NCBI RefSeq assembly: GCF_006345805.1
Contig: NC_042998.1
Coordinates: 182,466,001 to 182,530,000, forward strand
Direction: 5' to 3'
Length of the DNA: 64,000 nt
DNA from: Octopus sinensis
Taxonomy: Eukaryota
Part shown: positions 1 through 64,000 of the stretch, one piece after another
Layout: the number at the start of each line of letters is the position of its first letter
Numbering within the stretch: position 1 is the first letter of the stretch
Program-made: the position numbers and the translations under genes
Notes under the pieces: model-generated
Seen by the model: only the letters and a program-made list of their open reading frames with translations
What the model was told of the DNA's origin: nothing
The model's database searches: none

Positions 1-174
1 TATGTATGTATGTATGTATGTATGTATGTATGTATGTATGTATGTATGTATGTATGTATGTATGTATGTATGTATATGTACGTGTGTGTGTGTATGTATG
101 TATGTGTGTATGTATGTTTGTATGTATGTATGTATGTATGCATGTATGTACGTGTGTGTGTGTGTGTATGTATG

Positions 175-208
<34 letters not shown>

Positions 209-330
209 TGCATGTATGTGTTTGTGCATGTATGTATGTGTATGTGTGTATGTATGTATGCATGCATGTATGTATGTATGTATGTATGTATGTGTGTGTA
301 TGTATGTATGTATGCATGTATGTATGTATG

Positions 331-364
<34 letters not shown>

Positions 365-405
365 TGTATGTATGTATGTATGTATGTGTGTATGTATGTA
401 TGTAT
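1..405. repeat. (TATG)n/(TG)n microsatellite
   Basis: Near-pure TATG tetranucleotide repeat; explains the MYVC ORFs. Confidence 0.98.
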
Positions 406-739
406 GTTCAATTAGCTTACTATGAAAATGTAAGGGTATCGCGAAAGACCTGGTTGAAGGCTCAACCTTCCGAGTTCTTTCGCAGGGCTTAGAAAAACTG
501 AAGGACCGCTGCAATAATTGTGTGAACCCGTGAGGGCGATGTATTCAATAAAATCACAATTAACTGATCCTCCTGTATTTTCTTTTATCCAAACCCAGGG
601 ACTTTTTAGCACATCCTCATCTGTGTGTGTGTGTGTGTGTACATACGTACATACATACATACATACATACATACATACGTACATACATACATACATACAT
701 ACAGACAGACAGACAGACACGAATTTTAGGTTAGTTAAC

Positions 740-1135
740 ACTAGCAGTATCGCCCGGCGTTGCTCGGGTTTGTAAGGGAAATAACTATATAAGCATTTTT
801 AGAGAGTTATAGCCAAAAAATAGCAAAAAAATGCATTAAAATGGAAAAAAATGATGGTAAATTTTTTTTAAATCGTTGACTCATCGTAGACATTTTTAGA
901 GAGTTACTTCCCTTATATAATAGCGAAAAAATGCATTAAAATGGAAAAAAATGATGGTAAATTTTTTTTAAATCGTAGACTCATCGTAGACGCGCGCTAA
1001 TACCCAGAAGGGCTCGATATGAATCACGACTATAAGATACCCGGTTTTGGTTAAACTGCACCGCAAAATGTGGGAGTAGTTAGGAATCTAAATCGTAGGA
1101 GACAGACATACAACTTCTCTTTTATATATAAAGAT
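740..1135 (+). mobile_element. Non-autonomous Helentron/DINE-like element, copy 1
   Basis: Starts ACTAGCAGTATCGCCCGGCGTTGCTCGGG, has an internal ~65-bp tandem duplication and ends TTTATATATAAAGAT; near-identical to 2375-2774. Termini resemble DINE-1/Lep1-type elements. Confidence 0.7.
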
Positions 1136-1140
1136 ATGAT

Positions 1141-1410
1141 TGTGACATTTTAACTTCAGAAGGTAAATTCACTGCAGTTACTGTGGAGAAAGAATTCTCT
1201 CTCATGGTAAAAAGGTGTAAAAACACCATATCTGCCTAGGGTTTTCTCTCTTCGGTATTCCCCATTGAGGAAGGCTAAAGTGTCAGAAACGATAGGTGAG
1301 AAGCGCTGGGAAGTTACAGTGTTTTTTTTACAACTTTTACCATCAGAGAGGATTTTTTTTACCGCGGTAACTGCAGTGAATTTGCCATGAGAAGTTAAAA
1401 TATGTCACAA
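1141..1410. mobile_element. MITE with ~90-bp imperfect terminal inverted repeats
   Basis: Left GTGACATTTTAACTTC..TTCACTGCAGTTAC is mirrored by right GTAACTGCAGTGAA..GAAGTTAAAATATGTCAC; a diverged partial copy of the interior lies at ~1465-1620. Confidence 0.7.
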
Positions 1411-1629
1411 ACCAACCTAAAAATCAGTCACTGATGTTGACTCTTTTTAGTTAAATCCACGGCTTTGGATCTGCCCAGGATCATCTCTTAGGTATTTCCA
1501 ATTAAGGAAAGCTAAAAAGCTAGAAACGGCCGTCTGGGAATATGATAAGGGATGGTGGTGAGGGAAGCATCGGAGAAATATAGTGCTTTTACACGGCTTA
1601 CCATAAGAGAGAATTTTTGGCGCTGATGT

Positions 1630-1669
<40 letters not shown>

Positions 1670-1825
1670 GCTTGCGCGTGTGTTGGAGTTGTCTGCACAC
1701 ATTTATACATACATAAATACTTATAAATATATATATATATATATAAATAATAAATATTAGGGAATAAATCCAAATTTACAGGGAAAAAATCAGATTTAGG
1801 ATAAATCCAATTTATAGTAAAATAT

Positions 1826-1995
1826 TATAAAATATTATTAGAGACAAAACCACTATTTTGCAAAACAAACAAGGAAAGACTTAATCAATACATAAAATTT
1901 AATATTTTGACTATTTATCAAAATTTTATGTATTGATTAAGTCTTTCCTTGTTTGTTTTGCAAAATAGTGGTTTTGTCTCTAATAATATTTTATA
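1826..1995. repeat. Perfect 75-bp inverted repeat with 20-nt spacer (fold-back)
   Basis: 1826-1900 is the exact reverse complement of 1921-1995. Confidence 0.9.
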
Positions 1996-2374
1996 TATAT
2001 ATATATATATACATATATATGCATGTATGTATGTATGTATGTATATATATATATATATATGCATACACACACACACACACGTGTGTATGCTGGTGCTTCA
2101 GCGTGCTTACACTGTGCTAATTACGCAATCAATCATTCTGTCACTTTTTGTCTGACGGCCGGCAACAGTATATCATTCGTTGTATAATGGACTTCACGCT
2201 GAGACTATGTAAATGGAACGTACTATTATCATAGATAACTAAATACTCTATAAACACAAATTGTGAACACATCTGAGTAAATTTTATTCCTGTTTGAAAC
2301 CAAATAAACCTACTTGAGATGCTCTGTCTTGAAAACGCATAACTGAGGCACAATCTAATTCTTTTTCATAATAA

Positions 2375-2774
2375 ACTAGCAGTATTGCCCGGCGTTGCTC
2401 GGGTTTGTAAGGGAAATAACTATATAAGCATTTTTAGAGAGTTATAGCCAAAAAATAGCAAAAAAAATGCATCAAAAATGGAAAAAATAAATGATGGTAA
2501 ATTTTTTTATAATCGTTGACTCATCGTAGACATTTTTAGAGAGTTGCTTCCTTAGCGAAAAAATGCATTAAAATGGGGAAAAATGATGGTAAATTATTTT
2601 TAAAATCGTAGACTCATCGTAGACGCGCGCTAATACCCAGAAGGGCTCGATATGAATCACGACTATAAGATACCCGGTTTTGGTTAAACTGCACCGCAAA
2701 ATGTGGGAGTAGTTAGGAATCTAAATCGTAGGAGACAGACACTCACACAACTTCACTTTTATATATATTAAGAT
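2375..2774 (+). mobile_element. Helentron/DINE-like element, copy 2
   Basis: Same termini and body as 740-1135. Confidence 0.7.
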
Positions 2775-3645
2775 TTGTTGTCTTACGTTCGAGTAATAAA
2801 TCTAATATTAATAACTGTTTCTGTGTGAAATAAAAAATAATGCATACTTTATTTTTGTTCGTGAAACCAAACAGTTTTCATAATACTAATCGGTTAGGGC
2901 ACAAATCAGTCGCTAATTTTGTTATCTAGGTAAATATAATGGTTAGATTTGGACTCGACTCTGAAAATTATTCAACCAATACTCGTATCATATACTTAAT
3001 TCGGACGCCAGTGGCTGTTCGTCTCATTTGAGTTTTGACTTGTTTTATACAGCTTGGCAGGAAGAAATTCCAAGTCTTACATTGAGTGAATGCTATAAAA
3101 ATAGAAAACCTAGGCTGTGATCTCGTTTTGATTACTTATTCTAGCTTTTTCATCCCATTTACTTTTCCCATTCGCTTCAGCATCCAATTTTCTGCAAATA
3201 TTGGTTTCCTTGAGACAGGGTAGTAAAGCCTTTACGAGTTACAGTCACTTATTAGCTTAGAAAAATTTAAAACTGTACTGCCTGTCATTAATTTCTCTCT
3301 CCCGTCACCTTTTCCTTGAAGAAGGACTCTATCCGAAATGTCGAATTTTTCACTCTACACGGTAAGTTCACTGAATTCTTGTTATCGATTTTATTAAATA
3401 AAGCAAGTCTTGTTGCTGCAGGCCTACATTCAATCTCTTTGGAGTCTGGTCATATAAAATCTGCATACCTAATGTTGACTAGATGCAAAGTATATATACT
3501 TAAATTTGCGTTAGTAGAAAGTCTGCTATATATCAAAATATTTTAAATTATCTACTGTTGGTAGATTCTTAAATAAAAACTCACCTTTGTTCACTATACA
3601 AAACATTTTATTCCCAGTTCATCATTAATTATCATGTTCAATCAA

Positions 3646-3877
3646 GGCGGCGAGCTGGCACAATCGTTAGCACGCCGGACGACATGCTTAGCGGTATTTC
3701 GACCGCCGTTACGTTGTGAGTTCAAATTCCACCGAGGTCGACTTTGCCTTTCATCCTTTCGGGGTCGATAAATTAAGTACCAGTTACGCATTGGGGTCTA
3801 TGTAATCGACTTAATACCTATGTCTGTCCTTGTTTGTCCCCTCTATGTTTAGCCCCTTGTGGGTAATAAAGAAATAG
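3646..3877 (+). mobile_element. tRNA-derived SINE, family A
   Basis: GGCGGCGAGCTGGCA head with A/B-box-like motifs and core GAGGTCGACTTTGCCTTTCATCCTTTCGGGGTCGAT; four well-preserved copies in the window. Confidence 0.85.
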
Positions 3878-4791
3878 GCTATTATGTTCGAGATTGAATC
3901 TTCAGATATTTAATGTAGTAACCTGAAAAAATAATGAATTAGTGTAAGTCAATTAATCAATGTTGTGATCGATTGAAAAGATATTATTTTATTGATTGAT
4001 TTTGAGCATAACGGGCTGGGAAGACAACTTTGGAACTTATATTAGTTAAAAGCAATCACAAAATGAACGAGGTCATGTAATGAGGCGCGAATCTGATGTT
4101 TGGCGAGTTCAGTGACAACTCCGAACATGTTTTGGGCTTATTAGATCTCCTCAGCGCAGTATAGTTTTAGCAATACTTGTCAGATCGAAGATGGCTGAGC
4201 GATTTACATAGATATCTTGAGTGAATAATGCCTTGTGAGTGAATTTGGTAAACAGAAACTGTGAGAAAGTGTGTGTGCACGCACGTGTGCGTGTCTCCTA
4301 CAACCGCCTGACAACTGGTGTTGGTTTATTTGCGTTCCCGTGACATAGCGGTTTAGCAAAATGAGATGGATAGAATAAGTGTTAGACTTTAAAAAATTAG
4401 TACAAAGGTCGACTTATTCGACTAATCCCTTCAAAGCAGTGTTCCAGCATGGCCACAGTTCAGTGACTGAAATAAATAAAAGATAAGATGTTGAACAATA
4501 GCTGATAAAAACAAAATGTTAAACAGGATGACAGAAGAAAACTGTCATAACACTGATTTTACTGTCATAACATTTGAGGCCCACGTCATTAAGATTGACA
4601 AGGGCGCTGACTCGTTTTTATGCTAAACCGGAGCATATTCAGTCAGGAACCAACAAAGACCATACACATACTGCGGAACGTGAGTAGAAGTTTTAAACTT
4701 TTTTTCATGGAACTTTGGTGATTGGTTATTATATTCATTAGTGAATAAATTATGGTCTTTAGAATTGGCAGGTTAATGGCGTTATTGTATT

Positions 4792-5154
4792 ATCTCTCTA
4801 TATATAAAGCTGAAGTTGTCTGTGTATGGCAGGTTTGGTAGCCTTCAACTAACACTATCTCCGCTGAGACCCTGCGGCGCAAGTTGACCAAAATTGTAAG
4901 TATGATAGAAGGCTTGCTCTTCCTTCCGTAGAAGAAAAAAAATCAAATCGGACCATGTTAACACCAAAAATTATTTACATCAAAAAGGTGCTTTTTTTCT
5001 ATGAAAATCCCTATTTTTTACGATTTTTTGACTGCTGTGTCGCTATTTTTCGGCGTATTTCAACCAGAAAAATGTTTACTTAAAGAGAATAACAAGCTAC
5101 ATAATGCAGAATCTTTACTTGCAAACGCGTGCAACGCCGGTCGATACTGCTAGT
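4792..5154 (-). mobile_element. Helentron/DINE-like element, related subfamily
   Basis: Reverse-complement termini (..CAACGCCGGTCGATACTGCTAGT and ATCTCTCTATATATAAAG..) with a different interior. Confidence 0.6.
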
Positions 5155-7180
5155 TTTTAATAATAAAACAGTGTGCCAAATTAGTTTGGTACCTTGTGAT
5201 TTTGAGTCGAAATCACTCCGGAATTAATTTATCTTTCATCCAGATATTTTCTTTTGCTTAGTCAGAAGGAAGGACTTTCACAGAATCTCGGGGTCTGGTG
5301 GGTAGGAAGGAGAGACAATATCCTCAAACCGGAAACCTAGTCCAACTGTTTGCAACAGAGAGGACTCCAATAAAGACACCAATGACCTGATAGTGGTGTT
5401 AAACTGGGTGACGGATTAAATCTGCCACGCATGTAGTCTACTGTTCCATACAAGTATTTTATTTATTAACCCTCGAAAAAAAGGCAAAGTTAACCTCGGT
5501 TTAATTTGAACTCAGAACACCAGACGTTGGAATAAATACGCTCTAACAACTCTTGCTGTTCGATTAAATAACACGATGGATTTAAAATAGTGATTTCAGT
5601 TTTGGCACAAAGCCAGCACTTTTAGTACTTTATTTTATCGACCCTAGAAGGATGAAAGGTAAAGTTGATCGTGGTGAAAATTGACCTCAGAACAAATTTA
5701 AATTACTAATTTCTTGTTTAGCTTTCATTTATCTAATACAAATGTGGTAAATTGAATCAAATATAAAACAGACTCTTCACCTTCGTAAATCTGCTCTTTC
5801 TGACAGTTTCAGTCACTTTTGACATGTTGATTATATGACTTCTTTAACAAAATCTAGTACTGGACTCGATGCCTTCCCTCAAGATTTCACTCTCTTTCCC
5901 CAACCAATAACTGTTTTTTCTCGCCTAACCAAACTGCAATGATTAAATTTAAATATAAATCACATTATTCTAATCAAATTCTTTCTGGAACTTCGTTTTT
6001 GCTCTACATAAACAGAAACATTCTAGAACATCCCCAACATCGACTAACCGGCAGGGATTTATTCAGCAACACTCTACAATTACTAATTCATAGTTCCTGT
6101 CTTTTCTACTGCTATGACAGTGGCTTCTGCTTCTTTGGCTTATGAAAATGCATACCCTGCCACCGGTTATCCAATAGACCCTCCTCTTAGCATTTATTCT
6201 GTGCCCCACTCTACAAATTCTGAATTATAATTTACTCAGTCCGTCTTCTTCGAACTCCAACACTCGAAACCTTACTCTTTGCCTTTGTTTTCCATACTGG
6301 CGTCAACCTACAGTAATTCAAACTATATCAACTACATCTACATATTCAGTCTGGAAGATCCTTTTATGTAAATTTTACCACATTTCACTTCATTTTAATG
6401 GGCGGTAAACTCAAGGGCTGACCCAGGCGGCACGCGTTCTAGCTACGTCACTGCTCTCACAGCCTTAGCTTTAAGAAGACATTATATGAGATGAAAACTG
6501 TTTTACAAAGTGAATTTATTCAAATGAAAAAAAACAAACAAATTATATCTTATTATTTCGAAAATGGTAAATACCACGTTTTTTTTTTAATGAAATATGT
6601 TTTATTAAAAGACACCATATCAAGCGGGGCCTCAGATTACTTTCACGGAGGCCTACTGTTCCTCGGAATCCACCTAAAGAACTGGTTTAGATATATCGAC
6701 CCAATATTCAGCTGGTTCTTTATTTCATTGAAGGACGAAAGGCAAAGTTAGCCACAACTGGATTCGAAAGCAGAACGTTAAAAAGCGCAACCATATAGCG
6801 CAAGACAACTAGTTCGATAGTATCTATTATACCAAATCACCAACTTTAATAATACAGTAATTAATCGTTTCTTCGACACAGAAGAAATTGAAAATGCTTA
6901 AGCTGTTACACATATGTAAAAAGACGACATCCTGACAAATCGTTGTTTGAACGATGTCACACTCAATAAAGTAATGACTTCTATATGTCGAAAGTCACAG
7001 TCTAAAGGAGTGCACTGTATCTATTGTCATTTTATTCACATAGACGATGCATTATAAGAATATATATTAATCTCAGTACTTTACTACAACTATATTTTAT
7101 AAACATCAAAATGGTCAAAACGCAAATTTCACATCGACGGGATGTGAACGTAGAATGTAAAGGGAGATAACTTATTACAG

Positions 7181-7476
7181 TCCATAATTTTCTCCATAAA
7201 GTTCTAACAATTCAACCACGAACTCCGTATATTCCTGGGGATTATTTCAGAAATTTTGAAAAGACGAAAGATGAAGACGACTCGGTAGGGTTTAAAAACA
7301 TAGCATATAGGGACGTGGCTAATTACAACGAGACGTTTTATCAAGTCAATTACTCTTTTCGACCTAATACAACAAGCAAGCAGTATTCTAGGGGAGATAA
7401 CTCGGACGCAACAACATTATGTTCAGATGGCAATGACGACCAAATAGCTGCAAGTACACTACCTCGGTACTACTGA
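7181..7476 (+). CDS. Candidate terminal coding exon of an unidentified gene
   Basis: Open frame 7171-7476 with no ATG (..QPRTPYIPGDYFRNFEKTKDEDDSVGFKNIAY..TLPRYY*); weak AG acceptor at 7179-7180; AATAAA near 7590. Confidence 0.3.
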
Positions 7477-7834
7477 GTAAAAGCAGGGATCATCGGTTCG
7501 ATGAAACCGATTGATCGTAGGCATAGACACTAAGGTTAAGTTACGTTAGGAGTGGCTAATATCAACAACTGTATTACGAAAGACAGAATAATAAATACAG
7601 TACTGTACTTTTAATCAAGCACGCTGTCCAATCTGATAGGGCAAAATACCTGTGCATTGTAAATATACGCTATAATACAGTAAATTCAACATTTTAAACT
7701 TAAAGTCTGACTTACCATGAATGGTTAAGATATGTTGTGGATAAGCCGTGATTTTATCTGCTGCTTCCGAAATTAGTTTAAGAAAGGTCCGTGGTACCAG
7801 GGTATAATTGTGTACATATATAGATATACATATA

Positions 7835-8232
7835 GGCGCAGGAGTGGCTATATGGTAAGTAGCTTGTTTACGAACCACATGGTTCCAGGTTCAGTCCCAC
7901 TGCATGGCACCTTGGTCAAGTGTCTTTTACTATAGCCTCGGGCCGACCAAAGCCTTGTGAGTGGATTTAGTAGACGGAAACTGAAAGAAGCCCGTCGTAT
8001 ATATGTATATGTATATATGCCTGTGTGTGTGTTTGTGTCTGTTTGTCCCCCCCAACATTGCTTGACAACCGATGCTGGTGTGTTCATGTCCCCGTAACTT
8101 AGCGGTTCGGTAAAATAGACCGATAGAATAAGTACTAGGCTTACAAAGAATAAGACTTGGGGTCGATTTGCTCGATTAAAGGCGGTGCTCCAGCATGGCC
8201 GCAGTCAGATGACTGAAACAAGTAAAAGAGAG
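7835..8232 (+). mobile_element. tRNA-derived SINE, family B
   Basis: GGCGCAGGAGTGGCT..GGTTCAGTCCCACTGC head, internal (TA/TG)n and GAAACAAGTAAAAGAG tail; other copies at 33745, 38336 and partial copies. Confidence 0.85.
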
Positions 8233-8509
8233 AGCAAAAGAGTATACAGGGGTTATACACTAACGACTAAAACAAGTCCTTCCTCCCTAGAATGCATTCC
8301 TTCTAAAATTGTCTCTCTACTCGTATGTTTACAGCAGTCTCTGACTTGCAACATTTTAAAGGAAAGATTAGCTGTGTCAAACTGAATAATCTTGGAGTAC
8401 CTGCAAAAGCTATAGGTTCTGCCCCTCTCTCAGATCTAGCAAAATAAATAAATAAATAAAATTAACATACATTTATATTATTTGTTTCAGGCAATAATCA
8501 ATATACACA

Positions 8510-8555
8510 ATGCAGTCTATACATTTTATGCTGCTTCTTCTTATCACATTTTCAG
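8510..8555 (+). CDS. Small secretory-pathway protein, coding exon 1 (signal peptide MQSIHFMLLLLITFS)
   Basis: Acceptor tttgtttcag ends at 8490; in-frame TAA upstream of the ATG at 8510; consensus donor CAG|GTAAGT at 8556; ends in phase 1. Confidence 0.75.
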
Positions 8556-8839
8556 GTAAGTATATTTCTCTGAATTAATGATTCATATTAATAAGCTAAT
8601 TGCTGAAGAGGTGCTGACAAAGCTAAAGTAAGCAGAGAGAAGCCAATTGGCACAGATTGACCTTGAACTCTGTTGCACATGCACACTAAGTTATAACATT
8701 CTTGTTCACCTCTGCTGTTTATAGCAGTGCTTGGAAGTAAGGTGTGAAGAGTGTAGTCACTTCAAAAAGAAAATCGGGTTTCAGATGAGCAGGATCTCCT
8801 TGATTATGTTAAAAAGGGTAATAAGAGGTGACAAATTGT

Positions 8840-9010
8840 AGGTCTATGGCTAATGCCCGAAACCAAGGCTTGAAAGGAACAAGATTTCAAGAAGCTGAGG
8901 AAATCCAAGAAAATGTTACAAGGCAGCTTGCTTGCTATCCCAAAAATGGAGTTCTGGAAATGCTTCCATCAATGGAAACAAAGCTGGTATGGCTTCAAAA
9001 GGGAACTACT
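8840..9010 (+). mobile_element. Degenerate mariner transposase C-terminal remnant
   Basis: LKGTRFQEAEEIQENVTRQL then (frameshift) EFWKCFHQWK matches the mariner C-terminal pattern. Confidence 0.55.
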
Positions 9011-9058
9011 AAATGCCAAGTTGATGTGTGGTGTAGGTTTTTTTTTTTGTAGCACCTA

Positions 9059-9060
9059 TA

Positions 9061-9092
<32 letters not shown>

Positions 9093-9123
9093 TATAATAA
9101 TAATAATGATAATAATAATAATG

Positions 9124-9169
<46 letters not shown>

Positions 9170-9183
9170 TAATAATAATAATG

Positions 9184-9226
<43 letters not shown>

Positions 9227-9585
9227 AATTATTGTATACAGTGCTCAGGTGCACCACAACTTGTCAAAAGTGCGCATAAAGCATATGCAGTAATGTATAA
9301 ATGTCTGGAAAGCGAACAGTGTATGAGTCAGATACATGCCTGTGTGTATATGGAGGGAAGAAAATCAGGTGTAGTGTTGGTGAATCTCAGGAAGCATGGA
9401 AGTTTTGAAGGATGCAGTGCTCCGACAACTAACAATTGATACCAGCAGTTTGTTCCATGCTTCAGCAACTCTTAGCGGGAAAAACATGTTTCCGAAAGTC
9501 ATGGGAGCTGTGCTGTTTTCTGACTTTGTAAACATGTCCACAAGTGTTAGACAGGTGGAATTTGAAAAGGTGCTCAGTTATTGTT
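9059..9585 (-). mobile_element. CR1-type LINE 3' end with long (ATT)n tail
   Basis: Minus strand reads RKHVFPLRVAEAWNKL; the (AAT)n tract at 9059-9225 is its tail. Same family at 12560-12990 (-) and 24545-24785 (+). Confidence 0.7.
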
Positions 9586-9763
9586 ACCTGTCCTAATACT
9601 TTTTGCTCAGACCTCATAGGTGTGTGTGTGTGTGTGCGTGTGTGTTTTGAGTGTAAGTCAGTAAAACCATTATATAGGTAAATACAGACTTGTGAAATTT
9701 AAACAAAAGTGAAGAATATACATTAATTTCTTGTTTTGAGAAAAAAATCTTTTGTTTTTACAG

Positions 9764-9984
9764 TATTTTGCAATGGTTTGAAAAAGGAGAAGGCCAAGAA
9801 AAAAGGAAAACAACTCAATGACGACCCACTTAAATTAATTTTGGATCAAAATAACTGGAAGGAACTAGCTTCAAAATTTATTTCGGACGTTGCCTCTAAC
9901 ATAGATATGAACAAGGTAATGAAGATGGTAAAGAATTTCAATGTAACATCCTTTCTGAAGGACTTGCAGAAAAAAGAGTTATAA
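9764..9984 (+). CDS. Small secretory-pathway protein, coding exon 2 (Lys-rich, helical, ends KKEL)
   Basis: Acceptor tcttttgtttttacag; phase 1 matches exon 1 (G+TA=Val); open to TAA at 9982-9984; AATAAA at ~10055, ~10080 and ~10195. Confidence 0.75.
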
Positions 9985-10434
9985 TTTTAAATGACGTAAT
10001 GATAAAATGATATTCTTAAGGTTGTAGGTCTAACAAAAGAACTTTTGTAAGACTGAATAAATCTAGAAGTATTTTTGTAATAAATGCACCATGTATATGA
10101 TAATGTGATATGTCATTAATATATTTCAACATTATTCCTTTATGTCACACTTTGGACACTGTTTATAATTTAATCTGTGTACTAGTCTATGGTTAATAAA
10201 CCAGCAGGTCTGTGTGGTTAAGAAGTTCGCTTCCAAACCATATGGTTTTGGGTTCTACGTGGAACCTTGCTAGTGTCTTCTGGTATAACTCTGGATTAAC
10301 CAAATAACAGTGAAATCTGTGTCAAATTACAACCCACTGTTTAGACTACTGTGGATAATATAATTCCAGATAGGTAAAAAAGTGTAAAGAGCCCCCCTTA
10401 GGTTACGAATGACCAATGGATTGCACCTAGAAAA

Positions 10435-10718
10435 TTATCCTCCGAGGCACAAGTCCGGGCAAGGTTGTTTATGGATGACCAGCAGTCGCCCATACATACC
10501 AAACTCCCCTCTCCATGACACCGATGTTATCCACGGAAAAGGCAATGGCTGATGCAGTTTGGCACCAGTGACATCACAACTCATCTGCAGCTGAGTGAAC
10601 TGGAGCAATGTGAAATAAAGTGTTTTGCTGAAGAACACAACACACATCCCAGTCAGGGAATCAAACTCACTAGATTGTGACTGTGAGCCCAGCACTCTAA
10701 CCACTGAGCTATGTGCTT
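10435..10718 (-). mobile_element. tRNA-derived SINE, family E
   Basis: Reverse tRNA-like head (AGCTCAGTGGTTAGAGTG..GTTTGATTCCC) with TGTGTTGTGTTCTTCAGCAAAACAC core; partial copies at ~12050-12200 and ~50885-51020. Confidence 0.6.
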
Positions 10719-11184
10719 TCACTGATGAACTTAATAATAATAATGGCTTCAAATTTTGGTACAAGACCAGCAATTTTTGAGGAGAGGGGTAAGTCTATTA
10801 CATCAACCCCAGTGTTCAACTGGTACTTATTTTATCAACCCTGGAAGGATGAAAGTTAACTCCAGTGGAATTCAGACTCAGAATGTAAAGATGAACAAAA
10901 TACCGGCAAGCATTTTGTCTAGCATGCTAATAGTTCTGCTAACTCACTGCCTTAATGAGGATCTTTTAGTATACAGTGCTTGCGTGCATTTATGCAAACA
11001 TTACAGTTATATAAACAGAGTGTTTTCTTTTTTTTTTTTCAATATTGCTCTAATAAAATCAGACTGTCTACAGGATGGAAATACAATATGTTGAAGCCTA
11101 GGCTTCTCTCAGAATGATTAATAAAACTTAAACAAGCCTAGAGTTGTCTCCGATACTTACTGAAATAATCAAAATATTACACCA

Positions 11185-11520
11185 TCCGAATGTGGCCGAT
11201 GCCAGCGCCGTCTTGCACGTAAAATGCACCATCCAAACGTGGCCGATGCCAATGCCGCCTTGACTGGCTTCCGTGCCGGTAGCACGTAAAAAGCACCAAC
11301 CGATCGTGGCCATTGCCAGCCTCGCCTGGCACCTGTGCCGGTGGCACGTAAAAAGCACCCACTACACTCACGGAGTGGTTGGTATTAGGAAGGGCATCCA
11401 GCTGTAGAAACACTGCCAGATCAGACTGGAGACTGGTGCAGCCTCCTGGCTTCCCAGACACCGGTCGAACCGTCCAACTCATGCTAGCATGGAAAACGGA
11501 CGTTAAACAACGATGATGAT
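11185..11520 (+). mobile_element. RTE-tail-derived repeat, family C
   Basis: Internal GGCACGTAAAAAGCACC repeats, GGAAGGGCATCCAGC motif and (GAT)n tail; copies at 12286-12540, 17010-17285, 34650-34903, 41278-41560 and 45822-45905. Confidence 0.7.
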
Positions 11521-12273
11521 TGCGTTAATGTTGTCTTTTCCTAACTGCATTAAGTATTTTTAATTTTTGTCCAACCCATGCCTGTTTGGAAAACAAATGT
11601 TAAATGATGATGATGATGAGATGGTGGTGGTGGTGGTGGCGATATATTTGATGTTCACTGGATTAAATATTAACTATTGCTTTTCATGTTGATGGCATCT
11701 CTAACCTCAAACATATTTTCAAGAATGTGAGAGCCCACCTGGCTGCAGTCAACAGAAGAAATCTAGTTTTTAATATCAGTGGGGATTGTCGTTGTAATTT
11801 TCATTAGACTGCTATCTACACAAGATCTCACTGAAACATTTATGTACCCATTGGTTGTATTGACTATTTGTCCACATGGTTCCCTCTACAAGGGTCCATC
11901 TTAATCAAGCAACTTCAAAACCATGGTTATAGTTAGTGCAGGCATGTGCAACCTGCTGCACTTGAGCTGAATGCAGTCCTTTATGACTTTCTGCATAGCA
12001 CACATAATGTCCAAGGGTAAGTCAAAGGTTGATACAGCTTGGCACCTGATTTGGCCACTGATTTCTACAGCTGAGTGAACTGGAGTAACATGAGATAAAG
12101 TGCCTTGCTCAAAAATACAACACACAATGCAGTCCAGGAATCAATCTCACTACCTTATGATTGTGAGGTCAACACTCTAACCACTGAGCCATGCACCTTA
12201 ACTCATCAAAAAAAGTAGCCAAAAGTGCACAAACTGTACATTGTGTAATGCATAGGAAGAGAACTATGAATGA

Positions 12274-12306
<33 letters not shown>

Positions 12307-13564
12307 TTAACGTCCGTTTTCCATGCTAGCATGGGTTGGACGGTTCAACTGGGGTCTGGGAAGCCAGAAGGCTGCACCAGGCCCAGTCTGATCTGGCAAT
12401 GTTTCTACAGCTGGATGCCCTTCCTAACGCCAGCCACTCCATGAGTGTAGTGAGTGCTTTTTACGTGCCACCGGCACAGGTGCCAGACGGGGCTGGCAAC
12501 GGCCACGGTCGGTTGGTGCTTTTTACGTGCCTCCGGCACAGAGTTGTTTAAGAAAAGAAGAAGCAGGTAGGCATCAGGTGTACTGGTGGTGAATTTCAAG
12601 AAGCATGGAAGTTTTGAAGGATGTAATGTCCTGACAGTTAACAACTGATGTGGCTAATTTATTCCATACTTCAGCAATTCTGAGCATGAAGAGATGAGTG
12701 CTGAAAGTCATGGGTGCTGTGTTGTTTTTTGATTTTGTAAGCATGTCCACGAGTGTTAGACATGGAATTCAAGAAGGTGCTCGAAGTTGTTGTTGGAAAG
12801 ATTTTGGATAATCTAGTGAGTGCCTACCAAGTCAGTTGCCAGATGTTGGCGAGTAAATGTGTCCATGCCTCGGAAAACAAAGCATTCAGCATATAGCAGA
12901 TGCCTGACAGTGGGTATTTGTTTGGTTGCATATTTCTGAACAGGTTCCTGGGGATTGATAAGCTGAGCTAGATAGGGTGATACACACTCTACATGTAAAT
13001 GTACTATAGCCTATGCAGCTTTAAAAAAATAGCTTAAAAGGTCTTCATGAGTAATGCTAAGAAACCCTTAATTTTCTTGACAATTTTAGAGATGTGGTTT
13101 GTCCAAAGCAAATTGTTGTTGACAATAATGCCCAAGTTATGTTGACTAGTAGACTCCTTAAGACTGGTGTTGTTGATATTTACATAATGTTAAAGATTAG
13201 CAGGAAAAAAATGTCTATGGTGAGAAATCTGCAGTTTCTCATTACAGACTATAGCTTCAGGTTTCTATTTACAATAACTGAAAATGTTGTTTACATGAGT
13301 AACAGACTCAGTACCAATCTATGAAGTTGGGTTTCACAAAACTTGAAAGAAAAATGCCAGATCAAATGATTACATTTACAGGTTATTCAAGGCACTGTCA
13401 AAGATATGCAGAAGATACAAGAAGTTTAGCATGTAATATGATTCACTTATGCAATTGCATCCATGCTTGCATCTTGCATGTATGTGCATGTTTGCATGTT
13501 AAATGTGTAAACATGAATACATGTGAGCATGTATGTATTTGAACATTAATACATGTGTGCAAGC

Positions 13565-13716
13565 AAGCATGCATGCATACATACATACACACATACATAC
13601 ACACATGCATACATACATACATACATACATACATACATACATACATACGTGCACACACACACACACATACATACATACATACATACATACATACATACAT
13701 ACATACATACATACAT

Positions 13717-13755
<39 letters not shown>

Positions 13756-13770
13756 AACACAAACACACAG
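13565..13770. repeat. (CATA)n/(CA)n microsatellite
   Basis: Direct inspection. Confidence 0.95.
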
Positions 13771-14420
13771 AATGCATTGAATCAGTCTTCCAATAAGTCT
13801 TTGCAATTTGTTGTCTACTTAGTGTATGATTACATAAAATGTTGCACAAAATTCCAGTATCCCATACTAAAATAAAGCAAAAAAGAAATTGTCCTGAATT
13901 TTGTTATGAAAAATATTTAATAATTTTTATCTACTATATTTGACACATATTTAGAAAACATATTATGTACTTTATATATATTTTATAAAACAATATCTGG
14001 CATTTACACTGTCTCTTCAGTGCGTCCACTAAGTACCATCCAAAATATATAATTGCTAAGTCATGAAGAACACAAGATTGATTGATGTATCTTCGTTATA
14101 TCTGGCCGAGATGAGTGGCAATGTATGATTTTTCACATAATATTTGAGTAGATTCTTAATTCACATCAGTTGTTCTTCAGTGGAGACAATCAGAGCTGCA
14201 ATAAGAGAAAATTATTGTAAATTATTGCTATTGTAAATATTTTACTGTAATAAAAATAAATAACTAAATCACAGGTGCAGGCATGGCTGTGTGGTACAAA
14301 ACTTGCTTCTCAACCACATGATTCCAAGTTCAGTCCCACTGTGCAGCACTATTCTGCTATAGCTTCGGGCCGACCAAAGCCTTGTGAGTAGATTTGGTTG
14401 ACAGAAACTGAAAGACGCAA

Positions 14421-14472
<52 letters not shown>

Positions 14473-16159
14473 TATATATATACACATGTATATACACAAG
14501 CAAATGTCCCCCATCAATTGGACAGTTTGCAAAGGTGAAGAGGGTTAGCTTGGACGGTGTTAAGTTGTGGAGATGTTTGGGGTTGTTACTGTTGGTTAGG
14601 GCATTAAAGATTCCTGAGACGTTAAAACTGTTGACTGTCTCTTCTAAATAAGGAAAATTGATTGATAGTGAATCTTAACACAGTGAACCTTTTCAAAATT
14701 GTCATGAGGCCAATGAAATGAAGGAAAACTGTTCAGCCTACAATATATACAACTTCCAGTGAAATTGGGCATCATAATTAACCTTAAACTTTTTGCTCTC
14801 AAACACTTTCACATTAAGGTAAGCACAATGTACTCTTCCATAGTACATACCACATGTTGACACCTATACGTTAAACTGAACACTGTTTTATCTCCAAAGT
14901 GAATATTGCAAATATTTACGTATTTTATTTCAATTTTCCTTGGCGTATTGGTAAGAACTATGGGATAAGTAACATTGGTTTCATTTGAAGGCTAAAACAA
15001 TCGCATGTGTAGCAACATCTGATAGTTTGGTCGGTCACGTGATCACGTGATATATGTGTGTATGTATATATATAGATATATAAATTAGTAACAGTTGTGG
15101 TAGAGTAGAGGAACTAGTCAATCCATTACAGCCATTTCTAATGACTCTTTTAATTGATTAATGAAAACATTACATCATGATAAAAAAAACCGCTTTCATC
15201 AGATGAATTCATGAACTTCAAAATTAAGGACATTCAAAAGGATTTAATATCGTTTAAAGTCCACGGAGCAAAATATTTTCAGTGATTCTGATACTATTTC
15301 AGTAATATATAGTTCTTAAACAAGAATGCTTTTGACAGTGACTTCAAAGTTTTGGCCATTTAAGTCACCATGGGACTTGCCATCTACCTACATCCTTTTG
15401 AAAAAAGTTGATATATCCAATTACAAAGTGCTTAGATATTGGACTTTGTACTGTTGACCTTTCTATTGTCAAATCAGAAGTTTTAAATTCAATAATACCA
15501 AATGCAACAAAAATACTGTCACACCTTGTGCCCAATTAACAAAAGAAAAACACTTACAAAGTTCTACATACAGGAATAAATTCTAAACAATAACATAAGC
15601 CCAAGTTTAACCGATTAAAATTTTCTAAAACACCCCTCCATAACAACCAGCCTTAAAAACCTAATTACCATTCCACTGAAACCCACACACCCAAGGAAGA
15701 TTTTTACTCAGCAGAGACTATATAAAAGCAAGACTATCTCTAATGATGGCTATATAAAAGCAAGACTATACTCTAACGATGGCTTAGTTGGCCATAGCTT
15801 CGAAGTCACTGTTAACAACATTCTTGCTTAAAAATAATAAATTTGTACTCTACAAAAGTATAGGGTAACCCATCAGATTACTGTAAAAACTATTGAAAAG
15901 GTTGCAAGACGCAACGAAAATTTTAGGAAAATAAAAATAAGAAAAAACTGGAAAGTTTACTGGTGAGTATGTTACATTAAAAGGCACAAAAAGAAAATGA
16001 CACTCCCCAGACACAACAGAATATGCTTCAACACACGAACTCATATAAAGAATCTTGCAAACCAAATCTAAAAACGAAATACTGTAAAATTGTTTTTATT
16101 ATAACTGAACATAAAAGCAAACATTAATATATATATATATAAGTGCATATATATGTATA

Positions 16160-16248
<89 letters not shown>

Positions 16249-16299
16249 AGAGAAAGAGAAAGAGAAAGAGAGAGAGAGACAGATAGGTAGGTATGTAGG

Positions 16300-16358
<59 letters not shown>

Positions 16359-16463
16359 GTAGATAGATATATAAGAAGTAACATGGATATTTAACAGAAT
16401 GTTAACTTGATAAACAAGATAAATAGATTGATGAAAAGGTCTAACTTTGTATTTGTTTCAATA

Positions 16464-16574
16464 TCATGCTTCAGTAGCAGATATTTCTGAAAAACTTGGG
16501 TAAGGAACAGTTGGTACATCATAATGGACATTTGGTAATATATTGCCTTCCTTATCACATGTAATGTCTGTTGA
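16464..16574 (-). CDS. Minus-strand repeat/coiled-coil gene, terminal exon (STDITCDKEGNILPNVHYDVPTVPYPSFSEISATEA*)
   Basis: Acceptor ttattatttacag; phase 0; 37 codons ending in TGA; minus-strand AATAAA at ~16095-16100. Confidence 0.6.
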   Translation of the reverse strand, partial: STDITCDKEGNILPNVHYDVPTVPYPSFSEISATEA

Positions 16575-17646
16575 CTGTAAATAATAAGAGCACACATTAT
16601 TTATAATAAAGTTAAGCAGAACAAACTTATCAAAATCATACTTCCAATTTTTCTTAAACTACTTTGGTATATTATTTGCATATCCACGAAGATGTAATTT
16701 GGAGGAATAGTGTATGTTGGGAAAAACTGTGCTACAAGTTGGTAGTAGATAGTATATGAAGTAGTGTCAAGCTAGTGAAAAATCTGGTGCAGTGAAGTGG
16801 TTCAACTAGAACTTAGCTGGTATTTCATAAATAAGAAAACCAACGGTAAAAATCTATCTAAAAGGAGCTTGGAAATCAGACATTAAATTGATAGGAGGAG
16901 GTGGAGTAATGATGATGATGGTGATGACGATGATGATGATGACAATGATATACATTTTTGAATTTTTATGCATTTATTGGACTCTGTAAATTCAATAAAA
17001 CACGCCACCTTACGTGTGCAGGTGGCATGTAAAAAAAACCACTTGAGTGTGGCCGTTGCCAGTACTGCCTGACTGGCCCTTGTGCCGGTGGCACATAAAA
17101 GCACCCACTACACTCTCGGAGTGGTTGACATTAGGAAGGGCATCCAGCTGTAGAAACTCTGCCAGATCAGATTGGAGCCTGGTGTAGCCATCTAGTTCGC
17201 CAGTCCTCAGTCAAATTGTTCAACCCATGCTAGCATGGAAAGCGGGCGTTAAATGATGATGATGAAGATGATGATGATGATGATGTTTAGTAATGTGCTA
17301 GTACTAACATTAACAATAATAATTCTTTCTGCTACAGACACAAGGCTTGAAATTTGGGGAGAGGGGTCAAGTTGATTACATTGATCCAGTGGTCAACTGC
17401 TATTTATGTTATTAATGCCGAAAGGTTGAAAAGCCAAGTCAACCTTGGAGGAATTTGAACTCAGAATGTTGAGCTAGAAAAAAATGTTGTTGAGCATTTT
17501 GTCCAGCATGCTAACGATTCTGCCAGTTCACCACCTTAATAAGGATGATAATAATAATAAAAACAATAACATAACAATTAATAATAATTACTATTGGTGG
17601 AAGGTAGAATCAGTAGAGTAATCAACTAAATGGTTTGTTGTATTCA

Positions 17647-17876
17647 GGCGAGCTGGCAGAATGGTTAGCATGCCGGGCGAAATGCGTAACCGTACTTCGC
17701 CTGCCGTTACGTTCTGAGTTCAAATTCCGCCGAGGTCGACTTTGCCTTTCATCCTTTCGGGGTCGATTAAATAAGTACCAGTTACGCACTGGGGTCGATA
17801 TAGTCGACTTAATCCGTTTGTTTGTCCTTGTTTGTCCCCTCTGTGTTTAGCCCCTTGTGGGTAGTAAAGAAATAGG
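17647..17876 (+). mobile_element. SINE family A
   Basis: Near full-length copy. Confidence 0.85.
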
Positions 17877-17989
17877 TTTGTCGTATTCAGTTACATCCCT
17901 TACAGTTCTAAGTTTGTCTCCTACTGAGGGAGACTTTTCCTTTCATCCTTTTTACTCAATAAAATATGAACCAGTTAAGTAATAAATCC

Positions 17990-18391
17990 AAGTGTCTGTA
18001 TGCGCTCAAAAGGTGTCAAAATAGCTTCTGTAGTTCCAGCAAAACATGCAGCAGTGCCTTTCCTGACATCTTTTGGCAGATTAGTTTTCCTCAAGAGTAT
18101 TTCATTGTAATTCTGGTAAATTCCAAACATAGCTGCAACAGACGTTGACTTTTGTTACAAAGGAGGCAGAAGCCCACGGTATAATTGGCGTAGACCTTCA
18201 TGATATATTTGTTTATAAGCAGTCTCACTACTTGCACCATAGAGCTGCTGACGAAATGTCACCTTGTTAATGGGAAATGTGGCAGTAATGTTGATAAAGG
18301 CAGCACCATAACCACACAAAAATTCAGCATAGCTTTTGCATCTTTTCATTAAAATTGGTATTTCAGAATTACTTAAGTTTGATGGATCCAT
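17990..18391 (-). pseudogene. SLC25A51: Truncated SLC25A51/MCART1-like mitochondrial NAD+ carrier fragment
   Basis: EFLCGYGAAFINITATFPINKVTFRQQLYG..LYRGLLPPL*QKSTSVAAMFG..AGTTEAILTPFERIQTL matches the recalled SLC25A51 N-terminal half. In-frame TAA at 18157-18155. Homology stops at 17990 against a degenerate SINE with no GT donor. Confidence 0.85.
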
Positions 18392-19212
18392 GATACAGCA
18401 AAGACTGTTTGATTCCTTTTATGCTATTTTCAAATGAAAAAAATAAAACTGTAGGTAATCTTTGGTTTGAATTATATTTAATTTCCACTGGTGCCCCTCC
18501 AGATCCTTCCTCTGAAAATTTGTGGTCTTGTGCAAAGAATGTGGGCAAAAATGCTTTGTAGTATTTATTCTGGTTATTTATGTTCTAAGTTCAAATCCCA
18601 CTGGGGTCAACTTACCCTTCCATACTTTCATCATTATCACCATCATCATTCAATGTCCTGTCTGTTGTGGCATGGTTTCTATGGTTGGATGCCCCTCTGG
18701 GTGCATTTAGGCAGCACTGACATGGTACTAGCACATGTGCTTTTTAAGTGGCACTGGCACCTGACAGGACAAGCCCGTATGTGTGGAAGACAGTGATTTT
18801 AATTAGCTTGATATGCTTTACGAAGTATAGCAAATCACCACATCTCCTGGTCCCTTAAAATTTCCTCAGTGAGGCCCAGCATCCAAAGATCCTTTCTCAC
18901 CACTTTGTCCCATGTCTTCCTGTGTATCCTCCACAATTAAAGCTCAGCACTTCTTTATGTAGCTGTCCTCATCCATATACAATGCAGCTGTCCTCATAAA
19001 ATACCAGTCAAGAATAGAATCAATTCAATTGACTAACCTTTCCCCAAAATTTCTGGTCTTGTGTCAAAATAAGGTAGTGAACGGCAAAATCAATATAGTG
19101 GTGGATTAAATACATGCATTTAATTTTTAGTTCAATTCTTACTTTGTCAGTCATCTTTCTGGGACCATTAAAATAGGTACTACCCTAGTACTGAATTCAA
19201 TTAAATAGACTA

Positions 19213-20421
19213 TACATGAAGGTGAGCTGAAAAGTTCATAAGCTGACTATGAAGGAGTGATGTTAGAATTGTGAAACTTGGCATTTACTAATATTAACTT
19301 TTCTTATTAATAACTGCATTGTTTCCTTCCAGGTAAAGAACACTTCAAAAGTAATTAGTAGTCACTTCTCTTGAAAAATGGACAAATTTTGGCATCATGG
19401 TGTTATCAAGTACCTGGGCATTCATGCTGACACGGTTGCTATATTAGGGGAGGATGCTCCAGTTTTATCAACAGTGGAAAAGTGAGCAGCTGAATTAAGA
19501 GAAGCATCAGTCTTGAAGATGACTCAAGGTCTGGACGTCCTACAACTGCCACCACCAAGGAAAACATTGATTGTGTTCACCACATGGTGATGATGGATAA
19601 CAGCATTTGACTAAAAATCAAATAGTCAATATTGTTAGCATATCTCATGAGAGAGTTGAGAATATTCTGCTTGGTGGGTGCCATGTTTTCTGATACCTGA
19701 TCAAAAGCCCATCAGGTTGATCACATCACAGGAGAAAATCTGATATTGTTTGAGGCAACTCCAGCTGGTTTCCTTGAGTTATTCCTAACTCAGGATGAGG
19801 GTTGGCTTCATCACTTTGAGTCAGAGGCAAAGAGACTATCCATGCAGTAGAAACAACCCTCCTCACCAACTCCAAAGAAGGCTAAAGTCATGGAAGGTGT
19901 TGGCCTCAGTTTTTTTTGGGATGCAAAAGGCATTGTGTTTATTGATTATCTTCAAAAGGGCCACACTATCAATGGAGAGTACTATGGTAATTTGCTGAGG
20001 CAGTTACAATGGGCTATCAAGACCAAATGCCCAGGAGAACTGATGAAAGGGTCTTGTTTTGTGAGGACAATGATCCAGCACACAAATCCTTGCTTTCAAT
20101 AGCTACAGTGCACAACTGTAGCTTTGAACTGGCTAATCAGCTTCCCTATTTGGCTCCGTCTGACTATCATCCATTTCCCCAACATGAAAAAACTTTTGGC
20201 TGGGAATGAGTATCACAGTAGTGATGATGTCATGTCTGCTATTGATGACTTTTTTGATCAACAAGATGAAAATTTCTTCACTAATGGGATCCAAGTAATT
20301 CAACGCCAATGGAAGAAGTGTGTGGACCACAAGAAAGACTATGTTGAAAAATAAACCTCATTTGGTCACATTTTATAAGAGTATTTTGGTCAGCCTGTGA
20401 ACTTTCCAGCTGACCCTTGTA
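19213..20421 (+). mobile_element. Mariner (D,D34D-type) transposon, decayed
   Basis: ~30-bp imperfect TIRs flanked by TA; transposase remnants SGRPTTA, WVP, FWDAKGIVFIDYLQKGHTINGEYY, DNDPAHKS, LAPSDYH, DYVEK*; several frameshifts. Confidence 0.9.
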
Positions 20422-20464
20422 CATTGGCCAAAATTTTGGAGATGTCTAACTGTGTTATAAAATA

Positions 20465-20682
20465 TTAACCCTTTTGTTACCAACCCGGCTCTGGCTCTGA
20501 GTACAAATGTCTTGTTTCCATAAGTTTTGAATTAAAATCTTCCACCAAATCTTAGTCACAATTTATGTTCTTAACACTAACTGAATGATAACTAAGTTAT
20601 TTTACTAAATTCTTTGTTATATTTAAAGTAATTGAAAGAAACACAGAGAATTTCAAAATAAATACAGTAACGAAAGGGCTAA
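20465..20682. mobile_element. piggyBac-type MITE
   Basis: TTAA-CCCTTTTGTTAC at left and GTAACGAAAGGG-CTAA at right. Confidence 0.7.
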
Positions 20683-20826
20683 GTATGTATTGATACAATT
20701 TTTCAAGCAACTGGTAGATGAAATATTGAAACTTAAACTGTTCCTTAAATATATAGATTCATTCTTAATTCATTTTGTGAAGAGAAGCATCACTATATAT
20801 TAAACTGAAATTTCAAAAATACTTAC

Positions 20827-20877
20827 ACATAATTTGACTTGCATAGGCTGCTCTTTGGTAGGAAGCGGGTTATTTAT
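20827..20877 (-). CDS. Minus-strand gene exon (INNPLPTKEQPMQVKLC)
   Basis: Strong polypyrimidine acceptor, GTAAGT donor, 51 nt, phase 0 to 0, open. Confidence 0.7.
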
Positions 20878-22875
20878 CTGGAATTTAAATAAAAAGAAAG
20901 AGGAAATCAATAAATTGTGGCATTTCATTTCAATAAATTAATTAATTTAATGCTTCTGTAAAGGGAACTGGTTGCTTCTTTACACTTTTGGGGTGCAACT
21001 TGGGTGCAACACAATTTCCTTTCCTTTTGTTTCTAGAAACTACCAGTCAGGAACGAAACGCAAGTTTAAAAATATATACAATTCTTTATTCTCTTGGTTC
21101 AACAATGAAACACGATGGTATACTGGTATCCACCTAGTTCAACACAGCAAGGCTGAATTCTAACGTTTGTAAGCTTCTTACAACAATTCAGCAGCAATAG
21201 AACAGGTTAAATCCTAAGCGTCTGGGACAGGAGAATAGGCTGAACCCACGTTTAAAAATACGTCCTTTCTCTTCTATCGCCGTGTCTCAAGTCCCCGACG
21301 CTATTAAGGAACGCTATAGAATTTCTTCTTCAGTCTCTAGCGCATGTGCATGAGGGAACTTCCTTATGTCTTTCCAGAAGGTTCCAAAAGGTTCCAACCC
21401 CGCACACGCACACTGAAGAAGGACGCTCCGCACACGCACACTGAAGAATGACGTTGCATGTGCGCACACTGGAACATGACGTCACTATACTTCCATAACT
21501 CAGCAAGAAATTCTTTGGACATTCTTTGTAGATCATAAAAGAAGTAGTACCTCCCTTTTAACACATATGTCATTGGAGGGTTTAAGTTCATAATGACAGG
21601 TTAAAATACACCTGACCACCACAGCATTTAATACTAGACACTAGAAATATAAAAAGTAAATGTCCTCAGGATCTATAAAAAAGAAGTTGTTCATAAGACA
21701 AGAGATTAACTCTGACCTTTTCAAAGTGGGTGAAAGATAAATATCTTCTTGGCTCAGACACTAGTCTATGACAGTATACTTTTTGAATGTTCTTGGCAAA
21801 GATCACCTTGTTGCAAGAATCTGGACCATCACCCCAGTTACCACTTTCTGTCCTTGGTTTTTCCTACATACATAAACTTGCAGAGATGTTTAGCTTGGGT
21901 GGGTATCAACCACTTCAATCTCACCTGCCTGAGAGCCTGTAATGGTCCAGAGCTCTGTACTTAATCTTTTAACTAATGTATTAAGAATAATTGACATTTA
22001 TAGAATAATAAGCTCAGGAAATGACACATATGAAGTAAAGTGTTCTTTCCTGATATGTCCTGAGATGTGAACTTATGATATTTCATCTATAGCTACACCA
22101 CTTTTATTATGAATAATGAAATTTTTATTGCTTTCTTCTACCTTTCTTGTAATATAGCAAAAGAAAAAAAGAATTGTTGTTTCCCTGAATGCAAATGAAT
22201 AAATAGATCTGAACAGGTCGCGGTCTCAAAGCGACGAAAATACTTTGACAAATTAAATTTAAATGTTGAAGTGAATCTAACGGTTTTTGTGTGTTTCTTA
22301 AACGACTTATAAACACCTTCCATGTTGCACTTGTTTTCATTCCAGCACATGATCTCAGATCAGGTCACTTACTATGCAAGTACATCTCCATTAATCAATA
22401 CTGCTGAATCTTAACACTTTATAGGCCAAATGAAAGCACTAATACCATCAACATTTTGTTCTAAGTGTTTAGAAACTAAATATAGTGGAGAAGTTTCTAG
22501 ATATTTTACCAGCTTCACAAATGGATTTAAGATCTGAACTCACTATAATAAGATAATGAAATATTTGTCAAATTTGCAATCCTTCTGGACTCACAAGCTG
22601 TGAAGTGTACCTTAACAACATTCCTATTAGAGATAGATACATTGAACTGTTGAGAGTTACTTGTTTTTACCATGAACACAATAAGCATTGTGCAATTGAT
22701 AATAGTATAAACCATCAACTTGGTAAATACATTACCATCCCGTTAAAGGAGCCAGTTTCAACAATTAATGAAGGGAGTCAAAGGCTCTTACAGAATACAG
22801 AACATGATATAGTCAAAACACAAATTAACTACTACAGCTTACAATGTTAGAGGTGAAATAAAGAGAAAGACTTAC

Positions 22876-22963
22876 TTTATAAGTTATTCCTGCATGGTGC
22901 ATCAAGCATGACTGTCTTTGTAGAGTTTGGCGTGTGTACATTTCATTCCTAAGGGCATTGTAG
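22876..22963 (-). CDS. Minus-strand gene exon (C-YNALRNEMYTRQTLQRQSCLMHHAGITYK)
   Basis: Pyrimidine-rich acceptor, GTAAGT donor, 88 nt, phase 2 to 0, continues the preceding exon. Confidence 0.75.
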
Positions 22964-23836
22964 CTATACATCAGAAGAAGAAAGAGAAGGTAGTTGAATT
23001 TATTTAACATCAATATTTCAAAACTGATACAAATTTAAAAATAAACAACAACCCCACCCAATGATCATTATATACAATGCCCTATAAATTCTATCCATCC
23101 ATTGAAGTCCTATAGCCCAAGGTGGCTGGTAGGTTCACAGTATACCTAGTGGTATCTATCTCCTCTCTAGCTATTGTTTGCTTTTGGCTTCTCTGCAAGC
23201 TCTTCTGCCCTTTGACAGATTTTATTTTAAATTCTATTTGGCACCCGTACACCCTGCTCATGTAGCAAATTGGGTGGAGGGTACCAATTTTGTCACCAAC
23301 CACCTAGCTGTGAATCAGATTGTATTGGGTTACATGCCACAAAATAATCTTTGGTCGGTGTATTGGTCATATATAGGTGGTGAATTCTCTGTCAGTTTTA
23401 ACAATCAGCACTCATTTGTTTAACCAATTATGTTTTTACTTGTGAAATTAATGTGTTAACAACTGAGTATTCCACAGCTATGTGTATCCTAAACACAATT
23501 CTTAGACTGGTGCACTCAGCATGATGCGATGTTGCAAGGCTTGACCTCTGAAATACAAGCACAATTCAGGCAGAAAGAGAGAGAAATAGAAAAGGATCAA
23601 ATTCACCTCTGGACTGACACTTTATCTAGTGACCACCATAAATGGAAAGACAAGGTTGATCTCAGTGGGATTTAAACTCAGAGTGAAGAAAGCTGAAGCC
23701 AGTATCTTAAGGCAGAGGCTGGTATATGCTACTTAAATCCATTTGGTGACAATCTTGGATTCTAGAAAGCATTACATAGAATTCATATCTTTCTGAAGTG
23801 TATTAGTATTGTTAGTAAAGTTATTTCAACAAGGAA

Positions 23837-24228
23837 GTGGAGGCGCAATGGCCCAGTGGTTAGGGCAGCGGACTCGCGGTCATAGGATCGCGATTTCGAT
23901 TCCCAGACCGGCGTTGTGAGTGTTTATTGAGCGAAAACAACTAAAGCTCCACGAGGCTCTGGCAGGGGATGGTGGTGATCCCTGCTGTACTCTTTCACCA
24001 CAACTTTCTCTCACTCTTACTTCCTGTATCTGTTGTACCTGTATTTCAAAGGGCCGGCCTTGTCACTCTCTGTGTCACGCTGAATATCCCCGAGAACTAC
24101 GTTAAGGGTACTCGTGTCTGTGGAGTGCTCAGCCACTTACACATTAATTTCATGAGCAGGCTGTTCCGTTGATTCAGATCAACCGGAACCCTCGTCGTCG
24201 TAACCGACAGAGTGCTTCCATCCATCCA
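23837..24228 (+). mobile_element. tRNA-derived SINE, family D
   Basis: GGCGCAATGGCCCAGTGGTTAGGGCAGCGGACTCGCGGTCATAGGATCGCGATTTCGATTCCC head followed by a ~330-bp body. Confidence 0.75.
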
Positions 24229-24269
24229 TTTCAACTAGGAATAAAAATTTGAGTGCATATTTCACTCAC

Positions 24270-24328
24270 CAAGGAATATATTGTAATCCCAAGATACCAA
24301 TAACAAGTACCAATTCATAATGGTCATA
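24270..24328 (-). CDS. Minus-strand gene exon, hydrophobic segment (YDHYELVLVIGILGLQYIP)
   Basis: Acceptor tatatttccag, GTGAGT donor, 59 nt, phase 0 to 2. Confidence 0.75.
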
Positions 24329-24872
24329 CTGGAAATATAATTAAACTGAAACTTTTAAGCTTAAGAAAATAGTCTCAAGTATACCTATGTTGGAGAATTT
24401 GGATCTTTTTCTCATAGAAGTTTGTTTTGCTATACCCTATATCCGGTATATCAGCAAATGTACTGTAAAAGAGATTTAAAAAAGAAATTTTTTGTTATGA
24501 ATTGTTTAAAATTTCATTACTTTATATTCAATAAAAAATATTGCCGGCATCAGCTGTTAGTTGTTGGAGCACTGCATCCTTCAAAACTTCCATGCTTCCT
24601 GAGATTCGCCAACACTACACCTGATTTTCTCCCCTCCATACACAAGCAAACATGTATCTGACTCATACACTGTTCACCTTCCAGACATTTGTACATTACT
24701 GTATATTCTTTATATGCACTTTTGACAAGTTGTGATGCACCTGAGCACTGTATACAATAATTTCATTATTACTATTATCATTCTATATGAATTTTAAATT
24801 GAAACTTTGGTGGAAGAATATAACCCACAAGACACATACCACAGTTTCAGATGCAATAGCACCTAATCTTAC

Positions 24873-24993
24873 CTGAAGCAACCAGATTATTTTACTTTGC
24901 CATTGTGAACTACTTCTCCACATTGATAGTTTTCGGAAATTGTAAAAGGATCTTGAAATCTTTGTATAGAGATTTTTACAGAGATGAATGAAG
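24873..24993 (-). CDS. Minus-strand gene exon (S-FIHLCKNLYTKISRSFYNFRKLSMWRSSSQWQSKIIWLLQ)
   Basis: AG acceptor, CAG|GTAAGA donor, 121 nt, phase 2 to 0; the only fully open frame matches both neighbours. Confidence 0.75.
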
Positions 24994-25599
24994 CTGATTG
25001 TAAATAAGAATAAATGCAATAATACCTCAAAAATGCAAACTCTCAGGTGTCATATTTATTTATTTATGTATGTATGTATGTATGTATGTATGTATGTATG
25101 TATGTATGTATGTATGTATGTATGTATGTATGTATGTATGTATGTATGTATTTATGTATGTATGTATTATGTATGTATGTGTATGTGTGTGTGTATGTAT
25201 GTATGTATGTCTGTATGTATGTGTGTGTGTGTATGTATGTATGTGTGTGTGTATGTATGTATGTATGTATGTATAAAGGTAGAATTTTATGCCATCCTGT
25301 TGATGAACCCATCACTTTAAATCTTGCACTTCTAATAATCCTTTATTACATATAAACTCTTCATTATAAGGTCTGAGTGATTATGGAACTTTCTATCCAT
25401 TATTGTATTTCCAATGATACACTAACTGCTAATTGTTGTATTAGCCATACCAATGGTCACATACAACCACTCATATTCTCCTACATTGAAAGAACTTCAC
25501 AATTAACAGCAATGTGAAAAATAAAGAAAACAAGTGATAAATTATTTTAAAAAATTTAAATAATTTTTCATGCTAATGAAGTTAAAGAATGAAATGTAC

Positions 25600-25697
25600 C
25601 TATCCTTCAAAATTTTATATTTTTTTCTTGGTTCAATCATGCGACTTTGTTCCAGGACTCTAATTTTCCGGTGAAGTTCCTTGTTTTGTTCCGTAAA
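25600..25697 (-). CDS. Minus-strand gene exon, coiled-coil (FTEQNKELHRKIRVLEQSRMIEPRKKYKILKD)
   Basis: Acceptor ttttatttttag, AG|GTACAT donor, 98 nt, phase 0 to 2. Confidence 0.75.
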
Positions 25698-25833
25698 CTA
25701 AAAATAAAATAAAGTTATTTACTTTGCAAAAATTACTTTTTAATTGCTGGGTCTGAAGGAAGAAGTGCTTATAGCTTTTGAAATTCCTTCGAGGGATTGG
25801 TACAGCTGACAGCATTAACATTTTACATAAACT

Positions 25834-26064
25834 TATTTCTTTATTACCCTCAAGGGGCTAAACACAGAGGGGACAAACAAGGACAGGCATAGGTATTAAA
25901 TCGATTACATCGACCCCAGTGCGTAACTGGTACTTAATTTATCGACCCCGAAAGGCTGGAAGGCAAAGTCGACCTCGGCAGAATTTGAACTCAGAACGTA
26001 GCGGCAGACGAAATACGGCTACGCATTTCGCCAGGTGTGCTAATGTGTCTTCCAGCTCGCCGCC
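25834..26064 (-). mobile_element. SINE family A
   Basis: Reverse-complement copy. Confidence 0.85.
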
Positions 26065-26504
26065 TTTTACTTGCATGGAAATATAGGGAGAAAGTTAGGG
26101 AGTGTCAATGTTCTGAGGATGAAGAATTGGGTTTGATGCATAGTGCAGGGATGTAAAACAAAATGTGGTAGACTGGGGGGAAGATGAGAAAAGGGAGCTT
26201 AGAGTGACTGAGACTAGCCTAGCCAGCTTGCAGGGAGCAGTGACCGGATGGAATTATATGGAAAAGAGGATAAAACAGAAAGTTATTCAATGGGTTCTTA
26301 ACTTCATTTGGATATGTTTTGTTTGAATTTATAGCAATAGACTATTTTGATTGGTTGAAATTCTCTGGTTAACTTCAATCTCTTATCTCTTGTTGCATGT
26401 TAGTGAAATAGTGAAGAAATATTAAGAGAAGGAGAATAAGGAAATGGATAAATTGGGAACACAAAGGGATAACCACTGTTTATTAAAAGTATGCACAGAA
26501 TGGT

Positions 26505-27260
26505 CTAAGAATTGAAGAGGGAGCTGCGGAGGGAGAGAGGGAAGAGAAGAGAGAGAGAGGAAAGAGAAAGAGAGGGGAGTAAGAGAGCGAGAGAGAGGTA
26601 AGAGAAAAAGAGAGAGGGGGAAAGTGGGAGGGTGAGAGAGAAGACGGGAGACTGAGAGAGAAAGAGAGAGAGGGAGAGAGAGAGAGAAAGAAGGGGAGAG
26701 AAAGAAAGAGAGGGGAGAGGAAGAGAGAGAGGGAGAGATAAAGAAGGAGAGAGAAAGAGAGGAGAGAAAGAAAGAGAGGGGAGAGGAAGAGAGAGGCAGA
26801 GAAAGAGGGAGAGAGAAAGAGAGAGAGGGGAGAGAAAGAGATAGAGGGAGAGAGAAAAATAAAGGAGAGAGAAAGAGAGAGGGGAGAGAGAAAGAGAGCG
26901 GGAAGAGAGAAAGAGAAAGTGAGGGAGAGAGAAAGAGAGTGAGAGGAAGGGGAGAGAAAGAAAGAGAGAAGAGAGATGGGGGAGAGATAAAGAGAGAGAA
27001 AGAGGAAGAGAGTGGGGAGAAAGAAAGAGAGGGAGAGAGAAAGAGTGGAAGAGAGAAAGAGTGGAAGAGAGAGAGAAAGAAATGGGATGTGAGAGGGGGA
27101 GGGAGAGGTATGTGGGAGGAGAGGGAGGGAGATGTGGGAAGGGGGAAGAGGTGGTGAGTGAAATGTGTAATTTCATTGAAGAGTGAAAAAAAGGTGAGAA
27201 AAAAAGAGAGTAAGGCAAAGAGTGAGGCAAAGAGAGTAAGGCAAAGGGGGAGAGTGCTGA
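26505..27260. repeat. ~750-bp polypurine (AG/GA-rich) tract
   Basis: Almost exclusively A/G on the plus strand; explains the Ser/Leu-rich ORF. Confidence 0.95.
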
Positions 27261-27850
27261 GTATTAAATATAAAATTATGCATAAAGTATATAAAGCAAA
27301 TATATATAAAGTGCATTATGTAATCATCATATTCCAATTTCCTTCATTTTTTAATGATTAGCAGATGAGTGACTATCTTTTGATACAGACAGAACACAGG
27401 TTATGTTTTCGGGTTTTTTGGATTAAGTTTTCAGAAATAATCTTACAAGTTTACCATTAATTTTGTGAAATATTCACGGGTCCCACTAGTTATTATAAAT
27501 ATACTTATTTTTGGTACGTGTAAACATCATAGAATGGTGGAAAACTCCTATTTTCACTTCTCAGTAGAAGCTATTTCATTGCATAAATCGGACAAGAACA
27601 TATCTATTACATGCACCAGGCCTGAAATTTGGGGGGAAAAGAATAGTCAATTGTATTGGTACCAATACTTGACCAGTACTCTGTTTTATTATCTTTAAGA
27701 AGTTGAAAGGCACTGTTGACCTTATTGAGATTCAAACCTGAAACAAACAGCCAGAAAAAATACTGTAAGGCATTTTCTCCAACATTCTAAGAATTTTGTC
27801 ATTCCATCTCTCAGCAAATTAAATAAACAAGGATCTCAAATTTTGGCACA

Positions 27851-28096
27851 AACTAGCAATTTTAGAGAGAGGGGTTTAGTCAATTACATAGACCCCTGTG
27901 CTGAACTGATACTTATTTTATCAACCCTGAAAGGACAAAAGGCAAAGACTACCTTGGTGGAATTCAAAGTCAGAACTAGCAATTTTAGAGAGAGGGGTTT
28001 AGTCAATTACATAGACCCCTGTGCTGAACTGATACTTATTTTATCAACCCTGAAAGGACAAAAGGCAAAGACCACCTTGGTGGAATTCAAAGTCAG
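27851..28096 (-). repeat. Tandem duplication (2 x 123 bp) of a degenerate SINE A segment
   Basis: 27851-27973 and 27974-28096 are nearly identical. Confidence 0.85.
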
Positions 28097-28469
28097 AACG
28101 TAAAGAGCTAAAAGAAATGTTACTAGCATTTTTGTTGGAAATTTCTGAATGAAATGCTACTAATATTTCTGATGTGCAAATATTTCTAACAGCTTGTTGC
28201 TCTGAATTAAATGAATAGCGATTTCATTATACACAAACCTAAATCCAAGGCTTGGATTAATATCTCCTCAGTTCTGGAGTTGGCAGGATTATCCAGATGT
28301 GATGGGAAGAGACCAGATGGGAAGTAACCAGATTATCCCTGGATAATAGGGAGGTGCCTCATCTGGGACACCAAGGTCTGTGACTCTTTTGTTCCTACCT
28401 TTATCCTGGATACTGGGGTGAATGGGAGGGTTACTGCTTCCATAGCTAAATGAAACAAAACCCTGAAGT

Positions 28470-28740
28470 ATTGGGACCTGGCAGTGAACTATCTCTTCCA
28501 GCCTGAGGCGTTTGAGACATTCAGAGGGACTGGGCCATTAACAGTGAAGTTCTTGTCATCATTGTCAGCTCGCCTCACTAAGGGGTCAGATGATGCCCAT
28601 GAGGGTGCTTGGCTTTTCCAATGCCTTAGCCTCAACATTGCTCGTGGTAATGCCGCGAACATGCTGGCTTGCTTCAGTAGGCTCCGTCAAACCTTGTGGT
28701 GTGTGGCCACCTGAAACACTTGGTGCTGCATTGATGTTTT
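28470..28740 (+). mobile_element. 3' end of a restriction-like-endonuclease LINE (CRE-like)
   Basis: FQPEAFETFRG..FLSSLSARL..LFQCLSLNIARGNA matches the C-terminal ET..G / QR.S...RGNA pattern. Confidence 0.6.
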
Positions 28741-28818
28741 TACTTTCTTTTCTTTCGCCCTTTTTTTTTCGTCTTTCTTTTGTATCATATATGTATCATA
28801 TACATTTGTGTTATATAA

Positions 28819-29050
28819 GGGCGGTGAGATGGCAGAGACGTTAGCACGCCGGGCGAAGTGCTTAGCGGTACTTCGCCCGTCGCTACATTCTGAGTTCAAA
28901 TTGCGCCAAGGTCGACTTTGCCTTTCATCTCTTCAGGGTCGATTAAATAAGTACCAGTTATGCACTGGGGTCGATATAATCGACTTAATCTGTTTGTCTG
29001 TCCTTGTTTGTCCCCTCTGTGTTTAGCTCCTTGTGGGTAATAAAGAAATA
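28819..29050 (+). mobile_element. SINE family A
   Basis: Near full-length copy. Confidence 0.85.
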
Positions 29051-29194
29051 TATATATGTAATAAAAATTACATTATTACTTATTGTCAAACAGACATTAC
29101 AAACTGAAAAAAAATTATATAATAATATAATTACATACAATATAATTGATACTGAATCCCCAGCATGTTTAACCCTATATCTTCAGTGAAATAC

Positions 29195-29278
29195 CTTTTC
29201 CAAGTCATTTCGAAGTTGTAGGTTCTGCATTTGTAACATCATTTTTTCCGCGCTATCTTTCTCCATATATTCAGATTT
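29195..29278 (-). CDS. Minus-strand gene exon, coiled-coil (KSEYMEKDSAEKMMLQMQNLQLRNDLEK)
   Basis: Acceptor tttcatttacag, AAG|GTATTT donor, 84 nt, phase 0 to 0; heptad pattern continues into the next exon. Confidence 0.75.
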
Positions 29279-29974
29279 CTGTAAATGAAATTTACTCTTT
29301 AATATTTCATACTGAAAAATCATTTTTAAACATACTTCTTCAATTGGTTGTACATACTAAAGTGGGCTAAATGGTATACAAAATCATAACTTTACTATCA
29401 TTGTAACACATTATATCATACTATCTATGCCTGATACCTGATCTGTCTCCCACATTCCAAATCTTTTACATTTTTTTTACATTCTCTACACTGTATCTTC
29501 TAGTATCAACTTATTGCTTTTTTCTAATACAGCAGGTGTCATCCAATTATAATACAGTTGAATAATTTCATTTGAAAACACTAGCTTAGCAACTTTACAT
29601 ATTGATCAATGTCCCATCTGTAGTGTTGTGACCTTATTCTTCATCATTTTCTCTTTCTTTGGTTCCAAAAAATGTGATGTGGATCACCAATCCATCTAGG
29701 AGGGTCATTACTGTTTGAATATAAACCAATTCTGACAGTAATGACTTGTTCAAGCCATGCCAATATGGAAAACAAACATAATATGATGATAATGACAAGT
29801 TTATATCTTCATTGTTATGATATATTTACACAATGATTGGAAATGGTTTAAATAACAATTGCTTCATAACTATAGCAATAAAGATTCATTGGACTATTTT
29901 ACCATAGCCTTTTGATTTAGTTTTGCTTTTATTAATTGCATCCTTGATAATTATATCATTATTAGTCATATGCT

Positions 29975-30016
<42 letters not shown>

Positions 30017-30409
30017 ACAATAAGGGTTTAGCAACAAGTTGCTTGACCACATACCGAAAAATTTTAGAAATAGCAGCCAAAGGACTACTATTTCCTTTTT
30101 CTACAAAAATATGTCTCCACAGACAGCAATATTTGTAACTCACATATGGCAAAAATAAAGAAGAAAAACAACGAAATCAAAAAGTCTTCGATTAATTATG
30201 AACGTACGTTTCTGGATTAGAATCATAAGATTCATTTCCCTCATCGACATAATATTCCGATAAATAAATCTAGAAATGCTAGGAAAACTTACCCCTTATA
30301 TTTCCGACGAAGCGTCATCTGAACATATAAAAGTTAATCAGCATATCCACATTTATATAGACGAGTGAATTCGCATTTCCCTCCAAAATTCTACCACCAT
30401 ATATATATA

Positions 30410-30442
<33 letters not shown>

Positions 30443-30856
30443 GTAACATGATCCTAAGCAGGACTGCCACTTTACATGGGAAATAGACTTTTACTAACCA
30501 GTACTATTATTACATATTTCTTGTTCAGAGATTTAAAACTAGTTCTTTTTCTCTTCACGAGATCAGTGACTGTGTGTCACATTAAAAGTGTATACTGTGA
30601 GTGAGGCAAGTTGCTACCATCTCTAGCCAGCGATTGTCCTCCACTGAGGAAGAGAAATAACCCAGAAACCAATGGTCTGCAGGTATCGCTAAAGCTGAAG
30701 GGGGAGCATTAGCTCCTTTGCTCACTGTATATGAACACAGATGATGTGTTGGTAGCCAGCTGGACGAGATGTTTTCCATTTTCCTGGGCATACTCAGTAG
30801 TAACATTGTCCTAAGCAGGATTGCCACTTTATTTTAGCAAATAAACTTTATTATAT

Positions 30857-30913
<57 letters not shown>

Positions 30914-30978
30914 GGAATACTATTCGAAACTTACAGGGAAAAATTCAATTTAGAAATACTAAATCAAGTTTCACAAAA

Positions 30979-31029
<51 letters not shown>

Positions 31030-31074
31030 TAAAATTTATTTATTTATCTAGTTTCAGCTCACAAGCTGTGGCCA

Positions 31075-31120
<46 letters not shown>

Positions 31121-31458
31121 TATATATATATAAATTAGAAAAAAAACACCTTTTATCTTATATCTAATTTTTCTATAATATGTAATTTTCTAGATGGTGT
31201 AATTTAATTTTTCATTACTGAATTGATAAAAGGTGCTTGTTTCTAATTTATATATATATGAGTTGGGACCACTAAGCAACAATAAGTATAAAAGTAATTT
31301 TGTTATCAGGACAAATGGTGTGGATGCACCTAGATCAGTTCACAGTGCCACCTACCTAGACTATATGATACCAGCATTTTGAAGTAGTTGTCTCTAATTC
31401 AGTCACAGATATCAGACAGGTGACACTGCAAACTGATCAAAGAGATTGTTTCTCTTAT

Positions 31459-31490
<32 letters not shown>

Positions 31491-31491
<1 letters not shown>

Positions 31492-32306
31492 TTCGTAGAC
31501 ATAGAGAAAGCCTTTGACAGGGTCCCCCCCCCCCCCGATCTGGTGGTCAATGAGGAAACTAGGGGTAGATGAATGGTTAGTGAGAGCTGTGCAAGCCATG
31601 TACAGGGACACTGTAAGTAAGGTAAGGGTTGGCAACGAGTGCATTGAAGAATTCAAGGTAGAGGTTAGGGTCCACCAGGGTTCAGTCCTCAGCCCCCTCC
31701 TATTTATCATAGTCCTCCAGGCAATACCAGAGGAATTCAAGACAGGATGCCCCTGGGAGCTCCTCTATGCTGATGACCTTGCTCTAATTGCTGAGTCATT
31801 ATCAGAACTAGAGGAGAAGTTTCAAGTGTGGAAACAAGGATTAGAATCGAAGGGCCTTAAAATTAACCTAGCTAAAACCAAAGTCCTAATAAGTAGGAAG
31901 GCAGGCAAACCACAAATCCCTTCAGGTAGATGGCCCTGCTTGATCTGTAGTAGAGGCATAGGTAGAAACTCTATAAGATGTACCCAGTGTAAGCTATGGA
32001 CACATAAAAGATGCAGTAATATCAAAGGAAGGCTAACTGGGAAGATAGATTTTGTATGTGGCAGATGCTTGGGAGCGATAAACACTGAAAATGCGCAGAG
32101 ACCAACTTCCGCCAAATTCCAGGGAGAAAAACTAGAAATTGTTGATAGCTTCCGTTACCTAGGTGACCAAGTCAGTAGTGGGGGCGGGTGTGCTGAAAGT
32201 GTAGCTGCTAGAATAAGAATAGCTTGGGCAAAGCTCGGAGAGCTCTTACCTCTGCTGGTGACAAAGGGCCTCTCGCTCAGAGTAAAAGGTAGACTGTATG
32301 ATGCAG
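31491..32306 (+). mobile_element. RTE-clade LINE fragment (RT domain plus PHD-like finger)
   Basis: DIEKAFDRVP, HQGSVLSPLLF and LLYADDL RT motifs; CxxC..CxxC..HxxC..CxxC at ~31935-32070; truncated at both ends. Confidence 0.92.
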
Positions 32307-33224
32307 GTATTACAATATCATAATCACCATCATTTAGCATCCATGTTCTATGCTGATATGGGTTGGATGGTTTTACAGGAGCTGGTAATCCTGGGGACTG
32401 CACCAAGTTCCATTACCTGCTTAGGCATGTTTTTTATAGCTTGATACCATTTCTAGCACCAACCACTTTACAGAACAGACTGGATGCTTTTTACATGGCA
32501 CCAGCACTGGTGTCACGTAAAAAGCACCCATGTAAAAAGCATTCCTCTCAGAAGTTGTATTGAAGGAGGTGGCTTTGTGCCAGGTGATGAGAAGTTAAGA
32601 TTTAGAGGGACAAAAACAGGCATCTTGCTGTAGAAGAGATAAATGGCTATTCCAGTAAGAGGGAGAGAAAGAACGGGAGAGAGAGAGGGAGAGTGAGAGA
32701 AAGTGACAGTAACAGGGAGCAAGAGTAAGAGAGTGTGAGAGAAAAAGAGATAGTTGTGATGAAGTACCAGGGAATATGTACTCATATATTCGGACCTTAC
32801 TTCTATCCCCACTCTCAAAATATGTTATCCTGTTTCTCCATTTTCTTGCATCTTTATTATTCATCTAATTATCTTCTCTGCTGCTAATTTTTACTCTCAC
32901 CTTGTTTTACAATTTCAGAAATATCATTGATTATCTCTCCTCTTTGACCCCTGTCCAATGTGTTACCTCTGCACCTTATTCAATAAACTAATGAGTAAAA
33001 TTAAAAACTAAACTCATCAGCATTACCAAAGTCAAACAAAAGAATGAGTGCCTATGTTCGGCAAAAAAGTGAGACATAATCTTTATTGATTGAAATCAAG
33101 TTCAGCCAAGAACTGATCCCACCACTTCAAATACTCTTCTGTCTCAGCAATATCCTGGATAATTCCCAACTTAGATGTGATAATTGACTCATAAGAAATG
33201 ATTGGATTGCAACAGTGCCCATAC

Positions 33225-33296
33225 CTGTTTTCCTTGAGCTCCTTTTTGAGGATCCATACCTTTACACAGAAGTAAAGGTGATGAAATTACATAGGT
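33225..33296 (-). CDS. Possible minus-strand gene exon (TYVISSPLLLCKGMDPQKGAQGKQ)
   Basis: Acceptor attctttgcag, CAG|GTATGG donor, 72 nt, phase 0 to 0; a competing donor lies at 33259. Confidence 0.35.
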
Positions 33297-33744
33297 CTGC
33301 AAAGAATGGATTCAAATTTACTCAGATGTAGAGGATAGATTTAGACAATATGATCAAAATTATAAACATAAATTATAATATATAACTTTAAGTCTTATGT
33401 ACATGTATACACACACTTTCATGAACATACACATGACAATAAATACATCCATACACACACACACACACACACGTCTTTCAACCACCAGTAGTTCAACTCA
33501 CTCATCAAAATACTTTATCTGCCATCATTTGATTGACTATTTTGATAAGCCAAGTGATGCTAGAGGCATGAAACCCATATGCACCTTTCAAAGAGAAGCC
33601 AAAAGCTTTATTGATTGATGTTGAAGGTAACAACATTACTTTTGTGGAAGTCCTCAAGACTGAGAGGTGACTGTAACTGAGATACTAAAATGTATGTATA
33701 TATTTATAAAGTGTATGTATATATTTATAAAATGTATGTATATA

Positions 33745-33913
33745 GGCGCAGGACTGGCTGTGTGGTAAGTAGCTTGCTTACCAACCACATGGTTCCGGGT
33801 TCAGTCCCACTGCGTGGCACTTTGGGCAAGTGTCTTCTACTATAGCCTCGGGCCGACCAAAGCCTTGTGAATGGATTTGGTAGACGGAAACTGAAAGAAG
33901 CCTGTCATGTATA

Positions 33914-33974
<61 letters not shown>

Positions 33975-34183
33975 TTGTGTGTCTGTGTTTGTCCTTCCAA
34001 CATCACTTGACAACCGATGCTGGTGTGTTCATGTCACCGTAACTTAGCGGTTCGGCAAAAGAGACCGAAAGAATAAGTACTAGGCTTACAAAGAATAAGT
34101 CCTGGGGTCAATTTGCTCGACTAAAGGCGTTGCTCCAGCATGGCCGCAGTCAAATGACTGAAACAAGTAAAAGAGTAAAAGAG
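33745..34183 (+). mobile_element. SINE family B
   Basis: Full-length copy. Confidence 0.85.
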
Positions 34184-34447
34184 TATATATTCACAAATTT
34201 TCTTGCTATAAAAATACAATATCCACTCTACTAATAACATAACAATGGTATGTTTAACATAAAGATAAAGTAAGAAAGCGGGATTTCTGTGACTATTATA
34301 GTTTTAGTTTGGTTAGAAAACCATAAGATGTAAAACTTGGACATTGACTTCAGAGATTATTTGGCAGATTTAAACGTTGGAGGAAAATAGCTAACAAACA
34401 ATACTTATTTCTTTGAATAATATAATAAAATAAAAAAAGATAAATAC

Positions 34448-34477
34448 CTTAGTTACTGGTGATTTAAAATGTTTGTC
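34448..34477 (-). CDS. Minus-strand gene micro-exon (DKHFKSPVTK)
   Basis: Very long T-tract acceptor, AAG|GTATTT donor, 30 nt, phase 0 to 0. Confidence 0.6.
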
Positions 34478-36208
34478 CTGAAAAAAAAAAAGAAAAAAAA
34501 ATGGAATTTAGCATATGTAATACAATTTAACCAAGTCATGTTTTTAAAATGGATTCTGCTTTTCACAGACAACTGTTATAAGGATTCTCTAAATTATTTG
34601 GTCACAATCTTTTGGTCTTAGTAAGTCTTGATTTTATTTATTAAATTTGTGTGGCACGTAAAAAGCACCATCCGTTCGTGGCCGTTGCCAGCCTCGCCTG
34701 GCCCCCATGCCAGTGGCACGTAAAAAGCACCCACTACACTCATGGAGTGGTTGGCGTTAGGAAGGGCATCCAGCCGTAGAAACATTGCCAGATCAAACTG
34801 GGCCTGGTGCAGCCTTCTGGCTTCCCAGACCCCAGTTGAACCGTCCAACCCATGCTAGCATGGAAAGCGGATGCTAAACGATGATGATGATGATGATGAT
34901 GATAAGTAGTATGTTTGTATATGTACATATTTTCCTTTTACATATACCTTGTAATGACGATGCATTAGGATTTGTGAGTTTAATATTACTCCAAAGAGAA
35001 TATTACATCACAGAGAAGGGAAAGAGACTTAACATGATAAAGGAAGTGATTATTATCTATAACTGCTTCCAATCACAATTGTGATATTTGTAGTGAGAGT
35101 GTTGGGTCAGTAGTTGACTGGGTCAGAGAAGTTATTTTTGTGAAGAGGATTACATTGCTGTGTGTTTCCATAAGTTTGACATGGATCTTCACAGAGAACT
35201 AGATGAGGAGGGTAATGGAAGATTCCTTTGTTGGGCTGAAATGATTGATGGAGTTCCAAACCTATATGTTATCAACATAAACTGTAATGTACCACAGGTT
35301 TATAAAATACAAAATAATAATTATCATAGTCTTAAGAATTTAGTGGTTTTATCAGAATGCTGAAAAGATGATGTTTACATTGCATAGACAGAAGAAAGAA
35401 TGCAGAATACAAGTAGTAGGGATTATTTATTCATTTGAAGCAGATGACTCATTCTATCACTATTCCATGTTTAGTATGGATGTAATGAGTATCCTATTAG
35501 TAATTAAAAAATGTCTTTTAATGAGTATTTGTTCATATGTTTATATATGGACAGAATTTTGAGTTTAAAAGTCTGTACAGCTGAGAAACATTATTCTATA
35601 AGAATAAGGTAAAAGTAAAATACACTTCCTTGCAAAACACAACAGTTGAAATATCACTCTATAACCAAATATATAGAGATCGCAACAGTTACTAGAATGC
35701 AACTATAACAACATCAGGACATGTCACATTATTAGCAAATACCTTACAAGGACTCTACAGCACAGAATTAAAATCATAGATTGTACCAAAATGAAATGTA
35801 CAGAACTGTTAGAAAAAAATATTTAAGTGTACAAATACATAGCACACCCAATCTGTCAAATCTAAATAAAATAAAATTTCCCTCCCTATCTCAATCCTTC
35901 TTGAATCAAAGTGTGGTGTGTTGTTGGTGTGTTTTAGAGTAGGCAAAACAAGGGGTCATGGGAATGATGTTGTAACTGATAAGATTATCCTCACTTAACA
36001 TTGTTTAACAGTTAACTTCTGATTACTTTGAAAGTCTACTTCACATGTACTTCTTTGTGTTGATCTTTGGGTTGTATGCTATTAATATGAATGAATGAAT
36101 GAATGAATGAATGAATGTATGGATGGATGGATGGATGCATGCATGTGTGTGACTGTTCCTTTTGCAATCTATTGAAACCAAAAAGAATACATCCACAATA
36201 AAAATTAC

Positions 36209-36259
36209 CATTTCTGTGTCTGAGAGGAACTCTTTGGATGGCGAGTGACTTCGGCCTTT
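36209..36259 (-). CDS. Minus-strand gene repeat exon (KGRSHSPSKEFLSDTEM)
   Basis: 51 nt, phase 0 to 0, GAAATG|GTAATT end shared with other repeat exons; paralogous to 39617-39673. Confidence 0.7.
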
Positions 36260-36559
36260 CTATAAAATAAACAGAAACAAAAAAAAATTAAAGCTTGAAA
36301 CAACATAGTAAGTCTTACCTTTACTGATCATAGCAAAATACGTTAAAATTTTAATTGCAATAACAATATTTCTATGACAATAAAAGCTAATGTAAATTAG
36401 ACTGAAGGATGGAAGTAATAAAGAAAGGAATACAAGTAGGCTGGAAAAAGGAAAGAAGGTGTTTGCAATGAATGAGAGAAAGAGAAAGAGTTGTAGGTTT
36501 TTATTAATGTATATATATATGTTTTGGGTTCTAGTTTGTTTAATCTGATTAGAGGGTTA

Positions 36560-38250
36560 CCTAGGTTGAGATAGGGTTCTGGTGGTGTATATTGGTGTCA
36601 TAATAGAGAACATCCCAGAGGATACCACCAGACACAATAATTATCATACCATACAATCCAATAATACTACTCTCAGCTCCTTATCAAATGATAATCTTAG
36701 CACCAACTATAATAACAAATTGAACACCGATTCCTCACTAAATTACAATACCCTCATGAGCTCATCTGGAACACCCCCTACAAATCTATGTAGCTTCAGA
36801 CGCCCAACCTCCTGCCCTTTAGATAACCACTGTCTCACTAAAAATACAGTTTATAAGTGCACAGTACAACTAACAACTGTAATTACATTTACATCAGCTC
36901 ATGTAGCACCACCTTCAAAGTTAGGGTGAGCAATCACTACTCTAGCTTCAAATCCCAAATAAAATCTAACAGTACATTGTCATCTCAACTAATGCTTGAT
37001 TCAACCCCTTACACTCTCAAATGATCCATAGTCAACCACACCAAACCTTACAGTAGATATAGCAACAAATGTGACCTCTGCATAGCCGATGTCATGGCTA
37101 TTTGGCAATCCACAGACTGTCTCAATGAACACAGAAGTATAATATTTACCTACAAGCATCAGGCACTAAATCTATTCTCAAAATACAAATAATTACAACC
37201 CCACCCTGCTCTTGTCTCCCCTTAACTCTCATATATATATTTTTTTCCCACTCATCCACCCTCACTACCACCTTGTATTAAACCAACAATATATTTTTCC
37301 CCTTTTAATTCTTTGATCATCATTTCCAAATTTCTCTCTATATCTTTACTTATTTTCCAAAATATTTTTCTTTCTTTTTATTTCAGCTCCCCCTCCTACA
37401 CCCTCCATCCATAAGCTTACAGATACATATGCCTACATATACCTCCATCACATCAGACGCTAAAAAAATTTTTTCTACCACTCGCCTGCTAGTTTCTGCC
37501 TTTGATTACAGCTAGCCAGGCTTGAATTCCTCACCGTACCTTGCTTTATTCACACACACTTTCTTTCTCCTGCCAAATTATTTTCTCATGCTCTCCCTTC
37601 CAATTTGTCTTTCCTTCAAGTACCAATTCCATTACTAAATTCTATGATTCAGCCAAAACTACTATATTATCTACTACTAGTCAACTGACCTAGCCCAATT
37701 CTCTTTCCTCTCACTCCCTTATATTCTTTCTTCTTTCTTCCCTTCTTCTAATACTTATTTCTCCCTACATTTATATACCCCTCTCATACTGTGCCCTTCA
37801 CACATTCTGACTGAATCTTCTTTGCATCAACACATACCTCATTGCGACAATGTAACCTTTAATCTAATCAAGATATCCTTGGCCTGAAGAGAAGCCGGCA
37901 GTATATACCCCACTTGGATTTTACCACTTCCGAGGTTCCACTCGCCATGAAGCATATGCAGCCCGGATTTTTTCGACTTCATTCCATAACTCTTATATTC
38001 TTTTTTGCACACTTGGCAACCCTGGTTGCCAACTGTGGAATATAGAATAACTTTTACTGCTCATTGTTCTACAATAATGAAAAATAATCTGAAACTTTCC
38101 ATCTCAATAAACCAATATTGTTCCTAAATGTTGTTTCTTTATATTTACTACGAATTGCTTGAAGCTAACTTTCTTCCAATGCCTTGATCCCTGGATCTTA
38201 CATTTATATTTTTAAGCAGCATCGATTTTTACCTACTTTTTTCCGTCGAG
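36560..38250 (+). mobile_element. Decayed Penelope-like element 3' part (GIY-YIG remnant plus terminal region)
   Basis: SCPLDNHCLTKNTVYKCTV..YISSCSTTFKVRVSNH..CDLC resembles the PLE endonuclease region. Confidence 0.6.
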
Positions 38251-38335
38251 GGCTTATATGCCCCATTATTAGACTATTTTCTTTAGTCATTGTGCGGTGA
38301 TCACTTATATGCTTTTAAGCATATAAAATACTCTC

Positions 38336-38548
38336 TCTCTTTTTACTCTTTTACTTGTTTCAGTCATTTGACTGCGGCCATGCTGTAGCATCGACTTTTA
38401 GTCGAGCAAATCGACCCCAGGTCTTATTCTTTGTCACCCTTGTACTTATTCTATTGGTCTCTTTTTGCCGAACCGCTAAGTTATGGAGTCGTAAACACAC
38501 CAGCATCAGTTATCAAGCGATGTTGGGGGGACAAACACAGACAGACAA

Positions 38549-38593
<45 letters not shown>

Positions 38594-38760
38594 TAGGACG
38601 GGCTTCTTTTCAGTTTCCGTCTACCAAATCCACTCACAAGGCTTTGGTCGGCCCGAGGCTATAGTAGAAGACACTTGCCCATGGTGCCACGCAGTGGGAC
38701 TGAACCCGGAACCATGTGGTTCGTAAGCAAGCTACTTACCACACAGCCACTCCTGTGCCT
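38336..38760 (-). mobile_element. SINE family B
   Basis: Full-length reverse copy. Confidence 0.85.
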
Positions 38761-39508
38761 ATTTTCATTATTTATTACTATTTTCATTATTTACAGAATT
38801 GTAAAAATCAACGCTGCTTAGCAAAAACCTTCAAAGTAAAAGCACATGAAAGTTTGTTTACAAAAACAACACTATGAACTAATTATAGTTCTTAAATCTG
38901 ACGGAGGGAAGCAGGTTGGTGTGCTAGTGTAATGGTAGCATTCTTGTCACAAAAACAAAGAGGTGCAGGTTTGTGTACCATGCACATGGGAAAACCTACT
39001 TTTTATCCATCAAGGGCTTATATACCCCATTATTATACTATTTTCTTTAGTCATTCCGTGGTGATTGCTTATAAGCTTTAAGTTTATAAAATACTATTAT
39101 TATTATTTACATGCATGCACACACACACACACACACACACATATATAAAGAGGAGGAAGTTTTTTCTCCGAGTATATTCAATGATTTAAAATTTATCTCT
39201 GGACTAGAGTTTGATGAGTCATCCATGAAGCTCTGGCCTTCATGAATGTGAACCATTGGTCACTTATTATTATTTACATACATGCATATACATACACACA
39301 CACATATAAAGAGGAGGAAGTTTTTTTCTCCGAGTATATTCAATGATTTAAAATTATGCATAGCTTAAATTTTAAACATTTACATGAAATGATGATTTGA
39401 ATATCATAAAGTAACTGTCTGTGTGTATTTGTGTGTGTGTGTGTGTGTGCGTGTGTGAGAGAGAGAGAGTATGTGTGTGTGTGTATCTGAGTGCGTGTGT
39501 GTGCATGT

Positions 39509-39564
<56 letters not shown>

Positions 39565-39616
39565 GGTATTCATTGCAACAACCAAGAAAACCAGGTCATT
39601 AGACTGTAATAATTAC

Positions 39617-39673
39617 CATTTCAGTGTCTGAGAGGAACTCCCTGGATTCTTTGCTGCACCTGTAATATGTTTG
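39617..39673 (-). CDS. Minus-strand gene repeat exon (QTYYRCSKESREFLSDTEM)
   Basis: Acceptor tttgtttcatag, 57 nt, phase 0 to 0; differences from the 36209 exon are synonymous (ACT/ACA) or conservative (R/K) in this frame. Confidence 0.7.
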
Positions 39674-39881
39674 CTATGAAACAAATTGAAAGAAAAAAAT
39701 ATCTGATTATTTTAAAATAGCAAATATATTTTATGATTTCAAATTGCACAGAATTTCAATTACTTTTAAAATTTACTTGAAATAGTTTGAATTCAATAAA
39801 ATGAGTGTGTACGTGTTTTATGTGTGCATATGTGAATATGTTTGTGTAATGTGTGTGTGTGCACGTGTGTGTATGTGTGTA

Positions 39882-39916
<35 letters not shown>

Positions 39917-40023
39917 ATGCATGTGAGGTGGCTCTGAAAAGTTCCAGGTTTTAAGTAAAAGAAAATACAAGAGGATCGGTTAATTACGATTTTATACAAC
40001 ATATTCCCCTCTCAGATTCACTG

Positions 40024-40256
40024 CGACGATTTCATCTCAATTGAAGGAGAGAGGCTTTCTCCATTCGGGTTGCGGATCTGTGGAATAAGCTGCCGGATGA
40101 GATAGTGAAGATGCCGACGACCACTCGGTTCAAAGTCTCTCTTGACCAGAAATGGCCTGAACTCTTTGCACGAACACCCTCCCTGTACATAACTCCATGT
40201 CCCCCTACATGGCCTTGCTTTTTGCTTTTTAAGCCAAAAAATTAACTTAACTTAAC
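40024..40256 (+). mobile_element. CR1 3' end with (TAACT)n tail, inserted in a mariner-like fragment (39925-40375)
   Basis: REAFSIRVADLWNKLPDEIV..FKVSLD followed by AACTTAACTTAACT. Confidence 0.7.
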
Positions 40257-40590
40257 TCTTATTGCAGTGGTTCTTCAGTTTTTCTAAGCCCTGTAAAAGA
40301 ACTCAGATTGCTGGATCTCCAGCCAGGCCTTTCGTGATATCCTTAAAGCCAGTAACTTTTCAGTACCTTGTCATACATACACACACACACTTGCACATAT
40401 ATAAAGATGTATGCATCTATGTGTAAGTATGGAAGTATGTGTGTTTATGTGTGTGTCTATGTGTCTGTGTGTATAATGAATGAGAATTGCATCCATACGT
40501 GTTCATTAGCAGACATATTCAGCCCTGCACCACTTAAAGTTTAATAGGAATAAAAGCAAGTAATAAAGTAATAAATAATGTCTGGTTATT

Positions 40591-40883
40591 GAGTGACCAA
40601 TGATTCACATCCATGAAGGCCACAGCTTCATGGATGACTCATCAGATTCTAGTCCAGAGATAAATTTAACTCATCACCTCTTGGAAGTTGAAAGTTATGA
40701 TCATTGGTCAGATGGTTATCAGAGAATAAAAGGTCTGGCGATATTCTTGGATGACCATTTGACCAATGACCATAACAATTTTCCCCCTCCAAGAGTTGAA
40801 GAGTTAAATTTGTCTTTGGACTAGAGTCTGATGAGTCATCCACGAGGCTGCAGCTTTCATGGATGCGAAACCATTGGTCACTC
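40591..40883. mobile_element. Palindromic fold-back MITE
   Basis: GAGTGACCAATG..CATTGGTCACTC; arms pair imperfectly over most of the length, giving near-identical ORFs on both strands. Confidence 0.8.
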
Positions 40884-41083
40884 TATGATCAGACTTTAAC
40901 TTCATTGCTTTAATACTTTACTGGTCTATACTTTAGAGTGTGTTTCTTATTCAGATATATGAAACATTGACAATATACATACATATATATATATATATAT
41001 CTTTCAACATGTGATCTCTTGAGCACCACCAGCTCAAATATTTTCTCCTCTGTCTTCCCTCCTTGGGATCTTTCCTTCTCCTT

Positions 41084-41118
41084 GTTTCTGACGAAGAGCT
41101 CCGCTCGAAACGTTAAAC
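41084..41118 (+). ncRNA. Minimal type-I hammerhead ribozyme motif
   Basis: gttt-CTGACGA(A)-gagc-tcc-gctc-GAAAC-GTT-aaac: 4-bp stem I, 4-bp stem II, palindromic AACGTT stem III; one extra A after A9. Confidence 0.65.
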
Positions 41119-41230
41119 CCTCCTTCCCTTCTTTCCTGAGCGTCCAATAATACTTTAATTGTTCCACATCCTGCGTTGCTGTGTTTTTTTCTCTTTTTTC
41201 TCTTTTTTTCTGTTTTCTTGTTTGGATTAA

Positions 41231-41268
<38 letters not shown>

Positions 41269-41559
41269 GTATTCTAAAGCTGGATGCCCTTCCTAATGCC
41301 AACCACTCCGTGAGTGTAGTGGGTGGTTTTTACGTGCCACCGGTACAGGGGCAAGAGGAGGCTGGTAAACGGCCATGATCGGTTGGTGCTTTTTATGTGT
41401 CACCAGCACAGACACCAGTCAAGGCGGTGCTGGCATCGATCACGTTCGGATGGTGCTTTTTATGTGCTACCGGCATGGGTATCACAACTCAACTACAATT
41501 TCCATTTGATTTTTATTTTGATGTTGATGTACTTGACTCAATAGGTCTCCTCAAGCACA

Positions 41560-41950
41560 GCAGGTTGCCCTACGATCCAAGGTTAGCACAGCAGGCCGTC
41601 CTGCGAGCCATGAACTCACTTCATTTGTTGGGTCTTTGCAGTCACAGCATATCTCCAGAGGTCTTGGTCATTCGTCATAGCCTCTGTGAGGCCCAATGTT
41701 CGAAGGTCATGCTTGACCACCTCATCCCATATCTTCCTTCAACAGTTTGGGAGTGGCACTTCTTCACACATCTCTCCTCATCCATCCATATTACAGAACC
41801 ATACCAATACAAACATCTCTACTGCATGTCCCATCCAATGCTTCTTATGTCCAACATTTCTCCCATTGTGCTTACACTCAGTGTGCACACTGACATTACA
41901 CATCCAGTGGATCATGCTAGGTTCATTTCTTTCGAGCCTACGCATGTCCT
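41560..41950 (-). mobile_element. RTE LINE C-terminal fragment joined to its family-C 3' tail
   Basis: Minus strand reads VEDMRRLERNEPSMIHWMCNVSVHT. Confidence 0.75.
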
Positions 41951-42340
41951 CCACAGGTATGTATATATATATATATATATATATGCACAATGATAATAAG
42001 GATTCTTGAGAGAATCAGGCACTTGAAGGATATGCACCAGGTAGGGTTGAGTTAACCTGTGATCACCACCTTTAGTTGAACAAATATCTTGTAAGATATT
42101 CAAGTTGTGCATACAGAGAAGAAAACCAACACTACAAGTATTTAGTGCCTAGCGGCTGGTCCAAAGCACACATTGGATTGATCATACATCGTTTGGTACA
42201 CTCTAGGATGTCTGACATGTCGTGATCCCTTTGGTGTATTGTAAGCAAATGAATAATAAATAGACAATGAATAAATGTCAGTTCATTTATCCATTGTCTG
42301 TTATTATTTATTTTCATATATGATGATGATGATGATGATG

Positions 42341-45300
42341 TCACACATCACACCAGTGGAAGGAACCCACTTTACAATAGTGGCGATGAGGAAAAAAATA
42401 ATTTAAGTGAAGTGAAAAAAAACATTCACATTGAGAGTTTAAAGTAATTCATGTGGAAAATTAAATAACTCGACAAAAAAGAAACAAAAATCTTGTGCAA
42501 ACTTATGAAAATCATAAAATATGGAAGACCTGTTAGCTGGGGAAGTTGAGTTGCAAACACTGCAGCAACAACAAGAACAACAAGGATTGCAGCCGCAAAT
42601 GTTAAAAGTAATGAAATTGATAACCAAACTGGAGAATACAGTTTTGCCTGACCCTGTAGCAAACTCCATAAGTGAATTCAAATACGACCCCAAAGAAGGA
42701 GTAACCTTTGAGCTTACTTTCGAATATTTGAACAAATTTTTGAAAAAGAATGTCAGGATTGACATATAATATAAATGGCGGTGCCCCAGCATGGCCACAG
42801 CTCATTAGCTGAAACTGGAAAAATCAAATCAAAATCAAAATCAAAATCATTGGACAGACAAAATTAAAATGTATTTAGTTTTAAGAAAACTAGTGACAGC
42901 AGAGCATAAGAAGTATAGTAATTTCATATTGCTAAAAAAAGCATCTGACATAAATTTCACTGACACAGTTGACATTTTGTGCAAAATGTTTAGTGAAAAG
43001 AGCTTACTAAATAGAAAAGAACAAAGATGAAGACTTCACTACTAACACAGGCAGAATAAAAAAAGAATGTAAGAAATTTAGTTGGAATTTACCAAAAAAA
43101 AAACAACAAAAGACAAAGACAGGTGTGTAAACAACAAACGTGTATTAGTTTAATGCTCAGGAAGGTGAGATAGTCTTTTACATTTTGAGCCTACACTCCT
43201 CAACAGAAAGAAACATGGGAAAATAAACAGAGAGAGAGAATAAAAAAGCTTTAGTGGCTAGTGGTCAATCATGGCGATGCTTACTCCAGATTCTTTCAAG
43301 TGTTCGATTTTTGCACAAAGATTGACAGATAAAAGGGATGCAGAAATCCAAGCGAAAATTCTAGCAAAACTGAAAATGAACCAGGATTTGATATTGTTGA
43401 AACTGTCAGAAGAGTTGACATGATATTAAAATTAAGGTATGACACAGAAGAAATTTAATTGAAAGAGTGTTTTCACATAAGACCAGTGCAAAATACTTGG
43501 AAGACAAAGTGTTTCAAGAAAAACAGAAAAAATATTGGGATGTAGACCCATGTATGGGATGCACCTGAAAAAAGATTGCCCATACAAAGAAGCAAAGTGT
43601 TTTCACTGCAGGTTTACAGGACATGTAAAATTGCACTGCAAAACTAGAATGATAGGAAATGGAACAAACAACAAAAAATAAACAGTTTGTAAGCAGGAAA
43701 CGTTGCGATTACAACAAACAGAAAATTTGTGAATGAGAGAATTGAAACCACTAGTGTCAGAATGCAATTAGACATGGGAAGTGACATCACAATCATAAAT
43801 GAGGAAACATGGGAACAGGTGGGTAAACCAAAATTATGTATTTCAAACAAAATAATGTATATAATATGAAAGAAAATTATATTTCGTGGGTGAACACATT
43901 TGTAATATAATGTTCAAAGGTCAAACCAAAAAAGTGAATGTTTATATGTTGAAAAAAAATCCATGAATTTATTCGGCACTGAAAGTATAGAGAAATTTAA
44001 TTTATGGGATATGCCCATAAATGCTTTGTACAATAACATAAATGGAGCAGTCAAACGAGGTTTATGAACTGAAACAAAAAAAAGAAAACATTATGTGGAA
44101 CATTGTGCGTAAACTACCAGTAACTTTGGAAGAAATAAAAAGTAATGTGAGAAATGGAAAATTTATTAATGAAGCCAAAAGAAAACTGCAATTAACAAAA
44201 GGAAATAAAGAAAGGTCTGATGCAAGGAACTTCCAAGATGTGAGCATGTATTCTAAATGTGATGGTGTACTAATGTATGGTCAGAGGGTAGTCATACCAC
44301 AGACATTACAGAAGAGAATGCTAAGAGTCCCATGTGGGACACCCAGGCATCTCTAGAATGAAAGCGCTGATGTGAAGTTTCATATACTAGCCAAGTATTG
44401 ACAAGGAAGTTGAAAACCCAGTAAAAGGCTGCAGAGGATGTGTGCTGGCAGTGAAACTACCAACTACAAAATATGAACCTTGGCTGGAAGTGAAAATACC
44501 ATGATTGCATATTGATTTTGCATATTGATTTTGCAGGCTCAGTAAATGGATATTATTATTTAATAGTAGTGAACAGGTACACAAAATGACCTGAGGTTGC
44601 GAGGTGTACATGACCAACCTCATATATGGTAGTAAACTTTTTACACGAGCTGTATGCAAGATTTGGTGTACTGGATATAATTGTCTCTGATAACAGAACA
44701 CAGTTTGTATACTGTGAGTTTAAAAGATTCTGCAAGATGTTCATGTTAGAACATAAAACTATAGCACTGCATTACCCTAGATAGAATGAAAAGGCAGATC
44801 GATTCATGGACACTTTTAAGAGAGCTTTAAAGAAAGCTAATAAGGAAGCCATGGATGAGGTCATAATCCAACAATTCTTAAGGGTATACAGGGTGACTCC
44901 AAACCCAAATGCACCAGAAGGAAGTTCACCAGCAGACTTAATGTTTGCCAGAAAGATGAAGTTAGTATTTGATAAGCTGTTACCAGTGATGAAAAAAACA
45001 TGTGCAAGTAAAGACATGCCAAAATTCTTTAGAATCGGTGATAAGATATATGTAAAAATATACAAAAATAGCAAGCAATACTGGAAAAAAGGAGAAATTG
45101 TAACAGGAAGAATGATGTATGGTGTAAGAAGAAGAAATGGAATGGAAAGGAGACAGAGAAATCAGCTTAAGGAAAGATTCATACAAAAGGAACCAACAAG
45201 AGTAGAAATACTGATGGATTGGCTATATGGCACTTTTCAGGTTCCGACACTGTTACAGGAAGTAGAAAACACACATACAAGGAAAAGGAAGAATAGAGAA

Positions 45301-45716
45301 TTCTTAAAAGTAGACTTTAAGAAGAAATGATATTGAGTATATAAAAAAGGAGGAGGTGGGGTGAATAAAAGAAATTGATTGTTAAATAAAATAATTAAAA
45401 AGTGAGATTCTATATAGTGAAACTGTATACCACTTCCCAATAAAAAAGTGGTAGGAGGCAGCCATTATAAATAGACCGGTAGCCACTTGTCAAGAGAGGG
45501 TCAAGAGCTGAAGAGTTGAAAGTCGACAGTTTTAGTCAGTGTCTTGTGGAGTTATCATTAATAGTAAGGCAGAAGAAGTTAGTGTATTACTATTCCGGTA
45601 TGAAGAGATACAACAGTATCCGATGACTGGTAACTATTGTGGCTACTAGTATACAACAGCAACTACAACACAACGACAGTCACACATCTCACCAGTGGGA
45701 GGAACCCACTTTACAA
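42341..45716 (+). mobile_element. Gypsy LTR retrotransposon, decayed, RT/RNase H deleted
   Basis: 5' LTR remnant 42341-42377 matches 45680-45716. PBS TGGCGATGAGG at 42381. Gag SISEFKYDPKEGVTF, CCHC knuckles ~43550-43640, protease LDMGSDITII, integrase HPG/HIDFA/IVSDN..QF. PPT 45343-45361 and 3' LTR 45362-45716. Confidence 0.9.
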
Positions 45717-47249
45717 CAGTTTTTAAAAAATTTATTTGTATTTAAATCTTAACTACAAACTATGATACAAATAAATTAGCTATACATCCTCTACTCTTCA
45801 TTTTCTTACCTTATAAATTTTATGCCGGACCCCCCCTGGCACCTGTGCAGGTGGCACGTAAAAAGCACCCACTACACTCGCGGAGTGGTTGGCGTTAGGA
45901 AGGGCACATACACACACACATACATGCGCACATGCACACACACATGCTTTCCAGTTAAGATAATTACCTCTTCAGCAGAAGCCGTGTACTCTCTGGAACT
46001 TTTGCTCTATAAAATAGAAAAAATTCTGGTTGCATTAACATATAAAGTATATATCATGAATAAAAGTTATGCAACGTAAAAGTTACTAAAAAACATTTAC
46101 TTATGATGTTTTGACTTTGTTTAAATAAGAATAGGTGATTTACATACAAACAAATACAAACAGAAACACATATATACATCCACAAATATCAATGGGTTTT
46201 TGTACTGAAGTTGTGTGTTTACACAAATAATAAACTGGAATATCCTTCTCAATTGGTAATTATTATTGTTCACAGCTGGGAACATAACAACAATGAATAT
46301 AAGCCCACCAATAAGAATAATGAAATGTTAAACAAGGCTGCTGAAAAAAAGCATTTCAATATAAATATTCCATGATAACCAAAGGTACAGAACTAGGAAC
46401 AATTCAAATTACCAGAATGCAATTCCAGTTATTCAGGATAACCCATACAGCAACACAACCATTCAAGCCATGTTTCCTTAATGAATGTTTTCAAAAAATA
46501 TACGTGTACATAGCTAAAATAACTTCCACATATGGTATCGAAAAGAACTACATAGGAATTATGGAGTACAAGTTTAAAACCAGGAACATACAACATATTC
46601 ACACATTCACATTCTGATTTAAAAATTATTCTACTTCTTTTTTTTAATGTCAACTAAAACTGGAAGTGTAGAATTGATTCATTTTCCAATAACATTGTAT
46701 ATTGTTGAGATTGCAACATAAGTCTGACCAAGAAATTAAACTAATAGAACTAGAACCCCTCAAGCACTAGCTGTAGCTGCCTAAATAATATAGCCGCCAC
46801 AACTCTCTCAATAATAAGTCTTAGTAATATCCCACCACTCCAACAAGCTGAATGCAGCTGTAGAAATGTAATAAACTGATATCTCAATGGAAAATGTCTA
46901 CCAATGGTCTTAATATATAAATGATATCAAAATAGCAGATAGCATTGGAATGACATACACTGGACTAACAATTAACCCTTTTAGAATCAGGTAAGCATGG
47001 CACACATATTCTTTTAAATACAGAGAGAGAATTGAGTCAACATCAATGTTACAATATATCTGGAAGGTCAAATTTGATGACCGCCAAATTAATAAAATAG
47101 ATTATTGTTAAAAAACCTAGGATATGCTCAAATAGAAGTAAGAAAGCAACATTTTGTATGGTAGAAAAACATTGTACATTAATAACTATATATAACACAT
47201 ATAGATAAGATATTTTTACCATATTTATTGATAATGACAATATCTTAAA

Positions 47250-48410
47250 AAAGAATTTGAAATAGTGTGAATAAGAGGGGTTATTTCCATCAAATTTTTC
47301 ATGTAAATCTGAAACTTAAACCCAAGATCCTGACATCAACTGCAAACTGCTACAGAAAGAGTGATATTGGTTGGCTCAACTTGAGAAGGGAGGAAGGAGA
47401 AAAAGGCTTGAGATCAATGCAAGCAGTCTTTAAATGTCATATAGTCTTTCTCATTTAGCACCTGCTAAACAACAGTAGCAAAAATAAATACATAAACTTA
47501 GTGCTAAAAAGTGAAGAGAAAAAAATCCTACATATCAGCTCCTCTGGAAGTAATCTCTTTCTGATGCATACAAACCCAGAATAGCAACAGAATACCTCAA
47601 AGAAGACCTGGATGTGAAATGCTCAACATACCAATAAAAGGCTATGCATGAGTATGTTTTCCAAAGACTTGAAGAGAACATTAATATCAACATGAAGTGG
47701 AGTCTCTCTTGGATTCATGACACTCCAAAGGCTATGCATTTGCATTCTAAGAATAGGAGTTTGCTACAAAATACTTAGCAGACAAAAGAGACAGTGAAGA
47801 CCCTGAAACCCTAAAATGCAATTGAAAATGTAAATTATGTCATATTTCTGTGGAAGACATCACATATAGGTAGCAGTAGCTCAAACATGTCAAGTTACTA
47901 TCTCCCTATGCAACATGACATCACTAAAACAATTTACAATGTCGTTTGCAAAAAAGAGACCGACCTGAAACAGATATAGTGTATCGTCCTGTTATTGAAT
48001 ACATACACAAGCATAAACATATGGAATAATGTTGGAACATTCATTGCCATTAAAAAATCTGCCAAATGTAAACATAACCAGCCAGATATTGTTGTTCGGG
48101 ACAGAAAATAAAAGTGTATGTGATGTCATAAAGATCAGATGCCCTACTGATGTGAACCTTTGAAAATCAAAAAGAAAAGGAACAACTTCAGACAACTAAT
48201 TTGAAGCCTCTAGCTTCTATATCCTGATTTTAAATTCACATTTATACCAATAATAATTGGTGAACTTGCTTTTGTGAGTAAATGCACATGATAATCTGGA
48301 TAAGCTATGGCTTTCAGAAAAAGAAATCAACCTGTTAATTCACTCATTACAAATATAACTGTGAGTGGAACAGCAAAAGTAGACAAGACTGTTCTTAGGG
48401 GTAAAACATG
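47250..48410 (+). mobile_element. R4/Dong-like LINE 3' region, heavily decayed
   Basis: Remnants of R.EG.KGL, KAMH, CKLC..EDI..H, NQPDIVVRD and FIPIIIG motifs (zinc finger plus restriction-like endonuclease). Confidence 0.65.
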
Positions 48411-48536
48411 ATAGTGTTTTTGTTATCTACATTCCTACAATGAGACTTTGTATTTTTGTTAGAAACCTGTTCCTTTTTCAGATGAAGATTTCATATACTT
48501 AAAAATAGAACATACATACATACATACATACATACA

Positions 48537-48569
<33 letters not shown>

Positions 48570-48728
48570 TCATATATATATATATACATACATACACGCA
48601 CATATATACGCACATATATACATACATAAACACACACATACATATACATACATTCATATGTAAGATACATGTATGTATGTATACAAAATCTCTTCCTCCA
48701 ACCAAGTCAATGTGTTTAATATAGTTAC

Positions 48729-48776
48729 CCTGGGAGGAGTGACTGCGAGGTAGTCGGAATATTTTGTCTTTCGTTG
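48729..48776 (-). CDS. Minus-strand gene micro-exon (QRKTKYSDYLAVTPPR)
   Basis: Strong acceptor tttcttttttcttatag, G|GTAACT donor, 48 nt; frame chosen to fit the phase-0 chain (the phase-1 frame is also open). Confidence 0.6.
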
Positions 48777-50457
48777 CTATAAGAAAAAAGAAACAAGATT
48801 GATCTCTGATTGTGTTAACATAATTAATACATTTCACAATTTCAAATGATATAGCATAAAATGATTAATATAAAACTTCTTAAAACGTTTTGAGTTTGCT
48901 GAAATAAATCCCGATTGTATGCATGTTATCAATTAGTGGTAAACTGCAAAACTCTGAGTTATAACAAGGATTACTTTTAGCATTGCAATAAATATTTTTC
49001 ACTCGCCATTAGCAATGTGCACTTTTCTTGTTATTAACTCCAACATACATTGAGATTCCTATTGATTAATTTTTTATTTTATTATGCAGAGTTTGTGTGC
49101 ATTTTGTGTCTGAAATGATTTAATGAGCACAAATAATTACAAATGAATATTTTAGGGGTAAGTTATTTTCTTCAAGTACCTTCTCAGGTACCCAAGGGAA
49201 CTATCTCATCTCTATTAAGATTTATGTATTGTGATTTATATGATTGAGAATTTGGAAAGTTCTATTTACTTAGTACATTTAAGAATTTGTGTAATCTATA
49301 ACTATTTTATTAGATTAATTGATTCTGTTTCTAAGTGTGAAACCTCTCTAATCCATGGAAGCTTTTTTTTCTAAACCCAAATATATTATGAAGCCATGAG
49401 TATGTTTGTACACTTTATACAAAAGAAGTCATTAACATTAATCCTTTTATTAAATATTTAGTTTTCTCCCACAGACACTTTATATAAAGCTTTTATTACA
49501 TAATTGTTTATTATTCAGTGAGTAATTGAGAGAATATTACCCCTATCTAGTACAATACAATGTTAAGGTTAGCTATATATGCCTAGATATTACAGACTCA
49601 AAAAAAAAATCTTCCACTAAAACCAGAGCCTCACAAAGACCACCGACTTCTTCAGTCTGGACACTACTGCAAAAATACAACAAAATGGCCTTTTAACGGA
49701 AAATGCCAATTGAACTGTAGCTTTAAACATTACATAGAGCTACAGTAAAACAGTAGCTGATATTGTTAAGGCATTTATAATGTTTACAGAGAACAGATTT
49801 AAATTCTGCAGATTCTGGATCACAATCAAATCAACTTCACTGTCACAATACTTCAGGCAGCACAAAATTTAATAAATAAACACACAATGGGATATTGGTA
49901 AAGATAGACCACAGGATTCAGATAATAACATTTATATCAGAGAAAAATCCCCACAAAATAATAACATATAATACATAAAAAAGAAGTGAACTTGTTATGA
50001 AATCCACAGAATAAAAAAAGTTCCTCTTCAATGAATATGAAATATAATGTGTTTTCAATGTTATAATGATAAGTCTTTCCCTTGTAAAAAGTTTGATGTA
50101 TTTTTACAAGAAATATGATAACCTTGTTATTATGTTAGATTTAACAGTTTCTATCTATCAAGATACATACGTACATACATACATACATACATACATACAT
50201 ACATACATACATACAGACATACATACATACATACATGCAGACAGACAGGCATACATACATACATACATACATACATACATACATACATACATACATGCAT
50301 GCATGCATGCATGCATACATACATACATACATACATACATGCATGCATGCATACATACATACATACATATAATACACACATACAAATATATATATGCATG
50401 TGTATTTGTGTGGATATTTAATTCTTAAACCGAGGTCAACATGTCCAAAGTAATTAC

Positions 50458-50511
50458 CTTTTCAAATAGTGTTGGCACATACTTGCTATATTTAGGAGAT
50501 GGGCTCCTTTC
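50458..50511 (-). CDS. 54-nt repeat exon (ERSPSPKYSKYVPTLFEK)
   Basis: ttttacag acceptor, AAG|GTAATT donor, phase 0 to 0. Confidence 0.7.
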
Positions 50512-51158
50512 CTGTAAAATTAAATAAAATCAGATACATTATTTTATTGAAATAATTTTTCAAAACAAATCATTTTTATTGTGTTAAAAGAACTCATGAA
50601 TGTATACATACACAATAATAAAACTATACTCTAGGCAAAAAACGAGTTTGATATCTGATGACAGTTTGCCTCAAGGTGAACATGAAAATTAGAGCTATGA
50701 TGAGTTATCAGTTACTGACTGGTGAGTACAGATATGAAAGGAGAACAAATCCAAGGCAAGTGATACAAATGGAAGGAAACTATGGAAGAGGTCCAATGTC
50801 AAAAATGTGGAAAGGAATGGAGAAGGCAGATCTGAAGATACTGAATCATACAAAGATAAACAACAACCATGATAAATGAAAGTGGAAGTGCATTGCTCAG
50901 TGGTTAGCGTGTTGGACTCATGATTGTATGATTGTGGTTTCGATTCTTGGACTGGGATGCATTGTATTCTTAAGCAAAACACTTCATTTCCTTTTGCTTA
51001 AGTCCACTCAGGTGGTTAAAATGATATAATAATAAGCCTTTCCCTTGTAAAAGATTTGATACATTTTTACAAGAAGTATGATGGCCTTGTTAATATATAT
51101 TACAAAAAAGAAGAATATTTGCTTACTAAACCCAGGTCAACATGCCCAAAGTAATTAC

Positions 51159-51212
51159 CGTTTCAAATTCTGTCACCTCAATTCTGCTAGATTTAGGAGT
51201 TTGGACCATTTC
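51159..51212 (-). CDS. 54-nt repeat exon (EMVQTPKSSRIEVTEFET)
   Basis: tcttacag acceptor, G|GTAATT donor; only phase 0 is open. Confidence 0.7.
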
Positions 51213-52619
51213 CTGTAAGATTAAATGAAATCAGAAACATTATTGTATTAAAATAATAAATTTTCAAAACAAATCATTTCTAATTTGTTAAAAGAACTCA
51301 TGAATGTATACAGATATATATATATATAGATAGATAGATGATAAAGGTTAAAATACAAAAGCCATAATGGTAACAATGTTTAGTCTCAACATTACAATAA
51401 TTACACTGCACTTTTACTGTGAGCACATTTCCCCTTGTACGGAAACTAAAACTAACAAATACACATATGCACACATAGTACATACAGACACTCCCATACA
51501 CATATACTCACACACACACACTTTGCATAAGAATTTAAAATGGTCTTCATTCAGTAATTAATTCATCCACATATTTACAACATCATAATCTTATCTTCAA
51601 GATTATGTGTTGTTGGCACTACTTTTATAGTAAGAAGGGGTTATTCAATTTTGACTGTTAAATTTTGTCATCAATCAAAAGTTTACAACGCAAACAGTCA
51701 AAATTCAAATTTTGGCAGTAACATTACTCTAAAGTGGTAGCAACACATTCCAGCATCTCTTCATTCTGAAGATGAGGCCATGAAGTTCTAGGAACGAACT
51801 GAAAGGAAATTCTATGAAAATATGAAAAAGAACTTGATAAAAAAAATGTGCCACATAAAAAGCACTTGTGCTGGTATCACGTAAAAAGCACACATGCTGC
51901 TGCCATGTAAGACCTACCATGATGGAGTCACATAAAAAGTACCTACACTGGTGTCTTGTAAAGAGCCCTCGCTACATTCTGTAAAGTGGTTGGCATTAAC
52001 AGTAACATCCAGCTATAGAAATCATGCTAAAATAAACAATTGAAGTCAGGTGCGGCTCTTCAGATTGCTAGCTCCTGTCAAACCATTCAACACATGCCAG
52101 CATGGAAAACGGATTTTAAATGACTTGTTTAGTTTATTTCTTCAGATTTTCTATAGAAATTATAGTCAGCCCTGATTTTGCTCCAACATTTCTTGAGATC
52201 GAAGATGAAAACGGATAGTGGGCATACATGAAATATTTCAGGAAGTTTTCCTTTCATCAGCACCCAGCCAACCTATAAATCATCCATGAACAAATTGATT
52301 AAACAGCTACTAAATACAGCAGTGTAACTTTACACAATATACCAATTATCAAAAAACATTTGTGAAGCTGGTGCATAAATATTAATGACGTATTATTAAT
52401 GTCAAAACAAAATTAGTGGTGGCTATAATTTCTATAGAAAATCTGTAGGGATAACTTTAACGAGTGATGTAATAGTTAACACAGCAGAACAGAGACTTAT
52501 AAAAACATTAGATATAATTTGTAGTATATCATGGTCACATAATGAAATACAGTGTCCCTACACATCATTAATATGAACATCATATATATGTATGTATGTA
52601 TTATATGTAAGTATATGTA

Positions 52620-52672
<53 letters not shown>

Positions 52673-52916
52673 CGGAGCTTAAAATAAAGTATATATATAT
52701 ATATACATATACATATATACATAGAGAGAGAGAAAGCGAGAGAGAGGTAGGCAGTCAGGATTTGCATAAGAAATTTTTATTTAGCTCTTTTGTCCTTTTG
52801 AGATTTTTATCAACACACTAAATAAATATTCGGTATCCAAATACTACCTCCATTTTTTTTTATATACATACATACATGCTTTTATGTGTACATACATACA
52901 TATGATATATATCATG

Positions 52917-52950
<34 letters not shown>

Positions 52951-54321
52951 ATATATATATAGACCGGAGCTTAAAATAAAGTATATATATATATATACAT
53001 ATACATATATACATAGAGAGAGAGAAAGCGAGAGAGAGGTAGGCAGTCAGGATTTGCATAAGAAATTTTTATTTAGCTCTTTTGTCCTTTTGAGATTTTT
53101 ATCAACACACTAAATAAATATTCGGTATCCAAATACTACCTCCATTTTTTTTTAATATACATACATACATGCTTTTATGTGTACATACATACATATGATA
53201 TATATCATGTATATATATATATATATATATATACATACATACATGCATACATACATACATATATGTATATAGATATCTACCTCATATGTGGGCAATTCTT
53301 TCTTTGGGTGTGCTTGTGGATCTGTTAGCTAACTCCTCATACATTGTTTAATCAATTTCAATGAAACTTGACACGTGAGGAGAACTCATGTCTAGAAACC
53401 TCATGGCATACTCAAACTGTTGAAAAATTGACAGAAGGGCCCCTGGAAGAAATCCTTATATATAAACAAGGGAAATAACCCATTCATTTACCTAAATTAT
53501 TGGTAAAAAGGAAATTGAGTATGCTTATTTCTTAGTATTTGAACTGTTAGAGTTATTTTAACAATTTATCCAGTACAGCCTTAAACAAGTAAATAGTATT
53601 TTACTAAACAATAAATCAACTTATTTCGGTTAGTGACTTATTCACGAATATATCAACACCACCACCCCTGAGGGTAATATTCTCAAGGAATGCACGAAAG
53701 CCTTTTCAGAGTTATTTACTTAAATTGTTATCTCAAATTTGATTAGCCTGTTATTATGTAACATTCCACGACTATAGAATAATATACTTTATATAGTATT
53801 TATCTTCTTATTTGTTCTATATACTCTGGGAATGCATTAAAGCCCTTTTTCGGGCTACTTTATTTGAATTCTTACTATCCGATAACTAATTTCATGTTAT
53901 TGCATAACTTACTTCACAATTTGGGTATTCGTAATTTATTTAGAAGTCCTAAAATCAAGATCCTGTGTAAGAGAGTTCAGTATTCTCTATAGATGCACAA
54001 AAACCGTTTTAAGGGATACATAATTTGTATCGCTGTTATTGGATTACATATAATACATCAAAAAGAAGTGAACTTGTTATGAAATCCACAGAATAAAACA
54101 AGAGTTCCTCTTTAGCGAATATGAAATATAATGTGTTTTCAATGTATAATGATAAATCATTCCCTTGTAAAGATTCTGATATATTTTGTACAAGAAATAC
54201 GGTGGCCCTGTTAACATGTTGAATTAGCAGTTTTATCTATTATGATAGACATATACATACATACACATACATACACACACACATACACACACACATACAT
54301 ACACACATACATACACACACA

Positions 54322-54354
<33 letters not shown>

Positions 54355-54434
54355 TATACTTATACAAATAGATGCATGTGTACTAAAGAAGATATTGCTT
54401 CCTAAACCGAGGTCAACATGTCCAAAGTAATTAC

Positions 54435-54487
54435 CATTTCAAATTCTGTTGACTCATTTTGCTAGATCTAGGTAGTGGGCCCATTGG
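54435..54487 (-). CDS. Repeat exon copy of PMGPLPRSSKHESTEFEM with a 1-bp deletion (53 nt)
   Basis: Identical to 61859-61912 except for one missing base; either a frameshift or a sequencing error. Confidence 0.55.
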
Positions 54488-56203
54488 CTGTAAAATTGAA
54501 TAAAATCAGAAACATATTGTATTAAAATAATAAATTTTCAAAACAAATCATCTTAATTTGTAAAAGAACTCATGAATGTATACAGATATATAATATATAG
54601 ATAGATAGATGATAAAGGTTAAAATACAAAAGCCATAATGGTAACAATGTTTAGTCTCAACATTACAATAAATACACTGCACTTTTACTGTGAGCACATT
54701 TCCTCTTGTACGGAAACTAAAACTAACAAATACACATATGCACACATAGTACATACAGACACTCCCATACACATATACTCACACACACACCCACACACAC
54801 ACACTTTGCATAAGAATTTAAATGGTCTTCATTCAGTAATTAATTCATCCACATATTTACAACATCATAATCTTATCTTCAAGATTATGTGTGTTGGCAC
54901 TACTTTTATAGTAAGAAGGGGTAATTCAATTTTGACTGTTAAATTTTGTCATCAATCAAAAGTTTACAACGCAAACAGTCAAAATTCAAATTTTGGCAGT
55001 AACATTACTCTAAAGTGGTAGCAACACATCCAGCATCTCTTCATTCTGAAGATGAGGCCATGAAGTTCTAGGAACGAACTGAAAGGAAATTTATGAAAAT
55101 ATGAAAAAGAACTTGATAAAAAAAATGTGCCACATAAAAAGCACTTGTGCTGGTATCACGTAAAAAGCACACATGCTGCTGCCATGTAAGACCTACCATG
55201 ATGGAGTCACATAAAAAGTACCTACACTGGTGTCTTGTAAAGAGCCCTCGCTACATTCTGTAAAGTGGTTGGCATTAGCAAGAACATCCAGCTATAGAAA
55301 TCATGCTAAAATAAACAATTGAAGTCAGGTGCAGCTCTTCAGATTGCTAGCTCCTGTCAAACCATTCAACACATGCCAGCATGGAAAACGGATTTTAAAT
55401 GACTTGTTTAGTTTATTTCTTCAGATTTTCTATATAAATTATAGTCAGCCCTGATTTTGCTCCAACATTTCTTGAGATCGAAGATGAAAACGGATAGTGG
55501 GCATACATGAAATATTTCAGGAAGTTTTCCTCTTTCATCAGCACCCAGCCAACCTATAAATCATCCATGAACAAATTGATTATTAAACAGCTACTAAATA
55601 CAGCTGTGTAACTTTACACAATATACCAATTATCAACAAACATTTGTGAAGCGTGCATAAATATTAATGACGCATTATTAAGTCAAAACAAAATTAGTGG
55701 TGGCTATAATTTCTATAGAAAATCTGTAGGGATAACTTTAACGAGTGATGTAATAGTTAACACAGCAGAACAGAGACTTATAAAAACATTAGATATAATT
55801 GTAGTATATCATGGTCACATAATGAAATACAGTGTCCCTACACATCATTAATATGGACATCATATATGTATGTATGTATTATATGTAAGTATATGTATGT
55901 GTGCATATATATATATATGTATATATAGATAAGAAAGTTTGTTTGGTAAAGCACGTGGGTGAATATATAAGAAAATAGTAAAGTGTGAAAAAACGACAGA
56001 AGGCTTAAATGTTAAAAAATATATATATTTGTGTCAAAATGTCTGGAGAATATTGGAAAAATTTTTTTTTTTTTTTTCCTTTCCTTAAAATGACATAATT
56101 TTAAAAATTTTTAAAGAAAAAATCACTCACTACCTCCCCTTATTTAGAAATCTCCTGGAAATAAAAACAACGATAATTCCATGCAATATAAACATAACGT
56201 CAC

Positions 56204-56243
56204 AAGAAATTTGAAAAGCTACATGCGAAACCGGTAATTTCTT
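56204..56243 (+). ncRNA. Hammerhead ribozyme, U3-A8 variant, 5' pseudo-LTR
   Basis: aagaaat-TTGAAAA-GC-tacat-GC-GAAA-CCGGT-A-atttctt: 7-bp stem I, 2-bp stem II, palindromic ACCGGT stem III. Confidence 0.7.
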
Positions 56244-59200
56244 TAAAAATTTTTTAAATTATGTCATTTTAAGGAAAGGAAAAAAAAAAAAAATTTTCCA
56301 ATATTCTCCAGACATTTTGACACAAATATATATATATTTTTTAACATTTTAGCCTTCTGTCGTTTTTTCACACTTTACTATTTTCTTTATATATTCACCC
56401 ACGTGCTTTACCAAACAAACTTTCTTATCTATATATTAAACACATGAGAACGAAAATGCCACAGAAGTCAAACACCTCGGACAAAACCTTAAATGAGGAC
56501 ATACTCAAGAACTGAAAAATATTAATTCACAGCTTCTTAACCTGAACAACAAAATTGAGGAATCAAACTTACTCGCCCGGGAAAGTAAAAGTAAAAGCAA
56601 TGAAGATGCAACCCGTTACACTGACCAGGTGAGTAAGGATCTACACAACTGTATATACAACACTGAACTCAATTTTCATCAACAAATCCGAAAATAATAC
56701 ACAGGCACCTAATGAAACACAGCAGGACACCATACGCACCCAAACCAACCCAACAAAAAGAAAAATAGGAAACGTTTGGAATAAAACTGCACAACAGAAA
56801 ACTCACCTACTGGAACATGATAAAAAATTCCAACAAAGCAGATATCTACGAGGGATGGATAAACTCAACACCAATTATCCTCCCACGCAAATTCCAGATA
56901 AAATTAATTCCTAACGAGCCTGACGGACAGAGATCTATTAGAGAAAAGTCAGCTCTGTTCAATTTTAAATCAGAAATAGAGCTTCTAAGACTCAGGGCCT
57001 CCACAAATGAAGAAAAACTTAAAAGCATAGACGAGGAGATGCACAATCTAATACTAAAATATACCGAGGGACAACCCCTCGATAATACATTGGATCACTG
57101 GAAGGATTCCTGTGAGAGAGAAGAGAGAAATTCTCTCCTACGCTGGGAGAAAAACATGGACTTCTTCCAAAAATATAGTGAAACCTTCAAAAATGAATTG
57201 GGTACAAATAATCCCTTCCTTAAGAAAATTACAATAAATAAAAAAGAAAAACTAACAACCCACGAACAACCCCCAACTATCCTCCATACACTAAAAACAG
57301 AAATCACCCACAACCAACCTTTACAAACCACGCTAGACCTAACAGGGAACTAGCTGAAAGAGGACGCATCTATGAAAGAAATTACACCAAAAACAGAACA
57401 AACAACAACATCCTAATACCAGACCCAACCACCATACAGCACAATACGACACTAGGATAAGAAATACACCACACACAAATCACTACTACCCCATGAACCA
57501 AAACTACTGGTCCCCACTAAACACAAGACAAATGCAAAGAAACACTATGTCAAGCAACATCCCACATACAAGAAGTTCGAAACAAAAATATTCCCCATAC
57601 AGAAATTTACACACACCACAAGCATTAACAACCATAGATTCCCCCACACACACAACGATCGGAGGCAACAATACCACCACTCCCCCGACCAAATACCACA
57701 CAACCTCACAGACAACTCATACAAACAAAATTACACCCAACATTTTTTAGCCAGGGACCAGGGACACCAGGACACAGGCTGGAACCTAGTAATAAGGAAA
57801 ACCGAAGATAATCAATCTTTCAACCAAACCTCTTTCTAACATAAAAATTGACATCCTCGCAAAAGGCTCAAATTTACACCAACTCCACGCAGAGCAAACC
57901 TAAATGAACTCAAGGATAATATAACAGAATTTTGCAGAAAATTAAGACTAGCAGAAGCATCAAACAGTTTCAATACTGAAGATGAATCACTAGTCAAGAA
58001 CAAAAGTGAACACATCCCACACAGAGGAAGAAATAAAGATCTTGACGAATTCTGTAACCACATTGAGAACTTCCCCTACCATACTATACATAAACAGAAA
58101 GCTAACCCAAATTTTAACACTACACAATGGAAAGAACTGATAGAACTCCAAAATGATGAAGATATAACCATTAAGGAAGCGGACAAGGGAAATGCAGTTG
58201 TAATAATGGATACATCATACTACAGAAATCTTGTAATTTCCTTGCTTGATGAAGACCTACATTATGAAAAAATTACCAACTACACCCCACAAAAAATAAT
58301 GAAAACTCTATCTTCACTAATTAAAACCCATGAAAAGGAACTGACAACCAAAGAGATTGATTTCCTAACAAACTTTAAATGCAAACCTAGCCTTTTCTAT
58401 GGTCTGCCAAAAATTCATAAAAGTCAAATTATAAATGAAACCATTAAAAAATCACCAAAGACATACATACACCTAATCCGGGGGACCTAAAACTACGACC
58501 CATTGTAGCTGGCCCAACCTGTGAAACACACAGACTAAGTCTACTTATGGACATCCTCTTGAAACCCTTCCTTAAACATATCGATAGCCATATCAGAGAT
58601 GACTTAGATATGTTAAACCACCTCCCAAAAAAAACCAAGGAAGAAACAATCCTGGTTTCATTTGATGTAGTCAACTTGTATACCAGTATTCCTCATAATT
58701 ATGGACTGGAGGCAATACAATTCTGGTTAGACCAATTTCTGGAAGAAATACCAAAAAGGATCAGTAAGGAATTCATTACTAAATCAATTGAATTCATCCT
58801 ACACAATAACCACTTCATGTTTGACAATACATTTTACCGTCAAAAATCCGGAATTGCTATGGGTACAAGGGCAGCACCAGTCATTGCGAACTTAACAATG
58901 GGATACATGGAAATAATCATTTACCAGGAATCTCTATCAATCTTTGGAAACTCCCTCTCTCAATACATAAAAGAGAATTGGAAACGATTCCTAGACGATT
59001 GTTTCATTCTCTGGAATGAAAACATAGATAAACTCCTAAAATTTAAAAACCTATTGAACAGCATAAACCCAAATATACAGTTCACAATGGAATACAACCA
59101 AAAGGAGCTCCCGTTCTTGGATATACTAATTAAAAAAATTAACCTTAAAATAGAAACAGACATTTTTTACAAAGCCACAGACGCCAAACAATACCTTCTT

Positions 59201-60202
59201 TTTAATTCATGCCACCCAAGACACACTAAAACAAACATCCCCTTCAACCTTGCAAGAAGGATATGCACAATAGTGTCAGAACAAAATACCAGGAACTTTA
59301 GACTGCAAGAACTCAAAAACACCCTAATTGACAGACATTACCCAGCTCAACTCATAGAGGATGGGATCAGACGTGCAACAGAAATCAACATAGAAACTTT
59401 AAGAAAAGTTCAACACAACAACACACCTTCCCCGAAAATACTACCTTACATATCTACATACAACCCCAGAAACAAAGAAGCCTTCACCATCATCACCAGA
59501 GATTTACCAATACTTCATAAAAACCCAAAATTAAAGGAAATTCTAAACATACACCAAATCATTAAAAGCTACAAACAGCCTAAATCACTTAAAAAGATTC
59601 TCACAAAGGCAAAATTGTCTTCTAAAATTACGGATGCAAAAGTAAAAAAATGTGGTAGATCGAACTGTGCAACATGTCCTAACCTATTGGAAGGATCAGA
59701 ATTCTTCTTTAAAGAGGGACAGAAATTTAAGATCAAATCTAACTTTACTTGTGCCTCTGAAAACATAATTTATGTATTAAATGCTCGGGCTGCCACCAAG
59801 ACTACGTGGGTTCCATGGGACTATCACTCAGGCGCAGATGCACACTGCATCGACAACAGATTGCATTCCCAGAATATAGAATGATACCTTTTAGTGAGCA
59901 CATTGAGAAATGCGCAAAGCAACTACTGCCACAATTTTTAATCTTCCCATTTTACCAATGTGCTTTCGGATCATCAACACAAATGAGACTGAACAAGGAA
60001 ACATTCTTCATTGAAAAGTACAAACCCAGACTCAACCATCCGAACATACTGACACAGAGAAATTAACAAGGAAAAGGGAAAAAAAAATTTTTAAGCGATT
60101 ATCTCCCCTACACCGGAAAAAATCACTCACTACCTCCCCTTATTTAGAAATCTCCTGGAAATAAAAACAACGATAATTCCATGCAATAAAACATAACGTC
60201 AC

Positions 60203-60242
60203 AAGAAATTTGAAAAGCTACACGCGAAACCGGTAATTTCTT
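60203..60242 (+). ncRNA. Hammerhead ribozyme, U3-A8 variant, 3' pseudo-LTR
   Basis: Same fold as 56204-56243; the only change is in the stem II loop (tacac). Confidence 0.7.
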
Positions 60243-61743
60243 AAAAAATTTTTTAAATTATGTCATTTTAAGGAAACGAAAAAAAAATTTTTCCAATATT
60301 CTCCAGACATTTTGACACAAATATATATATTTTTTAACATTTAAGCCTTCTGTCGTTTTTTCACACTTTACTATTTTCTTATATGTATATATATATATAC
60401 ATATATATATAGAGAGAAAGAGAGAGAGAGGTAGGCAGTCAGGATTTGCATAAGAAATTTTTATTTAGCTCTTTTGTCCTTTTGAGATTTTTATCAACAC
60501 ACTAAATAAATAGTCGGTATCCAAATACTACCTCCATTTTTATTTAATATACATACATACATGCTTTTATGTGTACATACATACATATGATATATATCAT
60601 GTATATATATATATATATTATATATATTATATATTATATATATAATATACTACATACATACATACATGCATACATACATACATATATGTATATAGATAAC
60701 TACCTCATATGTGGGCAATTCTTTCTTTGGGTGTGCTTGTGGATCTGTTAGCTAACTTCTCATACATGTTTTATCAATTTCAATGAAACTTGACACGTCA
60801 GGAGAACTCATGTCTAGAAACCTCATGGCATACTCAAACTGTTGAAAAATTGACAGAAGGGCCCCTGGAAGGAATCCTTATATATAACAAGGGAAATAAC
60901 CCATTCATTTACCTAAATTATTTGGTAAAAAGGAAATTGAGTATGCTTATTTCTTAGTATTTGAACTGTTAGAGTTATTTTAACAATTTATCCAGTACAG
61001 CCTTTAAACAAGTAAATAGTATTTTACTAAACAATAAATCAACTTATTTCGGTTAGTGACTTATACACGAATATATCAACACCACCACCCCTGAGGGTAA
61101 TATTCTCAAGGAATGCACGAAAGCCCTTTTCAGAGTTATTTACTTTAAATTGTTATCTCAAATTTAATTAGCCTGTTATTATGTAACATGCTTCACGATT
61201 ATAGAATAATATACTTTATTAGAATTTCCTTTTATGTTCTATATACTCTGGGAATGCATTAAAGCCCTTTTTCGGGCTACTTTATTTGAATTCTTACTAT
61301 CCGAAAACTAATTTCATGTTATTGCATAACTTACTTCAGAATTTGGGTATTCATAATTTATTTAGAAGTCCTAAATTCAAGATCCTGTGTAAGAGAGTTC
61401 AGTATTCTCTATAGATGCACAAAAACCATTTTAAGGGATACATAATTTGTATCGCTGTTATTGGATTACATATAATACATCAAAAAGAAGTGAACTTGTT
61501 ATGAAATCCACAGAATAAAACAAGAGTTCCTCTTTAGCGAATATGAAATATAATGTGTTTTCAATGTTATAATGATAAATCATTCCCTTGTAAAGATTCT
61601 GATATATTTTTGTACAAGAAATATGGTGGCCCTGTTAACATGCTGAATTTAGCAGTTTTATCTATCATGATAGACATATACATACATACACATACATACA
61701 CACACACATACACACACACATACATACACACATACATACACAC

Positions 61744-61775
<32 letters not shown>

Positions 61776-61858
61776 TATACTTATACAAATATAGATGCAT
61801 GTGTACTAAAGAAGATATTTGCTTCCTAAACCGAGGTCAACATGTCCAAAGTAATTAC

Positions 61859-61912
61859 CATTTCAAATTCTGTTGACTCATGTTTGCTAGATCTAGGTAG
61901 TGGGCCCATTGG
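61859..61912 (-). CDS. 54-nt repeat exon (PMGPLPRSSKHESTEFEM)
   Basis: ttttacag acceptor, GAAATG|GTAATT donor, phase 0 to 0, intact. Confidence 0.7.
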
Positions 61913-63330
61913 CTGTAAAATTAAATAAAATCAGAAACATTATTGTATTAAAATAATAAATTTTCAAAACAAATCATTTCTAATTTGTTAAAAGAACTCA
62001 TGAATGTATACAGATATATATATATATAGATAGATAGATGATAAAGGTTAAAATACAAAAGCCATAATGGTAACAATGTTTAGTCTCAACATTACAATAA
62101 ATACACTGCACTTTTACTGTGAGCACATTTCCTCTTGTACGGAAACTAAAACTAACAAATACACATATGCACACATAGTACATACAGACACTCCCATACA
62201 CATATACTCACACACACACCCACACACAACACTTTGCATAAGAATTTAAAATGGTCTTCATTCAGTAATTAATTCATCCACATATTTACAACATCATAAT
62301 CTTATCTTCAAGATTATGTTTGTTGGCACTACTTTTATAGTAAGAAGGGGTAATTCAATTTTGACTGTTAAATTTTGTCATCAATCAAAAGTTTACAACG
62401 CAAACAGTCAAAATTCAAATTTTGGCAGTAACATTACTCTAAAGTGGTAGCAACACATCCAGCATCTCTTCATTCTGAAGATGAGGCCATGAAGTTCTAG
62501 GAACGAACTGAAAGGAAATTCTATGAAAATATGAAAAAGAACTTGATAAAAAAAATGTGCCACATAAAAAGCACTTGTGCTGGTATCACGTAAAAAGCAC
62601 ACATGCTGCTGCCATGTAAGACCTACCATGATGGAGTCACATAAAAAGTACCTACACTGGTGTCTTGTAAAGAGCCCTCGCTACATTCTGTAAAGTGGTT
62701 GGCATTAGCAAGAACATCCAGCTATAGAAATCATGCTAAAATAAACAATTGAAGTCAGGTGCAGCTCTTCAGATTGCTAGCTCCTGTCAAACCATTCAAC
62801 ACATGCCAGCATGGAAAACGGATTTTAAATGACTTGTTTAGTTTATTTCTTCAGATTTTCTATAGTAATTATAGTCAGCCCTGATTTTGCTCCAACATTT
62901 CTTGAGATCGAAGATGAAAACGGATAGTGGGAATACATGAAATATTTCAGGAATTTTTCCTCTTTCATCAGCACCCAGCCAACCCATAAATCATCCATGA
63001 ACAAATTGATTAAACAGCTACTAAATACAGCTGTGTAACTTTACACAATATACCAATTATCAAAAAACATTTGTGAAGCTGCTGCATAAATATTAATGAC
63101 GTATTATTAATGTCAAAACAAAATTAGTGGTGGCTATAATTTCTATAGAAAATCTGTAGGGATAACTTTAACGAGTGATGTAATAGTTAACACAGCAGAA
63201 CAGAGACTTATAAAAACATTAGATATAATTTGTAGTATATCATGGTCACATAATGAAATACAGTGTCCCTACACATCATTAATATGGACATCATATATAT
63301 GTATGTATGTATTATATGTAAGTATATGTA

Positions 63331-63374
<44 letters not shown>

Positions 63375-63606
63375 TATATATATAGAGAGAGAGAGAGAAA
63401 GAGAGAGAGAGATAGGCTGTCAGGATTTGCATAAGAAATTTTTATTTAGCTCTTTTGTCCTTTTGAGATTTTTATCAACACACTAAATAAATAGTCCGTA
63501 TCCAAATACTACCTCCATTTCTTTTTAATATATAAAATCTGTACATCACCTCAAATATACATACATACATGCTTTTATGTGTACATACATACATATGATA
63601 TATATC

Positions 63607-63645
<39 letters not shown>

Positions 63646-64000
63646 CATACATGCATACATACATACATATATGTATATAGATATCTACATCATATGTGGC
63701 CAATTCTTTCTTTGGGTGTGCTTGTGGATCTGTTAGCTAATTCCTCATACATTGTTTAATCAATTTCAATGAAACTTGACACGTGAGGAGAACTCATGTC
63801 TAGAAACCTCATGGCATACTCAAAACGTTGAAAAATTGACAGAAGGGCCCCTGGAAGGAATCCTTATATATAAACAAGGGAAATAACCCATTCATTTACC
63901 TAAATTATTTGGTAAAAAGGAAATTGAGTATGCTTATTTCTTAGTATTTGAACTGTTAGAATTATTTTAACAATTTATCCAGTACAGCCTTTAAACAAGT

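What the first reader, a model, noticed from the sequence alone, without database searches (positions are those of the whole stretch)
8510..9984. Unrecognised 88-aa signal-peptide microprotein, cationic and helical, ending in KKEL
Seen: two exons with consensus splice sites and matching phase give MQSIHFMLLLLITFSVFCNG-LKKEKAKKKGKQLNDDPLKLILDQNNWKELASKFISDVASNIDMNKVMKMVKNFNVTSFLKDLQKKEL. The mature part has 16 Lys and 9 acidic residues (about +7), no Cys, an N-V-T sequon and apparent amphipathic periodicity. The ORF track misses the signal exon. Inference: either a secreted cationic peptide (antimicrobial or gland product) or an ER-retained microprotein with a KDEL-like xxEL end. I recognise no family.
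Basis: partly seen in the sequence, partly recalled or inferred. Interest (0 to 1): 0.7.

Follow-up and report, generated by a model that had tools for sequence, protein, structure and literature searches.

The report
Conserved octopod signal-peptide microprotein gene
This is a real, evolutionarily conserved two-exon gene for an 88-residue protein found so far only in octopods; it enters the secretory pathway and most likely stays in the endoplasmic reticulum, and it belongs to no described family, but it is not a surprising kind of gene.

Summary

It is a real gene. A full HMMER pass over 1.84 billion proteins found one relative, an 87-aa hypothetical protein of the octopod Argonauta hians (E 9e-16, about 60% identity). 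That gene has the same 46-nt first exon, intron phase, start, stop, NxT sequon, KKEL end and AATAAA. Only the exons align between the loci. dN/dS is 0.22 (synonymous versus non-synonymous, p = 2e-6), and only this frame is open in both species.

No Pfam family, solved structure or fold matches.

The cationic, amphipathic reading is weak:
- The charge lies in an unconserved, predicted-disordered Lys-rich linker.
- The conserved roughly 50-aa helical domain is nearly neutral.
- Its hydrophobic moment is no better than shuffled sequence.

KKEL fails the PROSITE KDEL pattern. It fits the experimentally widened K-x-E-L rule and is also a literal KKXX motif.

Most likely this is an ER-resident microprotein that is luminal after signal cleavage (0.45). 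Rivals are a secreted basic peptide (0.27) and a membrane-anchored form with a cytosolic KKXX tail (0.13). It is an orphan gene of moderate interest.

The parts
8477..8509 (+). Conserved 5' flank or leader. It holds TTTCAG|G (AG at 8489-8490), an in-frame TAA at 8495-8497 and A at -3 of the ATG. It is either a 3' splice site of an unseen non-coding leader exon or core-promoter/5'UTR sequence. A TATA-like TTTATAT lies at about 8472-8478.
   Evidence: The blastn match to the Argonauta locus starts at 8477. The alignment shows the conserved TT(T/C)CAGG(C/G)AATAAT block and an in-frame stop upstream of the ATG in both species.
8510..8555 (+). Exon 1 (coding part): ATG, codons 1-15 (MQSIHFMLLLLITFS) and the first base of codon 16. 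The donor is CAG|GTAAGT.
   Evidence: The Argonauta exon 1 is also 46 nt, with donor CAG|GTAAGC.
8556..9763 (+). Phase-1 intron of 1208 nt, GT..AG, holding an (AAT)55 microsatellite at 9061-9224. The Argonauta intron is at the same position and phase but is 365 nt and cannot be aligned.
9764..9984 (+). Exon 2 (coding part): the last two bases of codon 16 through codon 88, plus the TAA stop. It is preceded by the polypyrimidine tract ttttgtttttacag.
   Evidence: It is 70% identical over 241 nt to the Argonauta exon 2. It is the only frame open in both species.
9778..9822 (+). Lys-rich linker, residues 21-35 (LKKEKAKKKGKQLND), net +5. It is poorly conserved (Argonauta LKK-RTPKSSKQATE, +3) and predicted disordered.
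   Evidence: pLDDT is below 50 for residues 24-35 of the full-length model, and the first 16 residues of the mature model have no secondary structure. dN/dS for residues 21-45 is 0.48.
9823..9981 (+). Conserved helical domain, residues 36-88, net charge +2. The predicted helices are about 37-42, 44-61, 64-72 and 76-86.
   Evidence: The AlphaFold model of the mature protein has pLDDT 76-87 over this part. For residues 46-88, pN is 0.18 with synonymous sites saturated. The invariant blocks are KVMK.V.NFN.TSFLKDL.KKEL.
9940..9948 (+). N-x-T sequon (N75-V-T; N-L-T in Argonauta), 14 residues from the C-terminus.
   Evidence: Sequons in the last 50-55 residues are glycosylated post-translocationally by STT3B, with a preference for NXT (PMC3613688). 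Occupancy was not tested here.
9970..9981 (+). C-terminal KKEL, invariant in the orthologue. It is both KDEL-like (K-x-E-L) and a literal di-lysine KKXX motif.
9985..10084 (+). 3' UTR up to the conserved polyadenylation signal AATAAA (10079-10084).
   Evidence: The alignment shows GAAG(T/C)ATTTTT..AATAAAT.CA conserved about 95-100 nt after the stop in both species.

Best explanation
This is a genuine single-copy, two-exon protein-coding gene. It has so far been seen only in octopods: this window and Argonauta hians. It encodes an 88-aa precursor of a secretory-pathway microprotein.

Proposed mechanism, with shown and inferred steps marked:
1. Residues 1-20 form a signal sequence: a short n-region, the h-region FMLLLLITFSVF, and a c-region C/S-N-G that obeys the -3/-1 rule. 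The features are shown; the signal function is inferred.
2. The precursor is under 100 aa, so it probably enters the ER post-translationally by the Sec62/63 route used by small pre-proteins. This is inferred from PMC3395660.
3. Cleavage after Gly20 would release a 68-aa, roughly 7.9-kDa, Cys-free protein. It has a disordered Lys-rich N-terminal tail (residues 21-35) and a conserved, near-neutral helical domain of about 50 residues (36-88). The helical domain is predicted and the conservation is shown.
4. The invariant C-terminal K-K-E-L would be read by the KDEL receptor in the Golgi, returning the protein to the ER and making it an ER-luminal resident. This is inferred.
5. N75-x-T may carry an STT3B-type glycan. 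This is inferred.

Its job in the ER is unknown. My best guess is a small accessory or adaptor protein whose helical domain binds a partner and whose basic tail contacts the acidic luminal proteins or lipid head groups.
For: The gene is real:
- An orthologue exists with identical anatomy.
- Conservation between the loci is confined to the exons.
- dN/dS is 0.225 overall and 0.154 for the mature part, and identity by codon position is 69/86/58%.
- Fisher p = 1.8e-6 for synonymous versus non-synonymous change, and this is the only frame open in both species.
- Both species have an upstream in-frame stop, A at -3 and AATAAA.
- The Argonauta model came from an independent ab initio + RNA-seq + homology pipeline (PMC12682272).

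The N-terminus looks like a signal sequence:
- There is one hydrophobic segment only, at the N-terminus. The 13-residue Kyte-Doolittle mean there is 2.4-2.7, against at most 1.1 anywhere else.
- Both species share a -3/-1 cleavage candidate after G20.

The tail could work as an ER retrieval signal:
- KKEL is invariant.
- All AKXEL reporters except X = Pro gave ER localisation in HeLa cells (PMC2140024).

Domain picture: AlphaFold pLDDT is 76-87 over residues 41-88 with a disordered basic tail. The charge is concentrated in the unconserved tail.
Against: - There are no transcript or splice-junction data for the window species.
- Only two sequences exist, so the conservation of KKEL and of the sequon cannot be separated from the generally conserved last 22 residues.
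- KKEL does not match PROSITE PS00014, because K at -3 is not D/E/N/Q. The paper's text gives no efficiency figure for AKKEL, and I found no natural KKEL-tailed ER resident.
- From my own knowledge, known soluble ER residents are mostly acidic, whereas this protein has pI about 9.6-9.8.
- The flanking charges (C-flank +4/+3 against N-flank 0/+1) go against the usual orientation of a cleaved signal peptide.
- No signal-peptide predictor was available.
Confidence: 0.45

Rival explanations
1. It is a secreted basic peptide, either a host-defence or antimicrobial peptide or a gland, skin or reproductive-tract product. The signal peptide is cleaved, KKEL is not an effective retrieval signal or is trimmed at the Lys-Lys pair, and the 7-8 kDa Lys-rich protein acts outside the cell. 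It could act on microbial membranes, or on polyanions through its basic tail.
For: - It is small and Cys-free, with a signal sequence and net charge +7/+4.
- It is helical.
- It is lineage-restricted and fairly fast-evolving, at about 60% identity, as many secreted effectors are.
- KKEL lies outside the PROSITE pattern.
- From memory and untested: secreted heparin-binding factors such as midkine and pleiotrophin also start with a Lys-rich tail right after the signal peptide.
Against: - The charge is neither conserved in position nor in amount, and it lies in a disordered linker. The part under selection is nearly neutral (+2/+1).
- The hydrophobic moment is not above shuffles.
- dN/dS of 0.15-0.22 shows purifying selection, with no sign of diversifying selection.
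- The invariant K-x-E-L end would, by the reporter data, hold a soluble protein in the ER.
- There is no acidic propiece and no conserved internal processing site.
Confidence: 0.27
2. It is a single-pass ER membrane microprotein. The N-terminal segment is not cleaved and acts as a reverse signal-anchor (N-terminus in the lumen, C-terminus in the cytosol). The Lys cluster is then the juxtamembrane positive-inside determinant. The helical domain faces the cytosol, and the C-terminal KKEL is a canonical di-lysine KKXX signal bound by COPI for Golgi-to-ER retrieval.
For: - K at -4 and -3 from the free C-terminus is the literal KKXX motif that COPI recognises on membrane proteins (PMC3521961, PMC2120234).
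- The span without charged residues is 21 aa in the window and 19 aa in Argonauta. Its 19-residue Kyte-Doolittle mean is 1.87/1.76, above the usual 1.6 rule of thumb.
- The C-flank is +4/+3 against an N-flank of 0/+1. By the charge-difference and positive-inside rules (established knowledge: Hartmann, Rapoport and Lodish 1989; von Heijne), that puts the C-terminal side in the cytosol.
- AlphaFold draws residues 2-22 as one helix.
Against: - The strongly hydrophobic core is only 12-14 residues. It is followed by a polar, helix-breaking S/C-N-G with a good -3/-1 cleavage site in both species, which is the anatomy of a cleaved signal peptide.
- From my own knowledge, the conserved N-x-T sequon would have no use in the cytosol.
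- The KKXX proteins described are mostly type I, with a separate C-terminal transmembrane segment, and none is present here.
Confidence: 0.13
3. It is a prohormone or neuropeptide precursor, cut at its Lys-Lys sites into small bioactive peptides.
For: It has a signal sequence, is short and contains several KK/KKK runs.
Against: - The basic runs in the linker are not conserved (KKEKAKKKGK versus KK-RTPKSSK).
- The conserved block 36-84 has no internal dibasic pair.
- There is no conserved Gly-dibasic amidation site.
- The only conserved pairs are at 22-23 and 85-86, and cutting there would merely trim the ends.
- The conserved part is predicted to be a folded helical domain.
Confidence: 0.05
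4. It is not a gene: a chance ORF with chance splice sites in AT-rich, repeat-rich DNA.
For: ORFs of this length are common in the window, which has 93 stop-to-stop ORFs of 85 or more codons. No transcript evidence is available here for the window species.
Against: - An orthologue has the same start, exon length, intron phase, stop and poly(A) signal.
- Conservation between the loci is restricted to the exons.
- dN/dS is 0.22, with p = 1.8e-6 for synonymous versus non-synonymous change.
- All other frames are closed.

Confidence: 0.02

Closest known systems
GAB1604872.1, hypothetical protein Ahia01_000768700 of Argonauta hians (P0001)
   Same: It is the only detectable relative (E 9e-16 for exon 2 alone, 6.6e-44 for the profile; about 60% identity over the full length). 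It shares the 46-nt first exon, the phase-1 intron, the signal sequence core MLLLLITFS, the block KVMK.V.NFN.TSFLKDL.KKEL, the NxT sequon and the AATAAA.
   Different: It is 87 aa rather than 88. Its linker is less basic (net +4 versus +7 for the mature protein) and its intron is 365 nt rather than 1208 nt. It is uncharacterised, so it gives no functional information.
Soluble ER residents with non-PROSITE KDEL variants (for example ERp27 KVEL, AGR2 KTEL, MSRB3 KAEL; Raykhel et al. 2007, PMC2140024)
   Same: They have a signal sequence plus a C-terminal K-x-E-L with a non-acidic residue at -3. In reporter assays such tails keep soluble proteins in the ER.
   Different: There is no sequence or fold similarity to any of them. 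This protein is much smaller, has no Cys and no thioredoxin or other known domain, and is basic. KKEL itself is not among the natural human examples listed in the text.
Di-lysine (KKXX/KXKXX) ER membrane proteins retrieved by COPI (for example yeast Wbp1; PMC2120234, PMC3521961)
   Same: The C-terminal four residues are literally K-K-x-x.
   Different: Those proteins expose the tail to the cytosol behind a transmembrane segment. Here the only hydrophobic segment is N-terminal and looks like a cleavable signal.
Linear cationic alpha-helical host-defence peptides and small Lys-rich helical secreted proteins (cecropin-type peptides; apolipoprotein C-I as an analogy, from memory)
   Same: They share a signal peptide, small size, lack of Cys, Lys-richness and helical prediction.
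   Different: The amphipathic moment is not above shuffles. The cationic part is disordered and unconserved, the conserved part is neutral, and the tail is of the ER-retrieval type. There is no sequence similarity.

Membership tests
KDEL-type luminal ER retrieval signal (PROSITE PS00014 ER_TARGET) | The C-terminal tetrapeptide matches [KRHQSA]-[DENQ]-E-L | tested here: not met
   The tail is K-K-E-L, and K at -3 is outside [DENQ].
KDEL-type luminal ER retrieval signal (experimentally widened motif, Raykhel 2007) | K (or R/H/N/F/W/Y) at -4, any residue but Pro at -3, E at -2, L (or F) at -1 | tested here: met
   KKEL fits. The AKXEL series tolerated all residues except Pro (PMC2140024). The tail is invariant in the orthologue.
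KDEL-type luminal ER retrieval signal | The protein is translocated and soluble in the lumen: a cleavable signal peptide and no other transmembrane segment | tested here: inconclusive
   There is a single N-terminal hydrophobic segment with a -3/-1 site after G20 and no second hydrophobic segment. The flank charges favour the opposite orientation, and no dedicated predictor or experiment was available.
KDEL-type luminal ER retrieval signal | ER localisation that depends on the tail | not testable with these tools
   This needs tagged expression with and without KKEL.
Di-lysine KKXX COPI-retrieved ER membrane proteins | Lys at -3 and at -4 (or -5) from a free C-terminus | tested here: met
   K85-K86-E87-L88 in the window and KKEL in Argonauta. 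The motif definition comes from PMC3521961.
Di-lysine KKXX COPI-retrieved ER membrane proteins | A membrane-anchored protein whose C-terminus is cytosolic | tested here: inconclusive
   The uncharged span is 19-21 aa, its 19-residue Kyte-Doolittle mean is 1.76-1.87, and the C-flank is +3/+4. The hydrophobic core is only 12-14 aa and is followed by a signal-peptidase-type c-region.
Linear cationic amphipathic alpha-helical antimicrobial peptides | Net positive charge of the mature peptide | tested here: met
   +7 in the window and +4 in Argonauta.
Linear cationic amphipathic alpha-helical antimicrobial peptides | A strongly amphipathic helix that carries the cationic residues | tested here: not met
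   The maximum hydrophobic moment of 0.51 is reached by 17% of shuffles. Most of the charge lies in the disordered residues 21-35, outside the helices.
Linear cationic amphipathic alpha-helical antimicrobial peptides | Antimicrobial activity | not testable with these tools
   This needs a synthetic peptide and an assay on laboratory strains.
Neuropeptide or prohormone precursors | Conserved peptides bracketed by conserved dibasic cleavage sites (often with Gly for amidation) | tested here: not met
   The linker basic runs are not conserved. There is no internal dibasic pair in the conserved block 36-84 and no conserved G-K-K or G-K-R.
Any Pfam-A family, solved structure or known fold | A significant profile, sequence or fold match | tested here: not met
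   In Pfam the best E-values were 0.06-0.16, far below the cut-offs. The best PDB profile search hit was E 0.69. Foldseek against PDB gave no match with E below 7.

The most novel reading that the evidence does not exclude
This is the founding member of an octopod-restricted family of ER-resident microproteins. Its invariant KKEL tail would work as a retrieval signal in either topology, as KDEL-like in the lumen or as KKXX in the cytosol. It would then be a lineage-specific addition to the early secretory machinery of cephalopods. Alternatively, it is a new Cys-free class of cephalopod host-defence peptide.
Probability: 0.2. Interest if true: 0.5.

Novelty: new member of a known kind. Interest (0 to 1): 0.3.

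Why it matters
It shows that a short two-exon gene that ORF-based tracks miss is genuine and under selection. That adds a conserved microprotein to octopod gene sets.

The only database relative is an unnamed hypothetical protein. I found no counterpart among the protein collections searched, which include Octopus bimaculoides RefSeq proteins.

If the ER-resident reading is right, it would be a rare natural example of a KKEL tail and a lineage-specific component of the cephalopod secretory pathway. If the secreted reading is right, it would be a new basic peptide family.

Either way it is one orphan among many in cephalopod genomes and touches no long-standing question.

Tried and rejected
- **Single-sequence word-index search:** it found nothing and even missed the Argonauta protein, although the two share nine exact 5-mers. 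I therefore treat absences from that tool as weak evidence.
- **Alignment search over 5.8 billion proteins:** it found only the Argonauta protein.
- **Exact look-up:** the window's 88-aa sequence is not in the collection.
- **JGI metagenome scan:** 600 pattern matches, none of them a relative.
- **Pfam on the full protein, the orthologue and the domain alone:** only sub-threshold noise (DUF4100, CTLH, RIIA.1-like).
- **PDB profile search and two Foldseek PDB searches:** nothing.
- **Full-text search for six peptide fragments:** nothing.
- **Full-text search for 'KKEL' plus ER:** one irrelevant paper.
- **Paralogue search by tblastn in the window and in the 20.6-kb Argonauta locus:** the gene is single-copy in both.
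- **Synteny by blastn and tblastx:** apart from the two exons, everything shared is SINE-like or retroelement sequence. The Argonauta neighbours are a proteasome AAA-ATPase more than 10 kb upstream and a 181-aa gene downstream. Neither could be found in the window.
- **Transposon idea for the intron:** I suspected that the ORF-like stretch at 8846-9025 was a mariner transposase remnant. Pfam gave no match, so I do not claim it.
- **Amphipathic-helix idea:** rejected by the shuffle test.
- **Species of the window:** not identified. The retroelement search showed only molluscan relatives, the best of them unnamed.
Full report
**1. The observation**

- An ATG at 8510 opens a 46-nt exon (MQSIHFMLLLLITFS plus one base) that ends at a consensus donor, CAG|GTAAGT.
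- After 1208 nt, a polypyrimidine tract and AG (ttttgtttttacag|T) open a 221-nt exon at 9764 that runs to TAA at 9982-9984.
- The mature part (residues 21-88) has 16 Lys, 9 acidic residues, net +7, pI 9.8 and no Cys. It has an N-V-T sequon at 9940-9948 and ends in KKEL.

One descriptive detail does not hold. The 'amphipathic periodicity' is no better than chance. The best 18-residue helical hydrophobic moment (0.51) is reached by 17% of shuffles.

**2. Is it more than chance?**

Taken alone, it is not. The window is AT-rich, repeat-rich eukaryotic DNA with 93 stop-to-stop ORFs of 85 or more codons.

The decisive evidence is comparative.
- A full HMMER pass with the exon-2 peptide over 1.84 billion representative proteins gave exactly one hit, an 87-aa protein (E 9.1e-16). 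[quoted passage not shown]
- Its locus (L001) has the same anatomy: a 46-nt first coding exon, donor CAG|GTAAGC, a phase-1 intron (365 nt), an acceptor tattttttatag|C, and a stop after KKEL.
- blastn of the 20.6-kb Argonauta locus against the window aligns, in order, only the two exons with short flanks (8477-8579 and 9748-9987). Everything else shared is dispersed repeats.
- The proteins are 60% identical.
- Nei-Gojobori counts give pS 0.59, pN 0.22 and dN/dS 0.225 (0.154 for the mature part). Identity by codon position is 69/86/58%.
- Synonymous against non-synonymous change gives Fisher p = 1.8e-6, and only this one of the six frames of exon 2 is open in both species.
- Both genes have an in-frame stop just upstream of the ATG, A at -3, and a conserved AATAAA about 95-100 nt after the stop.
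- The Argonauta model came from a pipeline that combines ab initio, RNA-seq and homology evidence (PMC12682272).

I put the probability that this is a real protein-coding gene at about 0.95 or higher. The gene is single-copy in both loci.

**3. Anatomy of the protein**

(a) Residues 1-20. This is the only hydrophobic segment. The 13-residue Kyte-Doolittle mean is 2.4-2.7 here, against at most 1.1 elsewhere. The core MLLLLITFS is invariant and is followed by polar S/C-N-G, with a -3/-1 cleavage candidate after G20 in both species.

(b) Residues 21-35. This is a Lys-rich stretch (LKKEKAKKKGKQLND, +5).
- It is poorly conserved (LKK-RTPKSSKQATE, +3).
- dN/dS for residues 21-45 is 0.48.
- AlphaFold leaves it without structure.

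(c) Residues 36-88. This is the conserved part.
- For residues 46-88, pN is 0.18 with synonymous sites saturated.
- It is nearly neutral (+2/+1).
- It is predicted as four short helices with pLDDT 76-87 when the mature protein is modelled.
- It ends in the almost invariant KVMK.V.NFN.TSFLKDL.KKEL.

**4. What it is not**

- No Pfam family matches.
- No solved structure matches by sequence.
- No fold match appears in PDB for either model.
- No further relative appears in 5.8 billion proteins, a collection that does contain Octopus bimaculoides RefSeq proteins.
- JGI metagenomes hold none either.
- None of the peptide fragments I searched for occurs in 8.4 million papers.

It is an orphan family with two known members.

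**5. How it most likely works**

Entry into the secretory pathway is the best-supported step. At 88 aa the precursor ends translation with its signal barely out of the ribosome. It should therefore use the Sec62-dependent post-translational route shown for small pre-proteins (PMC3395660). That step is inferred.

The fate after entry depends on KKEL.
- KKEL fails the PROSITE pattern [KRHQSA]-[DENQ]-E-L.
- Raykhel et al. made every AKXEL reporter. They report that the -3 position accepts all residues but proline, and that natural K-x-E-L tails with non-acidic x (KVEL, KTEL, KAEL) mark ER proteins (PMC2140024).
- From rough residue frequencies (my estimate), a soluble secretory protein ends in K-x-E-L by chance about 4 times in 10,000.
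- The tail is also invariant in the orthologue.

I therefore favour retrieval by the KDEL receptor and ER-luminal residence (0.45).

The conserved N-x-T lies 14 residues from the end. In the lumen it would be an STT3B-type site, and those sites prefer NXT (PMC3613688). Occupancy is unknown.

**6. Rivals**

(i) Secreted basic peptide (0.27). Size, charge, helicity, lineage restriction and the non-canonical tail favour it. The location of the charge, the failed amphipathicity test, purifying selection and the conserved tail count against it.

(ii) Membrane-anchored microprotein with a cytosolic tail (0.13).
- KKEL is also a literal di-lysine KKXX motif, the COPI signal of ER membrane proteins (PMC3521961, PMC2120234).
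- The uncharged N-terminal span is 19-21 residues, with a 19-residue Kyte-Doolittle mean of 1.76-1.87.
- The flanks (C +3/+4, N 0/+1) would, by the positive-inside and charge-difference rules (established knowledge), put the C-terminal side in the cytosol.
- Against it, the hydrophobic core is short and a signal-peptidase-type c-region follows it.
- This rival also ends in ER residence. 'ER-resident' (about 0.58 in total) is therefore more robust than either topology alone.

(iii) Prohormone (0.05). The dibasic sites are not conserved, and the conserved part looks like a folded domain.

(iv) Chance ORF (0.02). The comparative data in section 2 contradict it.

**7. Comparison with the known, and novelty**

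The protein works like a soluble ER resident with a KDEL variant, or like a KKXX protein. It shares no sequence, domain or fold with any of them. It is also not a member of the amphipathic antimicrobial-peptide class, because that defining feature was tested and not met. The sequence family is new to the literature, though one member sits in GenBank as a hypothetical protein. The kind of gene, a lineage-restricted secretory-pathway microprotein, is familiar. I rate it 'new member of a known kind' with interest 0.3.

**8. Surroundings**

- The gene lies among SINE-like repeats, microsatellites and retroelements.
- There are no tRNA genes and no Rfam families in the window.
- I found no syntenic neighbour gene.
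- A conserved TT(T/C)CAG|G block 20 nt upstream of the ATG may be the acceptor of an unseen non-coding first exon. The in-frame TAA at 8495-8497 means the coding sequence would not change.

**9. Limits**

- There are no transcript data.
- Only two sequences are available.
- No signal-peptide or topology predictor was available.
- The species of the window was not identified. It is an octopod other than A. hians, judged from the orthologue and the shared repeats.

Noticed in passing
window 8477-8509 (and L001 9961-10000): A block TT(T/C)CAGG(C/G)AATAAT is conserved just upstream of the ATG in both species. It looks like a 3' splice site (AG at 8489-8490), which suggests an unannotated non-coding leader exon. 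Alternatively it is core promoter, with a TATA-like TTTATAT at about 8472-8478. An in-frame TAA at 8495-8497 keeps the CDS start unchanged.
   Followed up: partly
window 9061-9224: An (AAT)55 microsatellite (93% matches) lies inside the intron. The intron is 1208 nt here against 365 nt in Argonauta.
   Followed up: yes
window 8846-9025: An ORF-like stretch in the intron reminded me of a mariner transposase C-terminus. Pfam gave no match, so this stays unconfirmed.
   Followed up: partly
window 7886-7997, 14358-14418, 33812-33902, 38597-38692; and 11362-11520, 12273-12440, 17108-17163, 34749-34903: Two families of short dispersed SINE-like repeats occur here. Copies of both are also in the Argonauta hians locus, at 69-93% identity.
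   Followed up: partly
window 56817-59884: This is a Penelope-like retroelement (the RT ORF at 58547-59884, with relatives that carry a GIY-YIG domain). Several of its named relatives in the protein collection are filed as proteins of bivalve-symbiont MAGs (Candidatus Thiodiazotropha, Solemya velum gill symbiont). That probably reflects host DNA binned into those MAGs.
   Followed up: partly
window 31514-32323: A retroelement ORF carries a reverse-transcriptase domain and a PHD finger. It is 59% identical at the protein level to L001 20238-20627.
   Followed up: partly
window 42848-45330: A decayed retroelement (matches across 42848-45024, including an HKGHPG..CRGC-type integrase region) has in-frame stops. 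It is similar to L001 15936-19280.
   Followed up: no
window 26000-28000: This is a strongly strand-skewed low-complexity region (GC skew 0.52, AT skew 0.28). It produces a 241-aa Ser/Leu/Pro-rich pseudo-ORF on the minus strand.
   Followed up: no
window 1-500, 13443-13875, 24988-25355, 48499-48837, 50066-50428, 61553-61876: Repeated-tetranucleotide microsatellites generate long spurious ORFs, read as 'MYVC' or as 'HTYI' depending on frame and strand. They account for many of the window's longest ORFs.
   Followed up: no
tool behaviour: The single-sequence word-index search did not return the Argonauta protein, although it is in the collection and shares nine exact 5-residue words with the query. 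Negative results from that tool are therefore weak.
   Followed up: partly

What the first reader, a model, noticed from the sequence alone, without database searches (positions are those of the whole stretch)
49950..64000. Protein repeat domain growing by tandem duplication of whole ~3-kb exon+intron units
Seen: each unit carries one 54-nt phase-0 symmetric exon on the minus strand. The youngest units encode PMGPLPRSSKHESTEFEM (61912, 54487), older ones EMVQTPKSSRIEVTEFET and ERSPSPKYSKYVPTLFEK, grading into the 48-57-nt exons further down. Age therefore decreases toward the 5' end, and the array runs off the window. Near-identity between units begins next to the splice acceptor. Established: symmetric exons can be duplicated or skipped without frameshift. 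Inference: an actively expanding, probably copy-number-variable and alternatively spliced Ser/Pro/Lys-rich (possibly phospho-regulated) domain on an orphan membrane coiled-coil protein. This is the strongest candidate for an undescribed system here.
Basis: partly seen in the sequence, partly recalled or inferred. Interest (0 to 1): 0.85.

Follow-up and report, generated by a model that had tools for sequence, protein, structure and literature searches.

The report
Tandem micro-exon amplification in octopus gene
A run of about 3-kb DNA units, each carrying one tiny in-frame 54-base exon, has recently multiplied inside an octopus gene for a conserved but uncharacterised coiled-coil protein (C10orf67-like), lengthening its flexible middle region; this is a clear case of a known way that repetitive proteins grow.

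Summary
The repeat is real. The window is Octopus sinensis chromosome DNA. The finding lies in annotated gene LOC118762221 (minus strand, about 148 kb, 923 aa).

**Array.** Seven units of about 3.0 kb, 97.4-98.9% identical, span 51107 to about 74011, 10 kb past the window end. Older copies C (50458) and D (75024) flank them.

**Exons.** Each unit carries an AG|54 nt|GT phase-0 exon. The copy at 54435-54487 has a 1-nt deletion, and its unit holds a 4.45-kb retroelement.

**Pattern.** Two exon types (PMGPLP..., EMVQTP...) alternate as a 6-kb higher-order repeat. There is no age gradient toward the 5' end.

**Protein.** It is neither orphan nor membrane-bound. It has a DUF4709 domain and C10orf67-like relatives, and no hydrophobic segment. 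About 30 consecutive phase-0 micro-exons encode a 444-aa Ser/Lys/Asp/Glu-rich linker.

**Other species.** O. bimaculoides amplified a different unit (20-aa exons) at the same site. Its annotated isoforms each skip one unit.

**Unexpected.** The two exon types differ at 14 of 54 sites, while their introns differ at 10 of 2851. The old exon modules appear to sit on a young intron backbone.

This is a new member of a known kind (tandem exon duplication). Transcript use and copy-number polymorphism are untested.

The parts
16467..64000 (-). 3' two-thirds of gene LOC118762221 (Octopus sinensis, 923-aa C10orf67-like/DUF4709 protein). The gene continues to extended coordinate 164442.
   Evidence: Exact exon-by-exon mapping of P0001 onto the minus strand; protein identity
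51107..64000 (.). In-window part of the high-identity tandem array. Units are about 3.0 kb in a 6-kb two-exon higher-order repeat. The array ends at about 74011, outside the window.
   Evidence: Self-BLAST; unit identity matrix 97.4-98.9%
61859..61912 (-). Exon A2, 54 nt, phase 0/0, PMGPLPRSSKHESTEFEM = aa 602-619 of the model
54435..54487 (-). Exon copy Ax, 53 nt. It is A-type with a 1-nt deletion (frameshift) and is not in the gene model. Its unit is an A/B recombinant.
51159..51212 (-). Exon B1, 54 nt, EMVQTPKSSRIEVTEFET = aa 620-637. This is the 3'-most unit; array homology stops about 52 nt past its donor.
50458..50511 (-). Exon C, 54 nt, ERSPSPKYSKYVPTLFEK = aa 638-655. It is an older copy (flanks about 84-86% identical to array units) and the likely ortholog of O. 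bimaculoides QRSPTPKSRKDEPTEFVK.
55932..60380 (+). 4.45-kb retroelement inserted in the Ax unit only. RT ORF at 58448-59884; 280-bp direct terminal repeats at 56116-56394 and 60116-60388; inverted repeats at 55921-56119 and 56436-56238.
60571..61468 (.). Interspersed repeat inside the unit, about 390 nt 3' of the exon. Many genomic copies at 80-85% identity. The same piece lies at about 53148-54045 in the next unit. It was not detected in O. bimaculoides units.
52624..53241 (.). 291-bp internal tandem duplication private to the 51159-54434 unit
49234..50016 (.). Repeat R, 92% identical to 76792-77581. The two copies bracket the whole D...C block. In O. bimaculoides, R lies inside each array unit.
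48729..48776 (-). Older micro-exon, 48 nt, QRKTKYSDYLAVTPPR (aa 656-671)
45968..46006 (-). Older micro-exon, 39 nt, SKSSREYTASAEE (aa 672-684)
39617..39673 (-). Older micro-exon, 57 nt, QTYYRCSKESREFLSDTEM (aa 685-703)
36209..36259 (-). Older micro-exon, 51 nt, KGRSHSPSKEFLSDTEM (aa 704-720)
34448..34477 (-). Last micro-exon of the linker, 30 nt, DKHFKSPVTK (aa 721-730)

Best explanation
**What it is.** The region is a young, lineage-specific tandem amplification inside the micro-exon-encoded linker of the Octopus sinensis C10orf67-like gene LOC118762221.

**The module.** The gene carries about 36 short phase-0 exons (30-57 nt). Each sits in a conserved module of roughly 200 nt: about 100 nt of acceptor-side intron, the exon, then about 50 nt of donor-side intron beginning GTAATTA.

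**The array.** Two neighbouring old modules, A and B, together with the 3-kb intron between them, were multiplied to seven copies. That intron had by then acquired an interspersed repeat. The mechanism I infer is unequal crossing-over or template switching whose exchange points fall in the conserved exon-proximal flanks. The result is an (A-B)n array with a 6-kb period. Its introns are 97.4-98.9% identical, while the two exon types remain 72% identical.

**Effect on the protein.** Every exon is 18 whole codons. Each unit gained, lost or skipped therefore changes the Ser/Lys/Glu/Pro-rich linker between the N-terminal DUF4709 coiled coil and the C-terminal coiled coil by 18 aa without a frameshift.

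**Shown:** the array structure, the exon frames, gene membership, the independent amplification in O. bimaculoides, and the exon-confined divergence.

**Inferred:** the recombination mechanism, a splicing role for the conserved flanks, and linker-length tuning as the selected effect.
For: **Array and units**
- Repeat structure.
- Unit identities of 97.4-98.9%, with same-type units closest.
- The 6-kb offset aligns at 97.4%, against 96.0% at the 3-kb offset.
- Each unit has 9-25 private substitutions.

**Gene**
- A 923-aa O. sinensis protein maps exon by exon, and about 30 consecutive exons are whole-codon exons.

**Family**
- DUF4709 and C10orf67-like relatives.

**Module conservation**
- Flanks align across about 35 units over 100 kb while the exon sequences have diverged.
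- The donor-side motif occurs only at this locus in the genome.

**Exon-confined divergence**
- Fixed A/B differences are 14 of 54 exon sites against 10 of 2851 intron sites (p = 1.6e-19).
- Shared states with C, D and the O. bimaculoides exons form a mosaic.
- B-specific variants are confined to -16...+34 around the exon, and their extent differs between B1, B2 and B3.
- Array homology ends 52 nt 3' of B1 and about 132 nt 5' of A'.
- The Ax unit is an out-of-register A/B recombinant.

**Lineage specificity**
- O. bimaculoides has at least five 60/54-nt exons at the same site, with a different unit content.
- Orthologous introns are about 88-93% identical between the species.
- Its isoforms differ by single units.
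Against: - No transcript data could be examined. The NCBI model uses only five of the nine copies and is a prediction.
- Four copies (73826, 70869, 64850 and the frameshifted 54435) may not be spliced in.
- The O. bimaculoides 'isoforms' could reflect ambiguous read mapping among near-identical exons.
- The exchange-in-the-flanks mechanism needs at least two rare events with breakpoints in short (50-130 nt) homologies. It is not distinguished from short-tract gene conversion, or from diversifying selection on the exons.
- Between species the flanks are only modestly more conserved than bulk intron (92% against about 90%).
- RNAalifold found no conserved structure in the donor flank.
Confidence: 0.82

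Rival explanations
1. Assembly artefact. The array is an over-expansion, or haplotypes placed in tandem, and the real locus has one or two units.
For: The assembly is long-read based, so the single-base deletion in Ax could be a consensus error. The O. bimaculoides counterpart is full of gaps, which shows the region is hard to assemble.
Against: - Units carry 9-25 private substitutions each, with roughly equal numbers of transitions and transversions.
- One unit has a private 4.45-kb retroelement and another a private 291-bp duplication.
- An ordered A/B alternation with a recombinant unit is not what collapsed or duplicated haplotigs give.
- No extra copies sit on unplaced contigs.
- The gene model contains two A exons that differ in sequence, HDSTEFEM and HESTEFEM.
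Confidence: 0.03
2. The duplication is real but largely neutral. It is an intronic segmental duplication that happens to carry exon copies. Only some copies are spliced, the rest are silent or decaying pseudo-exons, and the protein is not being actively lengthened.
For: - The NCBI model omits four of the nine copies.
- One copy is frameshifted and sits beside a retroelement insertion.
- The linker evolves faster than introns between species: 84.2% against 91.9% identity. Weak constraint would allow this.
Against: - Eight of nine copies keep an open 18-codon frame, AG/GT sites and identical splice-proximal flanks.
- The three B exons are 100% identical although their introns differ by 1.3-1.7%.
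- The model strings five copies in series.
- The sister species built a comparable expansion that is annotated as coding.
Confidence: 0.25
3. The duplication is young for exons as well as introns. The A/B exon difference arose afterwards by strong diversifying selection on the cassette, not from old modules on a young intron backbone.
For: - All nine codon differences between A and B are nonsynonymous, with no synonymous-only change.
- Micro-exon coding sequence evolves about twice as fast as flanking intron between species.
- A and B share two derived states.
Against: - It needs about 11-15 substitutions in 54 nt during a time in which the introns gained about 0.35% fixed differences.
- B shares the three-base state GTG (after GAG) with D, while A shares states with C and the O. 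bimaculoides exons. This mosaic points to older ancestry or conversion.
- B-type variants extend into the intron (-16, -8, +13/14, +34) and to different extents in different copies. That looks like exchange tracts, not selection on codons.
- The O. bimaculoides array shows no such exon excess.
Confidence: 0.15
4. A Dscam-like cluster of mutually exclusive exons. One unit is chosen per transcript through competing RNA pairings involving the conserved intronic flanks.
For: The exons are tandem homologs of equal length with conserved intronic flanks. This general pattern is reviewed for tandem exon duplications in PMC9013439.
Against: - Gene models in both species include several units in series.
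- The exons are symmetric, so joint inclusion keeps the frame.
- No consensus structure was found in the donor flanks.
- No docking site was searched for beyond that.
Confidence: 0.04

Closest known systems
Tandem exon duplication in animal genes (reviewed in PMC9013439; human cases in PMC9741552)
   Same: Adjacent homologous exons of equal length and phase arise by duplication of exon-plus-intron segments. Symmetric exons allow in-frame gain, loss or skipping.
   Different: Most described cases are pairs, or clusters used in a mutually exclusive way. Here the copies are modelled in series, there are seven or more young copies in a two-exon higher-order repeat, and the whole 444-aa linker is built this way.
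Schistosome micro-exon genes (MEGs) (bioRxiv 10.1101/2023.06.21.545858; PMC4350168)
   Same: Much of the coding sequence comes from very short symmetric exons separated by long introns. The encoded segments evolve rapidly, and exon skipping can vary the protein.
   Different: MEG products are small secreted proteins specific to the parasite. This is a 923-aa protein with no hydrophobic N-terminus, with conserved DUF4709 and C-terminal domains, and no sequence relation to MEGs was seen.
Repeat regions built from small exons, such as titin PEVK, nebulin super-repeats and the 54-bp exons of fibrillar collagens (from my own knowledge, not checked here)
   Same: Spring- or spacer-like regions are encoded by many short in-frame exons. 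They expand by segmental duplication of exon blocks, sometimes as multi-exon super-repeats, and copy number differs between species.
   Different: The protein family is unrelated. There is no Gly-X-Y or PEVK pattern. Exons here are 30-57 nt, and the young units are 3 kb because of a repeat insertion.
C10orf67 / DUF4709 protein family
   Same: An N-terminal DUF4709 match and a C-terminal coiled-coil motif are shared with gastropod proteins named C10orf67-like. Gigantopelta also has its own short repeat (DGVDKTLR) between the two conserved parts.
   Different: The octopus linker is far longer and encoded by micro-exons. The family's function is unknown; PMC5094585 reports finding no hint of one for human C10orf67.

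Membership tests
C10orf67 / DUF4709 family | Pfam DUF4709 (PF15821) domain near the N-terminus | tested here: met
   P0001 aa 24-106, 27.8 bits against a gathering score of 27.0, E = 3.6e-6. This is borderline. The Argonaut relative scores 31.1 bits and the gastropod relatives 125-127 bits.
C10orf67 / DUF4709 family | Sequence similarity outside DUF4709 to proteins that sources name C10orf67-like | tested here: met
   phmmer matches aa 755-889 and 768-879 to Physella XP_059175355 (E = 1.9e-6) and Gigantopelta XP_041366264 (E = 2.4e-6). The shared motif ...LQxSxxxLRNEMYxRQTLQRQ... is visible.
Tandem exon duplication | Neighbouring exons of one gene that are homologous, of the same length and of the same phase | tested here: met
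   Nine 54-nt (one 53-nt) copies with homologous flanks, five of them mapped as whole-codon exons.
Tandem exon duplication | Alternative (mutually exclusive or cassette) use of the copies | not testable with these tools
   No RNA data were available. Indirect evidence only: the model omits four copies, and O. bimaculoides isoforms X2 and X3 each lack one unit.
Schistosome-type micro-exon gene (MEG) | Most of the coding sequence in short symmetric exons (3-81 bp) flanked by long introns | tested here: inconclusive
   About 30 of 47 coding exons are 30-57 nt and symmetric. They encode 444 of 923 aa, which is 48% and not a majority.
Schistosome-type micro-exon gene (MEG) | Small secreted product with a signal peptide | tested here: not met
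   The protein is 923 aa. Its N-terminus MTAKEEFRKCIIARKQSS is hydrophilic, and the maximum 19-residue hydropathy anywhere is 0.64.
Dscam-like mutually exclusive exon cluster | One exon per transcript, enforced by docking/selector RNA pairing | tested here: not met
   The models include five units in series. RNAalifold on 23 donor flanks gives no consensus structure. No wider search for a docking site was made.
Collagen-type 54-bp exon | Gly-X-Y triplet repeat encoded by 54-bp or related exons | tested here: not met
   The peptides have no Gly-X-Y periodicity.

The most novel reading that the evidence does not exclude
The conserved module of about 200 nt around each micro-exon (acceptor-side flank, 18-codon cassette, donor-side GTAATTA... 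element) may do two jobs. It may act as the signal that lets the spliceosome recognise these very short exons. It may also be the homology at which recombination or template switching recurs. If so, the gene repeatedly reshuffles and multiplies old cassette types on whatever intron lies between them. Each octopus lineage would then gain its own linker length and cassette order, with the cassettes themselves under diversifying selection.
Probability: 0.25. Interest if true: 0.65.

Novelty: new member of a known kind. Interest (0 to 1): 0.45.

Why it matters
- It is an unusually legible example of how a disordered repeat region of a protein is built. Old and young rounds of the same exon-module duplication are preserved side by side in one gene. 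The youngest round is dated as well after the O. sinensis / O. bimaculoides split. The sister species has an independent expansion at the same site.
- It corrects the annotation picture. The O. bimaculoides gene is split into two models with misleading names. At least four in-frame exon copies and several older candidates are missing from the O. sinensis model.
- The contrast between exon divergence and intron identity is a concrete, testable case of recombination breakpoints or selection acting at exon edges.
- The protein family (C10orf67/DUF4709) has no known function, so the biological consequence of changing linker length is open.

Tried and rejected
- **Orthologs in more species.** Two word-indexed protein searches returned only the O. 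sinensis and O. bimaculoides proteins. The full HMMER scan added Argonauta fragments and gastropod C10orf67-like proteins, but no further octopus.
- **Spurious repeat hits.** Hits P0011, P0012 and P0022 carry ...APRKAQVSAFEFE... repeats. I rejected them as chance similarity to TEFE-containing repeats in otherwise unrelated sequences.
- **Conserved RNA structure in the donor flank.** None was found. An earlier attempt with shuffled z-scores timed out.
- **Genome-wide splicing motif or transposon origin for the exon module.** Rejected. The 241-nt module and the degenerate donor motif occur only at this locus. The interspersed repeat in the unit is a separate segment.
- **Solved structure of a family member.** None.
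- **Literature on DUF4709.** None. Papers on C10orf67 give no function.
- **Pfam support for calling the inserted retroelement Penelope-like.** Only RVT_1 was found, with no GIY-YIG hit.
- **Membrane reading.** Rejected on hydropathy.

Full report
**Source and coordinates.** The window is G000:C2:182466001-182530000 of a 2.72-Gb assembly with 13,516 contigs. The best protein match is a 923-aa protein named 'uncharacterized protein LOC118762221 [Octopus sinensis]', on a contig of the same length as C2. The organism is therefore Octopus sinensis. I fetched 160 kb upstream and 40 kb downstream. Coordinates above 64000 continue the window numbering.

- Self-comparison shows direct repeats of about 3 kb from 49961 to the window end and beyond.
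- The supposed second copy of PMGPLPRSSKHESTEFEM at 54487 is 53 nt. One base is missing (AGCAAA-ATGAG), so it reads PMGPLPRSSKMSQQNLK.
- The exon with 90 nt of flank on each side occurs nine times in the genome, all here: 50458 (C), 51159 (B1), 54435 (Ax), 61859 (A2), 64850 (B2), 67876 (A3), 70869 (B3), 73826 (A') and 75024 (D).

**Anatomy of the array.**
- The high-identity part runs from 51107, which is 52 nt 3' of the B1 donor, to about 74011, which is about 132 nt 5' of the A' acceptor. That is 22.9 kb, or 18.5 kb without a 4.45-kb insertion, and it holds seven exon copies.
- Exon types alternate on the minus strand: A', B3, A3, B2, A2, Ax, B1.
- Units are 97.4-98.9% identical. Same-type units are closest: B-B 98.3-98.7%, A2-A3 98.9%, A-B 97.6-97.8%.
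- The 6-kb offset aligns better (97.4% over 6040 nt) than the 3-kb offset (96.0%). The array is therefore a two-exon, 6-kb higher-order repeat, not a simple 3-kb ladder, and it shows no 5'-ward age gradient.
- D and C, at the two ends, are older copies. Their flanks are about 81-86% identical to the array by BLAST, and their introns are 1.2 kb and 0.7 kb.
- Each 3-kb unit contains an interspersed repeat of about 0.9 kb or more (60571-61468), starting about 390 nt 3' of the exon. Many copies elsewhere in the genome are 80-85% identical.
- Homology between the C unit and the array units stops exactly where that repeat begins.

**Private features of single units.**
- A 4.45-kb retroelement with a reverse-transcriptase ORF lies at 55932-60380.
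- A 291-bp internal duplication lies at 52624-53241.
- Each unit has 9-25 private substitutions.

These features argue against an assembly over-expansion.

**The gene.**
- P0001 maps exactly, exon by exon, to the minus strand from 164442 to 16467. This is about 148 kb with 47 coding exons.
- Residues 287-730 are encoded by about 30 consecutive exons of 30-57 nt. Each begins and ends on a codon boundary.
- The model uses D, A3, A2, B1 and C in series. It omits A', B3, B2 and the frameshifted Ax.
- Other in-frame candidates are also omitted: 77702, 102398, 109506 and 134187.
- The 77702 candidate is orthologous to an exon that is used in the O. bimaculoides model.
- I could not inspect RNA evidence, so the use of any particular copy rests on gene models.

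**The protein.**
- It has a DUF4709 match at aa 24-106, 27.8 bits, just above the cut-off of 27.0.
- A full HMMER scan finds O. bimaculoides and Argonauta relatives. It also finds gastropod proteins named 'C10orf67, mitochondrial-like' that match the C-terminal coiled-coil region and carry strong DUF4709 domains. The protein is therefore not an orphan.
- The most hydrophobic 19-residue stretch averages 0.64 on the Kyte-Doolittle scale, so nothing supports a membrane span.
- The linker composition is S 16%, K 14%, D 9%, E 9%. The array-encoded part is E 17%, S 17%, P 12%.
- The family's function is unknown. No DUF4709 literature and no solved structure were found. A study of human C10orf67 reports finding no hint of its function.

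**The whole linker was built the same way.**
- Aligning the flanks of about 35 micro-exon units spread over 100 kb shows a common acceptor-side pattern and a common donor-side pattern. The donor side reads GTAATTAT..(A/T)GA(T/C)AT(A/G)TTGA...GGAAGCAA(A/C)TAT. The exon sequences have diverged beyond recognition.
- A 5' cluster (123-136 kb) consists of 0.7-1.0-kb units at 72-91% identity. It includes a pair of identical exons at 134187 and 134872.
- The donor-side motif occurs nowhere else in the genome. It is therefore inherited locus sequence, not a general splicing signal or a transposon.
- No conserved RNA structure was detected in it.
- Its retention across old duplicates suggests constraint, most plausibly for recognition of these very short exons. 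That is inference.

**Comparison with O. bimaculoides.**
- The ortholog is split into two gene models, XP_052821827 (N-terminal) and XP_052834497/8/9 (C-terminal).
- At the position of the O. sinensis array, the protein reads QRSPTPTPKPSKDEPTEFET, QRRPTSTPKPRKDEPTEFET, QRSPTPTPKPSKDEPTEFET, QRSPTPTPRPSKDEPTEFEM, QRSPTPKSRKDEPTEFVK.
- Isoforms X2 and X3 each lack one 20-aa unit.
- The genomic locus (L030) shows these as 60-nt and 54-nt exons with the same ...TTTTACAG | GTAATTACTTTGGACATGTTG... flanks. Nine assembly gaps fall inside the array, so copy number there is unresolved.
- Orthologous introns of the two species are mostly 88-93% identical, while O. sinensis units differ by only 1-2.6%. 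The O. sinensis amplification is therefore much younger than the split.
- Unit contents differ. O. bimaculoides units contain repeat R, which in O. sinensis only brackets the block at 49234-50016 and 76792-77581. They show no match to the interspersed repeat of the O. sinensis unit.
- The two lineages therefore amplified different segments at the same site.
- The 5' cluster of O. bimaculoides also has its own alternating pair, KKSAISSKEDYKDAKR / KKSVISSKEDYKDAEK.

**The unexpected part.**
- Fixed differences between A-type and B-type units are 14 of 54 exon sites against 10 of 2851 gap-free intron sites (odds ratio 99, p = 1.6e-19). All nine changed codons are nonsynonymous.
- I polarised the sites with C, D and the O. 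bimaculoides exons. Only two states are shared-derived by A and B. Five are private to A, six are private to B, and four are ambiguous.
- B shares GAG-GTG with D, while A shares states with C and O. bimaculoides.
- B-specific variants also occur just outside the exon (-16, -8, +13/14, +34). They reach +34 in B1 and B2 but not in B3.
- The Ax unit has a B-type mid-intron and an A-type exon, so it is an out-of-register recombinant.
- My best reading is that A and B are old neighbouring modules, like C and D. The single intron between them has been multiplied by exchanges whose breakpoints fall in the conserved exon-proximal flanks. Normal in-register unequal crossing-over followed.
- Short-tract gene conversion, or diversifying selection after a young duplication, are alternatives I cannot exclude.
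- Between species the micro-exon coding sequence is 84.2% identical, against 91.9% for its ±100-nt flanks. The C-terminal domain exons are 89.7% identical, against 90.6% for their flanks. The linker cassettes therefore evolve faster than introns in any case.
- In O. bimaculoides the array exons (90-100%) and flanks (93-98%) show no such contrast.

**Verdict.**
- The claims about an orphan membrane protein, an age gradient and a second intact youngest copy are wrong.
- Mechanistically this is tandem exon duplication building a disordered, in-frame, cassette-like linker. That process is known (PMC9013439; compare schistosome micro-exon genes, bioRxiv 10.1101/2023.06.21.545858 and PMC4350168).
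- It is found here in a new gene family and with an unusually clear record.
- The exon-confined divergence and the conserved module are the parts worth following up.

Noticed in passing
outside the window: extended coordinates 134187-134234 and 134872-134919 (L017): A second young exon duplication in the same gene. Two 48-nt exons encode the identical peptide RRSTLESRDEFLESER, in units about 91% identical. The gene model uses only one.
   Followed up: partly
outside the window: 77702-77755, 102398-102454, 109506-109562 (L011, L013, L014): In-frame micro-exon candidates with the family's flanks that the O. sinensis model omits. 77702 is orthologous to an exon used in O. bimaculoides. In O. sinensis the old donor GT is mutated and a GT 3 nt upstream would keep the frame.
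   Followed up: partly
window 55932-60380: A retroelement is present in only one array unit. It has an RT ORF (RVT_1), 280-bp direct terminal repeats about 95% alike, and an inverted pair at its 5' end. It looks Penelope-like to me, but no GIY-YIG match was found.
   Followed up: partly
window 31505-32323 (+) and 44042-45330 (+): Other transposon remnants lie inside introns of the gene. One is an RT fragment followed by a PHD finger. The others are ORFs with integrase-like appearance but no Pfam hit.
   Followed up: partly
window 49234-50016 and extended 76792-77581: A 790-bp direct repeat (92%) brackets the whole D...C exon block. In O. bimaculoides the homologous sequence lies inside each array unit (L030 27304-28357, 39011-39699, 42607-43590).
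   Followed up: partly
window 50163-50384, 54253-54351, 61678-61772, and the (TA)n runs about 100 nt 5' of each exon: (ATAC)n and (TA)n microsatellites sit on both sides of every exon module, about 90-190 nt from the exon. They are possible sites of slippage or exchange.
   Followed up: no
L030 (O. bimaculoides CM046602.1:103849416-103939049): The ortholog is annotated as two separate genes, with unrelated automatic names such as 'serine/arginine repetitive matrix protein 1' and 'unc-89 isoform'. One N-terminal model ends by reading into the intron (...DADKVII). Nine N-gaps lie inside the array.
   Followed up: partly
window 26422-27315: A GA/CT-rich low-complexity block gives long spurious ORFs in several frames (ERER..., SLSL...).
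   Followed up: no
protein P0010 (Gigantopelta aegis C10orf67-like): This protein carries its own 8-aa tandem repeat (DGVDKTLR, about 8 copies) between the conserved N- and C-terminal parts. A variable repeat linker may be a recurrent feature of this family in molluscs.
   Followed up: no
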